A stretch of DNA of 64,000 nucleotides, taken from the human T2T-CHM13v2.0 reference genome, Homo sapiens. The notes under the pieces were generated by a model. It worked only from the letters and a program-made list of their open reading frames with translations, did no database searches and had not been told where the DNA came from. Shown one piece after another: positions 1 through 64,000 of this stretch. The position numbers and the translations under genes were made by a program. The first letter of the stretch is position 1, and every line of letters begins with the position of its first letter. The DNA is taken from NCBI RefSeq assembly GCF_009914755.1, contig NC_060945.1. One strand, written 5' to 3'.

Positions 1-134
1 GTGGAAAACTGAGAAAATTGCTTTGTGCTGTAGAGTCTGGCATTCGTTGTAGATTAAAGCTTATTTTTCTGGATGTAAATCTTATTCAATAAAATACTAC
101 TCTTTATAATAAAAAACAAAGACACTGGTGATGT

Positions 135-450
135 GAAGTCATTATCCTCAGCAAACTAATCCAGGAACAGAAAACCAAACGCCACATTCTCACTTATAAT
201 GGGAGCTGAAAAATGGGATCACGTGGACACAGGAAGGGGAACAACACACACTGGGGCCTTTCGGGAGGCAGAGCGTTAAGAAAAACAGCTACCGCATGCT
301 GGGCTTAATACCTAGGTGATGGGTTGACAGGTGCAGCAAACCACCGTGGCACACGTTTACCTTAGTAACAAATCTGCACAGCCTGCCCATATATTCCAGA
401 ACTTAGAAACGAAACGAAAGCAAAGAAAACGAGAAAGCGATAGCAAAACG
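135..450 (+). mobile_element. Old L1P (L1PA/PB-type) 3' end with degenerate A-rich tail; present in every unit
   Basis: Typical L1 3'UTR text: ATTATCCTCAGCAAACTAA...GGGCTTAATACCTAGGTGATGGGTTGACAGGTGCAGCAAACCAC...GGCACACGTTTACC, followed by an A-rich tail. Confidence 0.85.
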
Positions 451-619
451 CTAACGGCGAAACAGAGTTTCAAACTCAGAAAGTGAGAGACCAATGTTTG
501 GTTCAAATCATGGTTCTCAACCCAGGTGCCATAAGGTCAGGATAAAGAATTTGATGACGTATTGTAAATAAGACATGCAGCGGAGGACCAGAAAAATCGT
601 TCTCAACATACGTGTGGCT

Positions 620-1080
620 TCGAGTTCAACGGTGACGCTATCTACAGTGACATAGCATTAGATTCCAAAGGGCCGAGTCCCGCAAGACTGGCCTCCCACA
701 CTAATAATAATGGGAAGCGCTACGTTGCTTTACCTGTGCTTCTCAGCAACTGGCTATAAATCAGGTTTCCACCACTCCCAGTTTTAGTTGCATTCATTTG
801 CTGGAAGAGCTCACAGCACGCAGGGAAACACTGACATTTCCCATTTTTTGTATTTTAGCAGATATTGCAAAAACTTCAGAAAAAACTTTTGGGCCCGGCA
901 TGTGGGGAGGGGCTCACTGCCTTCCAGGAAGTGTTATCCAGAAGCTCTCTAAACCCAGTCCTTTTGGGTTTTTATGGAGACCTCATTCTATAGGCATGAT
1001 GGGTTAAACCATAGGCTATTGGTGATCAACTCAACCTGGGGCTCTCAACCCTCCCTGGAAATTGGGGTTGAGGCTTTGCC
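620..1080. mobile_element. MER21-like LTR fragment; present in every unit
   Basis: TTTACCTGTGCTTCT...ACTGGCTATAAATC...GCTCACAG...AGGGAAACAC...TTTTGGGTTTTTATGGAG...ATTGGTGATCAACT resembles the MER21 consensus as I recall it. Confidence 0.7.
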
Positions 1081-1628
1081 ATTCTCAGTCTGAGTAAAAG
1101 AATTTACGCAAACGGAATTTTAAAACAGATTAGCATATCTGGAAACTTAACTAGATGACGGAATTATCTGGAGCCACACCTTGATATTCCTAACCCGAGC
1201 ACCCTCATCCAAAGAATGCTCCACCCAACTGGCTCCCAAGTCTCTACGGGGTTCCAGAGCAAAAGAATGTTTATACAGCGCATATCTCCACCTTTTCTTC
1301 AAAGTCTTTTCGCTTACACGGAAAGACTTCTTCAACTGCCATGCATCAGGGTCAGGGGGAGGTCTTGTTACAACACAGATCTGCGGATCTCCGGGGCTTG
1401 ATTGTGGCAAGGATGCTGCTGGTGTCAAAACCACAACGTGGGAACCACAGAACCACTAGTTGGTTTTCAGTGTTTCAGTGCATACAATTCCTAATATATC
1501 TGGCCAAGAAAACTTGTAAGTTCTTAGATTGTCCCAAAGGTGGCGCATGAAATCAAATCAGGAGAACAGTTTCCTACGAGGTGTAGCCTGGGAACCTTGG
1601 GGGTGACTGATGGAAAGGAGGAGTGAAG

Positions 1629-1699
1629 CTCCGCCCTTTCCGCTGCGAGGCTGCGCCCGAGGCTATTTAAACCCACCCTGGCTGGCCTGTACTCAGATC
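1629..1699 (+). promoter_or_regulatory. Candidate Pol II core promoter, unit 1 (GC box, TATA, Inr)
   Basis: CTCCGCCC (Sp/KLF box) 1629-1636; TATTTAAA 1664-1671; TCAGATC fits Inr YYANWYY with +1 A at 1695, 31 nt after the first T of the TATA box; locally CpG-rich. Confidence 0.6.
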
Positions 1700-1881
1700 T
1701 TCGCAGAGCGGAGCAGCGGCCGGAGCGTTTGGCGGACTCTGCGTGGACTTGGAGCTCACAGCGTCTTGCGACTTGGAAGCGGATTCAGAGGACAGGACAG
1801 AACACTTGGGCAAGTGAATCTCTGTCTGTCTGTCTGTCTCATTGGTTGGTTTATTTCCATTTTCTTAAGGAGCACATACCT

Positions 1882-1953
1882 CACACCACACACACACAAA
1901 CACACACACACACACGCACGCACTCACGCACACACACACGCACACACACACAC
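1882..1953. repeat. (CA)n/(CACG)n microsatellite in the putative leader; length varies between units
   Basis: Visible CACACA/CACGCA run; 10 bp shorter in unit 3. Confidence 0.95.
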
Positions 1954-2014
1954 TAATTCATTCTGCGGGTTAGGAAATTAGTAGGGGTCTCTGGGAGCTG
2001 CAGGTTTCCTAATC

Positions 2015-5000
2015 ATGTCTGCATCTAAGAACACTAGGGTCTTGTCTGGCTCTTCTTATGAACGGTCCCCCAGCCCGGACTCCCCAAGATCCATGCTAGC
2101 CTCACCCAGCTTCTCCCTCTCCCCTCTCAGAAACTCAGACTTAAGAGGAAGCTCCTCACCAGGGATCCGGAGCTACCATTCACCATCCCCTAGGGCTTCA
2201 CCACACTCACCTCTGTCATCACCAGTATCCCACAATCTCCCATTTCCCTGTCCTATCCGTGATGGACAATCCATGAAGCCATTGGGCTCTCCCGTGTCCT
2301 CCTCTGAGGATTCTACAGAGTCACCACGTTCATCAGTAATATACCACATGTTCCTACTGCCATCACCCAGCAGCTCACCCCCAGCTCTCTGGGAGTCTCC
2401 TGGGTCTCCCAGCTACTCTCCAAACAACCCCAGATTTCAGCTGGAGTCAGCCCCCCACACCCAGGAATCACCTGCAAACTCACGAGCCTCACGGTGCTCC
2501 TCCCCTATGTCTTTCATCTCTTCACCCCCAGGCCTCAGGGACTCTCCTGTGGCTCCCAGTTACTCTCAAGCCATCCCCATGTTCCTGCGGGAGTCAGCCC
2601 CATGCACTCAGGAGTCCCCCAGAGACTCACAGGTCTCGGGAGAATATGAGCGCTCCCCCAGCCCTGACTCCTCAAGATTCATGCCTGCCTCACCCAGCAT
2701 CTACCTCTCCCCTCCCAGGAACTCAGACCCAAGGGGCAGCTCCTCACAAGGGATGTGGAAGTACTCTACATCATCCCGCAGGGCTTCACCACTCTCACAT
2801 CCGTCATCGGCAGAATTCCACAACTTTACATTTCCCTTTCCTAACCAAGCAGGACAATCACTCATGTCATTGTGTTCTCCCGTGTCCTCCTCTGGAGATT
2901 CCTCACAGTCACCCCATTCATCAATAATATACCATGTGTTCTTACTGCCATCATCCAGCAGCTCACCCCCAGCCACCAATGACTCTCCTGTCTGTCCCAG
3001 CTACTCTCCAACTACGCCCAGATTTCAGCGGGCGTCGGTATCCAACACCCCAGAAACACCTACAAACTCACAGACCTCAGTGAGATCCTCGCCAGTCTCT
3101 CTCACGTCTTCACCCCCAGGCCTTACGGACCCTCCAGTCTCTCCCAGCTACTATCCAACCACGCGCACATTTCAGCGCGGGTCAGATCCAGGAACCCAGG
3201 GAGCACCACCAAGCCCACCACTTTCACTGTGTTACTCCCCAGTCTCAAGCACGTCTTTATCTCCAACCCTCAGGGACTCTCCTGTCTGTCCCAGCTATTC
3301 TCCAACCACGCCCACGTTTCAGCGGGAGTCCGTTGCAGGCACCCAGCAATCACCACCAAACTCACCAATTTCACTCAATTACTCTCCAGTCTCTCTCATG
3401 TCTTCACCAGCCCTCAGGGACTCTCCCATTTGTCCCAGCTACTCTCCAACCACGCCCAGATTTCAGCTGGAAGCAGTTCCTTGCACCCAGGAATCACCAC
3501 CAAACTCACCAATTTCACTCAATTACTCCCCAGTCTCTCTCATGTCTTCACCATCCCTCAGGGACTCTCCCGTCTGTCTCAGCTACTCTCCAACCACGCC
3601 CACATTTCAGCTGGAGTACCTTCGAGGCACCCCGGAGTCACCACCAAACTCACCAATTTCACTCAATTACTCTCCAGTCTCTCTCATGTCTCCACCAGCC
3701 CTCAGGGACTCTCCCGACTGTCCCAGCTACTCCCCAACAACGCCCAGATTTCAGCTGGAAGCAGTTCCTTGCTCCCCAGAATCAACACCAAACTCACCAA
3801 TTTCACTCAATTACTCTCCAGTCTCTCTCATGTCTTCACCAGCCATCAGGGACTCTCCTGTCTGTCCCAGCTACTCTACAACCACGCCCACATTTCAGCT
3901 GGAGTCCGTTCGAGACACCCCGGAGTCACCACCAAACTCACCAATTTCACTCAATTACACTCCAGTCTCTCTCATGTCTTCACCAGCCATCAGGGACTCT
4001 CCCGTCTGTCCCAGCTACTCTCCAAAGACGCCCACATTTCAGCTGGAGTCTGTTCCAGGCACCCTGGAGTCACCACCAAACTCACCAATTTCACTCAATT
4101 ACTCTCCAGTCTCTCTCATGTCTTCACCAGCCCTCAGGGACCCTCCTGTCTGTCCCAGCTACTCTCCAACCACCCCCAGATTTCAGCTGGAGTCAGTTCC
4201 AGGCACCCCGGAGTCACCACCAAACTCACCAGTTTCACTGAGTTACTCCCCGGTCTCTCTCATGTCTTCACCGCCAGCCCTCAGGGACTCTCCTGTGTGT
4301 CCCAGCTACTCTCCAACCACGCCCACATTTCAGCTGGAGTCAGTTCCAGGCACCCCGGAGTCACCACCAAACTCACCAATTTCACTCAATTACTCTCCAG
4401 TCTCTCTCATGTCTTCACCAGCCCTCAGCGACTCTCCTGTCTGTCCCAGCTACTCTCCAACCACGCCCAGATTTCAGCTGGAAGCAGTTCCTTGCACCCC
4501 AGAATCACCTCCAAACTCACCAATTTCACTCAATTACTCTCTAGTCTCTCTCATGTCTTCACCAGTCCTCAGGGACCCTCCTGTCTGTCCCAGCTACTCT
4601 CCATCCACCCCCAGATTTCAGTTGGAGTCAGTTCCAGGCACCGCGGAGTCACCACCAAACTCACCAGTTTCACTGAGTTACTCCCCGTTCTCTCTCATGT
4701 CTTCACCGCCAGCCCTCAGGGACTCTCCTGTTTGTCCCCGCTACTCTCCAACCACGCCCACATTCCAGCTGGAGTCACTTGCAGGCACCCAGGAATTACC
4801 TACAAACTCAGCAGTTTCACTGAGTTACTCCCCAGTCTCTCTCATGTCTTCACCCCCAGCCCCCTGGGACTCTCCTGTCTGTCCCAGCTCCTCTCCCACC
4901 ACGCCCAGATTTCAGAGGGAGTCAGCCTCCCACACTCCGGAATCACCTACAGACTCACAGACTTCACGGAGGTCCTCCCTGGTCTCTCTCAGGTCTTTGC

Positions 5001-5860
5001 CCTCAGCCCACAGGGACTCCTGTGTCTCTTTCAGCTACTCTCGAAACTTCTCTAGATTCCAGCTGGACTCAGTTCCAGGCACCCACGACACACCACCAAA
5101 CTCACGAATTTCACTGACTTACTCCCCAGTCTCTCTCATGTTCTCACCCCCAGCCCTCAGGGACTCTTCTGTCTCTCTCAGCTACTCTCCAGCCATCTCC
5201 ACATCACACCTGGGGTCAGCTCCCCACACCCAGGAATCACCTACAAACTCACGGACCTTACTGCAACCCTCCACCATTTCTTTCACCTCTTCAACCCCTG
5301 CTTTCAGGGACTCTCCTGTGTCTCCCAGCTTCTCTCCAGCCTTCCCCAGATTTCTGCCACAGTCAGCCCCAGGCACCCAGGGTTACCCTGGACACTCACA
5401 GGCCTCACGAGACTATTTCCCAATGACTTGTATCTATAGAGGGATGGCTCCCATACTTCCCTCGGTGACCTCAAACCCATCTCCACTTACACTCAGACAC
5501 TCCCAGGGCCTGACAGCTACTCCCCGTTATTGTCCTTCAGCTCGAAGCCCTGACCCATCTACTAGCCAACATGATGCAGCTACCTGGCCATGTCTCCACA
5601 TTTCTGGGGAGGGCCCCACACCCAGCCGCAGAAGAGCCCCTCCTGCATTCCGTCCTCACACACAGGCCTGTCCATCCACTTGCTACTGTCACACTCTTGC
5701 CAGCAGAGGAGGCCCCTGTAATGGCCGATATCACCGCCCAGTCTATCCTCACCCCACAGCTGTGCAGCGGGACCCTCCTGCTGGCCCACGTGGCTGCCAC
5801 AGCCCATGCTGGCACGACGCTCCAGCATGTCGGCGTCCCTGCGGGCCACGCTACCGCTGA
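2015..5860 (+). CDS. Putative 1281-aa Ser/Pro/Thr-rich repeat protein (48/49-aa repeats, YSPTTP motifs, Cys/His-rich C-terminus), copy 1, intact
   Basis: Uninterrupted 3846-nt ATG-to-TGA ORF; A at -3; first AUG after the predicted TSS; translation unproven. Confidence 0.55.
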   Translation: MSASKNTRVLSGSSYERSPSPDSPRSMLASPSFSLSPLRNSDLRGSSSPGIRSYHSPSPRASPHSPLSSPVSHNLPFPCPIRDGQSMKPLGSPVSSSEDSTESPRSSVIYHMFLLPSPSSSPPALWESPGSPSYSPNNPRFQLESAPHTQESPANSRASRCSSPMSFISSPPGLRDSPVAPSYSQAIPMFLRESAPCTQESPRDSQVSGEYERSPSPDSSRFMPASPSIYLSPPRNSDPRGSSSQGMWKYSTSSRRASPLSHPSSAEFHNFTFPFPNQAGQSLMSLCSPVSSSGDSSQSPHSSIIYHVFLLPSSSSSPPATNDSPVCPSYSPTTPRFQRASVSNTPETPTNSQTSVRSSPVSLTSSPPGLTDPPVSPSYYPTTRTFQRGSDPGTQGAPPSPPLSLCYSPVSSTSLSPTLRDSPVCPSYSPTTPTFQRESVAGTQQSPPNSPISLNYSPVSLMSSPALRDSPICPSYSPTTPRFQLEAVPCTQESPPNSPISLNYSPVSLMSSPSLRDSPVCLSYSPTTPTFQLEYLRGTPESPPNSPISLNYSPVSLMSPPALRDSPDCPSYSPTTPRFQLEAVPCSPESTPNSPISLNYSPVSLMSSPAIRDSPVCPSYSTTTPTFQLESVRDTPESPPNSPISLNYTPVSLMSSPAIRDSPVCPSYSPKTPTFQLESVPGTLESPPNSPISLNYSPVSLMSSPALRDPPVCPSYSPTTPRFQLESVPGTPESPPNSPVSLSYSPVSLMSSPPALRDSPVCPSYSPTTPTFQLESVPGTPESPPNSPISLNYSPVSLMSSPALSDSPVCPSYSPTTPRFQLEAVPCTPESPPNSPISLNYSLVSLMSSPVLRDPPVCPSYSPSTPRFQLESVPGTAESPPNSPVSLSYSPFSLMSSPPALRDSPVCPRYSPTTPTFQLESLAGTQELPTNSAVSLSYSPVSLMSSPPAPWDSPVCPSSSPTTPRFQRESASHTPESPTDSQTSRRSSLVSLRSLPSAHRDSCVSFSYSRNFSRFQLDSVPGTHDTPPNSRISLTYSPVSLMFSPPALRDSSVSLSYSPAISTSHLGSAPHTQESPTNSRTLLQPSTISFTSSTPAFRDSPVSPSFSPAFPRFLPQSAPGTQGYPGHSQASRDYFPMTCIYRGMAPILPSVTSNPSPLTLRHSQGLTATPRYCPSARSPDPSTSQHDAATWPCLHISGEGPTPSRRRAPPAFRPHTQACPSTCYCHTLASRGGPCNGRYHRPVYPHPTAVQRDPPAGPRGCHSPCWHDAPACRRPCGPRYR
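2975..5400 (+). repeat. 144/147-bp satellite array (ACRO1-like), unit 1
   Basis: ~17 monomers of CAGGGACTCTCCTGTCTGTCCCAGCTACTCTCCAACCACGCCC...; homogeneous centre, diverged edges. Confidence 0.88.
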
Positions 5861-6069
5861 CATGGCTAGCATCACCCTCCTTCCTGGCAGTGACACTGCT
5901 GATTTGAACCCCAGTTTCACAGCTGTCATTTGTAAATAGGACCATTTTCCCTTTTCTCTCTCCCTTCCATTCACAGGGCTTCTCATTCCCTCTGTTTCTG
6001 CCTCCGTTTCAGAGATTTACTCACCTTTTTCTCTCTCACTATGTCTGCCGTGGTCTCCATAAGAGTGTG

Positions 6070-6410
6070 CCACATACAATTGCCCCATTAAAAGTCATGA
6101 ATTGAGTGGATTTTAGTATACCTGTGGTTGGGCACATTCAATTTTAATTCGCAATCCATTTTAGAAGGTTTTATCACCCCCGACCAGAGAAACACCCTGT
6201 GGACATTAGTCACTCCTCATTCTGTCTCAAACCCTCTCCCTGACCCTCAGCCCTAGGTAACAACTGCATAGAGCGATCAACCCCATATGCATAGATTTTC
6301 ATATTGTGGACATTTCCTATAAACGGAATTTCACAATAAGTGAGCTTTTGTGACTGACATAACACTTTTAGCACAATATTTTCAAGATTCATCCACATTG
6401 CAGCTTTACC
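6070..6410 (-). mobile_element. Ancient L1M 3'-end fragment; present in every unit
   Basis: CATACAATT...GTGGATTTTAGTATA...GGACATTTCCTATAAACGGAAT...TTTTCAAGATTCATCCAC resembles antisense L1MB/ME 3' UTR. Confidence 0.65.
6087..6092 (+). terminator. Candidate poly(A) signal ATTAAA, 227 nt after the ORF stop; conserved in all five units
   Basis: ATTAAA followed by GT/T-rich sequence; lies at the edge of an antisense L1M remnant, so it may be incidental. Confidence 0.35.
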
Positions 6411-6458
6411 CACAGGGGGAAACCGCATTTTCTGGTTTCAGTAACACCGGGTGTTTTC

Positions 6459-6536
6459 TCCTTCCTTCCGTCTTTCCTTCCTTCCTTCCTTCCTTCCTTC
6501 CTTCCTTCCTTCCTTCCTTCCTTCCTCCCTTCCTCC
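6459..6536. repeat. (CCTT)n microsatellite; length varies between units
   Basis: Visible; 8 bp shorter in unit 2, longer in units 3-5. Confidence 0.95.
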
Positions 6537-6769
6537 CATTTCTCTCTTATTCCTTCTGCCCTCTCTCTTTCATATGCCTTAGGTGCATCCTACGTCCTGC
6601 GTCTTTTTGGGGAATCCTCGACAGGTGCTGGAAAATTGTGTTATTGTAATTATTTACCGGTATCTCTCTTTCATGGTTCTCCATCAGTTGTAAGCATCTA
6701 TTGGTTTATCCCAGGTCACTAAGTATATTTTAATTAGCTACACCTGTTTTTCTTTATACACCTGTTTCT

Positions 6770-6890
6770 GGAGTATAGGGTCGCATACTCATAAACCCAG
6801 TGTAACTCAGAAACGCATCTAATATTCCAATAGACCCATCATAACGTTGAAAAATCATAAATCAAACCAACTTAAGTCACGATTTGTCGC
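6770..6890 (+). mobile_element. Tigger5/MER47-like DNA transposon remnant; present in every unit
   Basis: ATAAACCCA...CCCATCATAACGTTGAAAAATCATAAATCAAACCA resembles CpG-decayed MER47 termini. Confidence 0.45.
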
Positions 6891-8764
6891 TGGATATGGG
6901 CTCCATCAATTCCATTGTATTCAATAATGCTGTACACCATTAACAATGGCAGACTGATTGGGCGTGGATGTGGATAACATTATAAAAATCAGTTATTAGA
7001 GGGATACTTTAACCTGACGGAAGAGCTGATCTAATGGTATTAGTACAGTGATGATTATGTGAGATGTTTTGAGACAGAGTAGTACATTTGTGTATGAGAT
7101 TCTGTGGCTTTTTTCACTTAGTAGGAACCTTTGTGTGTGGAAAACTGAGAAAATTGCTTTGTGCTGTAGAGTCTGGCATTCGTTGTAGATTAAAGCTTAT
7201 TTTTCTGGAAGTAAATCTTATTCAATAAAATACTACTCTTTATAATAAAAAACAAAGACACTGGTGATGTGAAGTCATTATCCTCAGCAAACTAATCCAG
7301 GAACAGAAAACCAAACGCCACATTCTCACTTATAATGGGAGCTGAAAAATAGGATCATGTGGACACAGGAAGGGGAACAACACACACTGGGGCCTTTCGG
7401 GAGGCAGAGCGTTAAGAAAAACAGCTACCGCATGCTGGGCTTAATACCTAGGTGATGGGTTGACAGGTGCAGCAAACCACCGTGGCACACGTTTACCATA
7501 GTAACAAATCTGCACAGCCTGCCCATATATTGCAGAACTTAGAAACGAAACGAAAGCAAAGAAAACGAGAAAGCGATAGCAAAACGCTAACTGCGAAACA
7601 GAGTTTCAAACTCAGAAAGTGAGAGACCAATGTTTGGTTCAAATCATGGTTCTCAACCCAGGTGCCATAAGGTCAGGATAAAGAATTTGATGACGTATTG
7701 TAAATAAGACATGCAGCGGAGGACCAGAAAAATCGTTCTCAACATACGTGTGGCTTCGAGTTCAACGGTGACGCTATCTACAGTGACATAGCATTAGATT
7801 CCAAAGGGCCGAGTCCCGCAAGACTGGCCTCCCACACTAATAATAATGGGAAGCGCTACGTTGCTTTACCTGTGCTTCTCAGCAACTGGCTATAAATCAG
7901 GTTTCCACCACTCCCAGTTTTAGTTGCATTCATTTGCTGGAAGAGCTCACAGCACGCAGGGAAACACTGACATTTCCCATTTTTTGTATTTTAGCAGATA
8001 TTGCAAAAACTTCAGAAAAAACTTTTGGGCCCAGCATGTGGGGAGGGGCTCACTGCCTTCCAGGAAGTGTTATCCAGAAGCTCTCTAAACCCAGATCTTT
8101 TGGGTTTTTATGGAGACCTCATTCTATAGGCATGATGGGTTAAACCATAGGCTATTGGTGATCAACTCAACCTGGGGCTCTCAACCCTCCCTGGAAATTG
8201 CGGTTGAGGCCTTGCCATTCTCAGTCTGAGTAAAAGAATTTACGCAAACGGAATTTTAAAACAGATTAGCATATCTGGAAACTTAACTAGATGACGGAAT
8301 TATCTGGAGCCACACCTTGATATTCCTAACCCGAGCACCCTCATCCAACGAATGCTCCACCCAACTGGCTCCCAAGTCTCTACGGGGTTCCAGAGCAAAA
8401 GAATGTTTATACAACGCATATCTCCACCTTTTCTTCAAAGTCTTTTCGCTTACACGGAAAGACTTCTTCAACTGCCATTCATCAGGGTCAGGGGGAGGTC
8501 TTGTTACAACACAGATCTGCGGATCTCCGGGGTTTGATTGTGGCAAGGATGCTGCTGGTGTCAAAACCACAACGTGGGAACCACAGAACCACTAGTTGGT
8601 TTTCAGTGTTTCAGTGCATACAATTCCTAATATATCTGGCCAAGAAAACTTGTAAGTTCTTAGATTGTCCGAAAGGTGGCGCATGAAATCAAATCAGGAG
8701 AACAGTTTCCTACGAGGTGTAGCCTGGGAACCTTGGGGGTGACTGATGGAAAGGAGGAGTGAAG

Positions 8765-8835
8765 CTCCGCCCTTTCCGCTGCGAGGCTGCGCCCGAGGCT
8801 ATTTAAACCCACCCTGGCTGGCCTGTACTCAGATC
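8765..8835 (+). promoter_or_regulatory. Candidate core promoter, unit 2
   Basis: Same GC box/TATTTAAA (8800)/Inr as unit 1. Confidence 0.6.
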
Positions 8836-9150
8836 TTCGCAGAGCGGAGCAGCGGCCGGAGCGTTTGGCGGACTCTGCGTGGACTTGGAGCTCACAGCGT
8901 CTTGCGACTTGGAAGCGGATTCAGAGGACAGGACAGAACACTTGGGCAAGTGAATCTCTGTCTGTCTGTCTGTCTCATTGGTTGGTTTATTTCCATTTTC
9001 TTAAGGAGCACATACCTCACACCACACACACACAAACACACACACACACACGCACGCACTCACGCACACACACACGCACACACACACACTAATTCATTCT
9101 GCGGGTTAGGAAATTAGTAGGGGTCTCTGGGAGCTGCAGGTTTCCTAATC

Positions 9151-12100
9151 ATGTCTGCACCTAAGAACACTAGGGTCTTGTCTGGCTCTTCTTATGAACG
9201 GTCCCCCAGCCCGGACTCCCCAAGATCCATGCTAGCCTCACCCAGCTTCTCCCTCTCCCCTCTCAGAAACTCAGACTTAAGAGGAAGCTCCTCACCAGGG
9301 ATCCGGAGCTACCATTCACCATCCCCTAGGGCTTCACCACACTCACCTCTGTCATCACCAGTATCCCACAATCTCCCATTTCCCTGTCCTATCCGTGATG
9401 GACAATCCATGAAGCCATTGGGCTCTCCCGTGTCCTCCTCTGAGGATTCTACAGAGTCACCACGTTCATCAGTAATATACCACATGTTCCTACTGCCATC
9501 ACCCAGCAGCTCACCCCCAGCTCTCTGGGAGTCTCCTGGGTCTCCCAGCTACTCTCCAAACAACCCCAGATTTCAGCTGGAGTCAGCCCCCCACACCCAG
9601 GAATCACCTGCAAACTCACGAGCCTCACGGTGCTCCTCCCCTATGTCTTTCATCTCTTCACCCCCAGGCCTCAGGGACTCTCCTGTGGCTCCCAGTTACT
9701 CTCAAGCCATCCCCATGTTCCTGCGGGAGTCAGCCCCATGCACTCAGGAGTCCCCCAGAGACTCACAGGTCTCGGGAGAATATGAGCGCTCCCCCAGCCC
9801 TGACTCCTCAAGATTCATGCCTGCCTCACCCAGCATCTACCTCTCCCCTCCCAGGAACTCAGACCCAAGGGGCAGCTCCTCACAAGGGATGTGGAAGTAC
9901 TCTACATCATCCCGCAGGGCTTCACCACTCTCACATCCGTCATCGGCAGAATTCCACAACTTTACATTTCCCTTTCCTAACCAAGCAGGACAATCACTCA
10001 TGTCATTGTGTTCTCCCGTGTCCTCCTCTGGAGATTCCTCACAGTCACCCCATTCATCAATAATATACCATGTGTTCTTACTGCCATCATCCAGCAGCTC
10101 ACCCCCAGCCACCAATGACTCTCCTGTCTGTCCCAGCTACTCTCCAACTACGCCCAGATTTCAGCGGGCGTCGGTATCCAACACCCCAGAAACACCTACA
10201 AACTCACAGACCTCAGTGAGATCCTCGCCAGTCTCTCTCACGTCTTCACCCCCAGGCCTTACGGACCCTCCAGTCTCTCCCAGCTACTATCCAACCACGC
10301 GCACATTTCAGCGCGGGTCAGATCCAGGAACCCAGGGATCACCAGCAAGCCCACCACTTTCACTGTGTTACTCCCCAGTCTCAAGCACGTCTTTATCTCC
10401 AACCCTCAGGGACTCTCCTGTCTGTCCCAGCTATTCTCCAACCACGCCCACGTTTCAGCGGGAGTCCGTTGCAGGCACCCAGCAATCACCACCAAACTCA
10501 CCAATTTCACTCAATTACTCTCCAGTCTCTCTCATGTCTTCACCAGCCCTCAGGGACTCTCCCATTTGTCCCAGCTACTCTCCAACCACGCCCAGATTTC
10601 AGCTGGAAGCAGTTCCTTGCACCCAGGAATCACCACCAAACTCACCAATTTCACTCAATTACTCCCCAGTCTCTCTCATGTCTTCACCATCCCTCAGGGA
10701 CTCTCCCGTCTGTCTCAGCTACTCTCCAACCACGCCCACATTTCAGCTGGAGTACCTTCGAGGCACCCCGGAGTCACCACCAAACTCACCAATTTCACTC
10801 AATTACTCTCCAGTCTCTCTCATGTCTCCACCAGCCCTCAGGGACTCTCCCGACTGTCCCAGCTACTCCCCAACAACGCCCAGATTTCAGCTGGAAGCAG
10901 TTCCTTGCTCCCCAGAATCAACACCAAACTCACCAATTTCACTCAATTACTCTCCAGTCTCTCTCATGTCTTCACCAGCCATCAGGGACTCTCCTGTCTG
11001 TCCCAGCTACTCTACAACCACGCCCACATTTCAGCTGGAGTCCGTTCGAGACACCCCGGAGTCACCACCAAACTCACCAATTTCACTCAATTACACTCCA
11101 GTCTCTCTCATGTCTTCACCAGCCATCAGGGACTCTCCCGTCTGTCCCAGCTACTCTCCAAAGACGCCCACATTTCAGCTGGAGTCTGTTCCAGGCACCC
11201 TGGAGTCACCACCAAACTCACCAATTTCACTCAATTACTCTCCAGTCTCTCTCATGTCTTCACCAGCCCTCAGGGACCCTCCTGTCTGTCCCAGCTACTC
11301 TCCAACCACCCCCAGATTTCAGCTGGAGTCAGTTCCAGGCACCCCGGAGTCACCACCAAACTCACCAGTTTCACTGAGTTACTCCCCGGTCTCTCTCATG
11401 TCTTCACCGCCAGCCCTCAGGGACTCTCCTGTGTGTCCCAGCTACTCTCCAACCACGCCCACATTTCAGCTGGAGTCAGTTCCAGGCACCCCGGAGTCAC
11501 CACCAAACTCACCAATTTCACTCAATTACTCTCCAGTCTCTCTCATGTCTTCACCAGCCCTCAGCGACTCTCCTGTCTGTCCCAGCTACTCTCCAACCAC
11601 GCCCAGATTTCAGCTGGAAGCAGTTCCTTGCACCCCAGAATCACCTCCAAACTCACCAATTTCACTCAATTACTCTCTAGTCTCTCTCATGTCTTCACCA
11701 GTCCTCAGGGACCCTCCTGTCTGTCCCAGCTACTCTCCATCCACCCCCAGATTTCAGTTGGAGTCAGTTCCAGGCACCGCGGAGTCACCACCAAACTCAC
11801 CAGTTTCACTGAGTTACTCCCCGTTCTCTCTCATGTCTTCACCGCCAGCCCTCAGGGACTCTCCTGTTTGTCCCCGCTACTCTCCAACCACGCCCACATT
11901 CCAGCTGGAGTCACTTGCAGGCACCCAGGAATTACCTACAAACTCAGCAGTTTCACTGAGTTACTCCCCAGTCTCTCTCATGTCTTCACCCCCAGCCCCC
12001 TGGGACTCTCCTGTCTGTCCCAGCTCCTCTCCCACCACGCCCAGATTTCAGAGGGAGTCAGCCTCCCACACTCCGGAATCACCTACAGACTCACAGACTT

Positions 12101-12996
12101 CACGGAGGTCCTCCCTGGTCTCTCTCAGGTCTTTGCCCTCAGCCCACAGGGACTCTTGTGTCTCTTTCAGCTACTCTCGAAACTTCTCTAGATTCCAGCT
12201 GGACTCAGTTCCAGGCACCCACGACACACCACCAAACTCACGAATTTCACTGACTTACTCCCCAGTCTCTCTCATGTTCTCACCCCCAGCCCTCAGGGAC
12301 TCTTCTGTCTCTCTCAGCTACTCTCCAGCCATCTCCACATCACACCTGGGGTCAGCTCCCCACACCCAGGAATCACCTACAAACTCACGGACCTTACTGC
12401 AACCCTCCCCCATTTCTTTCACCTCTTCAACCCCTGCTTTCAGGGACTCTCCTGTGTCTCCCAGCTTCTCTCCAGCCTTCCCCAGATTTCTGCCACAGTC
12501 AGCCCCAGGCACCCAGGGTTACCCTGGACACTCACAGGCCTCACGAGACTATTTCCCAATGACTTGTATCTATAGAGGGATGGCTCCCATACTTCCCTCG
12601 GTGACCTCAAACCCATCTCCACTTACACTCAGACACTCCCAGGGCCTGACAGCTACTCCCCGTTATTGTCCTTCAGCTCGAAGCCCTGACCCATCTACTA
12701 GCCAACATGATGCAGCTACCTGGCCATGTCTCCACATTTCTGGGGAGGGCCCCACACCCAGCCGCAGAAGAGCCCCTCCTGCATTCCGTCCTCACACACA
12801 GGCCTGTCCATCCACTTGCTACTGTCACACTCTTGCCAGCAGAGGAGGCCCCTGTAATGGCCGATATCACCGCCCAGTCTATCCTCACCCCACAGCTGTG
12901 CAGCGGGACCCTCCTGCTGGCCCACGTGGCTGCCACAGCCCATGCTGGCACGACGCTCCAGCATGTCGGCGTCCCTGCGGGCCACGCTACCGCTGA
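9151..12996 (+). CDS. Putative 1281-aa Ser/Pro/Thr-rich repeat protein, copy 2, intact
   Basis: Intact ORF; differs from copy 1 at about 4 residues (S4P, GAPPS/GSPAS, PST/PSP). Confidence 0.55.
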   Translation: MSAPKNTRVLSGSSYERSPSPDSPRSMLASPSFSLSPLRNSDLRGSSSPGIRSYHSPSPRASPHSPLSSPVSHNLPFPCPIRDGQSMKPLGSPVSSSEDSTESPRSSVIYHMFLLPSPSSSPPALWESPGSPSYSPNNPRFQLESAPHTQESPANSRASRCSSPMSFISSPPGLRDSPVAPSYSQAIPMFLRESAPCTQESPRDSQVSGEYERSPSPDSSRFMPASPSIYLSPPRNSDPRGSSSQGMWKYSTSSRRASPLSHPSSAEFHNFTFPFPNQAGQSLMSLCSPVSSSGDSSQSPHSSIIYHVFLLPSSSSSPPATNDSPVCPSYSPTTPRFQRASVSNTPETPTNSQTSVRSSPVSLTSSPPGLTDPPVSPSYYPTTRTFQRGSDPGTQGSPASPPLSLCYSPVSSTSLSPTLRDSPVCPSYSPTTPTFQRESVAGTQQSPPNSPISLNYSPVSLMSSPALRDSPICPSYSPTTPRFQLEAVPCTQESPPNSPISLNYSPVSLMSSPSLRDSPVCLSYSPTTPTFQLEYLRGTPESPPNSPISLNYSPVSLMSPPALRDSPDCPSYSPTTPRFQLEAVPCSPESTPNSPISLNYSPVSLMSSPAIRDSPVCPSYSTTTPTFQLESVRDTPESPPNSPISLNYTPVSLMSSPAIRDSPVCPSYSPKTPTFQLESVPGTLESPPNSPISLNYSPVSLMSSPALRDPPVCPSYSPTTPRFQLESVPGTPESPPNSPVSLSYSPVSLMSSPPALRDSPVCPSYSPTTPTFQLESVPGTPESPPNSPISLNYSPVSLMSSPALSDSPVCPSYSPTTPRFQLEAVPCTPESPPNSPISLNYSLVSLMSSPVLRDPPVCPSYSPSTPRFQLESVPGTAESPPNSPVSLSYSPFSLMSSPPALRDSPVCPRYSPTTPTFQLESLAGTQELPTNSAVSLSYSPVSLMSSPPAPWDSPVCPSSSPTTPRFQRESASHTPESPTDSQTSRRSSLVSLRSLPSAHRDSCVSFSYSRNFSRFQLDSVPGTHDTPPNSRISLTYSPVSLMFSPPALRDSSVSLSYSPAISTSHLGSAPHTQESPTNSRTLLQPSPISFTSSTPAFRDSPVSPSFSPAFPRFLPQSAPGTQGYPGHSQASRDYFPMTCIYRGMAPILPSVTSNPSPLTLRHSQGLTATPRYCPSARSPDPSTSQHDAATWPCLHISGEGPTPSRRRAPPAFRPHTQACPSTCYCHTLASRGGPCNGRYHRPVYPHPTAVQRDPPAGPRGCHSPCWHDAPACRRPCGPRYR
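10111..12536 (+). repeat. 144/147-bp ACRO1-like array, unit 2
   Basis: Near-identical to unit 1 array. Confidence 0.88.
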
Positions 12997-15892
12997 CATG
13001 GCTAGCATCACCCTCCTTCCTGGCAGTGACACTGCTGATTTGAACCCCAGTTTCACAGCTGTCATTTGTAAATAGGACCATTTTCCCTTTTCTCTCTCCC
13101 TTCCATTCACAGGGCTTCTCATTCCCTCTGTTTCTGCCTCCGTTTCAGAGATTTACTCACCTTTTTCTCTCTCACTATGTCTGCCGTGGTCTCCATAAGA
13201 GTGTGCCACATACAATTGCCCCATTAAAAGTCATGAATTGAGTGGATTTTAGTATACCTGTGGTTGGGCACATTCAATTTTAATTCGCAATCCATTTTAG
13301 AAGGTTTTATCACCCCCGACCAGAGAAACACCCTGTGGATATTAGTCACTCCTCATTCTGTCTCAAACCCTCTCCCTGACCCTCAGCCCTAGGTAACAAC
13401 TGCATAGAGCGATCAACCCCATATGCATAGATTTCCATATTGTGGACATTTCCTATAAACGGAATTTCACAATAAGTGAGCTTTTGTGACTGACATAACA
13501 CTTTTAGCACAATATTTTCAAGATTCATCCACATTGCAGCTTTACCCACAGGGGGAAACCGCATTTTCTGGTTTCAGTAACACCGGGTGTTTTCTCCTTC
13601 CTTCCGTCTTTCCTTCCTTCCTTCCTTCCTTCCTTCCTTCCTTCCTTCCTTCCTCCCTTCCTCCCATTTCTCTCTTATTCCTTCTGCCCTCTCTCTTTCA
13701 TATGCCTTAGGTGCATCCTACGTCCTGCGTCTTTTTGGGGAATCCTCGACAGGTGCTGGAAAATTGTGTTATTGTAATTATTTACCGGTATCTCTCTTTC
13801 ATGGTTCTCCATCAGTTGTAAGCATCTATTGGTTTATCCCAGGTCACTAAGTATATTTTAATTAGCTACACCTGTTTTTCTTTATACACCTGTTTCTGGA
13901 GTATAGGGTCGCATACTCATAAACCCAGTGTAACTCAGAAACGCATCTAATATTCCAATAGACCCATCATAACGTTGAAAAATCATAAATCAAACCAACT
14001 TAAGTCACGATTTGGCGCTGGATATGGGCTCCATCAATTCCATTGTATTCAATAATGCTGTACACCATTAACAATGGCAGACTGATTGGGCGTGGATGTG
14101 GATAACATTATAAAAATCAGTTATTAGAGGGATACTTTAACCTGACGGAAGAGCTGATCTAATGGTATTAGTACAGTGATGATTATGTGAGATGTTTTGA
14201 GACAGAGTAGTACATTTGTGTATGAGATTCTGTGGCTTTTTTCACTTAGTAGGAACCTTTGTGTGTGGAAAACTGAGAAAATTGCTTTGTGCTGTAGAGT
14301 CTGGCATTCGTTGTAGATTAAAGCTTATTTTTCTGGAAGTAAATCTTATTCAATAAAATACTACTCTTTATAATAAAAAACAAAGACACTGGTGATGTGA
14401 AGTCATTATCCTCAGCAAACTAATCCAGGAACAGAAAACCAAACGCCACATTCTCACTTATAATGGGAGCTGAAAAATAGGATCATGTGGACACAGGAAG
14501 GGGAACAACACACACTGGGGCCTTTCGGGAGGCAGAGCGTTAAGAAAAACAGCTACCGCATGCTGGGCTTAATACCTAGGTGATGGGTTGACAGGTGCAG
14601 CAAACCACCGTGGCACACGTTTACCATAGTAACAAATCTGCACAGCCTGCCCATATATTGCAGAACTTAGAAACGAAACGAAAGCAAAGAAAACGAGAAA
14701 GCGATAGCAAAACGCTAACTGCGAAACAGAGTTTCAAACTCAGAAAGTGAGAGACCAATGTTTGGTTCAAATCATGGTTCTCAACCCAGGTGCCATAAGG
14801 TCAGGATAAAGAATTTGATGACGTATTGTAAATAAGACATGCAGCGGAGGACCAGAAAAATCGTTCTCAACATACGTGTGGCTTCGAGTTCAACGGTGAC
14901 GCTATCTACAGTGACATAGCATTAGATTCCAAAGGGCCGAGTCCCGCAAGACTGGCCTCCCACACTAATAATAATGGGAAGCGCTACGTTGCTTTACCTG
15001 TGCTTCTCAGCAACTGGCTATAAATCAGGTTTCCACCACTCCCAGTTTTAGTTGCATTCATTTGCTGGAAGAGCTCACAGCACGCAGGGAAACACTGACA
15101 TTTCCCATTTTTTGTATTTTAGCAGATATTGCAAAAACTTCAGAAAAAACTTTTGGGCCCAGCATGTGGGGAGGGGCTCACTGCCTTCCAGGAAGTGTTA
15201 TCCAGAAGCTCTCTAAACCCAGATCTTTTGGGTTTTTATGGAGACCTCATTCTATAGGCATGATGGGTTAAACCATAGGCTATTGGTGATCAACTCAACC
15301 TGGGGCTCTCAACCCTCCCTGGAAATTGCGGTTGAGGCCTTGCCATTCTCAGTCTGAGTAAAAGAATTTACGCAAACGGAATTTTAAAACAGATTAGCAT
15401 ATCTGGAAACTTAACTAGATGACGGAATTATCTGGAGCCACACCTTGATATTCCTAACCCGAGCACCCTCATCCAACGAATGCTCCACCCAACTGGCTCC
15501 CAAGTCTCTACGGGGTTCCAGAGCAAAAGAATGTTTATACAACGCATATCTCCACCTTTTCTTCAAAGTCTTTTCGCTTACACGGAAAGACTTCTTCAAC
15601 TGCCATGCATCAGGGTCAGGGGGAGGTCTTGTTACAACACAGATCTGCGGATCTCCGGGGTTTGATTGTGGCAAGGATGCTGCTGGTGTCAAAACCACAA
15701 CGTGGGAACCACAGAACCACTAGTTGGTTTTCAGTGTTTCAGTGCATACAATTCCTAATATATCTGGCCAAGAAAACTTGTAAGTTCTTAGATTGTCCCA
15801 AAGGTGGCGCATGAAATCAAATCAGGAGAACAGTTTCCTACGAGGTGTAGCCTGGGAACCTTGGGGGTGACTGATGGAAAGGAGGAGTGAAG

Positions 15893-15963
15893 CTCCGCCC
15901 TTTCCGCTGCGAGGCTGCGCCCGAGGCTATTTAAACCCACCCTGGCTGGCCTGTACTCAGATC
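15893..15963 (+). promoter_or_regulatory. Candidate core promoter, unit 3
   Basis: Same GC box/TATTTAAA (15928)/Inr. Confidence 0.55.
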
Positions 15964-16276
15964 TTCGCAGAGCGGAGCAGCGGCCGGAGCGTTTGGCGGA
16001 CTCTGCGTGGACTTGGAGCTCACAGCGTCTTGCGACTTGGAAGCGGATTCAGAGGACAGGACAGAACACTTGGGCAAGTGAATCTCTGTCTGTCTGTCTG
16101 TCTCATTGGTTGGTTTATTTCCATTTTCTTAAGGAGCACATACCTCACACCACACACACACAAACACACACACACACGCACGCACGCACGCACACACACA
16201 CGCACACACACACACTAATTCATTCTGCGGGTTAGGAAATTAGTAGGGGTCTCTGGGAGCTGCAGGTTTCCTAATC

Positions 16277-19200
16277 ATGTCTGCACCTAAGAACACTAGG
16301 GTCTTGTCTGGCTCTTCTTATGAACGGTCCCCCAGCCCGGACTCCCCAAGATCCATGCTAGCCTCACCCAGCTTCTCCCTCTCCCCTCTCAGAAACTCAG
16401 ACTTAAGAGGAAGCTCCTCACCAGGGATCCGGAGCTAACATTCACCATCCCCTAGGGCTTCACCACACTCACCTCTGTCATCACCAGTATCCCACAATCT
16501 CCCATTTGCCTGTCCTCTCCGTGATGGGCAATCAATGAAGCCATTGGGCTCTCCCGTGTCCTCCTCTGAGGATTCTTCAGAGTCACCACGTTTATCAGTA
16601 ATATACCACATGTTCCTACTGCCATCACCCAGCAGCTCACCCCCAGCTGCTTGGGAGTCTCCTGGGTCTCCCAGCTACTCTCCAAACAACCCCAGATTTC
16701 AGCTGGAGTCAGCCCCCCACACCCAGGAATCACCTGCAAACTCACGAGCCTCACGGTGCTCCTCCCCTATGTCTTTCATCTCTTCACCCCCAGGCCTCAG
16801 GGACTCTCCTGTGGCTCCCAGTTACTCTCAAGCCATCCCCATGTTCCTGCGGGAGTCAGCCCCATGCACTCAGGAGTCCCCCAGAGACTCACAGGTCTCG
16901 GGAGAATATGAGCGGTCCCCCAGCCCTGACTCCTCAAGATTCATGCCTGCCTCACCCACCATCTACGTCTCCCCTCCCAGGAACTCAGACCCAAGGGCAG
17001 CTCCTCACAAGGGATGTGGAAGTACTCTACATCATCCCGCAGGGCTTCACCACTCTCACGTCCGTCATCGGCAGAATTCCACAACTTTACATTTCCCTTT
17101 CCTAACCAAGCAGGACAATCACTCATGTCATTGTGTTCTCCCGTGTCCTCCTCTGGAGATTCCTCACAGTCACCCCATTCATCAATAATATACCATGTGT
17201 TCTTACTGCCATCATCCAGCAGCTCACCCCCAGCCACCAATGACTCTCCTGTCTGTCCCAGCTACTCTCCAACTACGCCCAGATTTCAGCGGGCGTCGGT
17301 ATCCAACACCCCAGAAACACCTACAAACTCACAGACCTCAGTGAGATCCTCGCCAGTCTCTCTCACGTCTTCACCCCCAGGCCTTACGGACCCTCCAGTC
17401 TCTCCCAGCTACTATCCAACCACGCGCACATTTCAGCGCGGGTCAGATCCAGGAACCCAGGGATCACCAGCAAGCCCACCACTTTCACTGTGTTACTCCC
17501 CAGTCTCAAGCACGTCTTTATCTCCAACCCTCAGGGACTCTCCTGTCTGTCCCAGCTATTCTCCAACCACGCCCACGTTTCAGCGGGAGTCCGTTGCAGG
17601 CACCCAGCAATCACCAGCAAACTCACCAATTTCACTGCGTTACTCCCCAGTCTCTCTCATGTCTTCACCAGCCCTGAGGGACTCTCCCGTCTGTCCCAGC
17701 TACTCTCCAACAACACCCACATTTCAGCTGGAGTCCGTTCGAGGCACCCCGGAGTCACCACCAAACTCACCAATTACACTCAATTACTCTCCAGTCTCTC
17801 TCATGTCTTCACCAGCCCTCAGGGACTATCACGTCTGAACCAGCTACTCTCAAACCACCCCCAGATTTCAGCTGGAAGCAGTTCCTTGCTCCCCGGAATG
17901 AACACCAAACTCACCAATTTCACTCAATTACTCTCCAGTCTCTCTCATGTCTTCACCAGCCCTCAGGGACTCTCCCATCTGTCCCAGCTACTCTCCAACC
18001 ACGCCCAGATTTCAGCTGGAAGCAGTTCCTTGCACCCAGGAATCACCACCAAACTCACCAATTTCACTCAATTACTCCCCAGTCTCTCTCATGTCTTCAC
18101 CATCCCTCAGGGACTCTCCCGTCTGTCTCAGCTACTCTCCAACCACGCCCACATTTCAGCTGGAGAACCTTCGAGGCACCCCGGAGTCACCACCAAACTC
18201 ACCAATTTCACTCAATTACTCTCCAGTCTCTCTCATGTCTTCACCAGCCCTCAGGGACTCTCCCGACTGTCCCAGCTACTCTCCAACAACGCCCAGATTT
18301 CAGCTGGAAGCAGTTCCTTGCTCCCCAGAATCAACACCAAACTCACCAATTTCACTCAATTACTCTCCAGTCTCTCTCATGTCTTCACCAGCCATCAGGG
18401 ACTCTCCCGTCTGTCCCAGCTACTCTCCAAAGACGCCCACATTTCAGCTGGAGTCTGTTCCAGGCACACTGGAGTCACCACCAAACTCACCAATTTCACT
18501 CAATTACTCTCCAGTCTCTCTCATGTCTTCACCAGCCCTCAGGGACCCTCCTGTCTGTCCCAGCTACTCTCCAACCACACCCAGATTTCAGCTGGAGTCA
18601 GTTCCAGGCACCCTGGAGTCACCACCAAACTCACCAGTTTCACTGAGTTACTCCCCGGTCTCTCTCATGTCTTCACCGCCAGCCCTCAGGGACTCTCCTG
18701 TGTGTCCCAGCTACTCTAAAACCACGCCCACATTTCAGCTGGAGTCAGTTTCAGGCACCCCGGAGTCACCAACAAACTCACCAATTTCACTCAATTACTC
18801 TCCAGTCTCTCTCATGTCTTCACCAGCACTCAGGGACTCTCCTGTCTGTCCCAGCTACTCTCCAACCACGCCCAGATTTCAGCTGGAAGCAGTTCCTTGC
18901 ACCCCAGAATCACCACCAAACTCACCAATTTCACTCAATTACTCTCTAGTCTCTCTCATGTCTTCACCAGCACTCAGGGACCCTCCTGTCTGTCCCAGCT
19001 ACTCTCCAAGCACCCCCAGATTTCAGCTGGAGTCTGTTCCAGGCACCCCGGAGTCACCACCAAACTCACCAGTTTCACTGAGTTACTCCCCGGTCTCTCT
19101 CATGTCTTCACCGCCAGCCCTCAGGGACTCTCCTGTGTGTCCCAGCTACTCTCCAACCAGGCCCACATTTCAGCTGGAGTCAGTTCCAGGCACCCCGGAG

Positions 19201-21855
19201 TCACCACCAAACTCACCAATTACACTCAATTACTCTCCAGTCTCTCTCATGTCTTCACCAGCCCTCAGGGACTCTCCCGTCTGTCCCAGCTACTCTCCAA
19301 CCACCCCCAGATTTCAGCTGGAAGCAGTTCCTTGCTCCCCGGAATCAACACCAAACTCACCAATTTCACTCAATTACTCTCCAGTCTCTCTCATGTCTTC
19401 ACCAGCCCTCAGGGACTCTCCCATCTGTCCCAGCTACTCTCCAACCACGCCCAGATTTCAGCTGGAAGCAGTTCCTTGCACCCAGGAATCACCACCAAAC
19501 TCACCAATTTCACTCAATTACTCCCCAGTCTCTCTCATGTCTTCACCATCCCTCAGGGACTCTCCCGTCTGTCTCAGCTACTCTCCAACCACGCCCACAT
19601 TTCAGCTGGAGTACCTTCGAGGCACCCCGGAGTCACCACCAAACTCACCAATTTCACTCAATTACTCTCCAGTCTCTCTCATTTCTTCACCAGCCCTCAG
19701 GGACTCTCCCGACTGTCCCAGCTACTCTCCAACAACGCCCAGATTTCAGCTGGAAGCAGTTCCTTGCTCCCCAGAATCAACACCAAACTCACCAATTTCA
19801 CTCAATTACTCTCCAGTCTCTCTCATGTCTTCACCAGCCATCAGGGACTCTCCCGTCTGTCCCAGCTACTCTCAAACCACGCCCACATTTCAGCTGGAGT
19901 CCGTTCGAGGCACCCCAGAGTCACCACCAAACTCACCAATTTCACTCAATTACACTCCAGTCTCTCTCATGTCTTCACCAGCCATCAGGGACTCTCCCGT
20001 CTGTCCCAGCTACTCTCCAAAGACGCCCACATTTCAGCTGGAGTCTGTTCCAGGCACCCTGGAGTCACCACCAAACTCACCAATTTCACTCAATTACTCT
20101 CCAGTCTCTCTCATGTCTTCACCAGCCCTCAGGGACCCTCCTGTCTGTCCCAGCTACTCTCCAACCACCCCCAGATTTCAGCTGGAGTCAGTTCCAGGCA
20201 CCCTGGAGTCACCACCAAACTCACCAGTTTCACTGAGTTACTCCCCGGTCTCTCTCATGTCTTCACCGCCAGCCCTCAGGGACTCTCCTGTGTGTCCCAG
20301 CTACTCTCCAACCACGCCCACATTTCAGCTGGAGTCAGTTCCAGGCACCCCGGAGTCACCACCAAACTCACCAATTTCACTCAATTACTCTCCAGTCTCT
20401 CTCATGTCTTCACCAGCCCTCAGGGACTCTCCTGTCTGTCCCAGCTACTCTCCAACCACGCCCAGATTTCAGCTGGAAGCAGTTCCTTGCACCCCAGAAT
20501 CACCTCCAAACTCACCAATTTCACTCAATTACTCTCTAGTCTCTCTCATGTCTTCACCAGTCCTCAGGGACCCTCCTGTCTGTCCCAGCTACTCTCCAAC
20601 CACACCCAGATTTCAGTTGGAGTCAGTTCCAGGCACCGCGGAGTCACCACCAAACTCACCAGTTTCACTGAGTTACTCCCCGTTCTCTCTCATGTCTTCA
20701 CCGCCAGCCCTCAGGGACTCTCCTGTTTGTCCCCGCTACTCTCCAACCACGCCCACATTCCAGCTGGAGTCACTTGCAGGCACCCAGGAATTACCTACAA
20801 ACTCAGCAGTTTCACTGAGTTACTCCCCAGTCTCTCTCATGTCTTCACCCCCAGCCCCCTGGGACTCTCCTGTCTGTCCCAGCTCCTCTCCCACCACGCC
20901 CAGATTTCAGAGGGAGTCAGCCTCCCACACTCCGGAATCACCTACAGACTCACAGACTTCACGGAGGTCCTCCCTGGTCTCTCTCAGGTCTTTGCCCTCA
21001 GCCCACAGGGACTCTTGTGTCTCTTTCAGCTACTCTCGAAACTTCTCTAGATTCCAGCTGGACTCAGTTCCAGGCACCCACGACACACCACCAAACTCAC
21101 GAATTTCACTGACTTACTCCCCAGTCTCTCTCATGTTCTCACCCCCAGCCCTCAGGGACTCTTCTGTCTCTCTCAGCTACTCTCCAGCCATCTCCACATC
21201 ACACCTGGGGTCAGCTTCCCACACCCAGGAATCACCTACAAACTCACGGACCTTACTGCAACCCTCCCCCATTTCTTTCACCTCTTCACCCCCTGCTTTC
21301 AGGGACTCTCCTGTGTCTCCCAGCTTCTCTCCAGCCTTCCCCAGATTTCTGCCACAGTCAGCCCCAGGCACCCAGGGTTACCCTGGACACTCACAGGCCT
21401 CACGAGACTATTTCCCAATGACTTGTATCTATAGAGGGATGGCTCCCATACTTCCCTCAGTGACCTCAAACCCATCTCCACTTACACTCAGACACTCCCA
21501 GGGCCTGACAGCTACTCCCCGTTATTGTCCTTCAGCTCGAAGCCCTGGCCCATCTACTAGCCAACATGATGCAGCTACCTGGCCATGTCTCCACATTTCT
21601 GGGGAGGGCCCCACACCCAGCCGCAGAAGAGCCCCTCCTGCATTCCGTCCTCACACACAGGCCTGTCCATCCACTTGCTACTGTCACACTCTTGCCAACA
21701 GAAGAGGCCCCTGTAATGGCCGATATCACCGCCCAGTCTATCCTCACCCCACAGCTGTGCAGCGGGACCCTCCTGCTGGCCCACGTGGCTGCCACAGCCC
21801 ATGCTGGCACGACGCTCCAGCATGTCGGCGTCCCTGCGGGCCACGCTACCGGTGA
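16277..21855 (+). pseudogene. Disrupted copy 3 of the repeat-protein ORF with expanded array; residual 1302-aa ORF at 17947-21855
   Basis: ATG 16277; TAC>TAA at codon 54 (16436-16438); 1-bp deletion GGGG>GGG near 16995; TGA 17836-17838. Confidence 0.65.
17236..21395 (+). repeat. Expanded 144/147-bp ACRO1-like array, unit 3 (+12 monomers)
   Basis: Length excess 1734 bp = 10x144 + 2x147. Confidence 0.88.
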
Positions 21856-24767
21856 CATGGCTAGCATCACCCTCCTTCCTGGCAGTGACACTGCTGATTT
21901 GAACCCCAGTTTCACAGCTGTCATTTGTAAATAGGACCATTTTCCCTTTTCTCTCTCCCTTCCATTCACAGGGCTTCTCATTCCCTCTGTTTCTGCCTCC
22001 GTTTCAGAGATTTACTCACCTTTTTCTCTCTCACTATGTCTGCCGTGGTCTCCATAAGAGTGTGCCACATAAAATTGCCCCATTAAAAGTCATGAATTGA
22101 GTGGAATTTAGTATACCTGTGGTTGTGCACATTCAATTTTAATTCGCAATCCATTTTAGAAGGTTTTATCACCCCCGACCAGAGAAACACCCTGTGGACA
22201 ATAGTCACTCCTCATTCTGTCTCAAACCCTCTCCCTGACCCTCAGCCCTAGGTAACAACTGCATAGAGCGATCAACCCCATATGCATAGATTTCCATATT
22301 GTGGACAGTTCCTATAAACGGAATTGCACAATACGTGAGCTTTTGTGACTGACATAACACTTTTAGCACAATATTTTCAAGATTCATCCACATTGCAGCC
22401 TTACCCACAGGGGGAAACCGCATTTTGTGGTTTCAGTAACACCGGGTGTTTTCTCCTTCCTTCCGTCTCTCCTTCCTTCCTTCCTTCCTTCCTTCCTTCC
22501 TTCCTTCCTTCCTTCCTCCCTTCCTTCCTCCCTTCCTCCCATTTCTCTCTTATTCCTTCTGCCTTCTCTCTTTCATATGCCTTAGGTGCATCCTACGTCC
22601 TGCGTCTTTTTGGGGAATCCTCGACAGGTGCTGGAAAACTGTGTTATTGTAATTATTTACCGGTATCTCTCTTTCATGGTTCTCCATCAGTTGTAAGCAT
22701 CTATTGGTTTATCCCAGGTCACTAAGTATATTTTAATTAGCTACACCTGTTTTTCTTTATACACCTGTTTCTGGAGTATAGGGTCGCATACTCATAAACC
22801 CAGTGTAACTCAGAAACGCATCTAATATTCCAATAGACCCATCATAACGTTGAAAAATCATAAATCAAACCAACTTAAGTCACGATTTGGCGCTGGATAT
22901 GGGCTCCATCAATTCCATTGTATTCAATAATGCTGTACACCATTAACAATGGCAGACTGATTGGGCGTGGATGTGGATAACATTATAAAAATCAGTTATT
23001 AGAGGGATACTTTAACCTGACGGAAGAGCTGATCTAATGGTATTAGTACAGTGATGATTATGTGAGATGTTTTGAGACAGAGTAGTACATTTGTGTATGA
23101 GATTCTGTGGCTTTTTTCACTTAGTAGGAACCTTTGTGTGTGGAAAACTGAGAAAATTGCTTTGTGCTGTAGAGTCTGGCATTCGTTGTAGATTAAAGCT
23201 TGTTTTTCTGGATGTAAATCTCATTCAATAAAATACTACTCTTTATAATAAAAAACAAAGACACTGGTGATGTGAAGTCATTATCCTCAGCAAACTAATC
23301 CAGGAACAGAAAACCAAGCGCCACATTCTCACTTATAATGGGAGCTGAAAAATGGGATCACGTGGACACAGGAAGGGGAACAACACACACTGGGGCCTTT
23401 CGGGAGGCAGAGCGTTAAGAAAAACAGCTACCGCATGCTGGGCTTAATACCTAGGTGATGGGTTGACAGGTGCAGCAAACCACCGTGGCACACGTTTACC
23501 TTAGTAACAAATCTGCACAGCCTGCCCATATATTCCAGAACTTAGAAACGAAACGAAAGCAAAGAAAACGAGAAAGCGATAGCAAAACGCTAACGGCGAA
23601 ACAGAGTTTCAAACTCAGAAAGTGAGAGACCAATGTTTGGTTCAAATCATGGTTCTCAACCCAGGTGCCATAAGGTCAGGATAAAGAATTTGATGACGTA
23701 TTGTAAATAAGACATGCAGCGGAGGACCAGAAAAATCGTTCTCAACATACGTGTGGCTTCGAGTTCAACGGTGACACTATGTACAGTGACATAGCATTAG
23801 ATTCCAAAGGGCCGAGTCCCGCAAGACTGGCCTCCCACACTAATAATAATGGGAAGCGCTACGTTGCTTTCCCTGTGCTTCTCAGCAACTGGCTATAAAT
23901 CAGGTTTCCACCACTCCCAGTTTTAGTTGCATTCATTTGCTGGAAGAGCTCACAGCACGCAGGGAAACACTGACATTTCCCATTTTCTGTATTTTAGCAG
24001 ATATTGCAAAAACTTCAGAAAAAACTTTTGGGCCCGGCATGTGGGGAGGGGCTCACTGCCTTCCAGGAAGTGTTATCCAGAAGCTCTCTAAACCCAGTCC
24101 TTTTGGGTTTTTATGGAGACCTCATTCTATAGGCATGATGGGTTAAACCATAGGCTATTGGTGATCAACTCAACCTGGGGCTCTCAACCCTCCCTGGAAA
24201 TTGGGGTTGAGGCTTTGCCATTCTCAGTCTGAGTAAAAGAATTTACACAAACGGAATTTTAAAACAGATTAGCATATCTGGAAACTTAACTAGATGACGG
24301 AATTATCTGGAGCCACACCTTGATATTCCTAACCCGAGCACCCTCATCCAACGAATGCTCCACCCAACTGGCAACCAAGTCTCTACGGGGTTCCAGAGCA
24401 AAAGAATGTTTATACAACGCATATCTCCACCTTTTCTTCAAAGTCTTTTCGCTTACACGGAAAGACTTCTTCAACTGCCATGCATCAGGGTCAGGGGGAG
24501 GTCTTGTTACAACACAGATCTGCGGATCTCCGGGGTTTGATTGTGGCAAGGATGCTGCTGGTGTCAAAACCACAACGTGGGAACCACAGAACCACTAGTT
24601 GGTTTTCAGTGTTTCAGTGCATACAATTCCTAATATATCTGGCCAAGAAAACTTGTAAGTTCTTAGATTGTCCGAAAGGTGGCGCATGAAATCAAATCAG
24701 GAGAACAGTTTCCTACGAGGTGTAGCCTGGGAACCTTGGGGGTGACTGATGGAAAGGAGGAGTGAAG

Positions 24768-24838
24768 CTCCGCCCTTTCCGCTGCGAGGCTGCGCCCGAG
24801 GCTATTTAAACCCACCCTGGCTGGCCTGTACTCAGATC
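24768..24838 (+). promoter_or_regulatory. Candidate core promoter, unit 4
   Basis: Same GC box/TATTTAAA (24803)/Inr. Confidence 0.6.
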
Positions 24839-25153
24839 TTCGCAGAGCGGAGCAGCGGCCGGAGCGTTTGGCGGACTCTGCGTGGACTTGGAGCTCACAG
24901 CGTCTTGCGACTTGGAAGCGGATTCAGAGGACAGGACAGAACACTTGGGCAAGTGAATCTCTGTCTGTCTGTCTGTCTCATTGGTTGGCTTATTTCCATT
25001 TTCTTAAGGAGCACATACCTCACACCACACACACACAAACACACACACACACACGCACGCACGCACGCACACACACACGCACACACACACACTAATTCAT
25101 TCTGCGGGTTAGGAAATTAGTAGGGGTCTCTGGGAGCTGCAAGTTTCCTAATC

Positions 25154-28100
25154 ATGTCTGCACCTAAGAACACTAGGGTCTTGTCTGGCTCTTCTTATAA
25201 ACGGTCCCCCAGCCCGGACTCCCCAAGATCCATGCTAGCCTCACCCAGCTTCTCCCTCTCCCCTCTCAGAAACTCAGACTTAAGAGGAAGCTCCTCACCA
25301 GGGATCCGGAGCTACCATTCACCATCCCCTAGGGCTTCACCACACTCACCTCTGTCATCACCAGTATCCCACAATCTCCCATTTCCCTGTCCTATCCGTG
25401 ATGGGCAATCAATGAAGCCATTGGGCTCTCCCGTGTCCTCCTCTGAGGATTCTACAGAGTCACCACGTTCATCAGTAATATACCACATGTTCCTACTGCC
25501 ATCACCCAGCAGCTCACCCCCAGCTCTCTGGGAGTCTCCTGGGTCTCCCAGCTACTCTCCAAACAACCCCAGATTTCAGCTGGAGTCAGCCCCCCACACC
25601 CAGGACTCACCTGCAAACTCACGAGCCTCACGGTGCTCCTCCCCTATGTCTTTCATCTCTTCACCCCCAGGCCTCAGGGACTCTCCTGTGGCTCCCAGTT
25701 ACTCTCAAGCCATCCCCATGTTCCTGCGGGAGTCAGCCCCATGCACTCAGGAGTCCCCCAGAGACTCACAGGTCTCGGGAGAATATGAGCGGTCCCCCAG
25801 TCCTGACTCCTCAAGATTCATGCCTGCCTCACCCAGCATCTACCTCTCCCCTCCCAGGAACTCAGACCCAAGGGGCACCTCCTCACAAGGGATGTGGAAG
25901 TGCTCTACATCATCCCGCAGGGCTTCACCACTCTCACATCCGTCATCGGCAGAATTCCACAACTTTACATTTCCCTTTCCTAACCAAGCAGGACAATCAC
26001 TCATGTCATTGTGTTCTCCCGTGTCCTCCTCTGGAGATTCCTCACAGTCACCCCATTCATCAATAATATACCATGTGTTCTTAGTGCCATCATCCAGCAG
26101 CTCACCCCCAGCCACCAATGACTCTCCTGTCTGTCCCAGCTACTCTCCAACTACGCCCAGATTTCAGCGGGCGTCGGTATCCAACACCCCAGAAACACCT
26201 ACAAACTCACAGACCTCAGTGAGATCCTCGCCAGTCTCTCTCACGTCTTCACCCCCAGGCCTTACGGACCCTCCAGTCTCTCCCAGCTACTATCCAACCA
26301 CGCGCACATTTCATCGCGGGTCAGATCCAGGAACCCAGGGATCACCAGCAAGCCCACCACTTTCACTGTGTTACTCCCCAGTCTCAAGCACGTCTTTATC
26401 TCCAACCCTCAGGGACTCTCCTGTCTGTCCCAGCTATTCTCCAACCACGCCCACGTTTCAGCGGGAGTCCGTTGCAGGCTCCCAGCAATCACCAGCAAAC
26501 TCACCAATTTCACTCAATTACTCTCCAGTCTCTCTCATGTCTTCACCAGCCCTCAGGGACTCTCCCATCTGTCCCAGCTACTCTCCAACCACTCCCAGAT
26601 TTCAGCTGGAAGCAGTTCCTTGCACCCAGGAATCACCACCAAACTCACCAACTTCACTCAATTACTCCCCAGTCTCTCTCATGTCTTCACCATCCCTCAG
26701 GGACTCTCCCGTCTGTCTCAGCTACTCTCCAACCACGCCCACATTTCAGCTGGAGTACCTTCGAGGCACCCCGGAGTCACCACCAAACTCACCAATTTCA
26801 CTCAATTACACTCCAGTCTCTCTCATGTCTTCACCAGCCATCAGGGACTCTCCCGTCTGTCCCAGCTACTCTCCAAAGACGCCCACATTTCAGCTGGAGT
26901 CTGTTGCAGGCACCCTGGAGTCACCACCAAACTCACCAATTTCACTCAATTACTCTCCAGTCTCTCTCATGTCTTCACCAGCCCTCAGGGACTCTACTGT
27001 CTGTCCCAGCTACTCTCCAACCACGCCCAGATTTCAGCTGGAAGCAGTTCCTTGCACCCCAGAATCACCACCAAACTCACCAATTTCACTCAATTACTCT
27101 CTAGTCTCTCTCATGTCTTCACCAGCCCTCAGGGACCCTCCTGTCTGTCCCAGCTACTCTCCAACCACCCCCAGATTTCAGCTGGAGTCTGTTCCAGGCA
27201 CCCCAGAGTCACCACCAAACTCACCAGTTTCACTGAGTTACTCCCCGGTCTCTCTCATGTCTTCACCGCCAGCCCTCAGGGACTCTCCTGTGTGTCCCAG
27301 CTACTCTCCAACCACGCCCACATTTCAGCTGGAGTCAGTTCCAGGCACCCCGGAGTCACCACCAAACTCACCAATTTCACTCAATTACTCTCCAGTCTCT
27401 CTCATGTCTTCACCAGCCCTCAGGGACTCTCCTGTCTGTCCCAGCTACTCTCCAACCACGCCCAGATTTCAGCTGGAAGCAGTTCCTTGCACCCCAGAAT
27501 CACCTCCAAACTCACCAATTTCACTCAATTACTCTCTAGTCTCTCTCATGTCTTCACCAGTCCTCAGGGACCCTCCTGTCTGTCCCAGCTACTCTCCAAC
27601 CACACCCAGATTTCAGTTGGAGTCAGTTCCAGGCACCGCGGAGTCACCACCAAACTCACCAGTTTCACTGAGTTACTCCCCGTTCTCTCTCATGTCTTCA
27701 CAGCCAGCCCTCAGGGACTCTCCTGTTTGTCCCCGCTACTCTCCAACCACGCCCACATTCCAGCTGGAGTCACTTGCAGGCACCCAGGAATTACCTACAA
27801 ACTCAGCAGTTTCACTGAGTTACTCCCCAGTCTCTCTCATGTCTTCAGCCCCAGCCCCCTGGGACTCTCCTGTCTGTCCCAGCTCCTCTCCCAACACGCC
27901 CAGATTTCAGAGGGAGTCAGCCTCCCACACTCCGGAATCACCTACAGACTCACAGACTTCACGGAGGTCCTCCCTGGTCTCTCTCAGGTCTTTGCCCACA
28001 GCCCACAGGGACTCTTGTGTCTCTTTCAGCTACTCTCGAAACTTCTCTAGATTCCAGCTGGACTCAGTTCCAGGCACCCACGACACACCACCAAACTCAC

Positions 28101-28855
28101 GAATTTCACTGACTTACTCCCCAGTCTCTCTCATATTCTCACCCCCAGCCCTCAGGGACTCTTCTGTCTCTCTCAGCTACTCTCCAGCCATCTCCACATC
28201 ACACCTGGGGTCAGCTTCCCACACCCAGGAATCACCTACAAACTCACGGACCTTACTGCAACCCTCCCCCATTTCTTTCACCTCTTCACCCCCTGCTTTC
28301 AGGGACTCTCCTGTGTCTCCCAGCTTCTCTCCAGCCTTCCCCAGATTTCTGCCACAGTCAGCCCCAGGCACCCAGGGTTACCCTGGACACTCACAGGCCT
28401 CACGAGACTATTTCCCAATGACTTGTATCTATAGAGGGATGGCTCCCATACTTCCCTCGGTGACCTCAAACCCATCTCCACTTACACTCAGACACTCCCA
28501 GGGCCTGACAGCTACTCCCCGTTATTGTCCTTCAGCTCGAAGCCCTGGCCCATCTACTAGCCAACATGATGCAGCTACCTGGCCATGTCTCCACATTTCT
28601 GGGGAGGGCCCCACACCCAGCCGCAGAAGAGCCCCTCCTGCATTCCGTCCTCACACACAGGCCTGTCCATCCACTTGCTACTGTCACACTCTTGCCAGCA
28701 GAAGAGGCCCCTGTAATGGCCGATATCACCGCCCAGTCTATCCTCACCCCACAGCTGTGCAGCGGGACCCTCCTGCTGGCCCACGTGGCTGCCACAGCCC
28801 ATGCTGGCACGACGCTCCAGCATGTCGGCGTCCCTGCGGGTCACGCTACTGCTGA
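25154..28855 (+). CDS. Putative 1233-aa Ser/Pro/Thr-rich repeat protein, copy 4, intact (net one 48-aa repeat fewer)
   Basis: Uninterrupted ORF, exactly 144 nt shorter than copies 1/2. Confidence 0.55.
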   Translation: MSAPKNTRVLSGSSYKRSPSPDSPRSMLASPSFSLSPLRNSDLRGSSSPGIRSYHSPSPRASPHSPLSSPVSHNLPFPCPIRDGQSMKPLGSPVSSSEDSTESPRSSVIYHMFLLPSPSSSPPALWESPGSPSYSPNNPRFQLESAPHTQDSPANSRASRCSSPMSFISSPPGLRDSPVAPSYSQAIPMFLRESAPCTQESPRDSQVSGEYERSPSPDSSRFMPASPSIYLSPPRNSDPRGTSSQGMWKCSTSSRRASPLSHPSSAEFHNFTFPFPNQAGQSLMSLCSPVSSSGDSSQSPHSSIIYHVFLVPSSSSSPPATNDSPVCPSYSPTTPRFQRASVSNTPETPTNSQTSVRSSPVSLTSSPPGLTDPPVSPSYYPTTRTFHRGSDPGTQGSPASPPLSLCYSPVSSTSLSPTLRDSPVCPSYSPTTPTFQRESVAGSQQSPANSPISLNYSPVSLMSSPALRDSPICPSYSPTTPRFQLEAVPCTQESPPNSPTSLNYSPVSLMSSPSLRDSPVCLSYSPTTPTFQLEYLRGTPESPPNSPISLNYTPVSLMSSPAIRDSPVCPSYSPKTPTFQLESVAGTLESPPNSPISLNYSPVSLMSSPALRDSTVCPSYSPTTPRFQLEAVPCTPESPPNSPISLNYSLVSLMSSPALRDPPVCPSYSPTTPRFQLESVPGTPESPPNSPVSLSYSPVSLMSSPPALRDSPVCPSYSPTTPTFQLESVPGTPESPPNSPISLNYSPVSLMSSPALRDSPVCPSYSPTTPRFQLEAVPCTPESPPNSPISLNYSLVSLMSSPVLRDPPVCPSYSPTTPRFQLESVPGTAESPPNSPVSLSYSPFSLMSSQPALRDSPVCPRYSPTTPTFQLESLAGTQELPTNSAVSLSYSPVSLMSSAPAPWDSPVCPSSSPNTPRFQRESASHTPESPTDSQTSRRSSLVSLRSLPTAHRDSCVSFSYSRNFSRFQLDSVPGTHDTPPNSRISLTYSPVSLIFSPPALRDSSVSLSYSPAISTSHLGSASHTQESPTNSRTLLQPSPISFTSSPPAFRDSPVSPSFSPAFPRFLPQSAPGTQGYPGHSQASRDYFPMTCIYRGMAPILPSVTSNPSPLTLRHSQGLTATPRYCPSARSPGPSTSQHDAATWPCLHISGEGPTPSRRRAPPAFRPHTQACPSTCYCHTLASRRGPCNGRYHRPVYPHPTAVQRDPPAGPRGCHSPCWHDAPACRRPCGSRYC
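26114..28395 (+). repeat. 144/147-bp ACRO1-like array, unit 4
   Basis: Same monomers, rearranged order. Confidence 0.88.
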
Positions 28856-31771
28856 CATGGCTAGCATCACCCTCCTTCCTGGCAGTGACACTGCTGATTT
28901 GAACCCCAGTTTCACAGCTGTCATTTGTAAATAGGACCATTTTCCCTTTTCTCTCTCCCTTCCATTCACAGGGCTTCTCATTCCCTCTGTTTCTGCCTCT
29001 GTTTCAGAGATTTACTCACCTTTTTCTCTCTCACTATGTCTGCCGTGGTCTCCATAAGAGTGTGCCACATACAATTGCCCCATTAAAAGTCATGAATTGA
29101 GTGGATTTTAGTATACCTGTGGTTGTGCACATTCAATTTTAATTCGCAATCCATTTTAGAAGGTTTTATCACCCCCGACCAGAGAAACACCCTGTGGACA
29201 TTAGTCACTCCTCATTCTGTCTCAAACCCTCTCCCTGACCCTCAGCCCTAGGTAACAACTGCATAGAGCGATCAACCCCATATGCATAGATTTCCATATT
29301 GTGGACATTTCCTATAAACGGAATTGCACAATACGTGAGCTTTTGTGACTGACATAACACTTTTAGCACAATAGTTTCAAGATTCATCCACATTGCAGCC
29401 TTACCCACAGGGGGAAACCGCATTTTGTGGTTTCAGTAACACCGGGTGTTTTCTCCTTCCTTCCGTCTTTCCTTCCTTCCTTCCTTCCTTCCTTCCTTCC
29501 TTCCTTCCTTCCTCCCTTCCTCCCTTCCTTCCTCCCTTCCTCCCATTTCTCTCTTATTCCTTCTGCCCTCTCTCTTTCATATGCCTTAGGTGCATCCTAC
29601 GTCCTGCATCTTTTTGGGGAATCCTCGACAGGTGCTGGAAAATTGTGTTATTGTAATTATTTACCGGTATCTCTCTTTCATGGTTCTCCATCAGTTGTAA
29701 GCATCTATTGGTTTATCCCAGGTCACTAAGTATATTTTAATTAGCTACACCTGTTTTTCTTTATACACCTGTTTCTGGAGTATAGGGTCGCATACTCATA
29801 AACCCAGTGTAACTCAGAAACGCATCTAATATTCCAATAGACCCATCATAACGTTGAAAAATCATAAATCAAACCAACTTAAGTCACGATTTGGCGCTGG
29901 ATATGGGCTCCATCAATTCCATTGTATTCAATAATGCTGTACACCATTAACAATGGCAGACTGATTGGGCGTGGATGTGGATAACATTATAAAAATCAGT
30001 TATTAGAGGGATACTTTAACCTGACGGAAGAGCTGATCTAATGGTATTAGTACAGTGATGATTATGTGAGATGTTTTGAGACAGAGTAGTACATTTGTGT
30101 ATGAGATTCTGTGGCTTTTTTCACTTAGTAGGAACCTTTGTGTGTGGAAAACTGAGAAAATTGCTTTGTGCTGTAGAGTCTGGCATTCGTTGTAGATTAA
30201 AGCTTATTTTTCTGGATGTAAATCTTATTCAATAAAATACTACTCTTTATAATAAAAAACAAAGACACTGGTGATGTGAAGTCATTATCCTCAGCAAACT
30301 AATCCAGGAACAGAAAACCAAGCACCACATTCTCACTTATAATGGGAGCTGAAAAATGGGATCACGTGGACACAGGAAGGGGAACAACACACACTGGGGC
30401 CTTTCGGGAGGCAGAGCGTTAAGAAAAACAGCTACCGCATGCTGGGCTTAATACCTAGGTGATGGGTTGACAGGTGCAGCAAACCACCGTGGCACACGTT
30501 TACCTTAGTAACAAATCTGCACAGCCTGCCCATATATTCCAGAACTTTGAAACGAAACGAAAGCAAAGAAAACGAGAAAGCAATAGCAAAACGCTAACGG
30601 CGAAACAGAGTTTCAAACTCAGAAAGTGAGAGACCAATGTTTGGTTCAAATCATGGTTCTCAACCCAGGTGCCATAAGGTCAGGATAAAGAATTTGATGA
30701 CGTATTGTAAATAAGACATGCAGCGGAGGACCAGAAAAATCGTTCTCAACATACGTGTGGCTTCGAGTTCAACGGTGACGCTATCTACAGTGTCATAGCA
30801 TTAGATTCCAAAGGGCCGAGTCCAGCAAGACTGGCCTCCCACACTAATAATAATGGGAAGCGCTACGTTGCTTTACCTGTGCTTCTCAGCAACTGGCTAT
30901 AAATCAGGTTTCCACCACTCACAGTTTTAGTTGCATTCATTTGCTGGAAGAGCTCACAGCACGCAGGGAAACACTGACATTTCCCATTTTTTGTATTTTA
31001 GCAGATATTGCAAAGACTTCAGAAAAAACTTTTGGGCTCGGCATGTGGGGAGGGGCGCACTGCCTTCCAGGAAGTGTTATCCAGAAGCTCTCTAAACCCA
31101 GTCCTTTTGGGTTTTTATGGAGACCTCATTCTATAGGCATGATGGGTTAAACCATAGGCTATTGGTGATCAACTCAACCTGGGGCTCTCAACCCTCCCTG
31201 GAAATTGGGGTTGAGGCCTTGCCATTCTCAGTCTGAGTAAAAGAATTTACGCAAACGGAATTTTAAAACATATTAGCATATCTGGAAACTTAACTAGACG
31301 ACGGAATTATCTGGAGCCACACCTTGATATTCCTAACCCGAGCACCCTCATCCAACGAATGCTCCACCCAACTGGCTCCCAAGTCTCTACGGGGTTCCAG
31401 AGCAAAAGAATGTTTATACAACGCATATCTCCACCTTTTCTTCAAAGTCTTTTCGCTTACACGGAAAGACTTCTTCAACTGCCATGCATCAGGGTCAGGG
31501 GGAGGTCTTGTTACAACACAGATCTGCGGATCTCCGGGGTTTGATTGTGGCAAGGATGCTGCTGGTGTCAAAACCACAACGTGGGAACCACAGAACCACT
31601 AGTTGGTTTTCAGTGTTTCAGTGCATACAATTCCTAATATATCTGGCCAAGAAAACTTGTAAGTTCTTAGATTGTCCGAAAGGTGGCGCATGAAATCAAA
31701 TCAGGAGAACAGTTTCCTACGAGGTGTAGCCTGGGAACCTTGGGGGTGACTGATGGAAAGGAGGAGTGAAG

Positions 31772-31842
31772 CTCCGCCCTTTCCGCTGCGAGGCTGCGCC
31801 CGAGGCTATTTAAACCCACCCTGGCTGGCCTGTACTCAGATC
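31772..31842 (+). promoter_or_regulatory. Candidate core promoter, unit 5
   Basis: Same GC box/TATTTAAA (31807)/Inr. Confidence 0.55.
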
Positions 31843-32157
31843 TTCGCAGAGCGGAGCAGCGGCCGGAGCGTTTGGCGGACTCTGCGTGGACTTGGAGCTC
31901 ACAGCGTCTTGCGACTTGGAAGCGGATTCAGAGGACAGGACAGAACACTTGGGCAAGTGAATCTCTGTCTGTCTGTCTCTCTCATTGGTTGGTTTATTTC
32001 CATTTTCTTAAGGAGCACATACCTCACACCACACACACACAAACACACACACACACACGCACGCACGCACGTACACACACACGCACACACACACACTAAT
32101 TCATTCTGCGGGTTAGGAAATTAGTAGGGGTCTCTGGGAGCTGCAGGTTTCCTAATC

Positions 32158-35100
32158 ATGTCTGCACCTAAGAACACTAGGGTCTTGTCTGGCTCTTCTT
32201 ATGAACGGTCCCCCAGCCCGGACTCCCCAAGATCCATGCTAGCCTCACCCAGCTTCTCCCTCTCCCCTCTCAGAAACTCAGACTTAAGAGGAAGCTCCTC
32301 ACCAGGGATCCGGAGCTAACATTCACCATCCCCTAGGGCTTCACCACACTCACCTCTGTCATCACCAGTATCCCCCAATCTCCCATTTCCCTGTCCTATC
32401 CGTGATGGGCAATCAATGAAGCCATTGGGCTCTCCCGTGTCCTCCTCTGAGGATTCTACAGTCACCACATTCATCAGTAATATACCACATGTTCCTACTG
32501 CCATCACCCAGCAGCTCACCCCCAGCTCTCTGGGAGTCTCCTGGGTCTCCCAGCTACTCTCCAAACAACCCCAGATTTCAGCTGGAGTCAGCCCCCCACA
32601 CCCAGGAATCACCTGCAAACTCACGAGCCTCACGGTGCTCCTCCCCTATGTCTTTCATCTCTTCACCCCCAGGCCTCAGGGACTCTCCTGTGGCTCCCAG
32701 TTACTCTCAAGCCATCCCCATGTTCCTGCGGGAGTCAGCCCCATGCACTCAGGAGTCCCCCAGAGACTCACAGGTCTCGGGAGAATATGAGCGGTCCCCC
32801 AGCCCTGACTCCTCAAGATTCATGCCTGCCTCACCCAGCATCTACCTCTCCCCTCCCAGGAACTCAGACCCAAGGGGCAGCTCCTCACAAGGGATGTGGA
32901 AGTACTCTACATCATCCCGCAGGGCTTCACCACTCTCACATCCGTCATCGGCAGAATTCCACAACTTTACATTTCCCTTTCCTAACCAAGCAGGACAATC
33001 ACTCATGTCATTGTGTTCTCCCGTGTCCTCCTCTGGAGATTCCTCACAGTCACCCCATTCATCAATAATATACCATATGTTCTTACTGCCATCATCCAGC
33101 AGCTCACCCCCAGCCACCAATGACTCTCCTGTCTGTCCCAGCTACTCTCCAACTACGCCCAGATTTCAGCAGGCGTCGGTATCCAACACCCCAGAAACAC
33201 CTACAAACTCACAGACCTCAGTGAGATCCTCGCCAGTCTCTCTCACGTCTTCACCCCCAGGCCTTACGGACCCTCCAGTCTCTCCCAGCTACTATCCAAC
33301 CACGCGCACATTTCAGCGCGGGTCAGATCCAGGAACCCAGGGATCACCCGCAAGCCCACCACTTTCACTGTGTTACTCCCCAGTCTCAAGCACGTCTTTA
33401 TCTCCAACCCTCAGGGACTCTCCTGTCTGTCCCAGCTATTCTCCAACCACGCCCACGTTTCAGCGGGAGTCCGTTGCAGGCACCCAGCAATCACCAGCAA
33501 ACTCACCAATTTCACTCAATTACTCTCCAGTCTCTCTCATGTCTTCACCAGCCCTCAGGGACTCTCCCATCTGTCCCAGCTACTCTCCAACCATGCCCAG
33601 ATGTCAGCTGGAAGCAGTTCCTTGCACCCAGGAATCACCACCAAACTCACCAATTTCACTCAATTACTCCGCAGTCTCTCTCATGTCTTCACCAGCCCTC
33701 AGGGACTCTCCCGTCTGTCTCAGCTACTCTCCAACCACGCCACATTTCAGCTGGAGTCAGATCCAGGCACCCCGGAGTCACCACCAAACTCACCAATTTC
33801 ACTCAATTGCTCTCCATTCTCTCTCATGTCTTCAGCAGCCATCAGGGACTCTCCCGTCTGTCCCAGCTAGTCTCCAACCACGCCCACATTTCAGCTGGAG
33901 TCAGATCCAGGCACCCCGGAGTCACCACCAAACTCTCCAATTTCACTCAATTACTCTCCAGTCTCTCTCATGTCTTCACCAGCCCTCAGGGACTCTCCCG
34001 TCTGTCCCAGCTACTGTCCAACGACGCCCAGATTTCAGCTGGAAGCAGTTTCTTGCTCCCCAGAATCAACACCAAACTCACCAATTTCACTCAATTACTC
34101 TCCAGTCTCTCTCATGTCTTCACCAGCCATCAGGGACTCTCCCGTCTGTCCCAGCTACTCTCCAACCACGCCCACATTTCAGCTGGAGTCACTTCCAGGC
34201 ACCCCAGAGTCACCACCAAACTCACCAATTTCACTCAATTTCTCTCCAGTCTCTCCGATGTCTTCACCAGCCCTCAGGGACTCTACTGTCTGTCCCAGCT
34301 AGTCTCCAACCACGCCCAGATTTCAGCTGGAAGCAGTTCCTTTCACCCCGGAATCACCTCCAAACTCACCAATTTCACTCAATTACTCTCTAGTCTCTCT
34401 CATGTCTTCACCAGCCTCAGGGACCCTCCTGTCTGTCACAGCTACTCTCCAACCACCCCCAGATTTCAGCTGGAGTCAGTTCCAGGCACCCCGGAGTCAC
34501 CACCAAACTCACCAGTTTCACTGAGGTACTCCCCGGTCTCTCTCATGTCTTCACCGCCAGCCCTCAGGGACTCTCCTGTGTGTCCCAGCTACTCTCCAAC
34601 CACGCCCACATTTCAGCTGGAGTCACTTGCAGGCACCCAGGAATTACCTACAAACTCAGCAGTTTCACTGAGTTACTCCCCAGTCTCTCTCATGTCTTCA
34701 GCCCCAGCCCCCTGGGACTCTCCTGTCTGTCCCAGCTCCTCTCCCACCACGCCCAGATTTCAGAGGGAGTCAGCCTCCCACACTCTGGAATCACCTGCAG
34801 ACTCACAGACTTCACGGAGGTCCTCCCTGATCTCTCTCAAGTCTTTGCCCTCAGCCCACAGGGACTCTTGTGTCTCTTTCAGCTACTCTCGAAACTTCTC
34901 TAGATTCCAGCTGGACTCAGTTCCAGGCACCCACGACACACCACCAAACTCACGAATTTCACTGACTTACTGCCCAGTCTCTCTCATGTTCTCACCCCCA
35001 GCCCTCAGGGACTCTTCTGTCTCTCTCAGCTACTCTCCAACCATCTCCACATCACACCTGGGGTCAGCTTCCCACACCCAGGAATCACCTACAAACTCAC

Positions 35101-35708
35101 GGACCTTACTGCAACCCTCCCCCATTTCTTTCACCTCTTCACCCCCTGCTTTCTGGGACTCTCCTGTGTCTCCCAGCTTCTCTCCAGCCTTCCCCAGATT
35201 TCTGCCACAGTCAGCCCCAGGCACCCAGGGGAACCCTGGACACTCATAGTCCTCACGAGACTATTTCCCAATGACTTGTATCTATAGAGCGATGGCTCCC
35301 ATGCTTCCCTCAGTGACCCCAAACCCATCTCCACTTACACTCAGACACTCCCAGGGCCTGACAGCTACTCCCCGTTATTGTCCTTCAGCTCGAAGCCCTG
35401 GCCCATCTACTAGCCAACATGATGCAGCTACCTGGCCATGTCTCCACATTTCTGGGGAGGGCCCCACACCCAGCCGCAGAAGAGCCCCTCCTGCATTCCG
35501 TCCTCACACACAGGCCTGTCCATCCACTTGCTACTGTCACACTCTTGCCAGCAGAAGAGGCCCCTGTAATGGCCGATATCACCGCCCAGTCTATCCTCAC
35601 CCCACAGCTGTGCAGCGGGACCCTCCTGCTGGCCCACGTGGCTGCCACAGCCCATGCTGGCACGACGCTCCAGCATGTCGGCGTCCCTGCGGGCCACGCT
35701 ACCGCTGA
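32158..35708 (+). pseudogene. Heavily disrupted copy 5 of the repeat-protein ORF
   Basis: ATG 32158; TAA at codon 54 (32317-32319); 2-bp deletion near 32460; 1-bp deletions near 33740 and 34414; TAG at 33868, 34300, 35247. Confidence 0.7.
33116..35248 (+). repeat. 144/147-bp ACRO1-like array, unit 5 (net two monomers fewer)
   Basis: Length deficit 295 = 144 + 147 + 4 bp of small deletions. Confidence 0.88.
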
Positions 35709-38147
35709 CATGGCTAGCATCACCCTCCTTCCTGGCAGTGACACTGCTGATTTGAACCCCAGTTTCACAGCTGTCATTTGTAAATAGGACCATTTTCCCT
35801 TTTCTCTCTCCCTTCCATTCACAGGGCTTCTCATTCTCTCTGTTTCTGCCTCCGTTTCAGAGATTTACTCACCTTTTTCTCTCTCACTATGTCTGCCGTG
35901 GTCTCCATAAGAGTGTGCCACATAAAATTGTCCCATTAAAAGTCATGAATTGAGTGGATTTTAGTATACCTGTGGTTGTGCACATTCAATTTTAATTCGC
36001 AATCCATTTTAGAAGGTTTTATCACCCCCGACCAGAGAAACACCCTGTGGACATTAGTCACTCCTCATTCTGTCTCAAACCCTCTCCCTGACCCTCAGCC
36101 CTAGGTAACAACTGCATAGAGCGATCAACCCCATATGCATAGATTTCCATATTGTGGACAGTTCCTATAAGCGGAATTGCACAATACATGAACTTTTATG
36201 ACTGACATAGCACGTTGCACAATATTTTCAAGATTCATCCACATTGTAGGATTTCCCTCAGGGGAAACCCCTTTTTTTCGGGTTTTAGTAACACCGGGCG
36301 TTTTCTTCTTCCTACCGCCCTTCTTTCCTTCTTTCCTTCCTAGCTTCCTACCTTGCTTCCTTCCTTCCTTTTTTTCCTGCTTTCCTCCCTTCCTTCCTTC
36401 CTTCCTTCCTTCCTTCTTTCCTCCCTCCCTTCCTTCCTTCCTTCCTTCCTTCCTTCCTTCCTTCCTTCCTTCCTCCTATTTCTCTCTTACTCCTTCTGCC
36501 CTCTCTCTTTCATATGCCTTAGGTGCATCCCACATTCTGCGTTTTTTTGGGGAAATCCTCGACAGGTGCAGGAAAATTGTGTTATTTTAACTATTTACCG
36601 CTATCTCTCTTTCACGGCTCTCCTTCAGTTGTGAACATCTATTGGTTTATCCCAAGTCACTAAGCATATTTTAATTAGGTACACCTGTTTTTCTTTATAC
36701 ACCTGTTTCTGGAGTATAGGTTCGCATACTCATAAACCCAGTGTAACTCAGAAACGCATCTAATATCCCAATAAACCCATCATAACGTTGAAAAATCATA
36801 AATCAAACCATCAGAAATCACGGTTTTTCCGTGGATATGGGTGTCATCAATTCCATTGTATTCAATAATGCTGTACACCATTAACAATGGCTGACTGATT
36901 GGGAGTGGATATTGATAGCTTTATAAAAGTCAGTTATTAGAGGGATACGTCTTTAACCTGACTGAAGAACTGATCTAATGGCATTTGTACAGTGCATGAT
37001 TATGTGAGATGTTTTGAGAGAGAGTAGTACATTTGTGAACGAAATTTTTTGGCTTTTTTTCACTTAGTAGGAACCATTGTGTGTGGAAAAGTGAGAAAAT
37101 TGCTTTCTGCTCTAGAGTCTGGCATTCATTGTAGATTAAAGCTTATTTTTCTGTGAGCAAAGCTTATTCAATAAAATACTACTCTTTATAATAAAAAACA
37201 AAAACACTGGTGATGTGAGGTCATTAACCTCAGCAAACTAATCCAGGGAAAGAAAACCAAACGCCACATTCTCACTTACAATGGGAGCTGAAAAAGGAGA
37301 TCCCATGGACACAGGAAGTGGAACAACACACACTGGGGCCTTTCGGGAGGCAGAGCGTTAAGAAAAACAGCTACTGCATTCTGGGCTTAATACCTAGGTG
37401 ATGAGTTGACAGGTGCAGCAACCCACCATGGCACACGTTTACCTTAGTAACAAATTTTCATATCCTGCACATATTCCCCTGAACTTAGAAACAAAACGAA
37501 ACAAAAGAAAACGAAAAAGCAATAGCAAAACGCTAAAGGCAAAATAAAGTTTCAAACTCAGAAATTGACAGACCAATGTTTGGTTCAAATCATGGTTCTC
37601 AACCCAGGTGCCACAAGGTCAGGATAAAGAATTTGATTACATATTGTAAATAAGACATGCAGCAAATGACCAGAAAGATTATTCTCAACATATGTGTGTC
37701 TTCTAATTCAATGGTGATGCTATCTACCGGGACATAGCATTAGATTCCAAAGGGCCGAGTCCCGCCAGACAGGCCTCCCACACTAATAACAATGGGAAGC
37801 CCTACGTTGTTTTACCTGTGCTTCTCAGCAACTGGCTATAAATCAGGTTGCCACCACTCCCAGATTTAGTTGCATTCATTTGCTGGAAGAGCTCACAGCA
37901 CGCAGGGAAACACTTACTTTTGCTGTTGTATTTTAGCGGATATTGCAAAAATTTGAGAAATAAATTTTGGGCCCGGCATGTGGGGAGGGGCGCAGTACTT
38001 TCCAGGAAGTGTTATCCAGAAGCTCTCTGAACCCAGTCCTTTTGGGATTTTATGGAGACCTCATTCTATAGGCATGATGGGTTAAACCATAGGCTATTGG
38101 TGATCAACTCAACCTGAGGCTCTCAACCCTCCCTGGAAATTGGGGTT

Positions 38148-40362
38148 TCACATCAATTTCTGGGTGGATCCTTAAGCTCCAGGTGGATATCCAGTGTCCA
38201 GCTGAACATCATCCCCTCGTGGACGCCCAGTACCCAGGTGGATATCAGGTCTCAGGTGAACACAAGTCACCAGTCAGACATGAAGCACGAGGTACACACT
38301 CAGACCCCAAGAGGACATCTGTCTCCATGTTGACATCACTCTCAAGGTGTACATTAGGCCACATATGTACACCCAGTTCCAAGGCATACACGAGTCCCCA
38401 GTAAAACTCAAGGCCCCAGGAGGAGACTCAAGCCGTAGGTGGATGCCCAGACCCCAGGTAATTACAAGGCCCCAGGTGGATATCAGATTCCAGATGAACA
38501 TTAGGCCCCAAGTGGATACCTAGGCCCCTAGTAAACCTCAGATTCTAGGTTGACATTGAGGCCCCCAGTAGTCATTTGGACCCATGTTGACACTCAGGTG
38601 CCAGGTTCACATGATGTCTTAACTGGACACCAAGGGGCCAGTTTGATACCCAAGTCCTGTGTGGGTGCCAGGTCCAGGGTTACACTCAAGCCCCAAGTGG
38701 ACACCAGGCCCTAGGTGAATAACACAACCCAGGTGGTCATTAGGCCCCAGAATGACACCATCCCCCAGGTTAACAGGAAGCCCCCAGTGGGTACCTAGGC
38801 CCCAGGTGGACATCAGGCCTAATGTGGACACCCAGGATCAAGATGGACATCAGGACTCAGGTGGACATCTGGTGACAGGTGGACAACAAGCCTGGTGTGT
38901 ACCTTGTCCCCGGGTGGTCATCAGGCCCCAGTTCAACACCAGTCCCTGGGTGGATTCCTCGGCTCCAGGTGGACATCCGGTCTTCAGCTGAACATCAGAC
39001 CCCAGGTGAACACCAGGTCTTAGGTGGACATTAGGCCCCTGGTGGACATAAAGTACCAGTGGACATCCATGCTGCAGGTGGACACCCAGCGCCCAGATGG
39101 GCATCAGGCCACATTTGGACATTGAGGCCCCAGGTGGATATCACGCCTCAGGTGAACCCAAGGTCCAACATAGACATCAGGCCTTAGGTTGATGCTCAAG
39201 CACCAGATGGACTGCTGCACCTAAGCAGAAAATAGACCCCTATCTGGATATCTAAGATACAGGTATACAACAAGCCCCAGGCTGACATCCAGACCCCAGG
39301 TGGACACCATACCCCAGGTGAACAGCAGGCAACAGTTTGGCACCAAGTGCCTAAGTGAAACAAAGCCTTAGGTGGTTACCAGGCCATAGGTAGTCATTAG
39401 TCTCCAGCTGGACAATAGTCCCTAGGTGGATACCTAGGCCCCAGGTGGACACTAGACCCCAAATTAACACAAAAACCAAGTAAAAAATCAAGCCCCAAGT
39501 GGACAACCAGGCCCTAGGTAAATACACAAATCTCAAGCTGACACCAGGACCTATTTGGACACCCAAGCCCTAGGTGGACTTCAGGCCACAGGTGAACACT
39601 GAACTCTAGAAGGTCTTCAGGCACCGTGTTGACTACCTGGCCCCAGGGGGACACCAGGTATAGATGAACTTCAGGCACCAGCTGTACATGAGGTTCCAGG
39701 CAAATGTCCAGGCCCCAGGTGGATATCAAACCTCAGATGAACACCAGGCCCCAGGTAGACATCACAAACCAAGTGGACACTCAGGCCCCTACTGAATATC
39801 CATCCCCAGGTGGACATCCATCCCAAGGTGGACATGAGGTCACAGATGTACACTTAAGCCTAAGGCAGACCCCAGGCCCCGGGAAAACTCCAGGCTCCAT
39901 GAGGGCACTCAGACCCCAGGTGGATGCATTGGTCCTAGGTAAATACAAGGCCCCAGATAGACATCAGGCTCCAGTGAACACCGGAGCCCAGGTGGGTACC
40001 TAGTGTCCAGGTGTGCAACAAGCAGAAGGTTGACCCAGTCCCCAGCTGAACTCTGGGCCCCAGCTGGACATCATAACCCAGATCGTCACCCAGGCGGTCA
40101 CCCAGGCTCCAGGTGAACACATGGTCTTAGGTAGACATCAGGCCCCACATGAACACCCAAGCCCCAGGTAGATAACAGGCCTTAGATGTACACCAGACCT
40201 CAGGTGGGCATCTGGCTTCAGATGGCCGTAGGTGGATAACTAAGCCTCTCCTGGATATCAGGCCCCAGGTAGACACCAGGCTCCAGGCGAACATCTAGCC
40301 CCAGGGGGACATCCAGCCCCCGGTGAACATCAGGGCTCACATGGATAAACAGTTTACAGATG
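38148..40362. repeat. Degenerate short-period (~18-19 bp) satellite, core AGGCCCCAGGTGGACA(C/T)C; possibly HSAT5
   Basis: Dozens of CCCAGGTG(G/A)ACA variants; family name from memory only. Confidence 0.7.
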
Positions 40363-43300
40363 GGCACCTGCCACAGGTGCCTCACCTCTACTCCCTGAAA
40401 CCTCACTTCCCCTCATGGGCCTTCTGTCCGACTTGGGGTACCCCTAGCCGCCCTAGGCACACACTGGACTCGAACCAGGGGTGCCAGAGTCCCTAGGGCT
40501 CAGCGCAAGGGTTCATGGGAATACACTTTCGTCCGTGGGGGACCCAGTCCTCAATTCTCGGTGGCGCAGTTTTTTTTTCTCTGCCACAGGTACCTCACCT
40601 TCCCCTCATGGGCCTTCTGTACACCTTGGGGTACCCCTAGCGGCCCGAGGCATACCCTGGGCTCGAACCAGGGATGCCAGGGTACCCGGGGCGCAGCGCA
40701 AGGGCTGATGGGGAGACACTTTCTTCCGTGGGGGACCCAGGCCCCGCTTCTCTGAGGCGCGTTTTTTTTTTCCTCTGCCCCAGGTGGGTCACCTTCCCCT
40801 CATGGGCCTTCTGCCCGCTTTGGGGTACCCCTAGCGGCCCCAGGCACACACTGGGCTCGAATAAGGGTCGCCAGGTTCCCCGGGGCCCAGCGCAAGGGTT
40901 GATGGGAAGACGCTTTCACCCGTGGGGGACCCAGGCCCCGCTTCTCCGCAGTGCGGTTTTTTTTTTGTTTGCCCTAGGTGACTCACCTTCCCCTCATGGG
41001 CCTTCTGTCTGCTTTGGGTTACCCCTAGCAGGCCAGAGGTGCACCCTGGATTCCAGCCAGGGATGCCAGGGTCCCCGGGGCCCAGTGCAGGGGCTGATGA
41101 GAAGGCATTTTCGTCCGTGGGGTACCCAGGCCCTGCTTCTCTGTGGCGCAGTTTTATTTTTTTCTTTTCTGCCACAGGTGCCTTACCTCTCCTCCCTCAA
41201 ACCTCACCTTCACCTCATAGGCTTTCTGTCCGCCATGGGGTACCCCAAGAGGCCCGAAGCGCACCCTGGTCTTGAACCAGGGATGCCAGGGTCCCCTGGG
41301 CCCAGCTCAGGGGCTGATGGGAAGACACTTTCATCCGTGGGGGACCCAGGCCCCGCTTCTCCGTGGCAGTTTTTTTTTTCTCTGCCTCAGGTGCCTCACC
41401 TTCCCCTCATGGGCCTTCTGCCCGCTTTTTGGTACCCCTAGCGAGCCCAAGGCGCACCCTGGGCTCGAACGAGGGTCGCCATGGTCGACGGGGCCCAGCG
41501 CAGGGGCTGATGGGAAGGCACTTTCATCCGTGGGGGACCCAGGCCCCGCTACTCCGTGGTCCAGTTTTTTTTTTTTTTTTCCTCTGCCCCAGGTGCCTTA
41601 CCTTTCCTCCCTCAAACCTCACCTTCCACTCCTGGGCTTTCTGCCTGCGTTGGAGTACCTCTAGCGACCCGAGCACACCCTGGGCTCGAACCAGAGACGC
41701 CACGGTTCCTGGGGCCCAGTGCAGGGGCTGATGGGAAGACACTTTCGTCCGTGGGGGACCCAGGGCCCGCTTCTCGGCGGCGCGGTTTTTTTTCTCTGCC
41801 CCAGGTGCCTCACCTTCCCCTCAGGGGCCTTCTGCCTACGTTGGGATACCCTAGCAGTCCCGAGGCGCACCCTGGGCTCTAACCAGGGACGCCAGGGTCC
41901 ACAGGGCCCAGCTCAGGGGCTGATGGGAAGACACTTTCGTCTGTGGGGGACCCAAGCTCTGCTCCTCCGCAGGGTTGTTTTTTATTTTTTTCTCTTCCCC
42001 AGGTGGCTCACCTTCCCTTCATGGGCTTTCTGCTCGCCTTTGGGTACCCCTAGTGGGCCTGAGGCTCACCCTGGTTTCGAGCCAGGGATGCTAGGGTCCT
42101 CGGGGCCCAGCGCAGCGCTGATGGGAAGGGATTTCTGTCCGTGGGGGACCCAGGGCCCGCTTCTCCGAGGTGAGTTTTTTTTTTTTCTGCCGCAGGTGCT
42201 TCACCTCTCCTCCCTCAAACCTCACCTTCCCCTCATGAACCCTCTGCCCGCCTAGAGGTACCGCTAGCGGCCCAAGGCACACCCTGTGGCTGAACCAGGG
42301 ACGCCAGGGTCCCTGCGGCCCAGCACAGGCGCTGATGGGAAGACACTTTCTTTCGTGGAGGACCCAGGCCCCGTTTCTCAGTGGCGTGGATTTTTTTCTC
42401 TGCCCGGGTGCCTCACCTTCCTCTAATGGGCCTTTTGCCCGCTTTGGGTTACCTCTAGCAGGCCCTATTCGCACCCTGGGCTCGAACCAGGGTCGCAGTG
42501 TCCACGAGGTCCAGCGCAAGGCCTGATGGGAAGGCACTTTCGTCAGTGGGGGACCCAGGCCTCGCTTCACTGTGGCGTGTTTTTTGTGTGTGTGTGTGCC
42601 ACAGGTGCCTCACCTTCCCCTCATGGGCTTTCTGTCCACCTTGGGGTACCCCCAGCTGCCCGAGGCGCACCCTCGTCTCAAATCAGGGATGCCAGGGTCC
42701 CTGGGGCCCAGCGCAGGGCCTGATGGGGAGGCACTTTCGTCTGTGGGGGACCCATGCCCTGCTTCTCCGTGGCGCGGTTTTTTTTTTTTTTCCTGCCACA
42801 GGTGCCTCACCTCTCCTTCCTCAAACCTTACCTTCCCCTTATGGGCCTTCTGTCTGCCTTGGGGTACACCTAGCGGCCCGAGGTGCACTGTGGGCTCGAA
42901 CCAGGGACTCCAGGGTCCCTGAGGTCCAGGGCAAGGCCTGATGGGAAGACACTTTCGTCCGTGTGGGGGACCCAGTCCCCGCTTCTCCGCGGCGAGGTTT
43001 TTTTTTCCTCTGCCCCAGGTGCCTCACCTTCCCCTCTTGTGCCTTCTGCACGCTTTGGGGTACCCCTAGCGGCCCGAGGCACACCCTGGGCTCGAACCAT
43101 GGAAGCCAGGTTCCACGGGGCCAAGCACAGTGGCTGATGGGAAGACACGTTCTTCCTTGGGGACCCAGGCTCTGCTTCTCTGCAGCGTTTTTTTTTTCTT
43201 TCCCCCAGGTGACTCACTTTCCCGTCATGGGCTTTCTGCCCGCCTTGCGGTACCCATAGCGGGCCCGAGGCGCACCCTGGTTTTGAGCCAGGGATGCTAG

Positions 43301-45950
43301 GGTCTCCGGGGCCCAGTGCAGGGCTGATGGGTAGGGACGTTCGTCCATGGGGGACCCAGGCCCCACTTCTGGGCGGTGCAGTTTTTTATTTTTTTCTCTG
43401 CCCCAGGTGTCTCACCTTTCCCTCATGGGCCTTCTGTCTGTCTTGGGGTACCCCTAGCAGGCCGAGGTGCACGCTGGGCTTGAGCCAGGGATACCAGGGT
43501 CCCCGGGGCGCAGTGCAAGCACTGATGGGAAGACAGTTTCTTCTGTGGGGGACCCAGGCCCCGCTTATCCGCGGCGCGGTTGTTGTTTTTTTTTTTCTCT
43601 GCCCCACGTGCGTCACCTTCCCCTCATGGGCCTTCTGCCCGCTTTTGGGTACCCCTAGCAGCCTGAAGCCCACCCTGGTCTCGAACCAGGAATGCCAGGG
43701 TCCCCTGGGCCCAGCGCAAGGGCTGATGGGAAGACACTTTCGTCCGTTGGGGACCCAGGCTCTGCTCCGTGGTGCAGTTTTTTTTTTTCTGCCACAGGTG
43801 CCTCACCTCTCCTTCCTCAAACCTCAACTGCCCCTCATGGGATTTCTGCCCGCCTTGTGGTGCACCTAGCGGGCCCGAGGCGCACCTGGGGCTCGAACCG
43901 GGGTCTCCAGCGTCCACAGGGCCCAGCGCAGTGACTGATGGGAAGGCATTTTCATCCGTGGGGGACCCAGGCCCAGCTTCTCCTAGGCGCGGCTTGTTTT
44001 CTTTTTTTTTTCTGCCACAGGTTCCTCACCTCTCCTCCCTCAAACGTCAACTTCCCATCATGGGCTTTCTGCCCGACTTGGGGTACCCCTAGTGGCCCAA
44101 GGCGCTCCCTGGACTCGAACCATGGATGCCAGGGTTGCTGGGGCCTAGCGCAGGGGCTGATGGGAAGGTACCTTCATCCGTGGGTAACCAGGCCCTGCTT
44201 CTCAAAGCTGCGTTTTTTTTTTCTCCGCCCCAGGTGCCTCACCTTCCCCTCATTGGCCTTCTGCCTGCTTTGGAGTACCACGAGCAGGCCCGAGGCACTC
44301 CCGGGTCTCCAACCAGGGTCGCCAGGTTGTCGGGGCCAGCGCAGGAGCTGATGGGAAGGCACTTTCATCAGTGGGGACCCAGGCCCGGCTTCTCCGAGGT
44401 GCTGATATATATATATATATTTTTTCTGCCACAGGTGACTCACCTCTCCTCCCTTAAATCTCACCTTCCCCTCATGGGCTTTCTGGCTTCCTTAGGGTAC
44501 CCTAGAGTGCCGGAGTCTCTTCTGGTCCTTGAACTAGGGTCGCCATGGTCCAGGGGGCCCAGCGCAGGGGCTGATGAGAAGGCACTTTCATCCGTGGGAG
44601 ACCCAGGCCCCGCTTCTCCTCGGCACGGTTTTTTTTTTCTGCCACAGGTGCCTCACCTCTCCTCCCTCAAACCTCACCTTCCCCTCATGGGCCTTCTGCC
44701 CGCTTTGGGGTACACCTAGCAGGCCCGAGGTGCACCCAGGCCTAGAACCAGGGTCGCCTGAGTCCACGGGGCCCAGCGCAGAGACTGATGGGAAGGCACT
44801 TTTTTTCCATGGGAGACCCAGGCCCCACTTCTCCGTGGCGCGGTTTCTTTTTCTTTTCTGCCACAAGTGTCTCACCTCTCCTCCCTCACAGCTCACCTTC
44901 CTCTCATGGACTTTCCACCACGTTGGGGTACCCCTAATGGCCCGAGGCTCTCCCTGAGCTCGAACCAGGGACTCTAGGTTCCCCGGGACCCAGCGCAGGG
45001 GCTGATGGGAAGGCACTTTCATCCGTGGGGGACCCAGGCCCCACCTCTCCGTGGCGCGGGTTTCTTTTTTTCTTTTTCTGTGACAGGTGCCTCACCTCTC
45101 CTCCCTCAAAACTCACCTTCCCCTCATGGGCTTTGTGTCCCCAAAGCCCCCCTTGGGGTGCACTTAGTGGCCGAGGCACACCCTGAGCTCGAACGAGGGA
45201 CACCAGGGTCCCTGGGTCCCAGTGCAGGGACTGATGGGAAGACACTTTCGTCCGTGGGGCACCCAGGCCGTGCTTCTCCGCAGCGAAGTTTTTCTTTTTT
45301 TCTCTGCCCCAGGAGCCTCACCTTCTCCTTAGGGGCTTTCTGCCCACCTTGGGGTACCCCTACTGTCCTGAGGCATACCCCATTGTCAAACCAGGGATGC
45401 CAGGGTCCCCAGGGCCCAGCAAAGGGGCTGATGGGATGGCACTTTCATCCGTGGGGGGCCCAGGCACTGCTTCTCGGCTGAGCGTTTTTTTTTCTCTGCC
45501 TCAGGTGCCTCACCTTCCCCTCATGGACCTTTTGTTCGCTTTGTGGTACCCCAAGCTGACCCGAGGCACACCCTGGGCTCGAACCAGGGTCGTCAGGGTC
45601 CACCAGGCCCAGCATAGGGCCTGATGGGAAGGCACTTTCATCCGTGGGGGACCCAGGTCCCGCTTCTCTGAGACGCGGTCCTCTTTTTTTTTTTTTCTGC
45701 CCCTGGTGCCTCACCTCTCCTCCCACAAACTTCAACTTCCACTCATGGGCCTTCTGTCCAAGTTGGGGTACCCCTAGTCGCCTGAGGCACACACTGGGCG
45801 TGAACCAGGGATGCCAGGGTCCCTGGGGCCCAGCGCAAGGGCTGATGGGAAAAAACTTTCGTCCCTGGATGACCCAGACACCGCTTCGCGGCGCATTTTT
45901 TTTTCTTCTTTGCCCCAGGTGTCTCACCTTCCCCTCATGGGCCTTCTGCC
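40363..45950. repeat. GC-rich gamma-satellite-like array (GSATII-like), ~27-28 monomers of ~194 or ~213 bp
   Basis: GG(G/A)CTCGAA recurs at 40466, 40659, 40853 (period 193-194); long variant has an extra ~19-bp CCTCTCCTCCCTCAAACCT; adjacency to TAR1 fits GSATII as I recall it. Confidence 0.75.
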
Positions 45951-46652
45951 TCTCTGCGCCTTTCGCCAGCGCTGTGGGCCTCTCTGCACCTGCGCCGGCG
46001 CTGTGCGCCTTTGCGAGGGCGGAGCTGCGTTCTTCCCAGCACAGACAAGGAGAGCATCGCCAGGGCGGAGCTGAGTTCTCCTCTGCACAGACTTCAGAGA
46101 TACAGCGAAGGCGGAGCAGTGTTCTCCTCAGCACAGACCCAGGCGGGCCGGGGGCACTGCGAGGGCGGAGCTGCGTTCAGCTCAGCACAGACCCGGGGGA
46201 CACCGCTAAGGCAGAGCAGCGTTCTCAGCACAGACCTTTGGGGCACTGCCTCGCTTTGGGACAACTCGGGACCGCATAGACCGTGAATAAAATCCTTCCC
46301 TTTTGCAGCCCTGAATAATCAGGGTCAGAGACCAGTTAGAAGGGCTCAGTGTGGAAAAGGGAAGCCAAAAGCCCCTCTGAATCCTGCCCACCGAGGTTCT
46401 CCCCAGCCAAGCCGAGGCGGCCGCAGTGCGAGATCCACACCGCAGCCTCGGAAGACAAATGCAGCATTCCTAATGCAGACATGACACCCAAAATATGACA
46501 CCCCCATTGCTCATGTAACAAGCACCTGTAATGCTAATGCACTGCCTCAATACAAAAATATTAATATAAGATCCGCAATCCCCTTGCTGCCATGCAGTCC
46601 TAAGACAGAGATCATAATAATCAACATTGACATAGTACAAACCTAGTAACGA
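45951..46652 (+). repeat. TAR1 telomere-associated repeat with remnants of the subtelomeric 29- and 37-bp repeats
   Basis: CTCTGCACCTGCGCCGGCGCTGTGCGCC; repeated GGGCGGAGCTGCGTTCT..CAGCACAGAC; directly precedes the TTAGGG tract. Confidence 0.85.
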
Positions 46653-46949
46653 ACCTAGGGTTAAGGTTGGTGTTAGGGTTAGGGGTTAGGGGTTAAGTTT
46701 AAGGTTAGGGGTTGGAGATAGGGGTTGGGGTCAGAGTTAAGAGTTAAGAGTCAACGTTTAGAGTTAGAGGTTAGGAGAGGTTAGGGGTTAGGGATAAGGG
46801 GTTAGGGTTGGATTAGTGTGAGGGTGAGGGTTGGGGTTAGGGGTTAGGCTTAGGGTTTACGGTTAAGGGTTAGGGTTAGGGTCAGGGGTTAGGGGTCAGG
46901 GTCAGGGGTTAAGGATCAGGGACAGGGGTCAGGGTCAGTTTCAGGGGTC
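46653..46949 (+). repeat. Degenerate interstitial telomeric repeat (TTAGGG)n with TTAGGGG/TCAGGG/TGAGGG variants
   Basis: Directly visible. Confidence 0.95.
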
Positions 46950-49509
46950 CCACTCTTTGAGTTGTCCATTTACTCTGCTGACAGTTCCCTTTGCCATGAA
47001 AAAGCTGTTTAGTTTAATTAAGTCCCAGCTATTTATCTTTGTTTTTATTGCATTTGCATTTGGGTTCTTGGTCATGAAATCCTTGCGTATGTCAATGTCT
47101 AGAAGGGTTTATCCAGTGTTATCTTCTAGAATTTTTATAGTTCAGGAATTAGATTTAAGTTCTTAATCCATCTTGAGTAGATTTTTGTATAAGATGAGAG
47201 ATGAGAATCCATTTTTATTCCCCTACATGTGGCTCGCCAATTATCCCAACAGCATGTGTTGAAAAGGGGGTCCTTTCCCCACTTTATGTTTTTGTTTGCT
47301 TTGTCGAAGATCAGTTGGCTGTAAGTATTTGGGTTAATTTCTGGGTTCTCTCTTCTGTTCCATTGGTCTATGTTCCTATTTTTAAACCAGTACGTTGGTG
47401 TTTTGGTAACTATGGCCTTATTGTACAGTTTGAAATCAAGTAGTGTGATACCTCCAGGTTCTTTTTGCTTAGGCTTGGTTTGGTTACATGGCTCTTTTTT
47501 GGTTCCATATTAATTTTAGAATTGTTTTTGTAATTCTGTGAAGAATGATGGTGGCATTCAGATGGGGATTGCATTGAATTTGTAGATTGCCTTTAACAGA
47601 ATGGTAATTTTCACAATATTGGTTCTACCCATCCATGAGCATGGGGATGCGTTTCCATTTGTGTGTGTCATCTATGATTTCTTTTCTTTCGTTTTTTTTT
47701 TTTTTTTTTTTTTTTTCAGAGGGAGTTTCGCTCTTGTCGCTGAGGTGGGAGTGCAATGGTGTGATCTCGGCTCACTACAACTTCTGCCTCCCGGGTTGAA
47801 GCGATTCTCCTGCCTCAGCTTCCCGAGTAGCTCGGATTATAGGCATGTGCCACCGTGCTTGGCTCCATCTATGATTTCTTTCAGTAGTGTTTTGTAATTT
47901 TCATTCTAGCTGTCCTTTGATTTCTTTGCTAGGTATATTCCTAAGTTTTGTTTTTTTGTTGTTGTTGTTTGTCGCAGCTATTGTAAAAGGGGTTGAGTTC
48001 TTGATGTGATTCTCTGCTTGGTAGCTGTTGATGTATGGAAGAGCTACTGATTTGTGTCCATTAATCTTGTATCTGGAAACTTTGCTGAATTCTTTTATCA
48101 GTTCTAGGAGGTTTCTAGAGGAGTCCGTAGGGTTTTCTAGGCAAAAGATTATATCATCAGCAACAAGTGACAGTTTGACTTCCTCTTTACCGATTTGGAT
48201 TTCCTCTATTTCCTTCTTTTGTCTGATTGCTCTGGCTAGGACTTCCAGTACTATGTTGAAGAGGAGTGGTGAGAGTAGGCTCCTCATCTTGTTCCAGTTC
48301 TCAAAGGGAATGCTTTCACCGTTTCCCCATTCAGTATTATGTTGGCTGTGGGTTTTTCATAGATGGCTTTTATTACATTAAGGTATGTCGCTTGTATGCC
48401 TATTTTGCTGAGAGCTTTAATCATAAAGCAATGCTAGATTTTGTCAAATGTTTTTTTCTGCGCCTGTTGATATAATTATATTAGATTTTTTTTAATTCTG
48501 TTTATTTGGTGTATCACACTTATTGACTTGCATATGTGAAACCACTCCTATATCATTGGTATAAAACCCACTTGATCATGCTGGATTATTTTTTGATATG
48601 TTGTCGGATTCAGTTAGATAGTATTTTGTTAAGGATTTTGGCATCTGCATTCATCAAGGATATTGGTCTGTAGTTTTCTTTTTTGGTTATGTCCTTCCAT
48701 GGTTTTGGTATTAGAGTGATGCTGGCTTCATAGAATGAATAAGGGAGGGTTTCTTCTTTCTCTGTTTTGTGGAATAGTATGAAAAGATTGGTATCATTTC
48801 TTCCTTGAATGAAAGAAGACATTCTTTGAATGTCTGGTAGAATTCTGCTGTGAATCTGTCTGGCCCTCAGCTTTTTTTGCTGGTAATTTTAAAATTACCA
48901 TTTCAATCTTACTGCTTGCTTTATTGGTCTGCTTGGGGTATCTAATTCTTCCTGATTTAAGCTAGGAGAGTTGTATTTTTCCAGGAATTTATCCAACTCT
49001 TCTAGGTTTTGTAGTTTATGTGCCAAAAGGTGTTCATAGTACCCTTGAATAATCTTTAATATTTCAGTGGTGTCAGTTGTAATATCCCGTTTCATTTCTT
49101 AGTGAGGTTATTTGGATTTTCTCTCTTCTTTTCTTGGTTAATCTTGCTAATGGTCTATCAATTTTATTTATCTTTTCAAATAAGCAACTTTTTGTTTTAT
49201 TTATGTTTTGTATTTGTTGTTGTTGTTGTTGTCGTTGTGTCAATTTCATTTAGTTCTGCTCTGATCTTTGTTATTTCCTGTGTTTGCTGGGATTGGGTTT
49301 GGCTTGTTCCTGCTTCTCTAGTTCCCTGAGATGTGAACTTAGATTGTCTGTTTGTGCTCTTTCAGACTTTTTGATGTAGGTTTTTAGGACTACAAACTTT
49401 GCTCTTAGCAGTGCCTTTGCTGTATCCCAGAGGTCTTGATAGGTTGTGTCATCCAGTTCGAAGAAATTTTTTACATTTCCATCTTGATTTCATTTTTCAC
49501 CCAATGCTC
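46950..49509 (-). mobile_element. L1 (L1PB-like) ORF2 fragment, degenerate
   Basis: Minus-strand ORFs give L1 ORF2 peptides: [23 protein letters not shown]...[36 protein letters not shown]. Confidence 0.93.
47685..47865 (-). mobile_element. 5'-truncated Alu (right arm only) inserted in L1
   Basis: Poly(T) + Alu right monomer; 16-bp TSD CATCTATGATTTCTTT at 47669-47684 and 47866-47881. Confidence 0.92.
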
Positions 49510-49759
49510 ATTCTGTGAGGAACAACCAAATTGTTTTCCGCAGCAAGGGCATCATTTTCTATTCCTAGCAGCCAGATCATGAGGACTCCAACTTCTCCAC
49601 CTCCTTAGCAACATTTATTTTCTGTGTCATTGTTATGAAAGCCTTACTTGTGGATGCAGAGTGGCATGAATGAAGTCAATTAACACGTTTATTACCTCAC
49701 AGAATAGTCACCTTTTTGTGTGCATGGGTGGGATAAGAAAACTTAACTCTATCCCCTGT

Positions 49760-50860
49760 GACGGAATAGTGGCCATTCCAGCTGCTCCAGGCTCCAGCAG
49801 AGGAAGACCGGGGTATGTGGCCCCACCAGGGTGACCCTCAGGCCTGGCGCGCACGCATTCCAGAGGCCACCCAAACCATGCTCCGCCATCTGGGCGCCCA
49901 AGCTGCCGTCGCCCTCTGTGTGCAGGCAGCAGCTGCCTGGCAACCCCTGAGCCCGCTCGCGCTCCTAGCATCACAGAAGCAGGGCCACGTGTCCCAGTGG
50001 CTGCAGCCAAGCCAGGCATTCTGCCCTGCGGCAGCAGCTGCACAGGAGCGAGAACTGAGAACCCACCGCTCAACCCCACACGAGGTGACTGCCGAGTGCC
50101 CATACAAACGGCTCCGATCTCCCTCAGGTGGAGGAGTGGGCGGGAGGCACGGCCTGGGGGCCCTCAGGCTGGGCGCGCTGGCGATCCCAAGGCCGACCAG
50201 GCCATGCACCTCCAGCCTGCCTGGGCACCCGAGCTGCAGCCGCCTTCTGCGTGCAGGCAGCAGCCTCCAGGCAACTCCCGAGCCCGCCCACACTCCCCAC
50301 ATCTCGGAAGCAGGGCCAAATGTCCCTGTGGCTGTGGCCAAGCCAGGCGGTCTCTCCTGCAGCAGCTGCACAGGGGCGGGAACCGGCCCTCAGCCCCATT
50401 CCCGGTGGCTGTAGAGGGCCCCTGGATAGAGATCTGGAGCTCTGACAGAGGAGGAGCCGGGCCGGGGCAGGGTCTGGCAGGCTCTCAGGCCAGGGGCACC
50501 TGTGATCCAGAGGCGGCCCAGGGCATGCTCCACCACCTGGGCACCCAGCTACAGGCGCCGGGCGACTCCCAAGCTGGCTGCCACGCCCAGCCTCGCAGAA
50601 CCGAGGCTAGATGTCGCCGTGGCTGCGACCAAGCCAGGCGGTCTTCCCAGGGGTGGCTGCACCGGGGCAGGAACCGACCCTCAGCCCCATCCCCGGTGGC
50701 TGCAGACGGACCCTGGGGCGGCCCCGATCTCTCTTCGGAGGAGGAGAGGGGCGGGAGTCACGGCCAGGCGGGCCCTCAGGCGGGAAGGAATGCGCGCCTG
50801 CGATTCCGGGACGTCCCGCGCCAGCCCAGGAAAACCCGCAAGCCAGCGGCGCCTGTTTCT
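49760..50860. repeat. GC/CpG-rich block of ~3.5 diverged ~290-325-bp tandem units
   Basis: CTCAGGC anchors near 49838, 50163, 50484, 50775; recurring GGCTG..GCCAAGCCAGGC...GCTGCAC.GG. Confidence 0.7.
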
Positions 50861-50867
50861 CTGTGTG

Positions 50868-53275
50868 ATTCTTTGAGGAACCACCAAACTGTTTTCCACA
50901 GCAAGTGCATCATTTTCTATTCCTAGCAGCCAGTTCATGAGGGCTCCAGTTTCTCCACTTCCTTAGCAACATTGATTTTCTGTGTCGTTGTTATGAAAGC
51001 CTTACTAGTGGATGCAAAGTGGCATCTCATTTGGGTTTTGCCTTGCATTTTATTAATGAATAATGGTGTTTAGCATCTTTTCTTTTCCTTCTTAGACATT
51101 TGTGTATCTTCTTTGGAGAAACGTCTGTTCAAGTCCTTTGCCTATTTTTTAATTGGGATCTTAGAAATTCTGTTGTTGAGTTGTGGGATATTAAGCTTTT
51201 ATCAGATACACATTTTGATTTTATCAGATACATATTTTCTCACATATTATGGGTTGTCTTTTCACTCCCTTGATAGTATCCTTTGATGCATAAAGGGTTT
51301 TTTATTTTGATTAAATCTAATTTTCGTGTATTTTCTTTTGTTATCTGTGCTTTTCTGTCATATTTCAAAATACACTTAAAACTCAAAGGTCATAAAGGTT
51401 TACCGTGTGTTTTCTTCTAAGAGTTACATATTTTTAGTCCTTACATTTAAGTCTTTTATTAATTTAGAATTAATTTTTGTATATACTGCAATGTAGGGGT
51501 CTAACTTCTCTCTTGTGCACTGATATCCAGCTGTTGAAGAAACTGTTCTTTCCTCCCTTGACTAGACTTGGCCACCTTGTTGAACAGTCATTGACCATAT
51601 ATGTGAGGACTAACTTGTAGGATCTCAAATCTGTTCTGTTGTATTGGTCTGAAAGTCTATTGGTCTTATTCCAGTACCACACTCTCTTGATTACTGTAGA
51701 TTTGTAGTAGGCTGTGAAACTGAAAAATGTGAGTTTTCCAATGTTCTTTTTCAAGACTGTTTTGTCTGTCAGATCCTTTGAATTTTTGTATGATTTTAGA
51801 ATGAGTTTCTTTGTTTCTGCAAAAATGCCTTTGGGATTTTGATGGTATTGCATTGAATCTGTAGATTACTTTAGATGGTATTGTCATCTTAACAATATTG
51901 TCTTACAACCCGTGAACACAGAATGTCTTTCCACTTATTTCCACTCTCTTTAGTTTTTTGCAGCAATGTTTTGTGTATACCACCATGGTTAGATTTATGC
52001 CTGAATAACGTATTCTTTGGTGTCATTATAAATGGAATTTTTAAAATGTTTTCATAGTTCTTTACAACTATATAGAAATATAGCTCATTTGCCTATGTTT
52101 GTTTGCATCCTGCCTCTTTTATTAGTTATAATCGGTTTTGTGTTTTGTTTGGAGCTTTATACCCATAAGATCATGTGTAGATATAATTTTACACCTATTC
52201 TTTATTTCTAATTTAGATGCCTTTTATTTCTTTGTCTTGCCTAATTGCTCTGGCTAGAACTGCCAGTGCTACGTTGAATACAAGTGGCAAATGCACCATC
52301 CTTTTCTTCTAGATGTTAGGAAAACAGCTTTCAGTGTTTCATCATTGATCATGATATTAACTGTTGGGTTTTTGTACATCCCATTGTCATGTTGCAGAAG
52401 ATCCCTTCTATGCCTAGTTTATTGAGTATTTTTATTATAGAAGGGTGTTATATTTCATCAATGTTTTCTCTGCATCAATTGAAATAGTCACGTGCTTATT
52501 CATTTTACTGTTACAGCATATTACACTGATTGATTTTTTATATGTTGAACCACCCTTGCATTTTGTGGATAAATCTCAAAGGGTGATAGTTTACAATCCT
52601 TTGATTATACAGAATTGCTGCTAGTATTTTGCTAGTATTGCTAGTATTTTGCTGAGATTTTTGCTTATATATTCATAAGGGATATAGTGCTGTATTTCTC
52701 TCTTTTGTGCTCTCTTTGTCTTTGGTATAAGGATAATGCTGTTATCAAAAAATGAATTAGCAAGTATTCCTTCTTCATATATTTTGTCAGAAGAGTTTGA
52801 GAATAAATGGTATTAATTCTTCTTTAAATGTTAGGTTGACTCACCAGTTAATGCAGCTATTTGGTCATAAATGTTTCTTTGTTAATCGCTTTCGATTACT
52901 AATTCAATCTCCTAGGTTATAGGTCTATTCAGATTTTCTCTTTCTTCTTGAGCCACTTTGGTAGTTTGTGTCTTTCTAGCGATTCATCCATTTCATCCAG
53001 GGCACCTAATTTGTTGCTAGACAGTTGTTCACAGTATACTCCTGTAATCCTTTTGTATTTCTGTAAAGTTGGTAGTAATGGCTCTGCTTTCATTTATTAT
53101 TTTAATAATTAGTCTTCCATCTTTTGCTCAGTCAATATAGTGAAAGGCTTGATCTTTCAAAGAATCTACATTTTTTCATTCTACTGCTCTCCAACCTTCT
53201 ATTTTATTGATTTATGCTCTAATTATGCTCTTTATTATTTCTTTCCTTCTGCTAGCTTTGGATTTAGTCTTCCAC
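50868..53275 (-). mobile_element. Ancient L1M ORF2 fragments
   Basis: T-rich antisense L1 text; minus-strand ORFs give IYRFNAIP and YYKSTVIKRVWYW. Confidence 0.85.
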
Positions 53276-53472
53276 CTGGATTTATTTTGGGAGTGATATT
53301 GATGTAACTTCATGGAAATAATACTAGATAGAAAGTTAGTGGATAGATTCTCTATCTGATGAGAGTTTGGGGCAAGTCGAGTACCAGGTTACCAAGTTTT
53401 ATTTTTTTCTCTGACCCAAAAAACAATTTGGCAGCCGGTGAGAAACTCTCACAGCTCTGGATGTGAGTTTAG

Positions 53473-53676
<204 letters not shown>

Positions 53677-53814
53677 TGATATAATTGGGTAGAACTGGGT
53701 GGTAGATAAGGTTGATTTGTTTTTGTAGAACTTATAATTTTATGATTTGTAGTTCTAATGAGTAGATCTTTTTCTGGAATAGTAGTTATGGTCAAACACT
53801 TCTAACCAAATGTG

Positions 53815-53917
53815 CCATGTTGTCCAGTCTGGTCTCAAAATATGGGGCTCAAGAGACCTGCCCACCTTGGCCTCCCAAAATACTGGGATTACAGGGGTAA
53901 GCCCCTGAATCTGGCCA
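53815..53917 (-). mobile_element. Alu left-arm fragment
   Basis: CCATGTTGTCCAG.CTGGTCTC...CCTTGGCCTCCCAAAATACTGGGATTACAGG. Confidence 0.8.
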
Positions 53918-54431
53918 TATATTTTTCTTTTTATGGCTGAATAATACTCTGTGTATGTATATATTACATTTTCTTTATCTATTCACCTACTGATGGGCAT
54001 TAGGTTTGAGCTACCTTTTGGCCGCTGTGAATAATGCTGCTGTTAATCGGGTGTACAAATACCTGTTTGAGTCCCTGCTCTCAGTTCTTTTGGGTATATA
54101 CGCTTAAAGGGTGTTGATGGATCATATAATTCATATTTTTGATTTTTCATATTTTTAAGGAGCTGCTAAACCATTTTCCACAGTGGGCTGTACCATTTTA
54201 CATTCCAAAAAGCAATGCATACAGCTTCCAATTTCTCTATAGCATTGCTGACAGTTAATATTTTCTGTTTATGTATTGTATTTTTATAGTGTATGAAATT
54301 AATCTGAGGCTTTTTGCTGATACCAAAATATTAGGAAAGGTTTTCCAAAAATAATACTGCTTATTATAAAGGATTTTACGTGTTACTTGATGCCCTGTGA
54401 TCTGTTTTCTAAGTAAGAAGAGGAACTTCTT

Positions 54432-54737
54432 GGCTGGGCACAGCGGCTCATGCCTGTAATCCTAGCACTTTTGGAGGCCGAGGTGGGTAGTTCACCTAAG
54501 GTCAGGAGTTCAAGACCAGCCTGGCCAACATAGTGAAACCCAGTCTCCACTAAAAAAAAAAAAAAAAAAAATTAGCTAGGTGTGGTGGGGGGTGCCTCTA
54601 ACCCCAGGTATTTGGAAGGCTGAGGAAGAGAATTGATTAAACCCATAAGGCAGAGGTTACAGTAACCGAGATTGCACCACTGCAGCCCAGCCTGTGTGAC
54701 AGAGCGAGAGTCCATCTCAAAAAAATAAAAGGAAAGA
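54432..54737 (+). mobile_element. Full-length Alu (AluS-like)
   Basis: Dimeric Alu; TSD AAGAAGAGGAACTTCT on both sides. Confidence 0.93.
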
Positions 54738-54870
54738 AAGAAGAGGAACTTCTCTCCATCCAGCCTCATTCCACTGCACCAACTCTTCTGTGTCGGGTTG
54801 TGCAGGGGAGAAAGGGAGCTTGGCAACTCTTTGCTGTGTTGAGTTGTGGTAGCCCATCACTGGGTTGTAA

Positions 54871-55258
<388 letters not shown>

Positions 55259-55478
55259 TGATCTAACTTATGGAAATAACACTAGATAGTTAGCGGATGG
55301 ATTCTGTATCTGATGAGAGTTTTGGACAAAATGAATTCCTAGTTTCTGAGTCTTATTTTTCTCCTGATTCAAGAAAACTGTGAATTATCCAGCCAGTAAA
55401 AAACTCTCACAGCTCTGGATGTGAGTTTAGGACACTGGATTTCTACCACTCATTTTCTTACTACTTTTCTTGTGCAAG

Positions 55479-55596
55479 GATCATGGCACAAGTTGCAGTT
55501 TCCACCCTGCCCATTGAAGATGAGGAGTCTGTTGAAGATGAGGAGTCCTTGGAGAGCAGGATGGTGGTGACATTCCTGTCAGCTCTCGACTCCATG
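55479..55596 (+). pseudogene. GTF2IP: GTF2I/GTF2IRD2 first coding exon paralogue, copy B
   Basis: ATG 55483 reads [38 protein letters not shown]; weakened donor GTCAGA; flanks align with copy A at ~1958 bp offset. Confidence 0.88.
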
Positions 55597-55729
55597 GTCA
55601 GACCTTCTGTTCTCACATTCTGTATTTCGGTAGGACTGGGCGGTAGATAAGGTTGATTTGTTTTTGTAGAACTTACAATTTTGTGATTTTTAGTTCTAAT
55701 GAGAAGACCTTTTTCGTGAATAGTAGTTA

Positions 55730-56020
55730 CGGTCAAACACCTCTGACCAAATGTGCATGTGGAGTTTCTACACTGATTTTCAGACAATCTGGATCCCAAC
55801 TGGGTATCCCACAATTCTATCCTGACACTCCCTGGAGTTAGTGCAGACCCCGCAGGAGGGGCGCTCAGTCCCAGGCGTCTACTCTCACTCCACATGCCAA
55901 TTGCAAGTCTTGGGTTGTTACATGTAGTTTTGACCAACCAGTTAGAAAACAAGGTTTAATGACCCTCATTGGTGGGTGGAATCATTTGCTCGGACAGCTT
56001 GCAGAACTCAGAAAAACAGA
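55730..56020. mobile_element. MER21-like LTR fragment
   Basis: CTGACACTCCCTGGAGTTAGTGCAGACCCC...GCTCAGTCCCA...ATTTGCTCGGACAGCTTGCAGAACTCAG. Confidence 0.55.
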
Positions 56021-56028
56021 TTGTTTCC

Positions 56029-56777
<749 letters not shown>

Positions 56778-56850
56778 ATTTTTAAAATAATAACGTTATT
56801 GAAATATGGTTAACGTATCATGCAATTCATTTATCAAAGTACGCAATTCA

Positions 56851-57153
56851 GGCCAGGTGCAGTGGCTAATTCCTATAACGCTAAGACTTTGGGCAGCTGA
56901 GGCAGGTGGATCGCTTTTGTGCAGGAGTTTGCGACTAGCCTGGGCAACATGGCAAAACAGCATCTCTAGCAAAAATACAAAAATTAGCTGGGTGTGGTGG
57001 CTCATGCCTGTAGTCCCAACTACTTGGGGACATGAGACTGGAAGATCACTTGAGCCCAGAAGCCATAGGTCGCAGAGCGACCAGATGGCACCACTGCACT
57101 ACAGCATGGGTGACAAAAGGAGACCCTGTCTTTAAATAACTAAAGAAAAAAAG
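56851..57153 (+). mobile_element. Alu (AluJ-like)
   Basis: GGCCAGGTGCAGTGGCT...GCCTGGGCAACATGGCAAAAC...CACTTGAGCCCAG. Confidence 0.88.
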
Positions 57154-57590
57154 AAAGTATACAATTGAGTGGTTTTTAGAATATTCAAGGAGCTGTGCAG
57201 TATACGTACAGATGGATAATTGTATAAATAAGTACAGATGTGTATAAATGTGTGAGTATACATACATATATTTTCTAGCTCCTCTAACAAAAGGGCCTAG
57301 AAACAACATCATCCCAGTAACAATGAGAACACCATTCTCCAATTAAAGGAACCAAGGCTCCTTGGGGACATATTTGATATCAGGATTGGCCAGGGAAAAT
57401 ACAACATTAGTTTGAAATATTTTGTCATGTTAGGAAGTAAGGAAATGCTCACAAAATGGGGAAAATGTGAAAGGGAAACAGATCCATTTTGAATAAACTT
57501 CCATAGCCAAATTTGAGAAAATTGGGGCAATAAAATAGATAACAATAGTAATATATTACAATCTACAGAAGAAAATTTTCAATTAATCCA

Positions 57591-57880
57591 GGCCAGGTGC
57601 GGTTGCTGATGCCTGTATTCCCAGAACTTTGGAAGGCAGAGGCGGGCAGGTCACTTGAGGTCAGGAGTTCGAGACCAGCCTGACCAATGTGGTGAATCCC
57701 TGCCTCTACTAAAAATACAAAAATTAGCCGGGCATGGTGGCACATGCCTGTAGTCCCAGCTACTCTGGAGGCTGAGGCAGGAGAATGGCTTGAATCCCGG
57801 AAGGTGGAAGTGCAGTGAGTGGAAATCGCACCATTGCACAACAGCCTGGATGACAAAACAAGACTCCAACTAAAAAAAAA
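57591..57880 (+). mobile_element. Alu (AluS-like)
   Basis: GGCCAGGTGCGG...GAGGTCAGGAGTTCGAGACCAGCCTGACCAA...A tail. Confidence 0.92.
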
Positions 57881-59150
57881 TCCATATTGACATAAATAAT
57901 AAACCAAAGATTGAGAATGGGTAGTATTTATTACAGTAAAATTTCATTAAATGTAGGAGACATAAAATATAAGAATCATCACTTTGCAAATATCATAGTA
58001 ATAATTGTTGTAAGAAAGAACCTTGGAGGGATGCTAAGATTAGTGGTGAATATATGTTGGGAAAGAACATATTTGCATAATATGAAAGTATCTTCCCACA
58101 AGATAATTATAGAATAGTAACTTCAAAGTGGAGATGTCAACTTAGCCAAGTGATCAAAGTTAGCGTTACTAATAATAAGATAAATGAACTTCATGTAACT
58201 TCTTATATGATGCACTGAGTAGGACAAAACATCAATTCTATGGTATTCTTAGACAAAATGTATAACTTTAGTCCTAACCGTGAGAAAACATCAGACTAAC
58301 TGAAATTGAGGAGGGACATTCTACAAAATAACTGCCAGTATTCATCAAAAGCATTTTAGAAAGACTGAGGAATTCTCCAGAGACATGGAGGCATGTTATC
58401 TAAGTGCAATGGAGAACATGCATTGTATCATGAACCAGAGATGGACAACAGTAGGATATGTACAATAACACCCCAACATTTGAACATTAAACAAAATACT
58501 TCAGAAAAACCCATTGGCCAAGAAAAGTTTCACACACAAAAAAAAAATAGTTTAAACTGAAAGAAAATTTTTTAAAAACTTAATAAAATGTGGGATGCAG
58601 ATAAATCTTTTCTTAAAGGTACATTTATAGATGTAATATACTGAAAATAAAAGGCTTCAATCAATGACCTTTAGGTTCTTTTTTAAGAGGCTAAAAAATG
58701 AGCAAAGTATATCCAAATTAAGAAGAAGGAAGATGATAAAGATAAAAATGTAAACCAACAACATAGCAAATAACAAAAGGTGGAGCTAATTAATATACCC
58801 ACAAATTGGTTCTTTGAAAAAAAATTTTTTAATAAACAATGGCTAGCAAGATTTATCTCGAAAAAATTTAGAGAAGCTACATAATGTAGATAATGGGAAT
58901 TAAATAGAGGATGTAACTACAGAACCTACAGACATCAATATAATTATGAAAACTTTAGGCCAATACATTTGACAATTAAAATAACATGGGAAATTATTTG
59001 TAAAACTAATTCTTAAAACTGATGCAAAATGAAATAGAAAAAGTAATAGCTTCTCTATGTATTGAAGAATTTTTTTTAATTTAAAAAGATTTCTATACTT
59101 ACAGGCTACATGCTTTCTTAGGTGAATTCTATCAAACATTTAAGAAAGTA

Positions 59151-59496
59151 CAGAGAGTCCTCAACTTACAGTGGTTTGACTTGTGCTCTTCTGACTTGAT
59201 AATGGTGCTTTCATCTGTGTACATTAATGATGAGCATCAATATGACCAGTTTTTCACTATCAGTGTAGTTTTCAATAAATTTCATGAGATACTGAATATT
59301 TTAAAATGGGCCTTGTGGTAGATGATTTTGCCCAATTGTAGGATAATGTAAGTGTTCTGAGCAAGTTTAAGGTAGGCGAGGCTAAGTCATGATATTCAGT
59401 AGGTTAAATATATTAAATGCGTTTTAGACTTACAATATTTTCAATTTAGGATGAGTTCATTAAGACATAAGACAATTGTAAGTTGAGGAATATCTA
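59151..59496 (-). mobile_element. MER47/Tigger5-like DNA transposon
   Basis: Terminal inverted repeats TCCTCAACTTACA / TGTAAGTTGAGGA; internal GATGATTTTGCCCAA.TGTAGG.TAATGTAAGTGTTCTGAGCA; TA flanks. Confidence 0.75.
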
Positions 59497-59541
59497 TAAT
59501 ATCAATCTTGAACGGACTCTTTTTAAGAAATAGAATTTAAG

Positions 59542-59846
59542 GGCCGGGCACAGTGGCTCACACATGTAATCCCAGCACTTTGGGAGGCCAAGACGGGCAG
59601 ATCACCTGGGGTCAGGAGTTTGAGACCAACCTGACCAGCATGGAGAAACCCCCGTCTCTACTAAAAGTACATAATTAGCAGGGCGTGGTGGCGCTTACCT
59701 GTAATCCCAGCTCCTTGGGAGACAGAGGCAGGAGAATAGCTTGAATCTGGGAGGCAGAGATTGTGGAGAGCCTAAATTGTGCCATTGCACTCCAGCCTGG
59801 GCAACAAGAGTGAATCTCCGTCTCAAAAAAAAAAAAAAAAAAAAAA
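59542..59846 (+). mobile_element. Full-length Alu (AluSp/Sq-like)
   Basis: GGCCGGGCACAGTGGCTCAC...CATGGAGAAACCCC...poly(A). Confidence 0.93.
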
Positions 59847-61682
59847 GAAAGAAAATTTAAAGGGACATTTCCTATCTTATTTTATGAACCCAGTATTGCC
59901 GATTCCAAATCGAGACAAAGGCATTATACAACTTTGATGTTTATCCCTCATAAACATAGACTCAAAAGTCCTTAAAACATAATAACCAATTGAATGTAGC
60001 AGTACATAGAATGGATAATAAACTGTGAACAAATTAATTTTCTAGCAAGATTGCAAAGTTAATTTATTATTTGAAAGATCAGTTTAATCAATTTTATTCA
60101 CCTGGATGGTTACATCTGGCAAAACTCAGCAAACTGTGCACTTTAAAATAGTATTTATTTTATGTAAATTATGTTTCAATACAATGGATTTTAAAAAAAA
60201 AAACGTTTCCCAGAGTGATCAAAGTTGAGGGCAGGGAACAGTAAACATCAGTGCTTATGTTATAGCTACTAGAAGCCTCCCAATTCCAACGACATGCTTT
60301 CAAGCAGGTCTGATCCTTCCCCTGGAGGATACCTCTGACCCAGGTGTGCTACAAATGCATTGCCCCTAGTTGCTTCTGTCACCTTAGTGATGGAAGTGAC
60401 AACAGGGTACTGGAGAAAGAAAAGGTGTACAGGGTTCCAAATATACATTCTATTTCCAAAGGACATTTGTGAAGCCAGTGGAAAGCGAACAAACAAGCTG
60501 CTAAATAAGTCACAAGTGTGTTCTCATACAGTTTTGTGATTAACTAAATAGGACATTCAACAGATAAAATTTGTTTTACATAGTTACTCCTCTAATAGGA
60601 TGAACTTGTGGATTGTGAGATAGAGCTGATATAACCTGTTTTCTCTCTGCCTCTTTTTTTTCCCCCAAGTTTTGTGTGCAATACATTAGGAAAAATATAA
60701 TTGGGCTACAAAGCTACAAAAATGGCTTCCTGGCAGTTCCATGCTTGTTTCCATGTGGTGCCTATATTTGGCACTGTGTTCTCATTTGCACTTTCCTGCT
60801 TGATTAGTTAATGTATGAAGGACAAGCCTGATCTCTACTGTGAATTTTTACCAAGGTATTCTAGTAGAAAAATGAGTATGTAATGGTGCTGTGGCATGCT
60901 AAAGTGTGTAAAACATTAAGAATCTAAAAATATGCTGATTTCCAAGTTTTGTCCCAGAGCAACTGTGCACTCTGATTATATCGCTACTGCTATTTAAAGT
61001 TATCCATTTGCATGTCTAAAAAATAGATTCATACTGATTGTCCCATTTTGATCTCAAAAAACTCCGGAATATGAGAGTCGTGATCAAGGGACGCTTCATG
61101 AAATGTTCCAAAGTTAAAGTGTGCAATGAAACCAGATTTATCATAGCCTTATTTAAAATAATTATTTCTAAAATTGTTATTGTTTAATTATAAACGGTAT
61201 CCTTTCAGGATACTTGGAAGATCCATAGCAGTGCTTTTATTTTCACAGAACAAGCATAAATTATTTATGAAATAATAACTCAGATACAGAGATTACTTCC
61301 TATTGGCCTTACATATGAATATAAATAAATACATATTATGAACATGAGCATACTTATTTTATAATTATGTAAATGTGTGTGTAATGTTATATATAAGTTC
61401 AATAAAGTCATGCTTATACATGGTTTCAATTCATGCTTCTAAAAACCACTCAATGTAGTCATTATCATATGTTAATAAATAATCTCTGAAAATGTGCTTC
61501 TAGTAGTTTCACAATATCCCATCATAAAGATTGTCATGCTGTTTTTAAGTCATACTTTTGGGTATATAAGTTATATCTGATATTTTTCTGCTACATATAT
61601 ACTATTATAAATCTATTAGTAGCTGATTTTTTGTCAACACATATGATTGTTTCCTCACAATAGTACAAGAGTTGGTTGTAAC

Positions 61683-63843
61683 TTTATTTCCTTCCAACAT
61701 TTATTTTAGGTTCAGCGGGTACATGTGCAGGTTTATTATATGGGTAAAATGTGTGTCAATGGGATTTGGTGTACAGATTAGGTAGTCATCCAGGTAGTGA
61801 ACGTAATATCTAATAGGGAGTTTTTTGATCCTCACTCTCCACCAACCCTCCACCCACAGTAGACCTTGTGTCTATTGTTCCCTTCTCTGTGTCCATGTGG
61901 ACTCAATGTTTAGCCCCCACTTATAAGTGAGAACATGCAGTGTTTGTTTGGTTTTCTGTTCCTTCATTAATTCACTTAGAATAATGGTCTCCAGCTCCAT
62001 TCATGTTGCTGCAAAAGACATTATTTCATCCTATTTTATAGGTGTGTAGTATTCCATGGTGTATGTACGCTGCATTTTTTTAATCCAGTCTTCTGTTAAC
62101 AGGCATCTAAGTTGATTCCGTGTCTTTGCTATTGTGAATAGTGTTATAATGAAAATATGCGTGCATATGTCTATGACAGAATGATTTATATTCCTTTGGG
62201 TATATACCCAATAATGGGATTGCTGGGTTGAATGGTAGTTCTGTTTTAAGTTATTTCAGAAATCTCCAAACTGCTTTCCACAATGGCTGAACAAATTTAC
62301 ATTCCTGATGAAACTGGAGACTTCCCTGACTCCCCTTGGCAGGATGTGCAACAGGGGTGTGGCTTGTCTGGCCACCGTGTGTGCTGTCAAACCCCTTACT
62401 GGGCAGGGGAGCATGCAGACAGGCAGGTGCAATAGGCAGGGCAAGTGGCCATGGTACTGTCTAGGGGTGGGTTCCTGCGACTCCCACAGCCCAAGTGGGC
62501 ATGTGTTACAGTGCACTCTTTTAGCTTTGCCATCCACAGACGGCTTAAGTGTTAACCTGTTCAGTGCCCTCTTGGTACCCAGTTCCTTGTCCAGCATCCA
62601 GAAAGAATTAAGTTGCACACAGACTTGAGGATGGTGAATGTGGGGGTTTTATTGAGTGGTGGAGGTGGCACTCAATGGGATGGATGGGGAGCTGGAAAGG
62701 GGATGGAATGGGAAGATGATCTTCCCCCGGAGCTTTGCCATCCAGAGGCTGATCTCTCCAACCACTGCCAGCCAAACTCCTCTAGGCATTCAGATGCTCC
62801 TTCTCTTCTTTCTGCCACATCATTCTGCAATTCTGCTCTTCTGTTCATCTCCTCATCTGCTTGCCATCCAGAGGCTGATCTCTACAACCACTGCCAGCCA
62901 AACTCCTCTTGGCATTCAGATGCTCCTTCTCTTCTTTCTGCCACATCATTCTGCAATTCTGCTCTTCTGTTCATCTCCTCATCTGCTTGTCTGCTTCTGG
63001 AGCCTGGGGTCTGGGGCATATATGGGTACAGGACAGGGGGTGCATGGTGAGCTGAAAGACAACTTTTGGGTGCAAAAGCAGGAATGCCTGTTCCCATTTA
63101 GGGCCATGGGTTTCCAGGCTTGTGGGCAGGGCTTTGCCAGGGAACCACTCTCTTCTACCCAGTATTTCCCTGTCTCCTTTCTATATCACCACCAGCAGTG
63201 TATAAGCATTCCCTTTTTTCCACAAACTCGGCACCGTCTGTTATGTTTTGATTTTTTAATAATAGCCATTCTGGCCGGTGTGATATGGTATCTCATGGTT
63301 CTGATTTTCTGATGATTAGTGATGTTGAGTATTTTTTCATACGGTTGTTTGCCATACATACGTTGTATTTTGAAAAAAGAATTCACAGACGGCTTAAGTG
63401 TTAACCCGTTCAGTGCCCTCTTGGTATCCAAGTCCTTGTCCAGCATTCAGAAAGAAGTTGCACATGGACTTGAGGATGGTGAATGTGGGGGCTCATGTTC
63501 TTTGCCTATTTGTAGTGGGTTTGTTTTTTGCTTATTGATTCTTTATACATGCTAAGTATTAGACCTTTTTCAGATATGTAATTTGAAAATATTTTCTTCT
63601 GTTCTGTAGGGTGTTCTCTGTTGATAGTTTCTTTTGCTGTGCTGAAGCTCTTTAGTTTCATTAGGTCCCACTCATCAATTCTTCTTGTTGCAATTGCTTT
63701 TGGAATCTTCATCATGAAATATTTGCCTGCGTCTATGTCCAGAATGATATTTCCTAAGTTTTCTTCTAGGGTTTATATAGTTTTGGGTCTTACATAAGTC
63801 CTTCATCCATCTTGAGTTGATTTTTTTATATGGTGAAAGGAAG
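61683..63843 (-). mobile_element. L1P (old L1PA/PB) 3' portion, interrupted by an LTR
   Basis: Antisense L1 3'UTR (GTACATGTGCAGGTT...CCCACTTATAAGTGAGAACATGCAG); ORF2 C-terminal peptides [28 protein letters not shown]. Confidence 0.88.
62306..63188 (-). mobile_element. Solo ERV1 LTR (MER50-like) with an internal 126-bp tandem duplication
   Basis: TG...CA termini; minus strand begins TGATATAGAAAGGAGACAGGGAAATACTGGGTAGAAGAG; splits the L1 at ACATTCC|CCACCAGCAGTG. Confidence 0.72.
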
Positions 63844-63844
63844 G

Positions 63845-64000
63845 GAGTGTACATGCCCCTGTGATATTGTTCCTAATATCCAGGTTGGGAGAGGATATTA
63901 TACTCAATATTGCAGGAAGTGTCGACCACCCTGAATATTGCTTTTAATATCCGGGGAGAGAGGGTGATATTACTCCCAATATCATCCTCTCCCCCCACAC
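63845..64000. repeat. Start of an SATR1/SATR2-like satellite
   Basis: GATATTGTTCCTAATATCCAGG..GGAGAGGAT...TACTCCCAATATC, ~2 units. Confidence 0.65.

What the first reader, a model, noticed from the sequence alone, without database searches (positions are those of the whole stretch)
1629..6092. The ACRO1-like satellite looks like the coding VNTR of a multicopy gene in a 7-kb macrosatellite (D4Z4/DUX4-like layout)
Seen: every full unit has, in order, GC box, TATA, Inr, a 320-nt AUG-free leader, an ATG with A at -3, a 3.7-3.8-kb ORF, and ATTAAA. Monomer lengths are multiples of three (144/147). The main frame stays open through both the young core and the old diverged flanks, while the other two + frames close in the flanks. 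Three of five copies are intact. Established: macrosatellites can carry one ORF per unit (D4Z4/DUX4, RS447/USP17), and repeat masking plus multimapping hides such genes. Inference: this is a real, probably tissue-restricted (germline or early embryo is a guess) gene family masked as satellite. I cannot check whether automated annotation already predicts it.
Basis: partly seen in the sequence, partly recalled or inferred. Interest (0 to 1): 0.92.

Follow-up and report, generated by a model that had tools for sequence, protein, structure and literature searches.

The report
Repeated gene inside ACRO satellite units
Each ~7-kb unit of the ACRO repeat on human acrocentric short arms carries a long serine/proline-rich reading frame with promoter-like and polyadenylation signals; relatives in a New World monkey keep the same frame, so it is probably a real but uncharacterised multicopy gene.

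Summary
Window units 1, 2 and 4 carry intact ORFs of 1281, 1281 and 1233 codons. Each has a GC box, TATA, Inr, an ATG-free 320-nt leader and ATTAAA. Units 3 and 5 are broken.

The repeat core is open by composition alone, but the flanks are not. There the ORF frame has 0 stops against 15 and 8 in the other + frames.

Genome-wide, 122 of 124 scored copies have no stop in the N-terminal 322 codons. Across 23 unselected array units, nonsense variants are depleted (3 seen, 11.1 expected, P=0.006). Dispersed solo copies show no depletion (5 v 4.3).

A marmoset protein (832 aa) and more distant unnamed relatives share the N-terminus, the 49-aa repeat and a Cys-rich tail motif, CPSTCYCHTLA.

Against: synonymous changes show no excess (66 v 68.2), indel depletion is not significant, and translation is unproven.

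Prior art exists. The 6-kb ACRO/ACRE composite, the CTD-like in-silico translation, cleavage-stage and DUX4-induced ACRO1 RNA, and one "putative protein coding gene" remark are all in print.

Verdict: probably a fast-evolving, disordered-protein gene family in a macrosatellite (about 0.57).

The parts
1628..1636 (+). GC box (GCTCCGCCC); a second GC-rich box lies at 1653-1659
   Evidence: Read. Identical or one base off in the 9 of 9 aligned units that cover it. It is a consensus match only; its function was not tested.
1664..1671 (+). TATA box (TATTTAAA)
   Evidence: Unchanged in 9 of 9 aligned units, solo copies included.
1693..1699 (+). Initiator-like TCAGATC; predicted start site is the A at 1695, 31 nt after the TATA start
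   Evidence: conserved. The start site is inferred from spacing and was not measured.
1695..2014 (+). 320-nt ATG-free leader holding a (CTGT)n and a (CA)n microsatellite. It also has a donor-like GGGCAAGT near 1808-1815 and acceptor-like sites near 1868 and 2003.
   Evidence: 0 ATG in this stretch. The microsatellite lengths vary between copies. The donor-like site reads GGGTAAGT in solo copies. Splicing is not shown.
2015..5860 (+). ORF of unit 1: 1281 codons plus TGA. The protein is 22.7% Ser and 18.4% Pro, with 111 SP and 24 YSP motifs.
2015..2980 (+). N-terminal part: MSASKNT..., then block X (about 125 aa), two old 147-nt monomers, and a duplicated block X'
   Evidence: It is 73% identical and colinear with marmoset P0002.
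2981..5380 (+). Repeat core of 144/147-nt (48/49-aa) monomers, consensus DSPVCPSYSPTTPRFQLESVPGTPESPPNSPISLNYSPVSLMSSPALR. This is the ACRO1 satellite of the literature.
   Evidence: The match to ACRO1 is by period, place and published description (PMC7714431); it was not aligned to a Dfam consensus.
5381..5857 (+). C-terminal tail, non-repetitive and Cys/His-rich, with the conserved motifs QGLTAT and CPSTCYCHTLA
   Evidence: Predicted disordered: mean pLDDT 45.9, one 6-residue helix over the CYCHTL motif.
6087..6092 (+). ATTAAA poly(A) signal, 227 nt after the stop, followed by a GT-rich stretch
   Evidence: Unchanged in 10 of 10 aligned units. Its use is not shown.
9151..12996 (+). ORF of unit 2 (1281 aa, intact)
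16277..21855 (+). Unit 3 gene copy, broken: stop at codon 54 and a 1-nt deletion opposite 2733. Its repeat is expanded to about 28 monomers. The listed 1302-aa ORF (17947-21855) starts inside the repeat.
25154..28855 (+). ORF of unit 4 (1233 aa, intact)
32158..34393 (+). Unit 5 gene copy, broken: the same codon-54 stop, a 2-nt deletion opposite 2317, two 143-nt monomers and a further stop. This is the edge unit of the array.
1..38147 (+). The ACRO composite array within the window (five units). It continues upstream of the window to at least chr21:69,021.
   Evidence: Array end mapped by BLAST of unit 1 against 36000-52000. Upstream units seen.

Best explanation
The ACRO composite repeat is a macrosatellite whose unit is a gene.

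Each unit has a TATA/Inr promoter, an ATG-free leader, one long exon and an ATTAAA signal. The exon encodes a disordered Ser/Pro/Thr-rich protein of 0.9-1.6 thousand residues. That protein has a fixed N-terminus, a variable number of 48/49-aa 'RDSPVCPSYSPTTPRF...' repeats, and a fixed Cys/His-rich tail.

The gene is older than the array. More distant relatives have the same ends with only one or a few repeats. In anthropoid primates the locus, together with flanking transposon fragments, was amplified into arrays on acrocentric short arms and on 3p and 4p.

Shown here: the anatomy, its copy number, the depletion of stop codons specific to this frame, and the colinear relatives.

Inferred: the units are transcribed in the sense direction from 1695 in cleavage-stage embryos, which is where the literature places ACRO1 RNA, and the transcript is translated. 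Selection would act on keeping a full-length product, not on most individual residues.

The likely mode of action is a guess from composition: a phospho-regulated, Pol II CTD-like (YSPT-rich) disordered protein acting in the nucleus around genome activation.
For: 1. Frame-specific openness. In the non-repetitive flanks (1443 nt) the ORF frame has 0 stops, against 15 and 8 in the other + frames. The ORF frame is at least as stop-prone per substitution: 0.032-0.046 against 0.015-0.036. 0 of 5000 shuffles of the 5' flank are open.

2. Genome-wide retention. 122 of 124 scored copies, out of 1986 first-look candidates, have no stop in the N-terminal 322 codons. By my count of that table, 107 of 124 sit in open frames of 900 aa or more. 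15 of 23 fetched or window array units run from the canonical start to the canonical stop, and 2 more are nearly complete.

3. Nonsense depletion with controls. Among 267 substitution events in 23 unselected array units, 3 make stops in the ORF frame against 11.1 expected (P=0.006). The other frames show 5 v 6.2 and 7 v 7.9. Variants private to four dispersed solo copies show 5 v 4.3.

4. Two array subfamilies differ by 5% (N-terminal part) to 8% (C-terminal part) at the DNA level and both keep the whole ORF. Simulated substitutions alone leave both flanks open in about 0.17 x 0.21 of runs.

5. The old internal duplication X/X' is 25% diverged over 588 nt (146 differences), with no stop and no indel. 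Simulated substitutions alone keep it open in 2.2% of runs.

6. Cross-species. Marmoset P0002 (832 aa) is colinear from the N-terminus to the C-tail: 73% identity over 330 aa, with one 1-aa gap in the first 360. P0088 (355 aa, unnamed source) has the same N-terminus, one repeat and the same tail, with 35% identity overall in the BLASTP alignment. P0086 has many repeats plus the tail. Conserved islands stand out in otherwise divergent sequence: (I/V/M)YH(M/I/V)F, RDSPVSPSYSP, QGLTAT and CPSTCYCHTLA.

7. Core monomers give dN/dS 0.50 in the ORF frame against 0.94 and 1.34 in the other frames. Variability by codon position is 0.103/0.068/0.129.

8. The GC box, TATA, Inr, ATG context and ATTAAA are kept in all aligned units.

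9. Print, passages read: ACRO1 RNA peaks at the 4-cell stage (PMC6545021); it rises after cleavage (PMC12287470); it is induced by DUX4 (PMC8990217, PMC11467316, 10.64898/2025.12.22.696056); ACRO1 is hypomethylated in spermatogonial stem cells and sperm (PMC5832720).
Against: - There is no protein-level constraint in the flanks. Synonymous events number 66 against 68.2 expected. Differences by codon position are about 17/16/20. NG86 dN/dS of 0.55-0.62 is only slightly below the control frames, 0.67-0.87 and 0.99-1.61. Old monomers show no coding signature.
- Indel depletion is not significant under a strict control: 1 indel per 231 substitution events in the ORF flanks, against 5-6 per 496 in complex non-ORF sequence. 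My earlier, higher indel rate was inflated by indels next to microsatellites, so the 'with indels' simulation figures overstate the case.
- Arrays against solos for stops (3 of 267 v 5 of 120) is only about P=0.07 by my arithmetic.
- The marmoset model runs through about 75 residues of frame-shifted repeat, so the repeat tolerates another frame.
- The red colobus and baboon models are cut by frameshifts near residue 262.
- 6 of 23 units, and 17 of 124 scored copies, are truncated.
- Array copies homogenise, so the 124 copies represent few independent lineages.
- Boots et al. found no stable ACRO1 transcript in HeLa cells, and found that sense ACRO1 blocks Pol II elongation in cis (PMC7714431, section 7 and passages read).
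- The published RNA data are counts per repeat family. They give no strand, start site or coding evidence.
- No DUX4 motif (a motif I recalled) occurs in the units, even with one mismatch.
- No Pfam family and no solved relative were found.
Confidence: 0.57

Rival explanations
1. It is a relic. An ancestral single-copy gene (P0088-like) was captured and amplified as a macrosatellite. The arrays now evolve without protein-level selection. ORFs look intact because the units are young and homogenised from a few intact masters. Any present function, or none, lies in the DNA or chromatin of acrocentric short arms.
For: - Synonymous and missense events match neutral expectation: 66 v 68.2.
- Flank substitution rates equal those of non-coding parts of the unit: about 8% in both the C-tail and the post-stop region.
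- Indel depletion is not significant.
- Truncated units spread within arrays. The codon-54 stop is shared by units 3 and 5. Four chr3 units share a 462-aa open frame.
- The Old World monkey models are truncated.
- Copy number changes between generations (PMC12746033, passage read).
Against: - Nonsense variants are depleted 3.7-fold in arrays, only in this frame, while solo copies fit the null.
- Two subfamilies 5-8% apart, the marmoset copy, and the 25%-diverged internal duplicate are all open.
- Neutral homogenisation fixes broken and intact variants alike, so it does not explain frame-specific depletion.
Confidence: 0.28
2. The functional product is RNA or the act of transcription: a Pol II-binding satellite RNA that stalls elongation, or a cleavage-stage nuclear or nucleolar RNA. 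On this reading the open frame is a by-product of a C-rich, G-poor, CA-rich sequence kept for RNA-level reasons.
For: - Sense ACRO1 RNA was selected as a Pol II-binding aptamer and represses reporters in cis (PMC7714431, abstract and passages read).
- The strand has a strong GC skew, -0.39 to -0.52.
- Most monomers lack stops in all three + frames.
- The repeat tolerates a frame shift in marmoset.
Against: - It does not explain openness of only one frame in the non-repetitive flanks.
- It does not explain the conserved ATG context, or the peptide-level motif islands shared with relatives at 35-48% identity.
- The per-substitution stop risk is not lower in the ORF frame.
- This reading can coexist with a coding role.
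Confidence: 0.12
3. It is a chance ORF: a 3n-periodic, stop-poor satellite gives long ORFs with no selection at any time.
For: The core (2981-5380) is nearly open in a second + frame, with 2073 nt free of stops. 10 of 18 monomers have no stop in any + frame.
Against: - The flanks show 0 stops against 15 and 8.
- 0 of 5000 shuffles of the 5' flank are open.
- Colinear ORFs exist in distant relatives.
- Nonsense variants are depleted in arrays, P=0.006.
Confidence: 0.03

Closest known systems
D4Z4 macrosatellite / DUX4
   Same: Both are kilobase-scale tandem units that each hold one intronless-looking ORF. Both have copies on acrocentric short arms, RNA at the 4-cell stage, and hypomethylation linked to expression (my knowledge of D4Z4, plus PMC6545021 and PMC5832720 for ACRO1).
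   Different: The unit is 6.4-7.1 kb rather than 3.3 kb. The product has no homeodomain or any Pfam domain. The ORF contains its own 147-nt repeat. Every unit has ATTAAA, whereas stable DUX4 mRNA needs a distal poly(A) site (recalled). This ORF evolves near-neutrally.
RS447 / USP17L, CT47 and TAF11L arrays (genes as megasatellite units)
   Same: One complete gene per tandem unit, copy-number variable, and restricted to germline or embryo (recalled; CT47 is listed among gene-bearing arrays in PMC2588610).
   Different: Those encode folded, recognisable domains under evident constraint. PMC2588610 (passages read) places the ~6-kb Acro repeat in a table section headed 'Megasatellite arrays' and describes it by its transposon fragments and Acro satellite blocks. 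No gene is mentioned for it in the passages I read.
ACRO / ACRE composite repeat as published (Warburton 2008; Boots 2020; 2025-26 T2T preprints)
   Same: It is the same object: a ~6-kb unit made of ACRO1 plus L1PA10, MER21B and L1MB8 fragments, on acrocentric short arms, 3p and 4p, and primate-specific as DNA (PMC2588610, PMC7714431, 10.64898/2025.12.22.696095; passages read).
   Different: Print treats it as a satellite. Boots et al. translated only the 147-nt consensus and noted about 50% identity to the Pol II CTD. A full gene model, the unique N- and C-terminal parts, the retention statistics and the non-repeat relatives were not found in six full-text searches.
RNA polymerase II CTD (RPB1)
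   Same: It is Tyr-Ser-Pro-Thr rich: SYSP.TP occurs 10 times and YSP 24 times. Automatic names call the primate models 'RPB1(-like)'.
   Different: There are no tandem heptads; the period is 48/49 aa. No polymerase domains are present, and there was no Pfam hit to any Rpb1 family. The likeness is one of composition, not homology.
Coding VNTR genes with disordered Pro/Ser/Thr repeats (mucins, involucrin)
   Same: An in-frame minisatellite inside one large exon; repeat number varies between copies (ORFs of 896 to 1569 aa); the repeats evolve fast between fixed ends.
   Different: No N-terminal hydrophobic signal peptide is visible (by eye). The whole gene is itself the unit of a higher-order array.

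Membership tests
Macrosatellite with one gene per unit (D4Z4/DUX4-type layout) | Head-to-tail units over 1 kb, highly similar to one another | tested here: met
   The period is 7136 bp. Units are 99-100% identical within the chr21 array.
Macrosatellite with one gene per unit (D4Z4/DUX4-type layout) | A complete ORF in most units | tested here: met
   3 of 5 window units are intact. 15 of 23 examined units are canonical end to end. 107 of 124 scored copies sit in open frames of 900 aa or more.
Macrosatellite with one gene per unit (D4Z4/DUX4-type layout) | The unit's own promoter drives a transcript | not testable with these tools
   Only consensus elements and their conservation were seen. Published ACRO1 RNA counts give no start site.
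Protein-coding gene under selection | The ORF is retained beyond neutral decay | tested here: met
   Stops in the flanks: 0 against 15 and 8. Nonsense events: 3 against 11.1 expected, P=0.006, and solos 5 against 4.3. Simulations.
Protein-coding gene under selection | dN/dS clearly below 1 | tested here: inconclusive
   Flanks: 0.55-0.62 by NG86, but synonymous events are 66 against 68.2 under a null matched to the mutation spectrum. Core monomers: 0.50 against 0.94 and 1.34.
Protein-coding gene under selection | Colinear ORF in other species | tested here: met
   Marmoset P0002. Unnamed P0088 and P0086. The red colobus and baboon models are truncated.
Protein-coding gene under selection | Evidence of translation (Ribo-seq, peptides) | not testable with these tools
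RPB1 C-terminal domain | Tandem YSPTSPS heptads attached to polymerase domains | tested here: not met
   The period is 48/49 aa. There are no Pfam families at E up to 1.
ACRO1 satellite (Repbase/Dfam) | 147-bp monomer, on acrocentric short arms, inside a ~6-kb composite | tested here: met
   Period 144/147. The window is on chr21p. The distribution over chromosomes 13, 14, 15, 21, 22, 3 and 4 matches PMC2588610 and PMC7714431. It was not aligned to the Dfam consensus, which is not held.
DUX4 direct target | DUX4 site TAAYBBAATCA (motif recalled) in or near the promoter | tested here: not met
   0 exact matches in the window. With one mismatch allowed there are 4 matches, all at 48-56 kb and outside the array.

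The most novel reading that the evidence does not exclude
Human acrocentric short arms, 3p and 4p carry well over a hundred working copies of an unannotated gene. Its product is a disordered, CTD-like (YSPT-rich) protein of about 1000-1400 residues, made in a burst at the 4-8-cell stage. It acts on the Pol II machinery, as a decoy or scaffold for CTD kinases, phosphatases or condensates. Its own repeat RNA binds Pol II and throttles its output. On this reading the array is a dosage device for embryonic genome activation, sited next to the nucleolar organisers.
Probability: 0.15. Interest if true: 0.88.

Novelty: new member of a known kind. Interest (0 to 1): 0.62.

Why it matters
If the ORF is expressed, one of the largest human gene families by copy number has been filed as satellite and left out of gene sets, expression matrices and proteomic databases.

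It sits on the least-studied parts of the genome, changes copy number between generations (PMC12746033), and belongs to a repeat whose RNA marks the cleavage-stage embryo and DUX4-expressing FSHD cells.

It would also be a clean case of selection for an open frame without selection on residues, and of a gene turned into a macrosatellite.

If it is a relic, the result still explains the odd 3n periodicity and stop-free strand of ACRO1, and why gene predictors keep calling 'RPB1-like' proteins in primates and in contaminated microbial assemblies.

Tried and rejected
- Pfam on the human protein and on four relatives: only IGFL in P0070.
- PDB sequence search with P0104: nothing.
- AlphaFold2 of the C-tail with a 6-row alignment: disordered, mean pLDDT 45.9, so no fold search was made.
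- ESM Atlas with P0088: no usable hit.
- DUX4 motif scan: none in the units.
- I looked for an ACRO-like exon within about 9 kb downstream of two human IGFL hits, because P0070 joins an IGFL domain to ACRO-like repeats. None was found, and only two of three IGFL hits were examined.
- The third homologue search (P0088) gave no names or taxa, so the species of P0086, P0088, P0104 and P0070 stay unknown.
- The T2T repeat paper I recalled under PMC9301658 is not held, so its treatment of ACRO composites was not seen.
- Supplements of bioRxiv preprints are closed. This includes PMC12746033 Suppl. Fig. 11, 'most variable genes', which may name the gene model.
- My first indel argument (8-9 indels per ~220 substitutions) was rejected after the stricter count.
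- The first nonsense test used hand-picked intact array units. It was replaced by the unselected test.
- The post-stop alignment was discarded because L015, L017 and W5 leave the unit there. One search drops those three rows.
- LOC107987360 exon 1 (39704-39995) lies outside the array, which ends at 38147, so it is not part of this feature.
Full report
**What is there.** The first 38,147 bases of the window are five head-to-tail units of a 7.1-kb repeat. The window is chr21:186001-250000 of T2T-CHM13. The array continues upstream to at least chr21:69,021.

Unit 1 has these features in order, read and checked:
- GC box at 1628-1636.
- TATTTAAA at 1664-1671.
- Initiator-like TCAGATC with its A at 1695.
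- A 320-nt leader with no ATG, holding (CTGT)n and (CA)n runs.
- ATG at 2015 in the context CTAATCATGTC.
- A 1281-codon ORF ending at 5860.
- ATTAAA at 6087-6092, followed by a GT-rich stretch.

Units 2 and 4 have intact ORFs of 1281 and 1233 codons. Units 3 and 5 share a C-to-A nonsense change at codon 54 and carry a 1-nt and a 2-nt deletion respectively. One caveat: the 1302-aa ORF of unit 3 starts inside the repeat and is not the canonical frame.

**Anatomy of the ORF.** The protein has four parts:
- A unique N-terminus, MSASKNT....
- A ~125-aa block X, then two old 147-nt monomers, then a duplicated block X'. This runs from 2015 to 2980.
- About 17 monomers of 144 or 147 nt (48/49 aa). These are the ACRO1 satellite of the literature.
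- A 160-aa non-repetitive Cys/His-rich tail.

Block X looks like an insertion inside a monomer. The protein is 22.7% Ser and 18.4% Pro, with 111 SP and 24 YSP motifs. It matches no Pfam family. The tail is predicted disordered.

**Is the ORF more than chance?** For the core, no. 10 of 18 regular monomers have no stop in any + frame, and a second frame is open for 2073 nt.

For the flanks, yes:
- The ORF frame has 0 stops against 15 and 8 in the other two + frames of the same 1443 nt.
- A random substitution is at least as likely to create a stop in the ORF frame as in the others.
- No shuffle of the 5' flank was open, 0 of 5000. 1.5% of 3'-flank shuffles were open.

**Copies elsewhere in the genome.**
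- The N-terminal 322 residues find 124 scored matches out of 1986 first-look candidates. They lie on chromosomes 13, 14, 15, 21 and 22 (several arrays each), on 3p and on 4p.
- 122 of the 124 have no internal stop. By my count of the table, 107 lie in open frames of 900 aa or more.
- I fetched 18 units without regard to intactness. With the five window units, 15 of 23 run from the canonical start to the canonical stop, two are nearly complete and six are broken.
- There are two subfamilies. One is on distal chr21 and chr15. The other covers most remaining arrays. They differ by about 5% in the N-terminal part and 8% in the tail and the non-coding remainder. Both keep the whole frame.
- Repeat number varies in frame, giving ORFs of 896 to 1569 aa.
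- 295 of 297 monomer spacings are 144 or 147 nt.

**Tests of selection.**
- Pairwise NG86 gives dN/dS of 0.55-0.62 in the ORF frame of the N-terminal part, against 0.67-0.87 and 0.99-1.61 in the control frames.
- Core monomers give 0.50 against 0.94 and 1.34, with codon-position variability 0.103/0.068/0.129. Old monomers and the X/X' pair show no such pattern.
- I then used a null that moves each observed change to a random site of the same base and CpG status. On 267 events in all 23 array units, synonymous changes number 66 against 68.2 expected. That is no excess.
- In the same test, nonsense changes number 3 against 11.1 expected (P=0.006). The other frames show 5 v 6.2 and 7 v 7.9. Variants private to the dispersed solo copies show 5 v 4.3.
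- An earlier version of this test used units I had picked. It gave the same direction but is superseded.
- Indels do not help. The ORF flanks have 1 event per 231 substitution events, against 5-6 per 496 in complex non-coding sequence of the same 19 units. My earlier, higher neutral indel rate came from microsatellite neighbourhoods, so the 'with indels' figures overstate the case.
- Substitution-only simulations leave the flanks open in 17% and 21% of runs for the subfamily split, and leave the X/X' pair open in 2.2% of runs.

The signal is therefore selection against truncation, not selection for particular residues.

**Solo copies as a control.** Single units lie on chr19 (an inverted pair at 47.23 and 47.28 Mb), chr20 (29.99 Mb) and chr22 (9.80 Mb). 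They carry frameshifts and stops at about the neutral rate. This calibrates the null.

**Other species.**
- A marmoset protein of 832 aa is colinear from MSASKNT to the tail. It is automatically named RPB1. Identity is 73% over the first 330 residues, with one 1-aa gap in the first 360. About 75 residues of its repeat are read in a shifted frame.
- The red colobus and baboon models, named 'RPB1-like', break near residue 262.
- A full HMMER scan found more distant, unnamed relatives.
- P0088 has the N-terminus, block X, one monomer and the tail. P0086 has many monomers and the tail.
- P0088 and P0100 also resemble the human sequence in the in-frame reading just upstream of the ATG (my reading).
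- Conserved islands stand out against 35-48% overall identity: (I/V/M)YH(M/I/V)F, RDSPVSPSYSP, QGLTAT and CPSTCYCHTLA.

This pattern is what a protein with a few functional motifs in a disordered chain looks like. It shows that the gene is older than its amplification. The species of the unnamed relatives are unknown.

**What print already says.**
- The ~6-kb Acro megasatellite was described in 2008. PMC2588610 places it in a table section headed 'Megasatellite arrays' and describes it by its transposon fragments and Acro satellite blocks; no gene is mentioned for it in the passages I read.
- Boots et al. named the unit ACRE. They translated the 147-nt consensus, noted about 50% identity to the Pol II CTD, showed that sense ACRO1 blocks elongation in cis, and found no stable transcript in HeLa (PMC7714431, section 7 and passages).
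- ACRO1 RNA peaks at the 4-cell stage (PMC6545021), rises after cleavage (PMC12287470), and is induced by DUX4 (PMC8990217, PMC11467316, 10.64898/2025.12.22.696056).
- The repeat is hypomethylated in the male germline (PMC5832720).
- A 2026 version of a T2T preprint calls ACRO a composite of ACRO1, L1PA10, MER21B and L1MB8 (10.64898/2025.12.22.696095).

For each of these I read only the listed passages. Six full-text searches found no paper giving a gene model, retention statistics or non-repeat relatives.

**Mechanism.**
- Shown: the gene-like unit, its copy number, the frame-specific stop depletion and the colinear relatives.
- Inferred: sense transcription from 1695 in cleavage-stage embryos, polyadenylation after 6092, and translation into a disordered, heavily phosphorylatable nuclear protein whose length matters more than its sequence.
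- A CTD-like mode of action is a guess from composition.
- No canonical DUX4 site lies in the units, so any DUX4 effect would be indirect or act through another site.

**Verdict.**
- Real or recently real multicopy gene: 0.57.
- Relic now drifting: 0.28.
- RNA-level function with an incidental frame: 0.12.
- Chance: 0.03.

It is a new member of a known kind, genes that are the unit of a macrosatellite, with partial prior mention in print.

Noticed in passing
P0104 (598 aa, unnamed source); human hits such as G000:C10:134685851-134686045 and many acrocentric and 1q12 sites: P0104 joins an ACRO-ORF-like N-terminus (40% identity over 204 aa) to a C-terminus with LLDELL...EEEFQALLDML. Its last 84 residues hit 148 places in the human genome. 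Their spread (10q26 end, acrocentric short arms, chr1 at about 128 Mb, Y, 3p) is, as I recall, that of D4Z4/DUX4-like repeats. It could be a real fusion or a merged gene model in another mammal.
   Followed up: partly
P0070 (381 aa, unnamed source); L023 and L024 (chr19 IGFL hits): P0070 has a Pfam IGFL domain followed by an ACRO-ORF-like start and three ~49-aa monomers. This hints that the ancestral gene lay beside an IGFL gene. No ACRO-like sequence was found within about 9 kb downstream of two human IGFL hits.
   Followed up: partly
window 1808-1815 and the matching place in L019, L020 and L022: A donor-like site just before the leader microsatellites reads GGGCAAGT in array units and GGGTAAGT in the solo copies. 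Acceptor-like sites lie near 1868 and 2003. A 5'-UTR intron that removes the microsatellites is possible.
   Followed up: no
L002 (G000:C14:2009-10000): This chr14 distal unit is a mosaic. Its N-terminal part is 2.1% from the chr21 type, while its tail and downstream part are about 8% away, like the other subfamily. This suggests exchange between subfamilies and chromosomes.
   Followed up: no
window 16436 and 32317: Units 3 and 5 share the same codon-54 nonsense change. One search also lists one TAA within the N-terminal match of C21:173735 and one within that of C15:155915; I did not check whether it is the same change. If it is, a broken variant has spread within and between arrays.
   Followed up: partly
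P0011 and P0018, plus many 'ena' hits: Fragments of this human ORF appear as predicted proteins in metagenome assemblies and in Plasmodium ovale wallikeri records (91-98% identity). They are most simply human contamination, as PMC6581058 describes for ACRO1.
   Followed up: no
L019 and L020 (G000:C19:47.23 and 47.28 Mb), L022 (C20:29.99 Mb), L021 (C22:9.80 Mb): These are dispersed single or paired units outside the big arrays. The chr19 pair is inverted and, together with the chr20 copy, shares a TGG-to-TGA change 14 codons before the normal stop. P0006, from a 64-Mb contig of an unnamed assembly, looks like the chr19 copy in another species.
   Followed up: partly
window 39704-39995: The first exon of the RefSeq pseudogene LOC107987360 ('translation initiation factor IF-2-like') lies about 1.6 kb beyond the end of the ACRO array and has no BLAST match to the unit.
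   Followed up: partly
window 36308-36474: A (CTTC)n run of about 41 copies lies in the last, more diverged unit. The same place is a length-variable microsatellite in other units.
   Followed up: no
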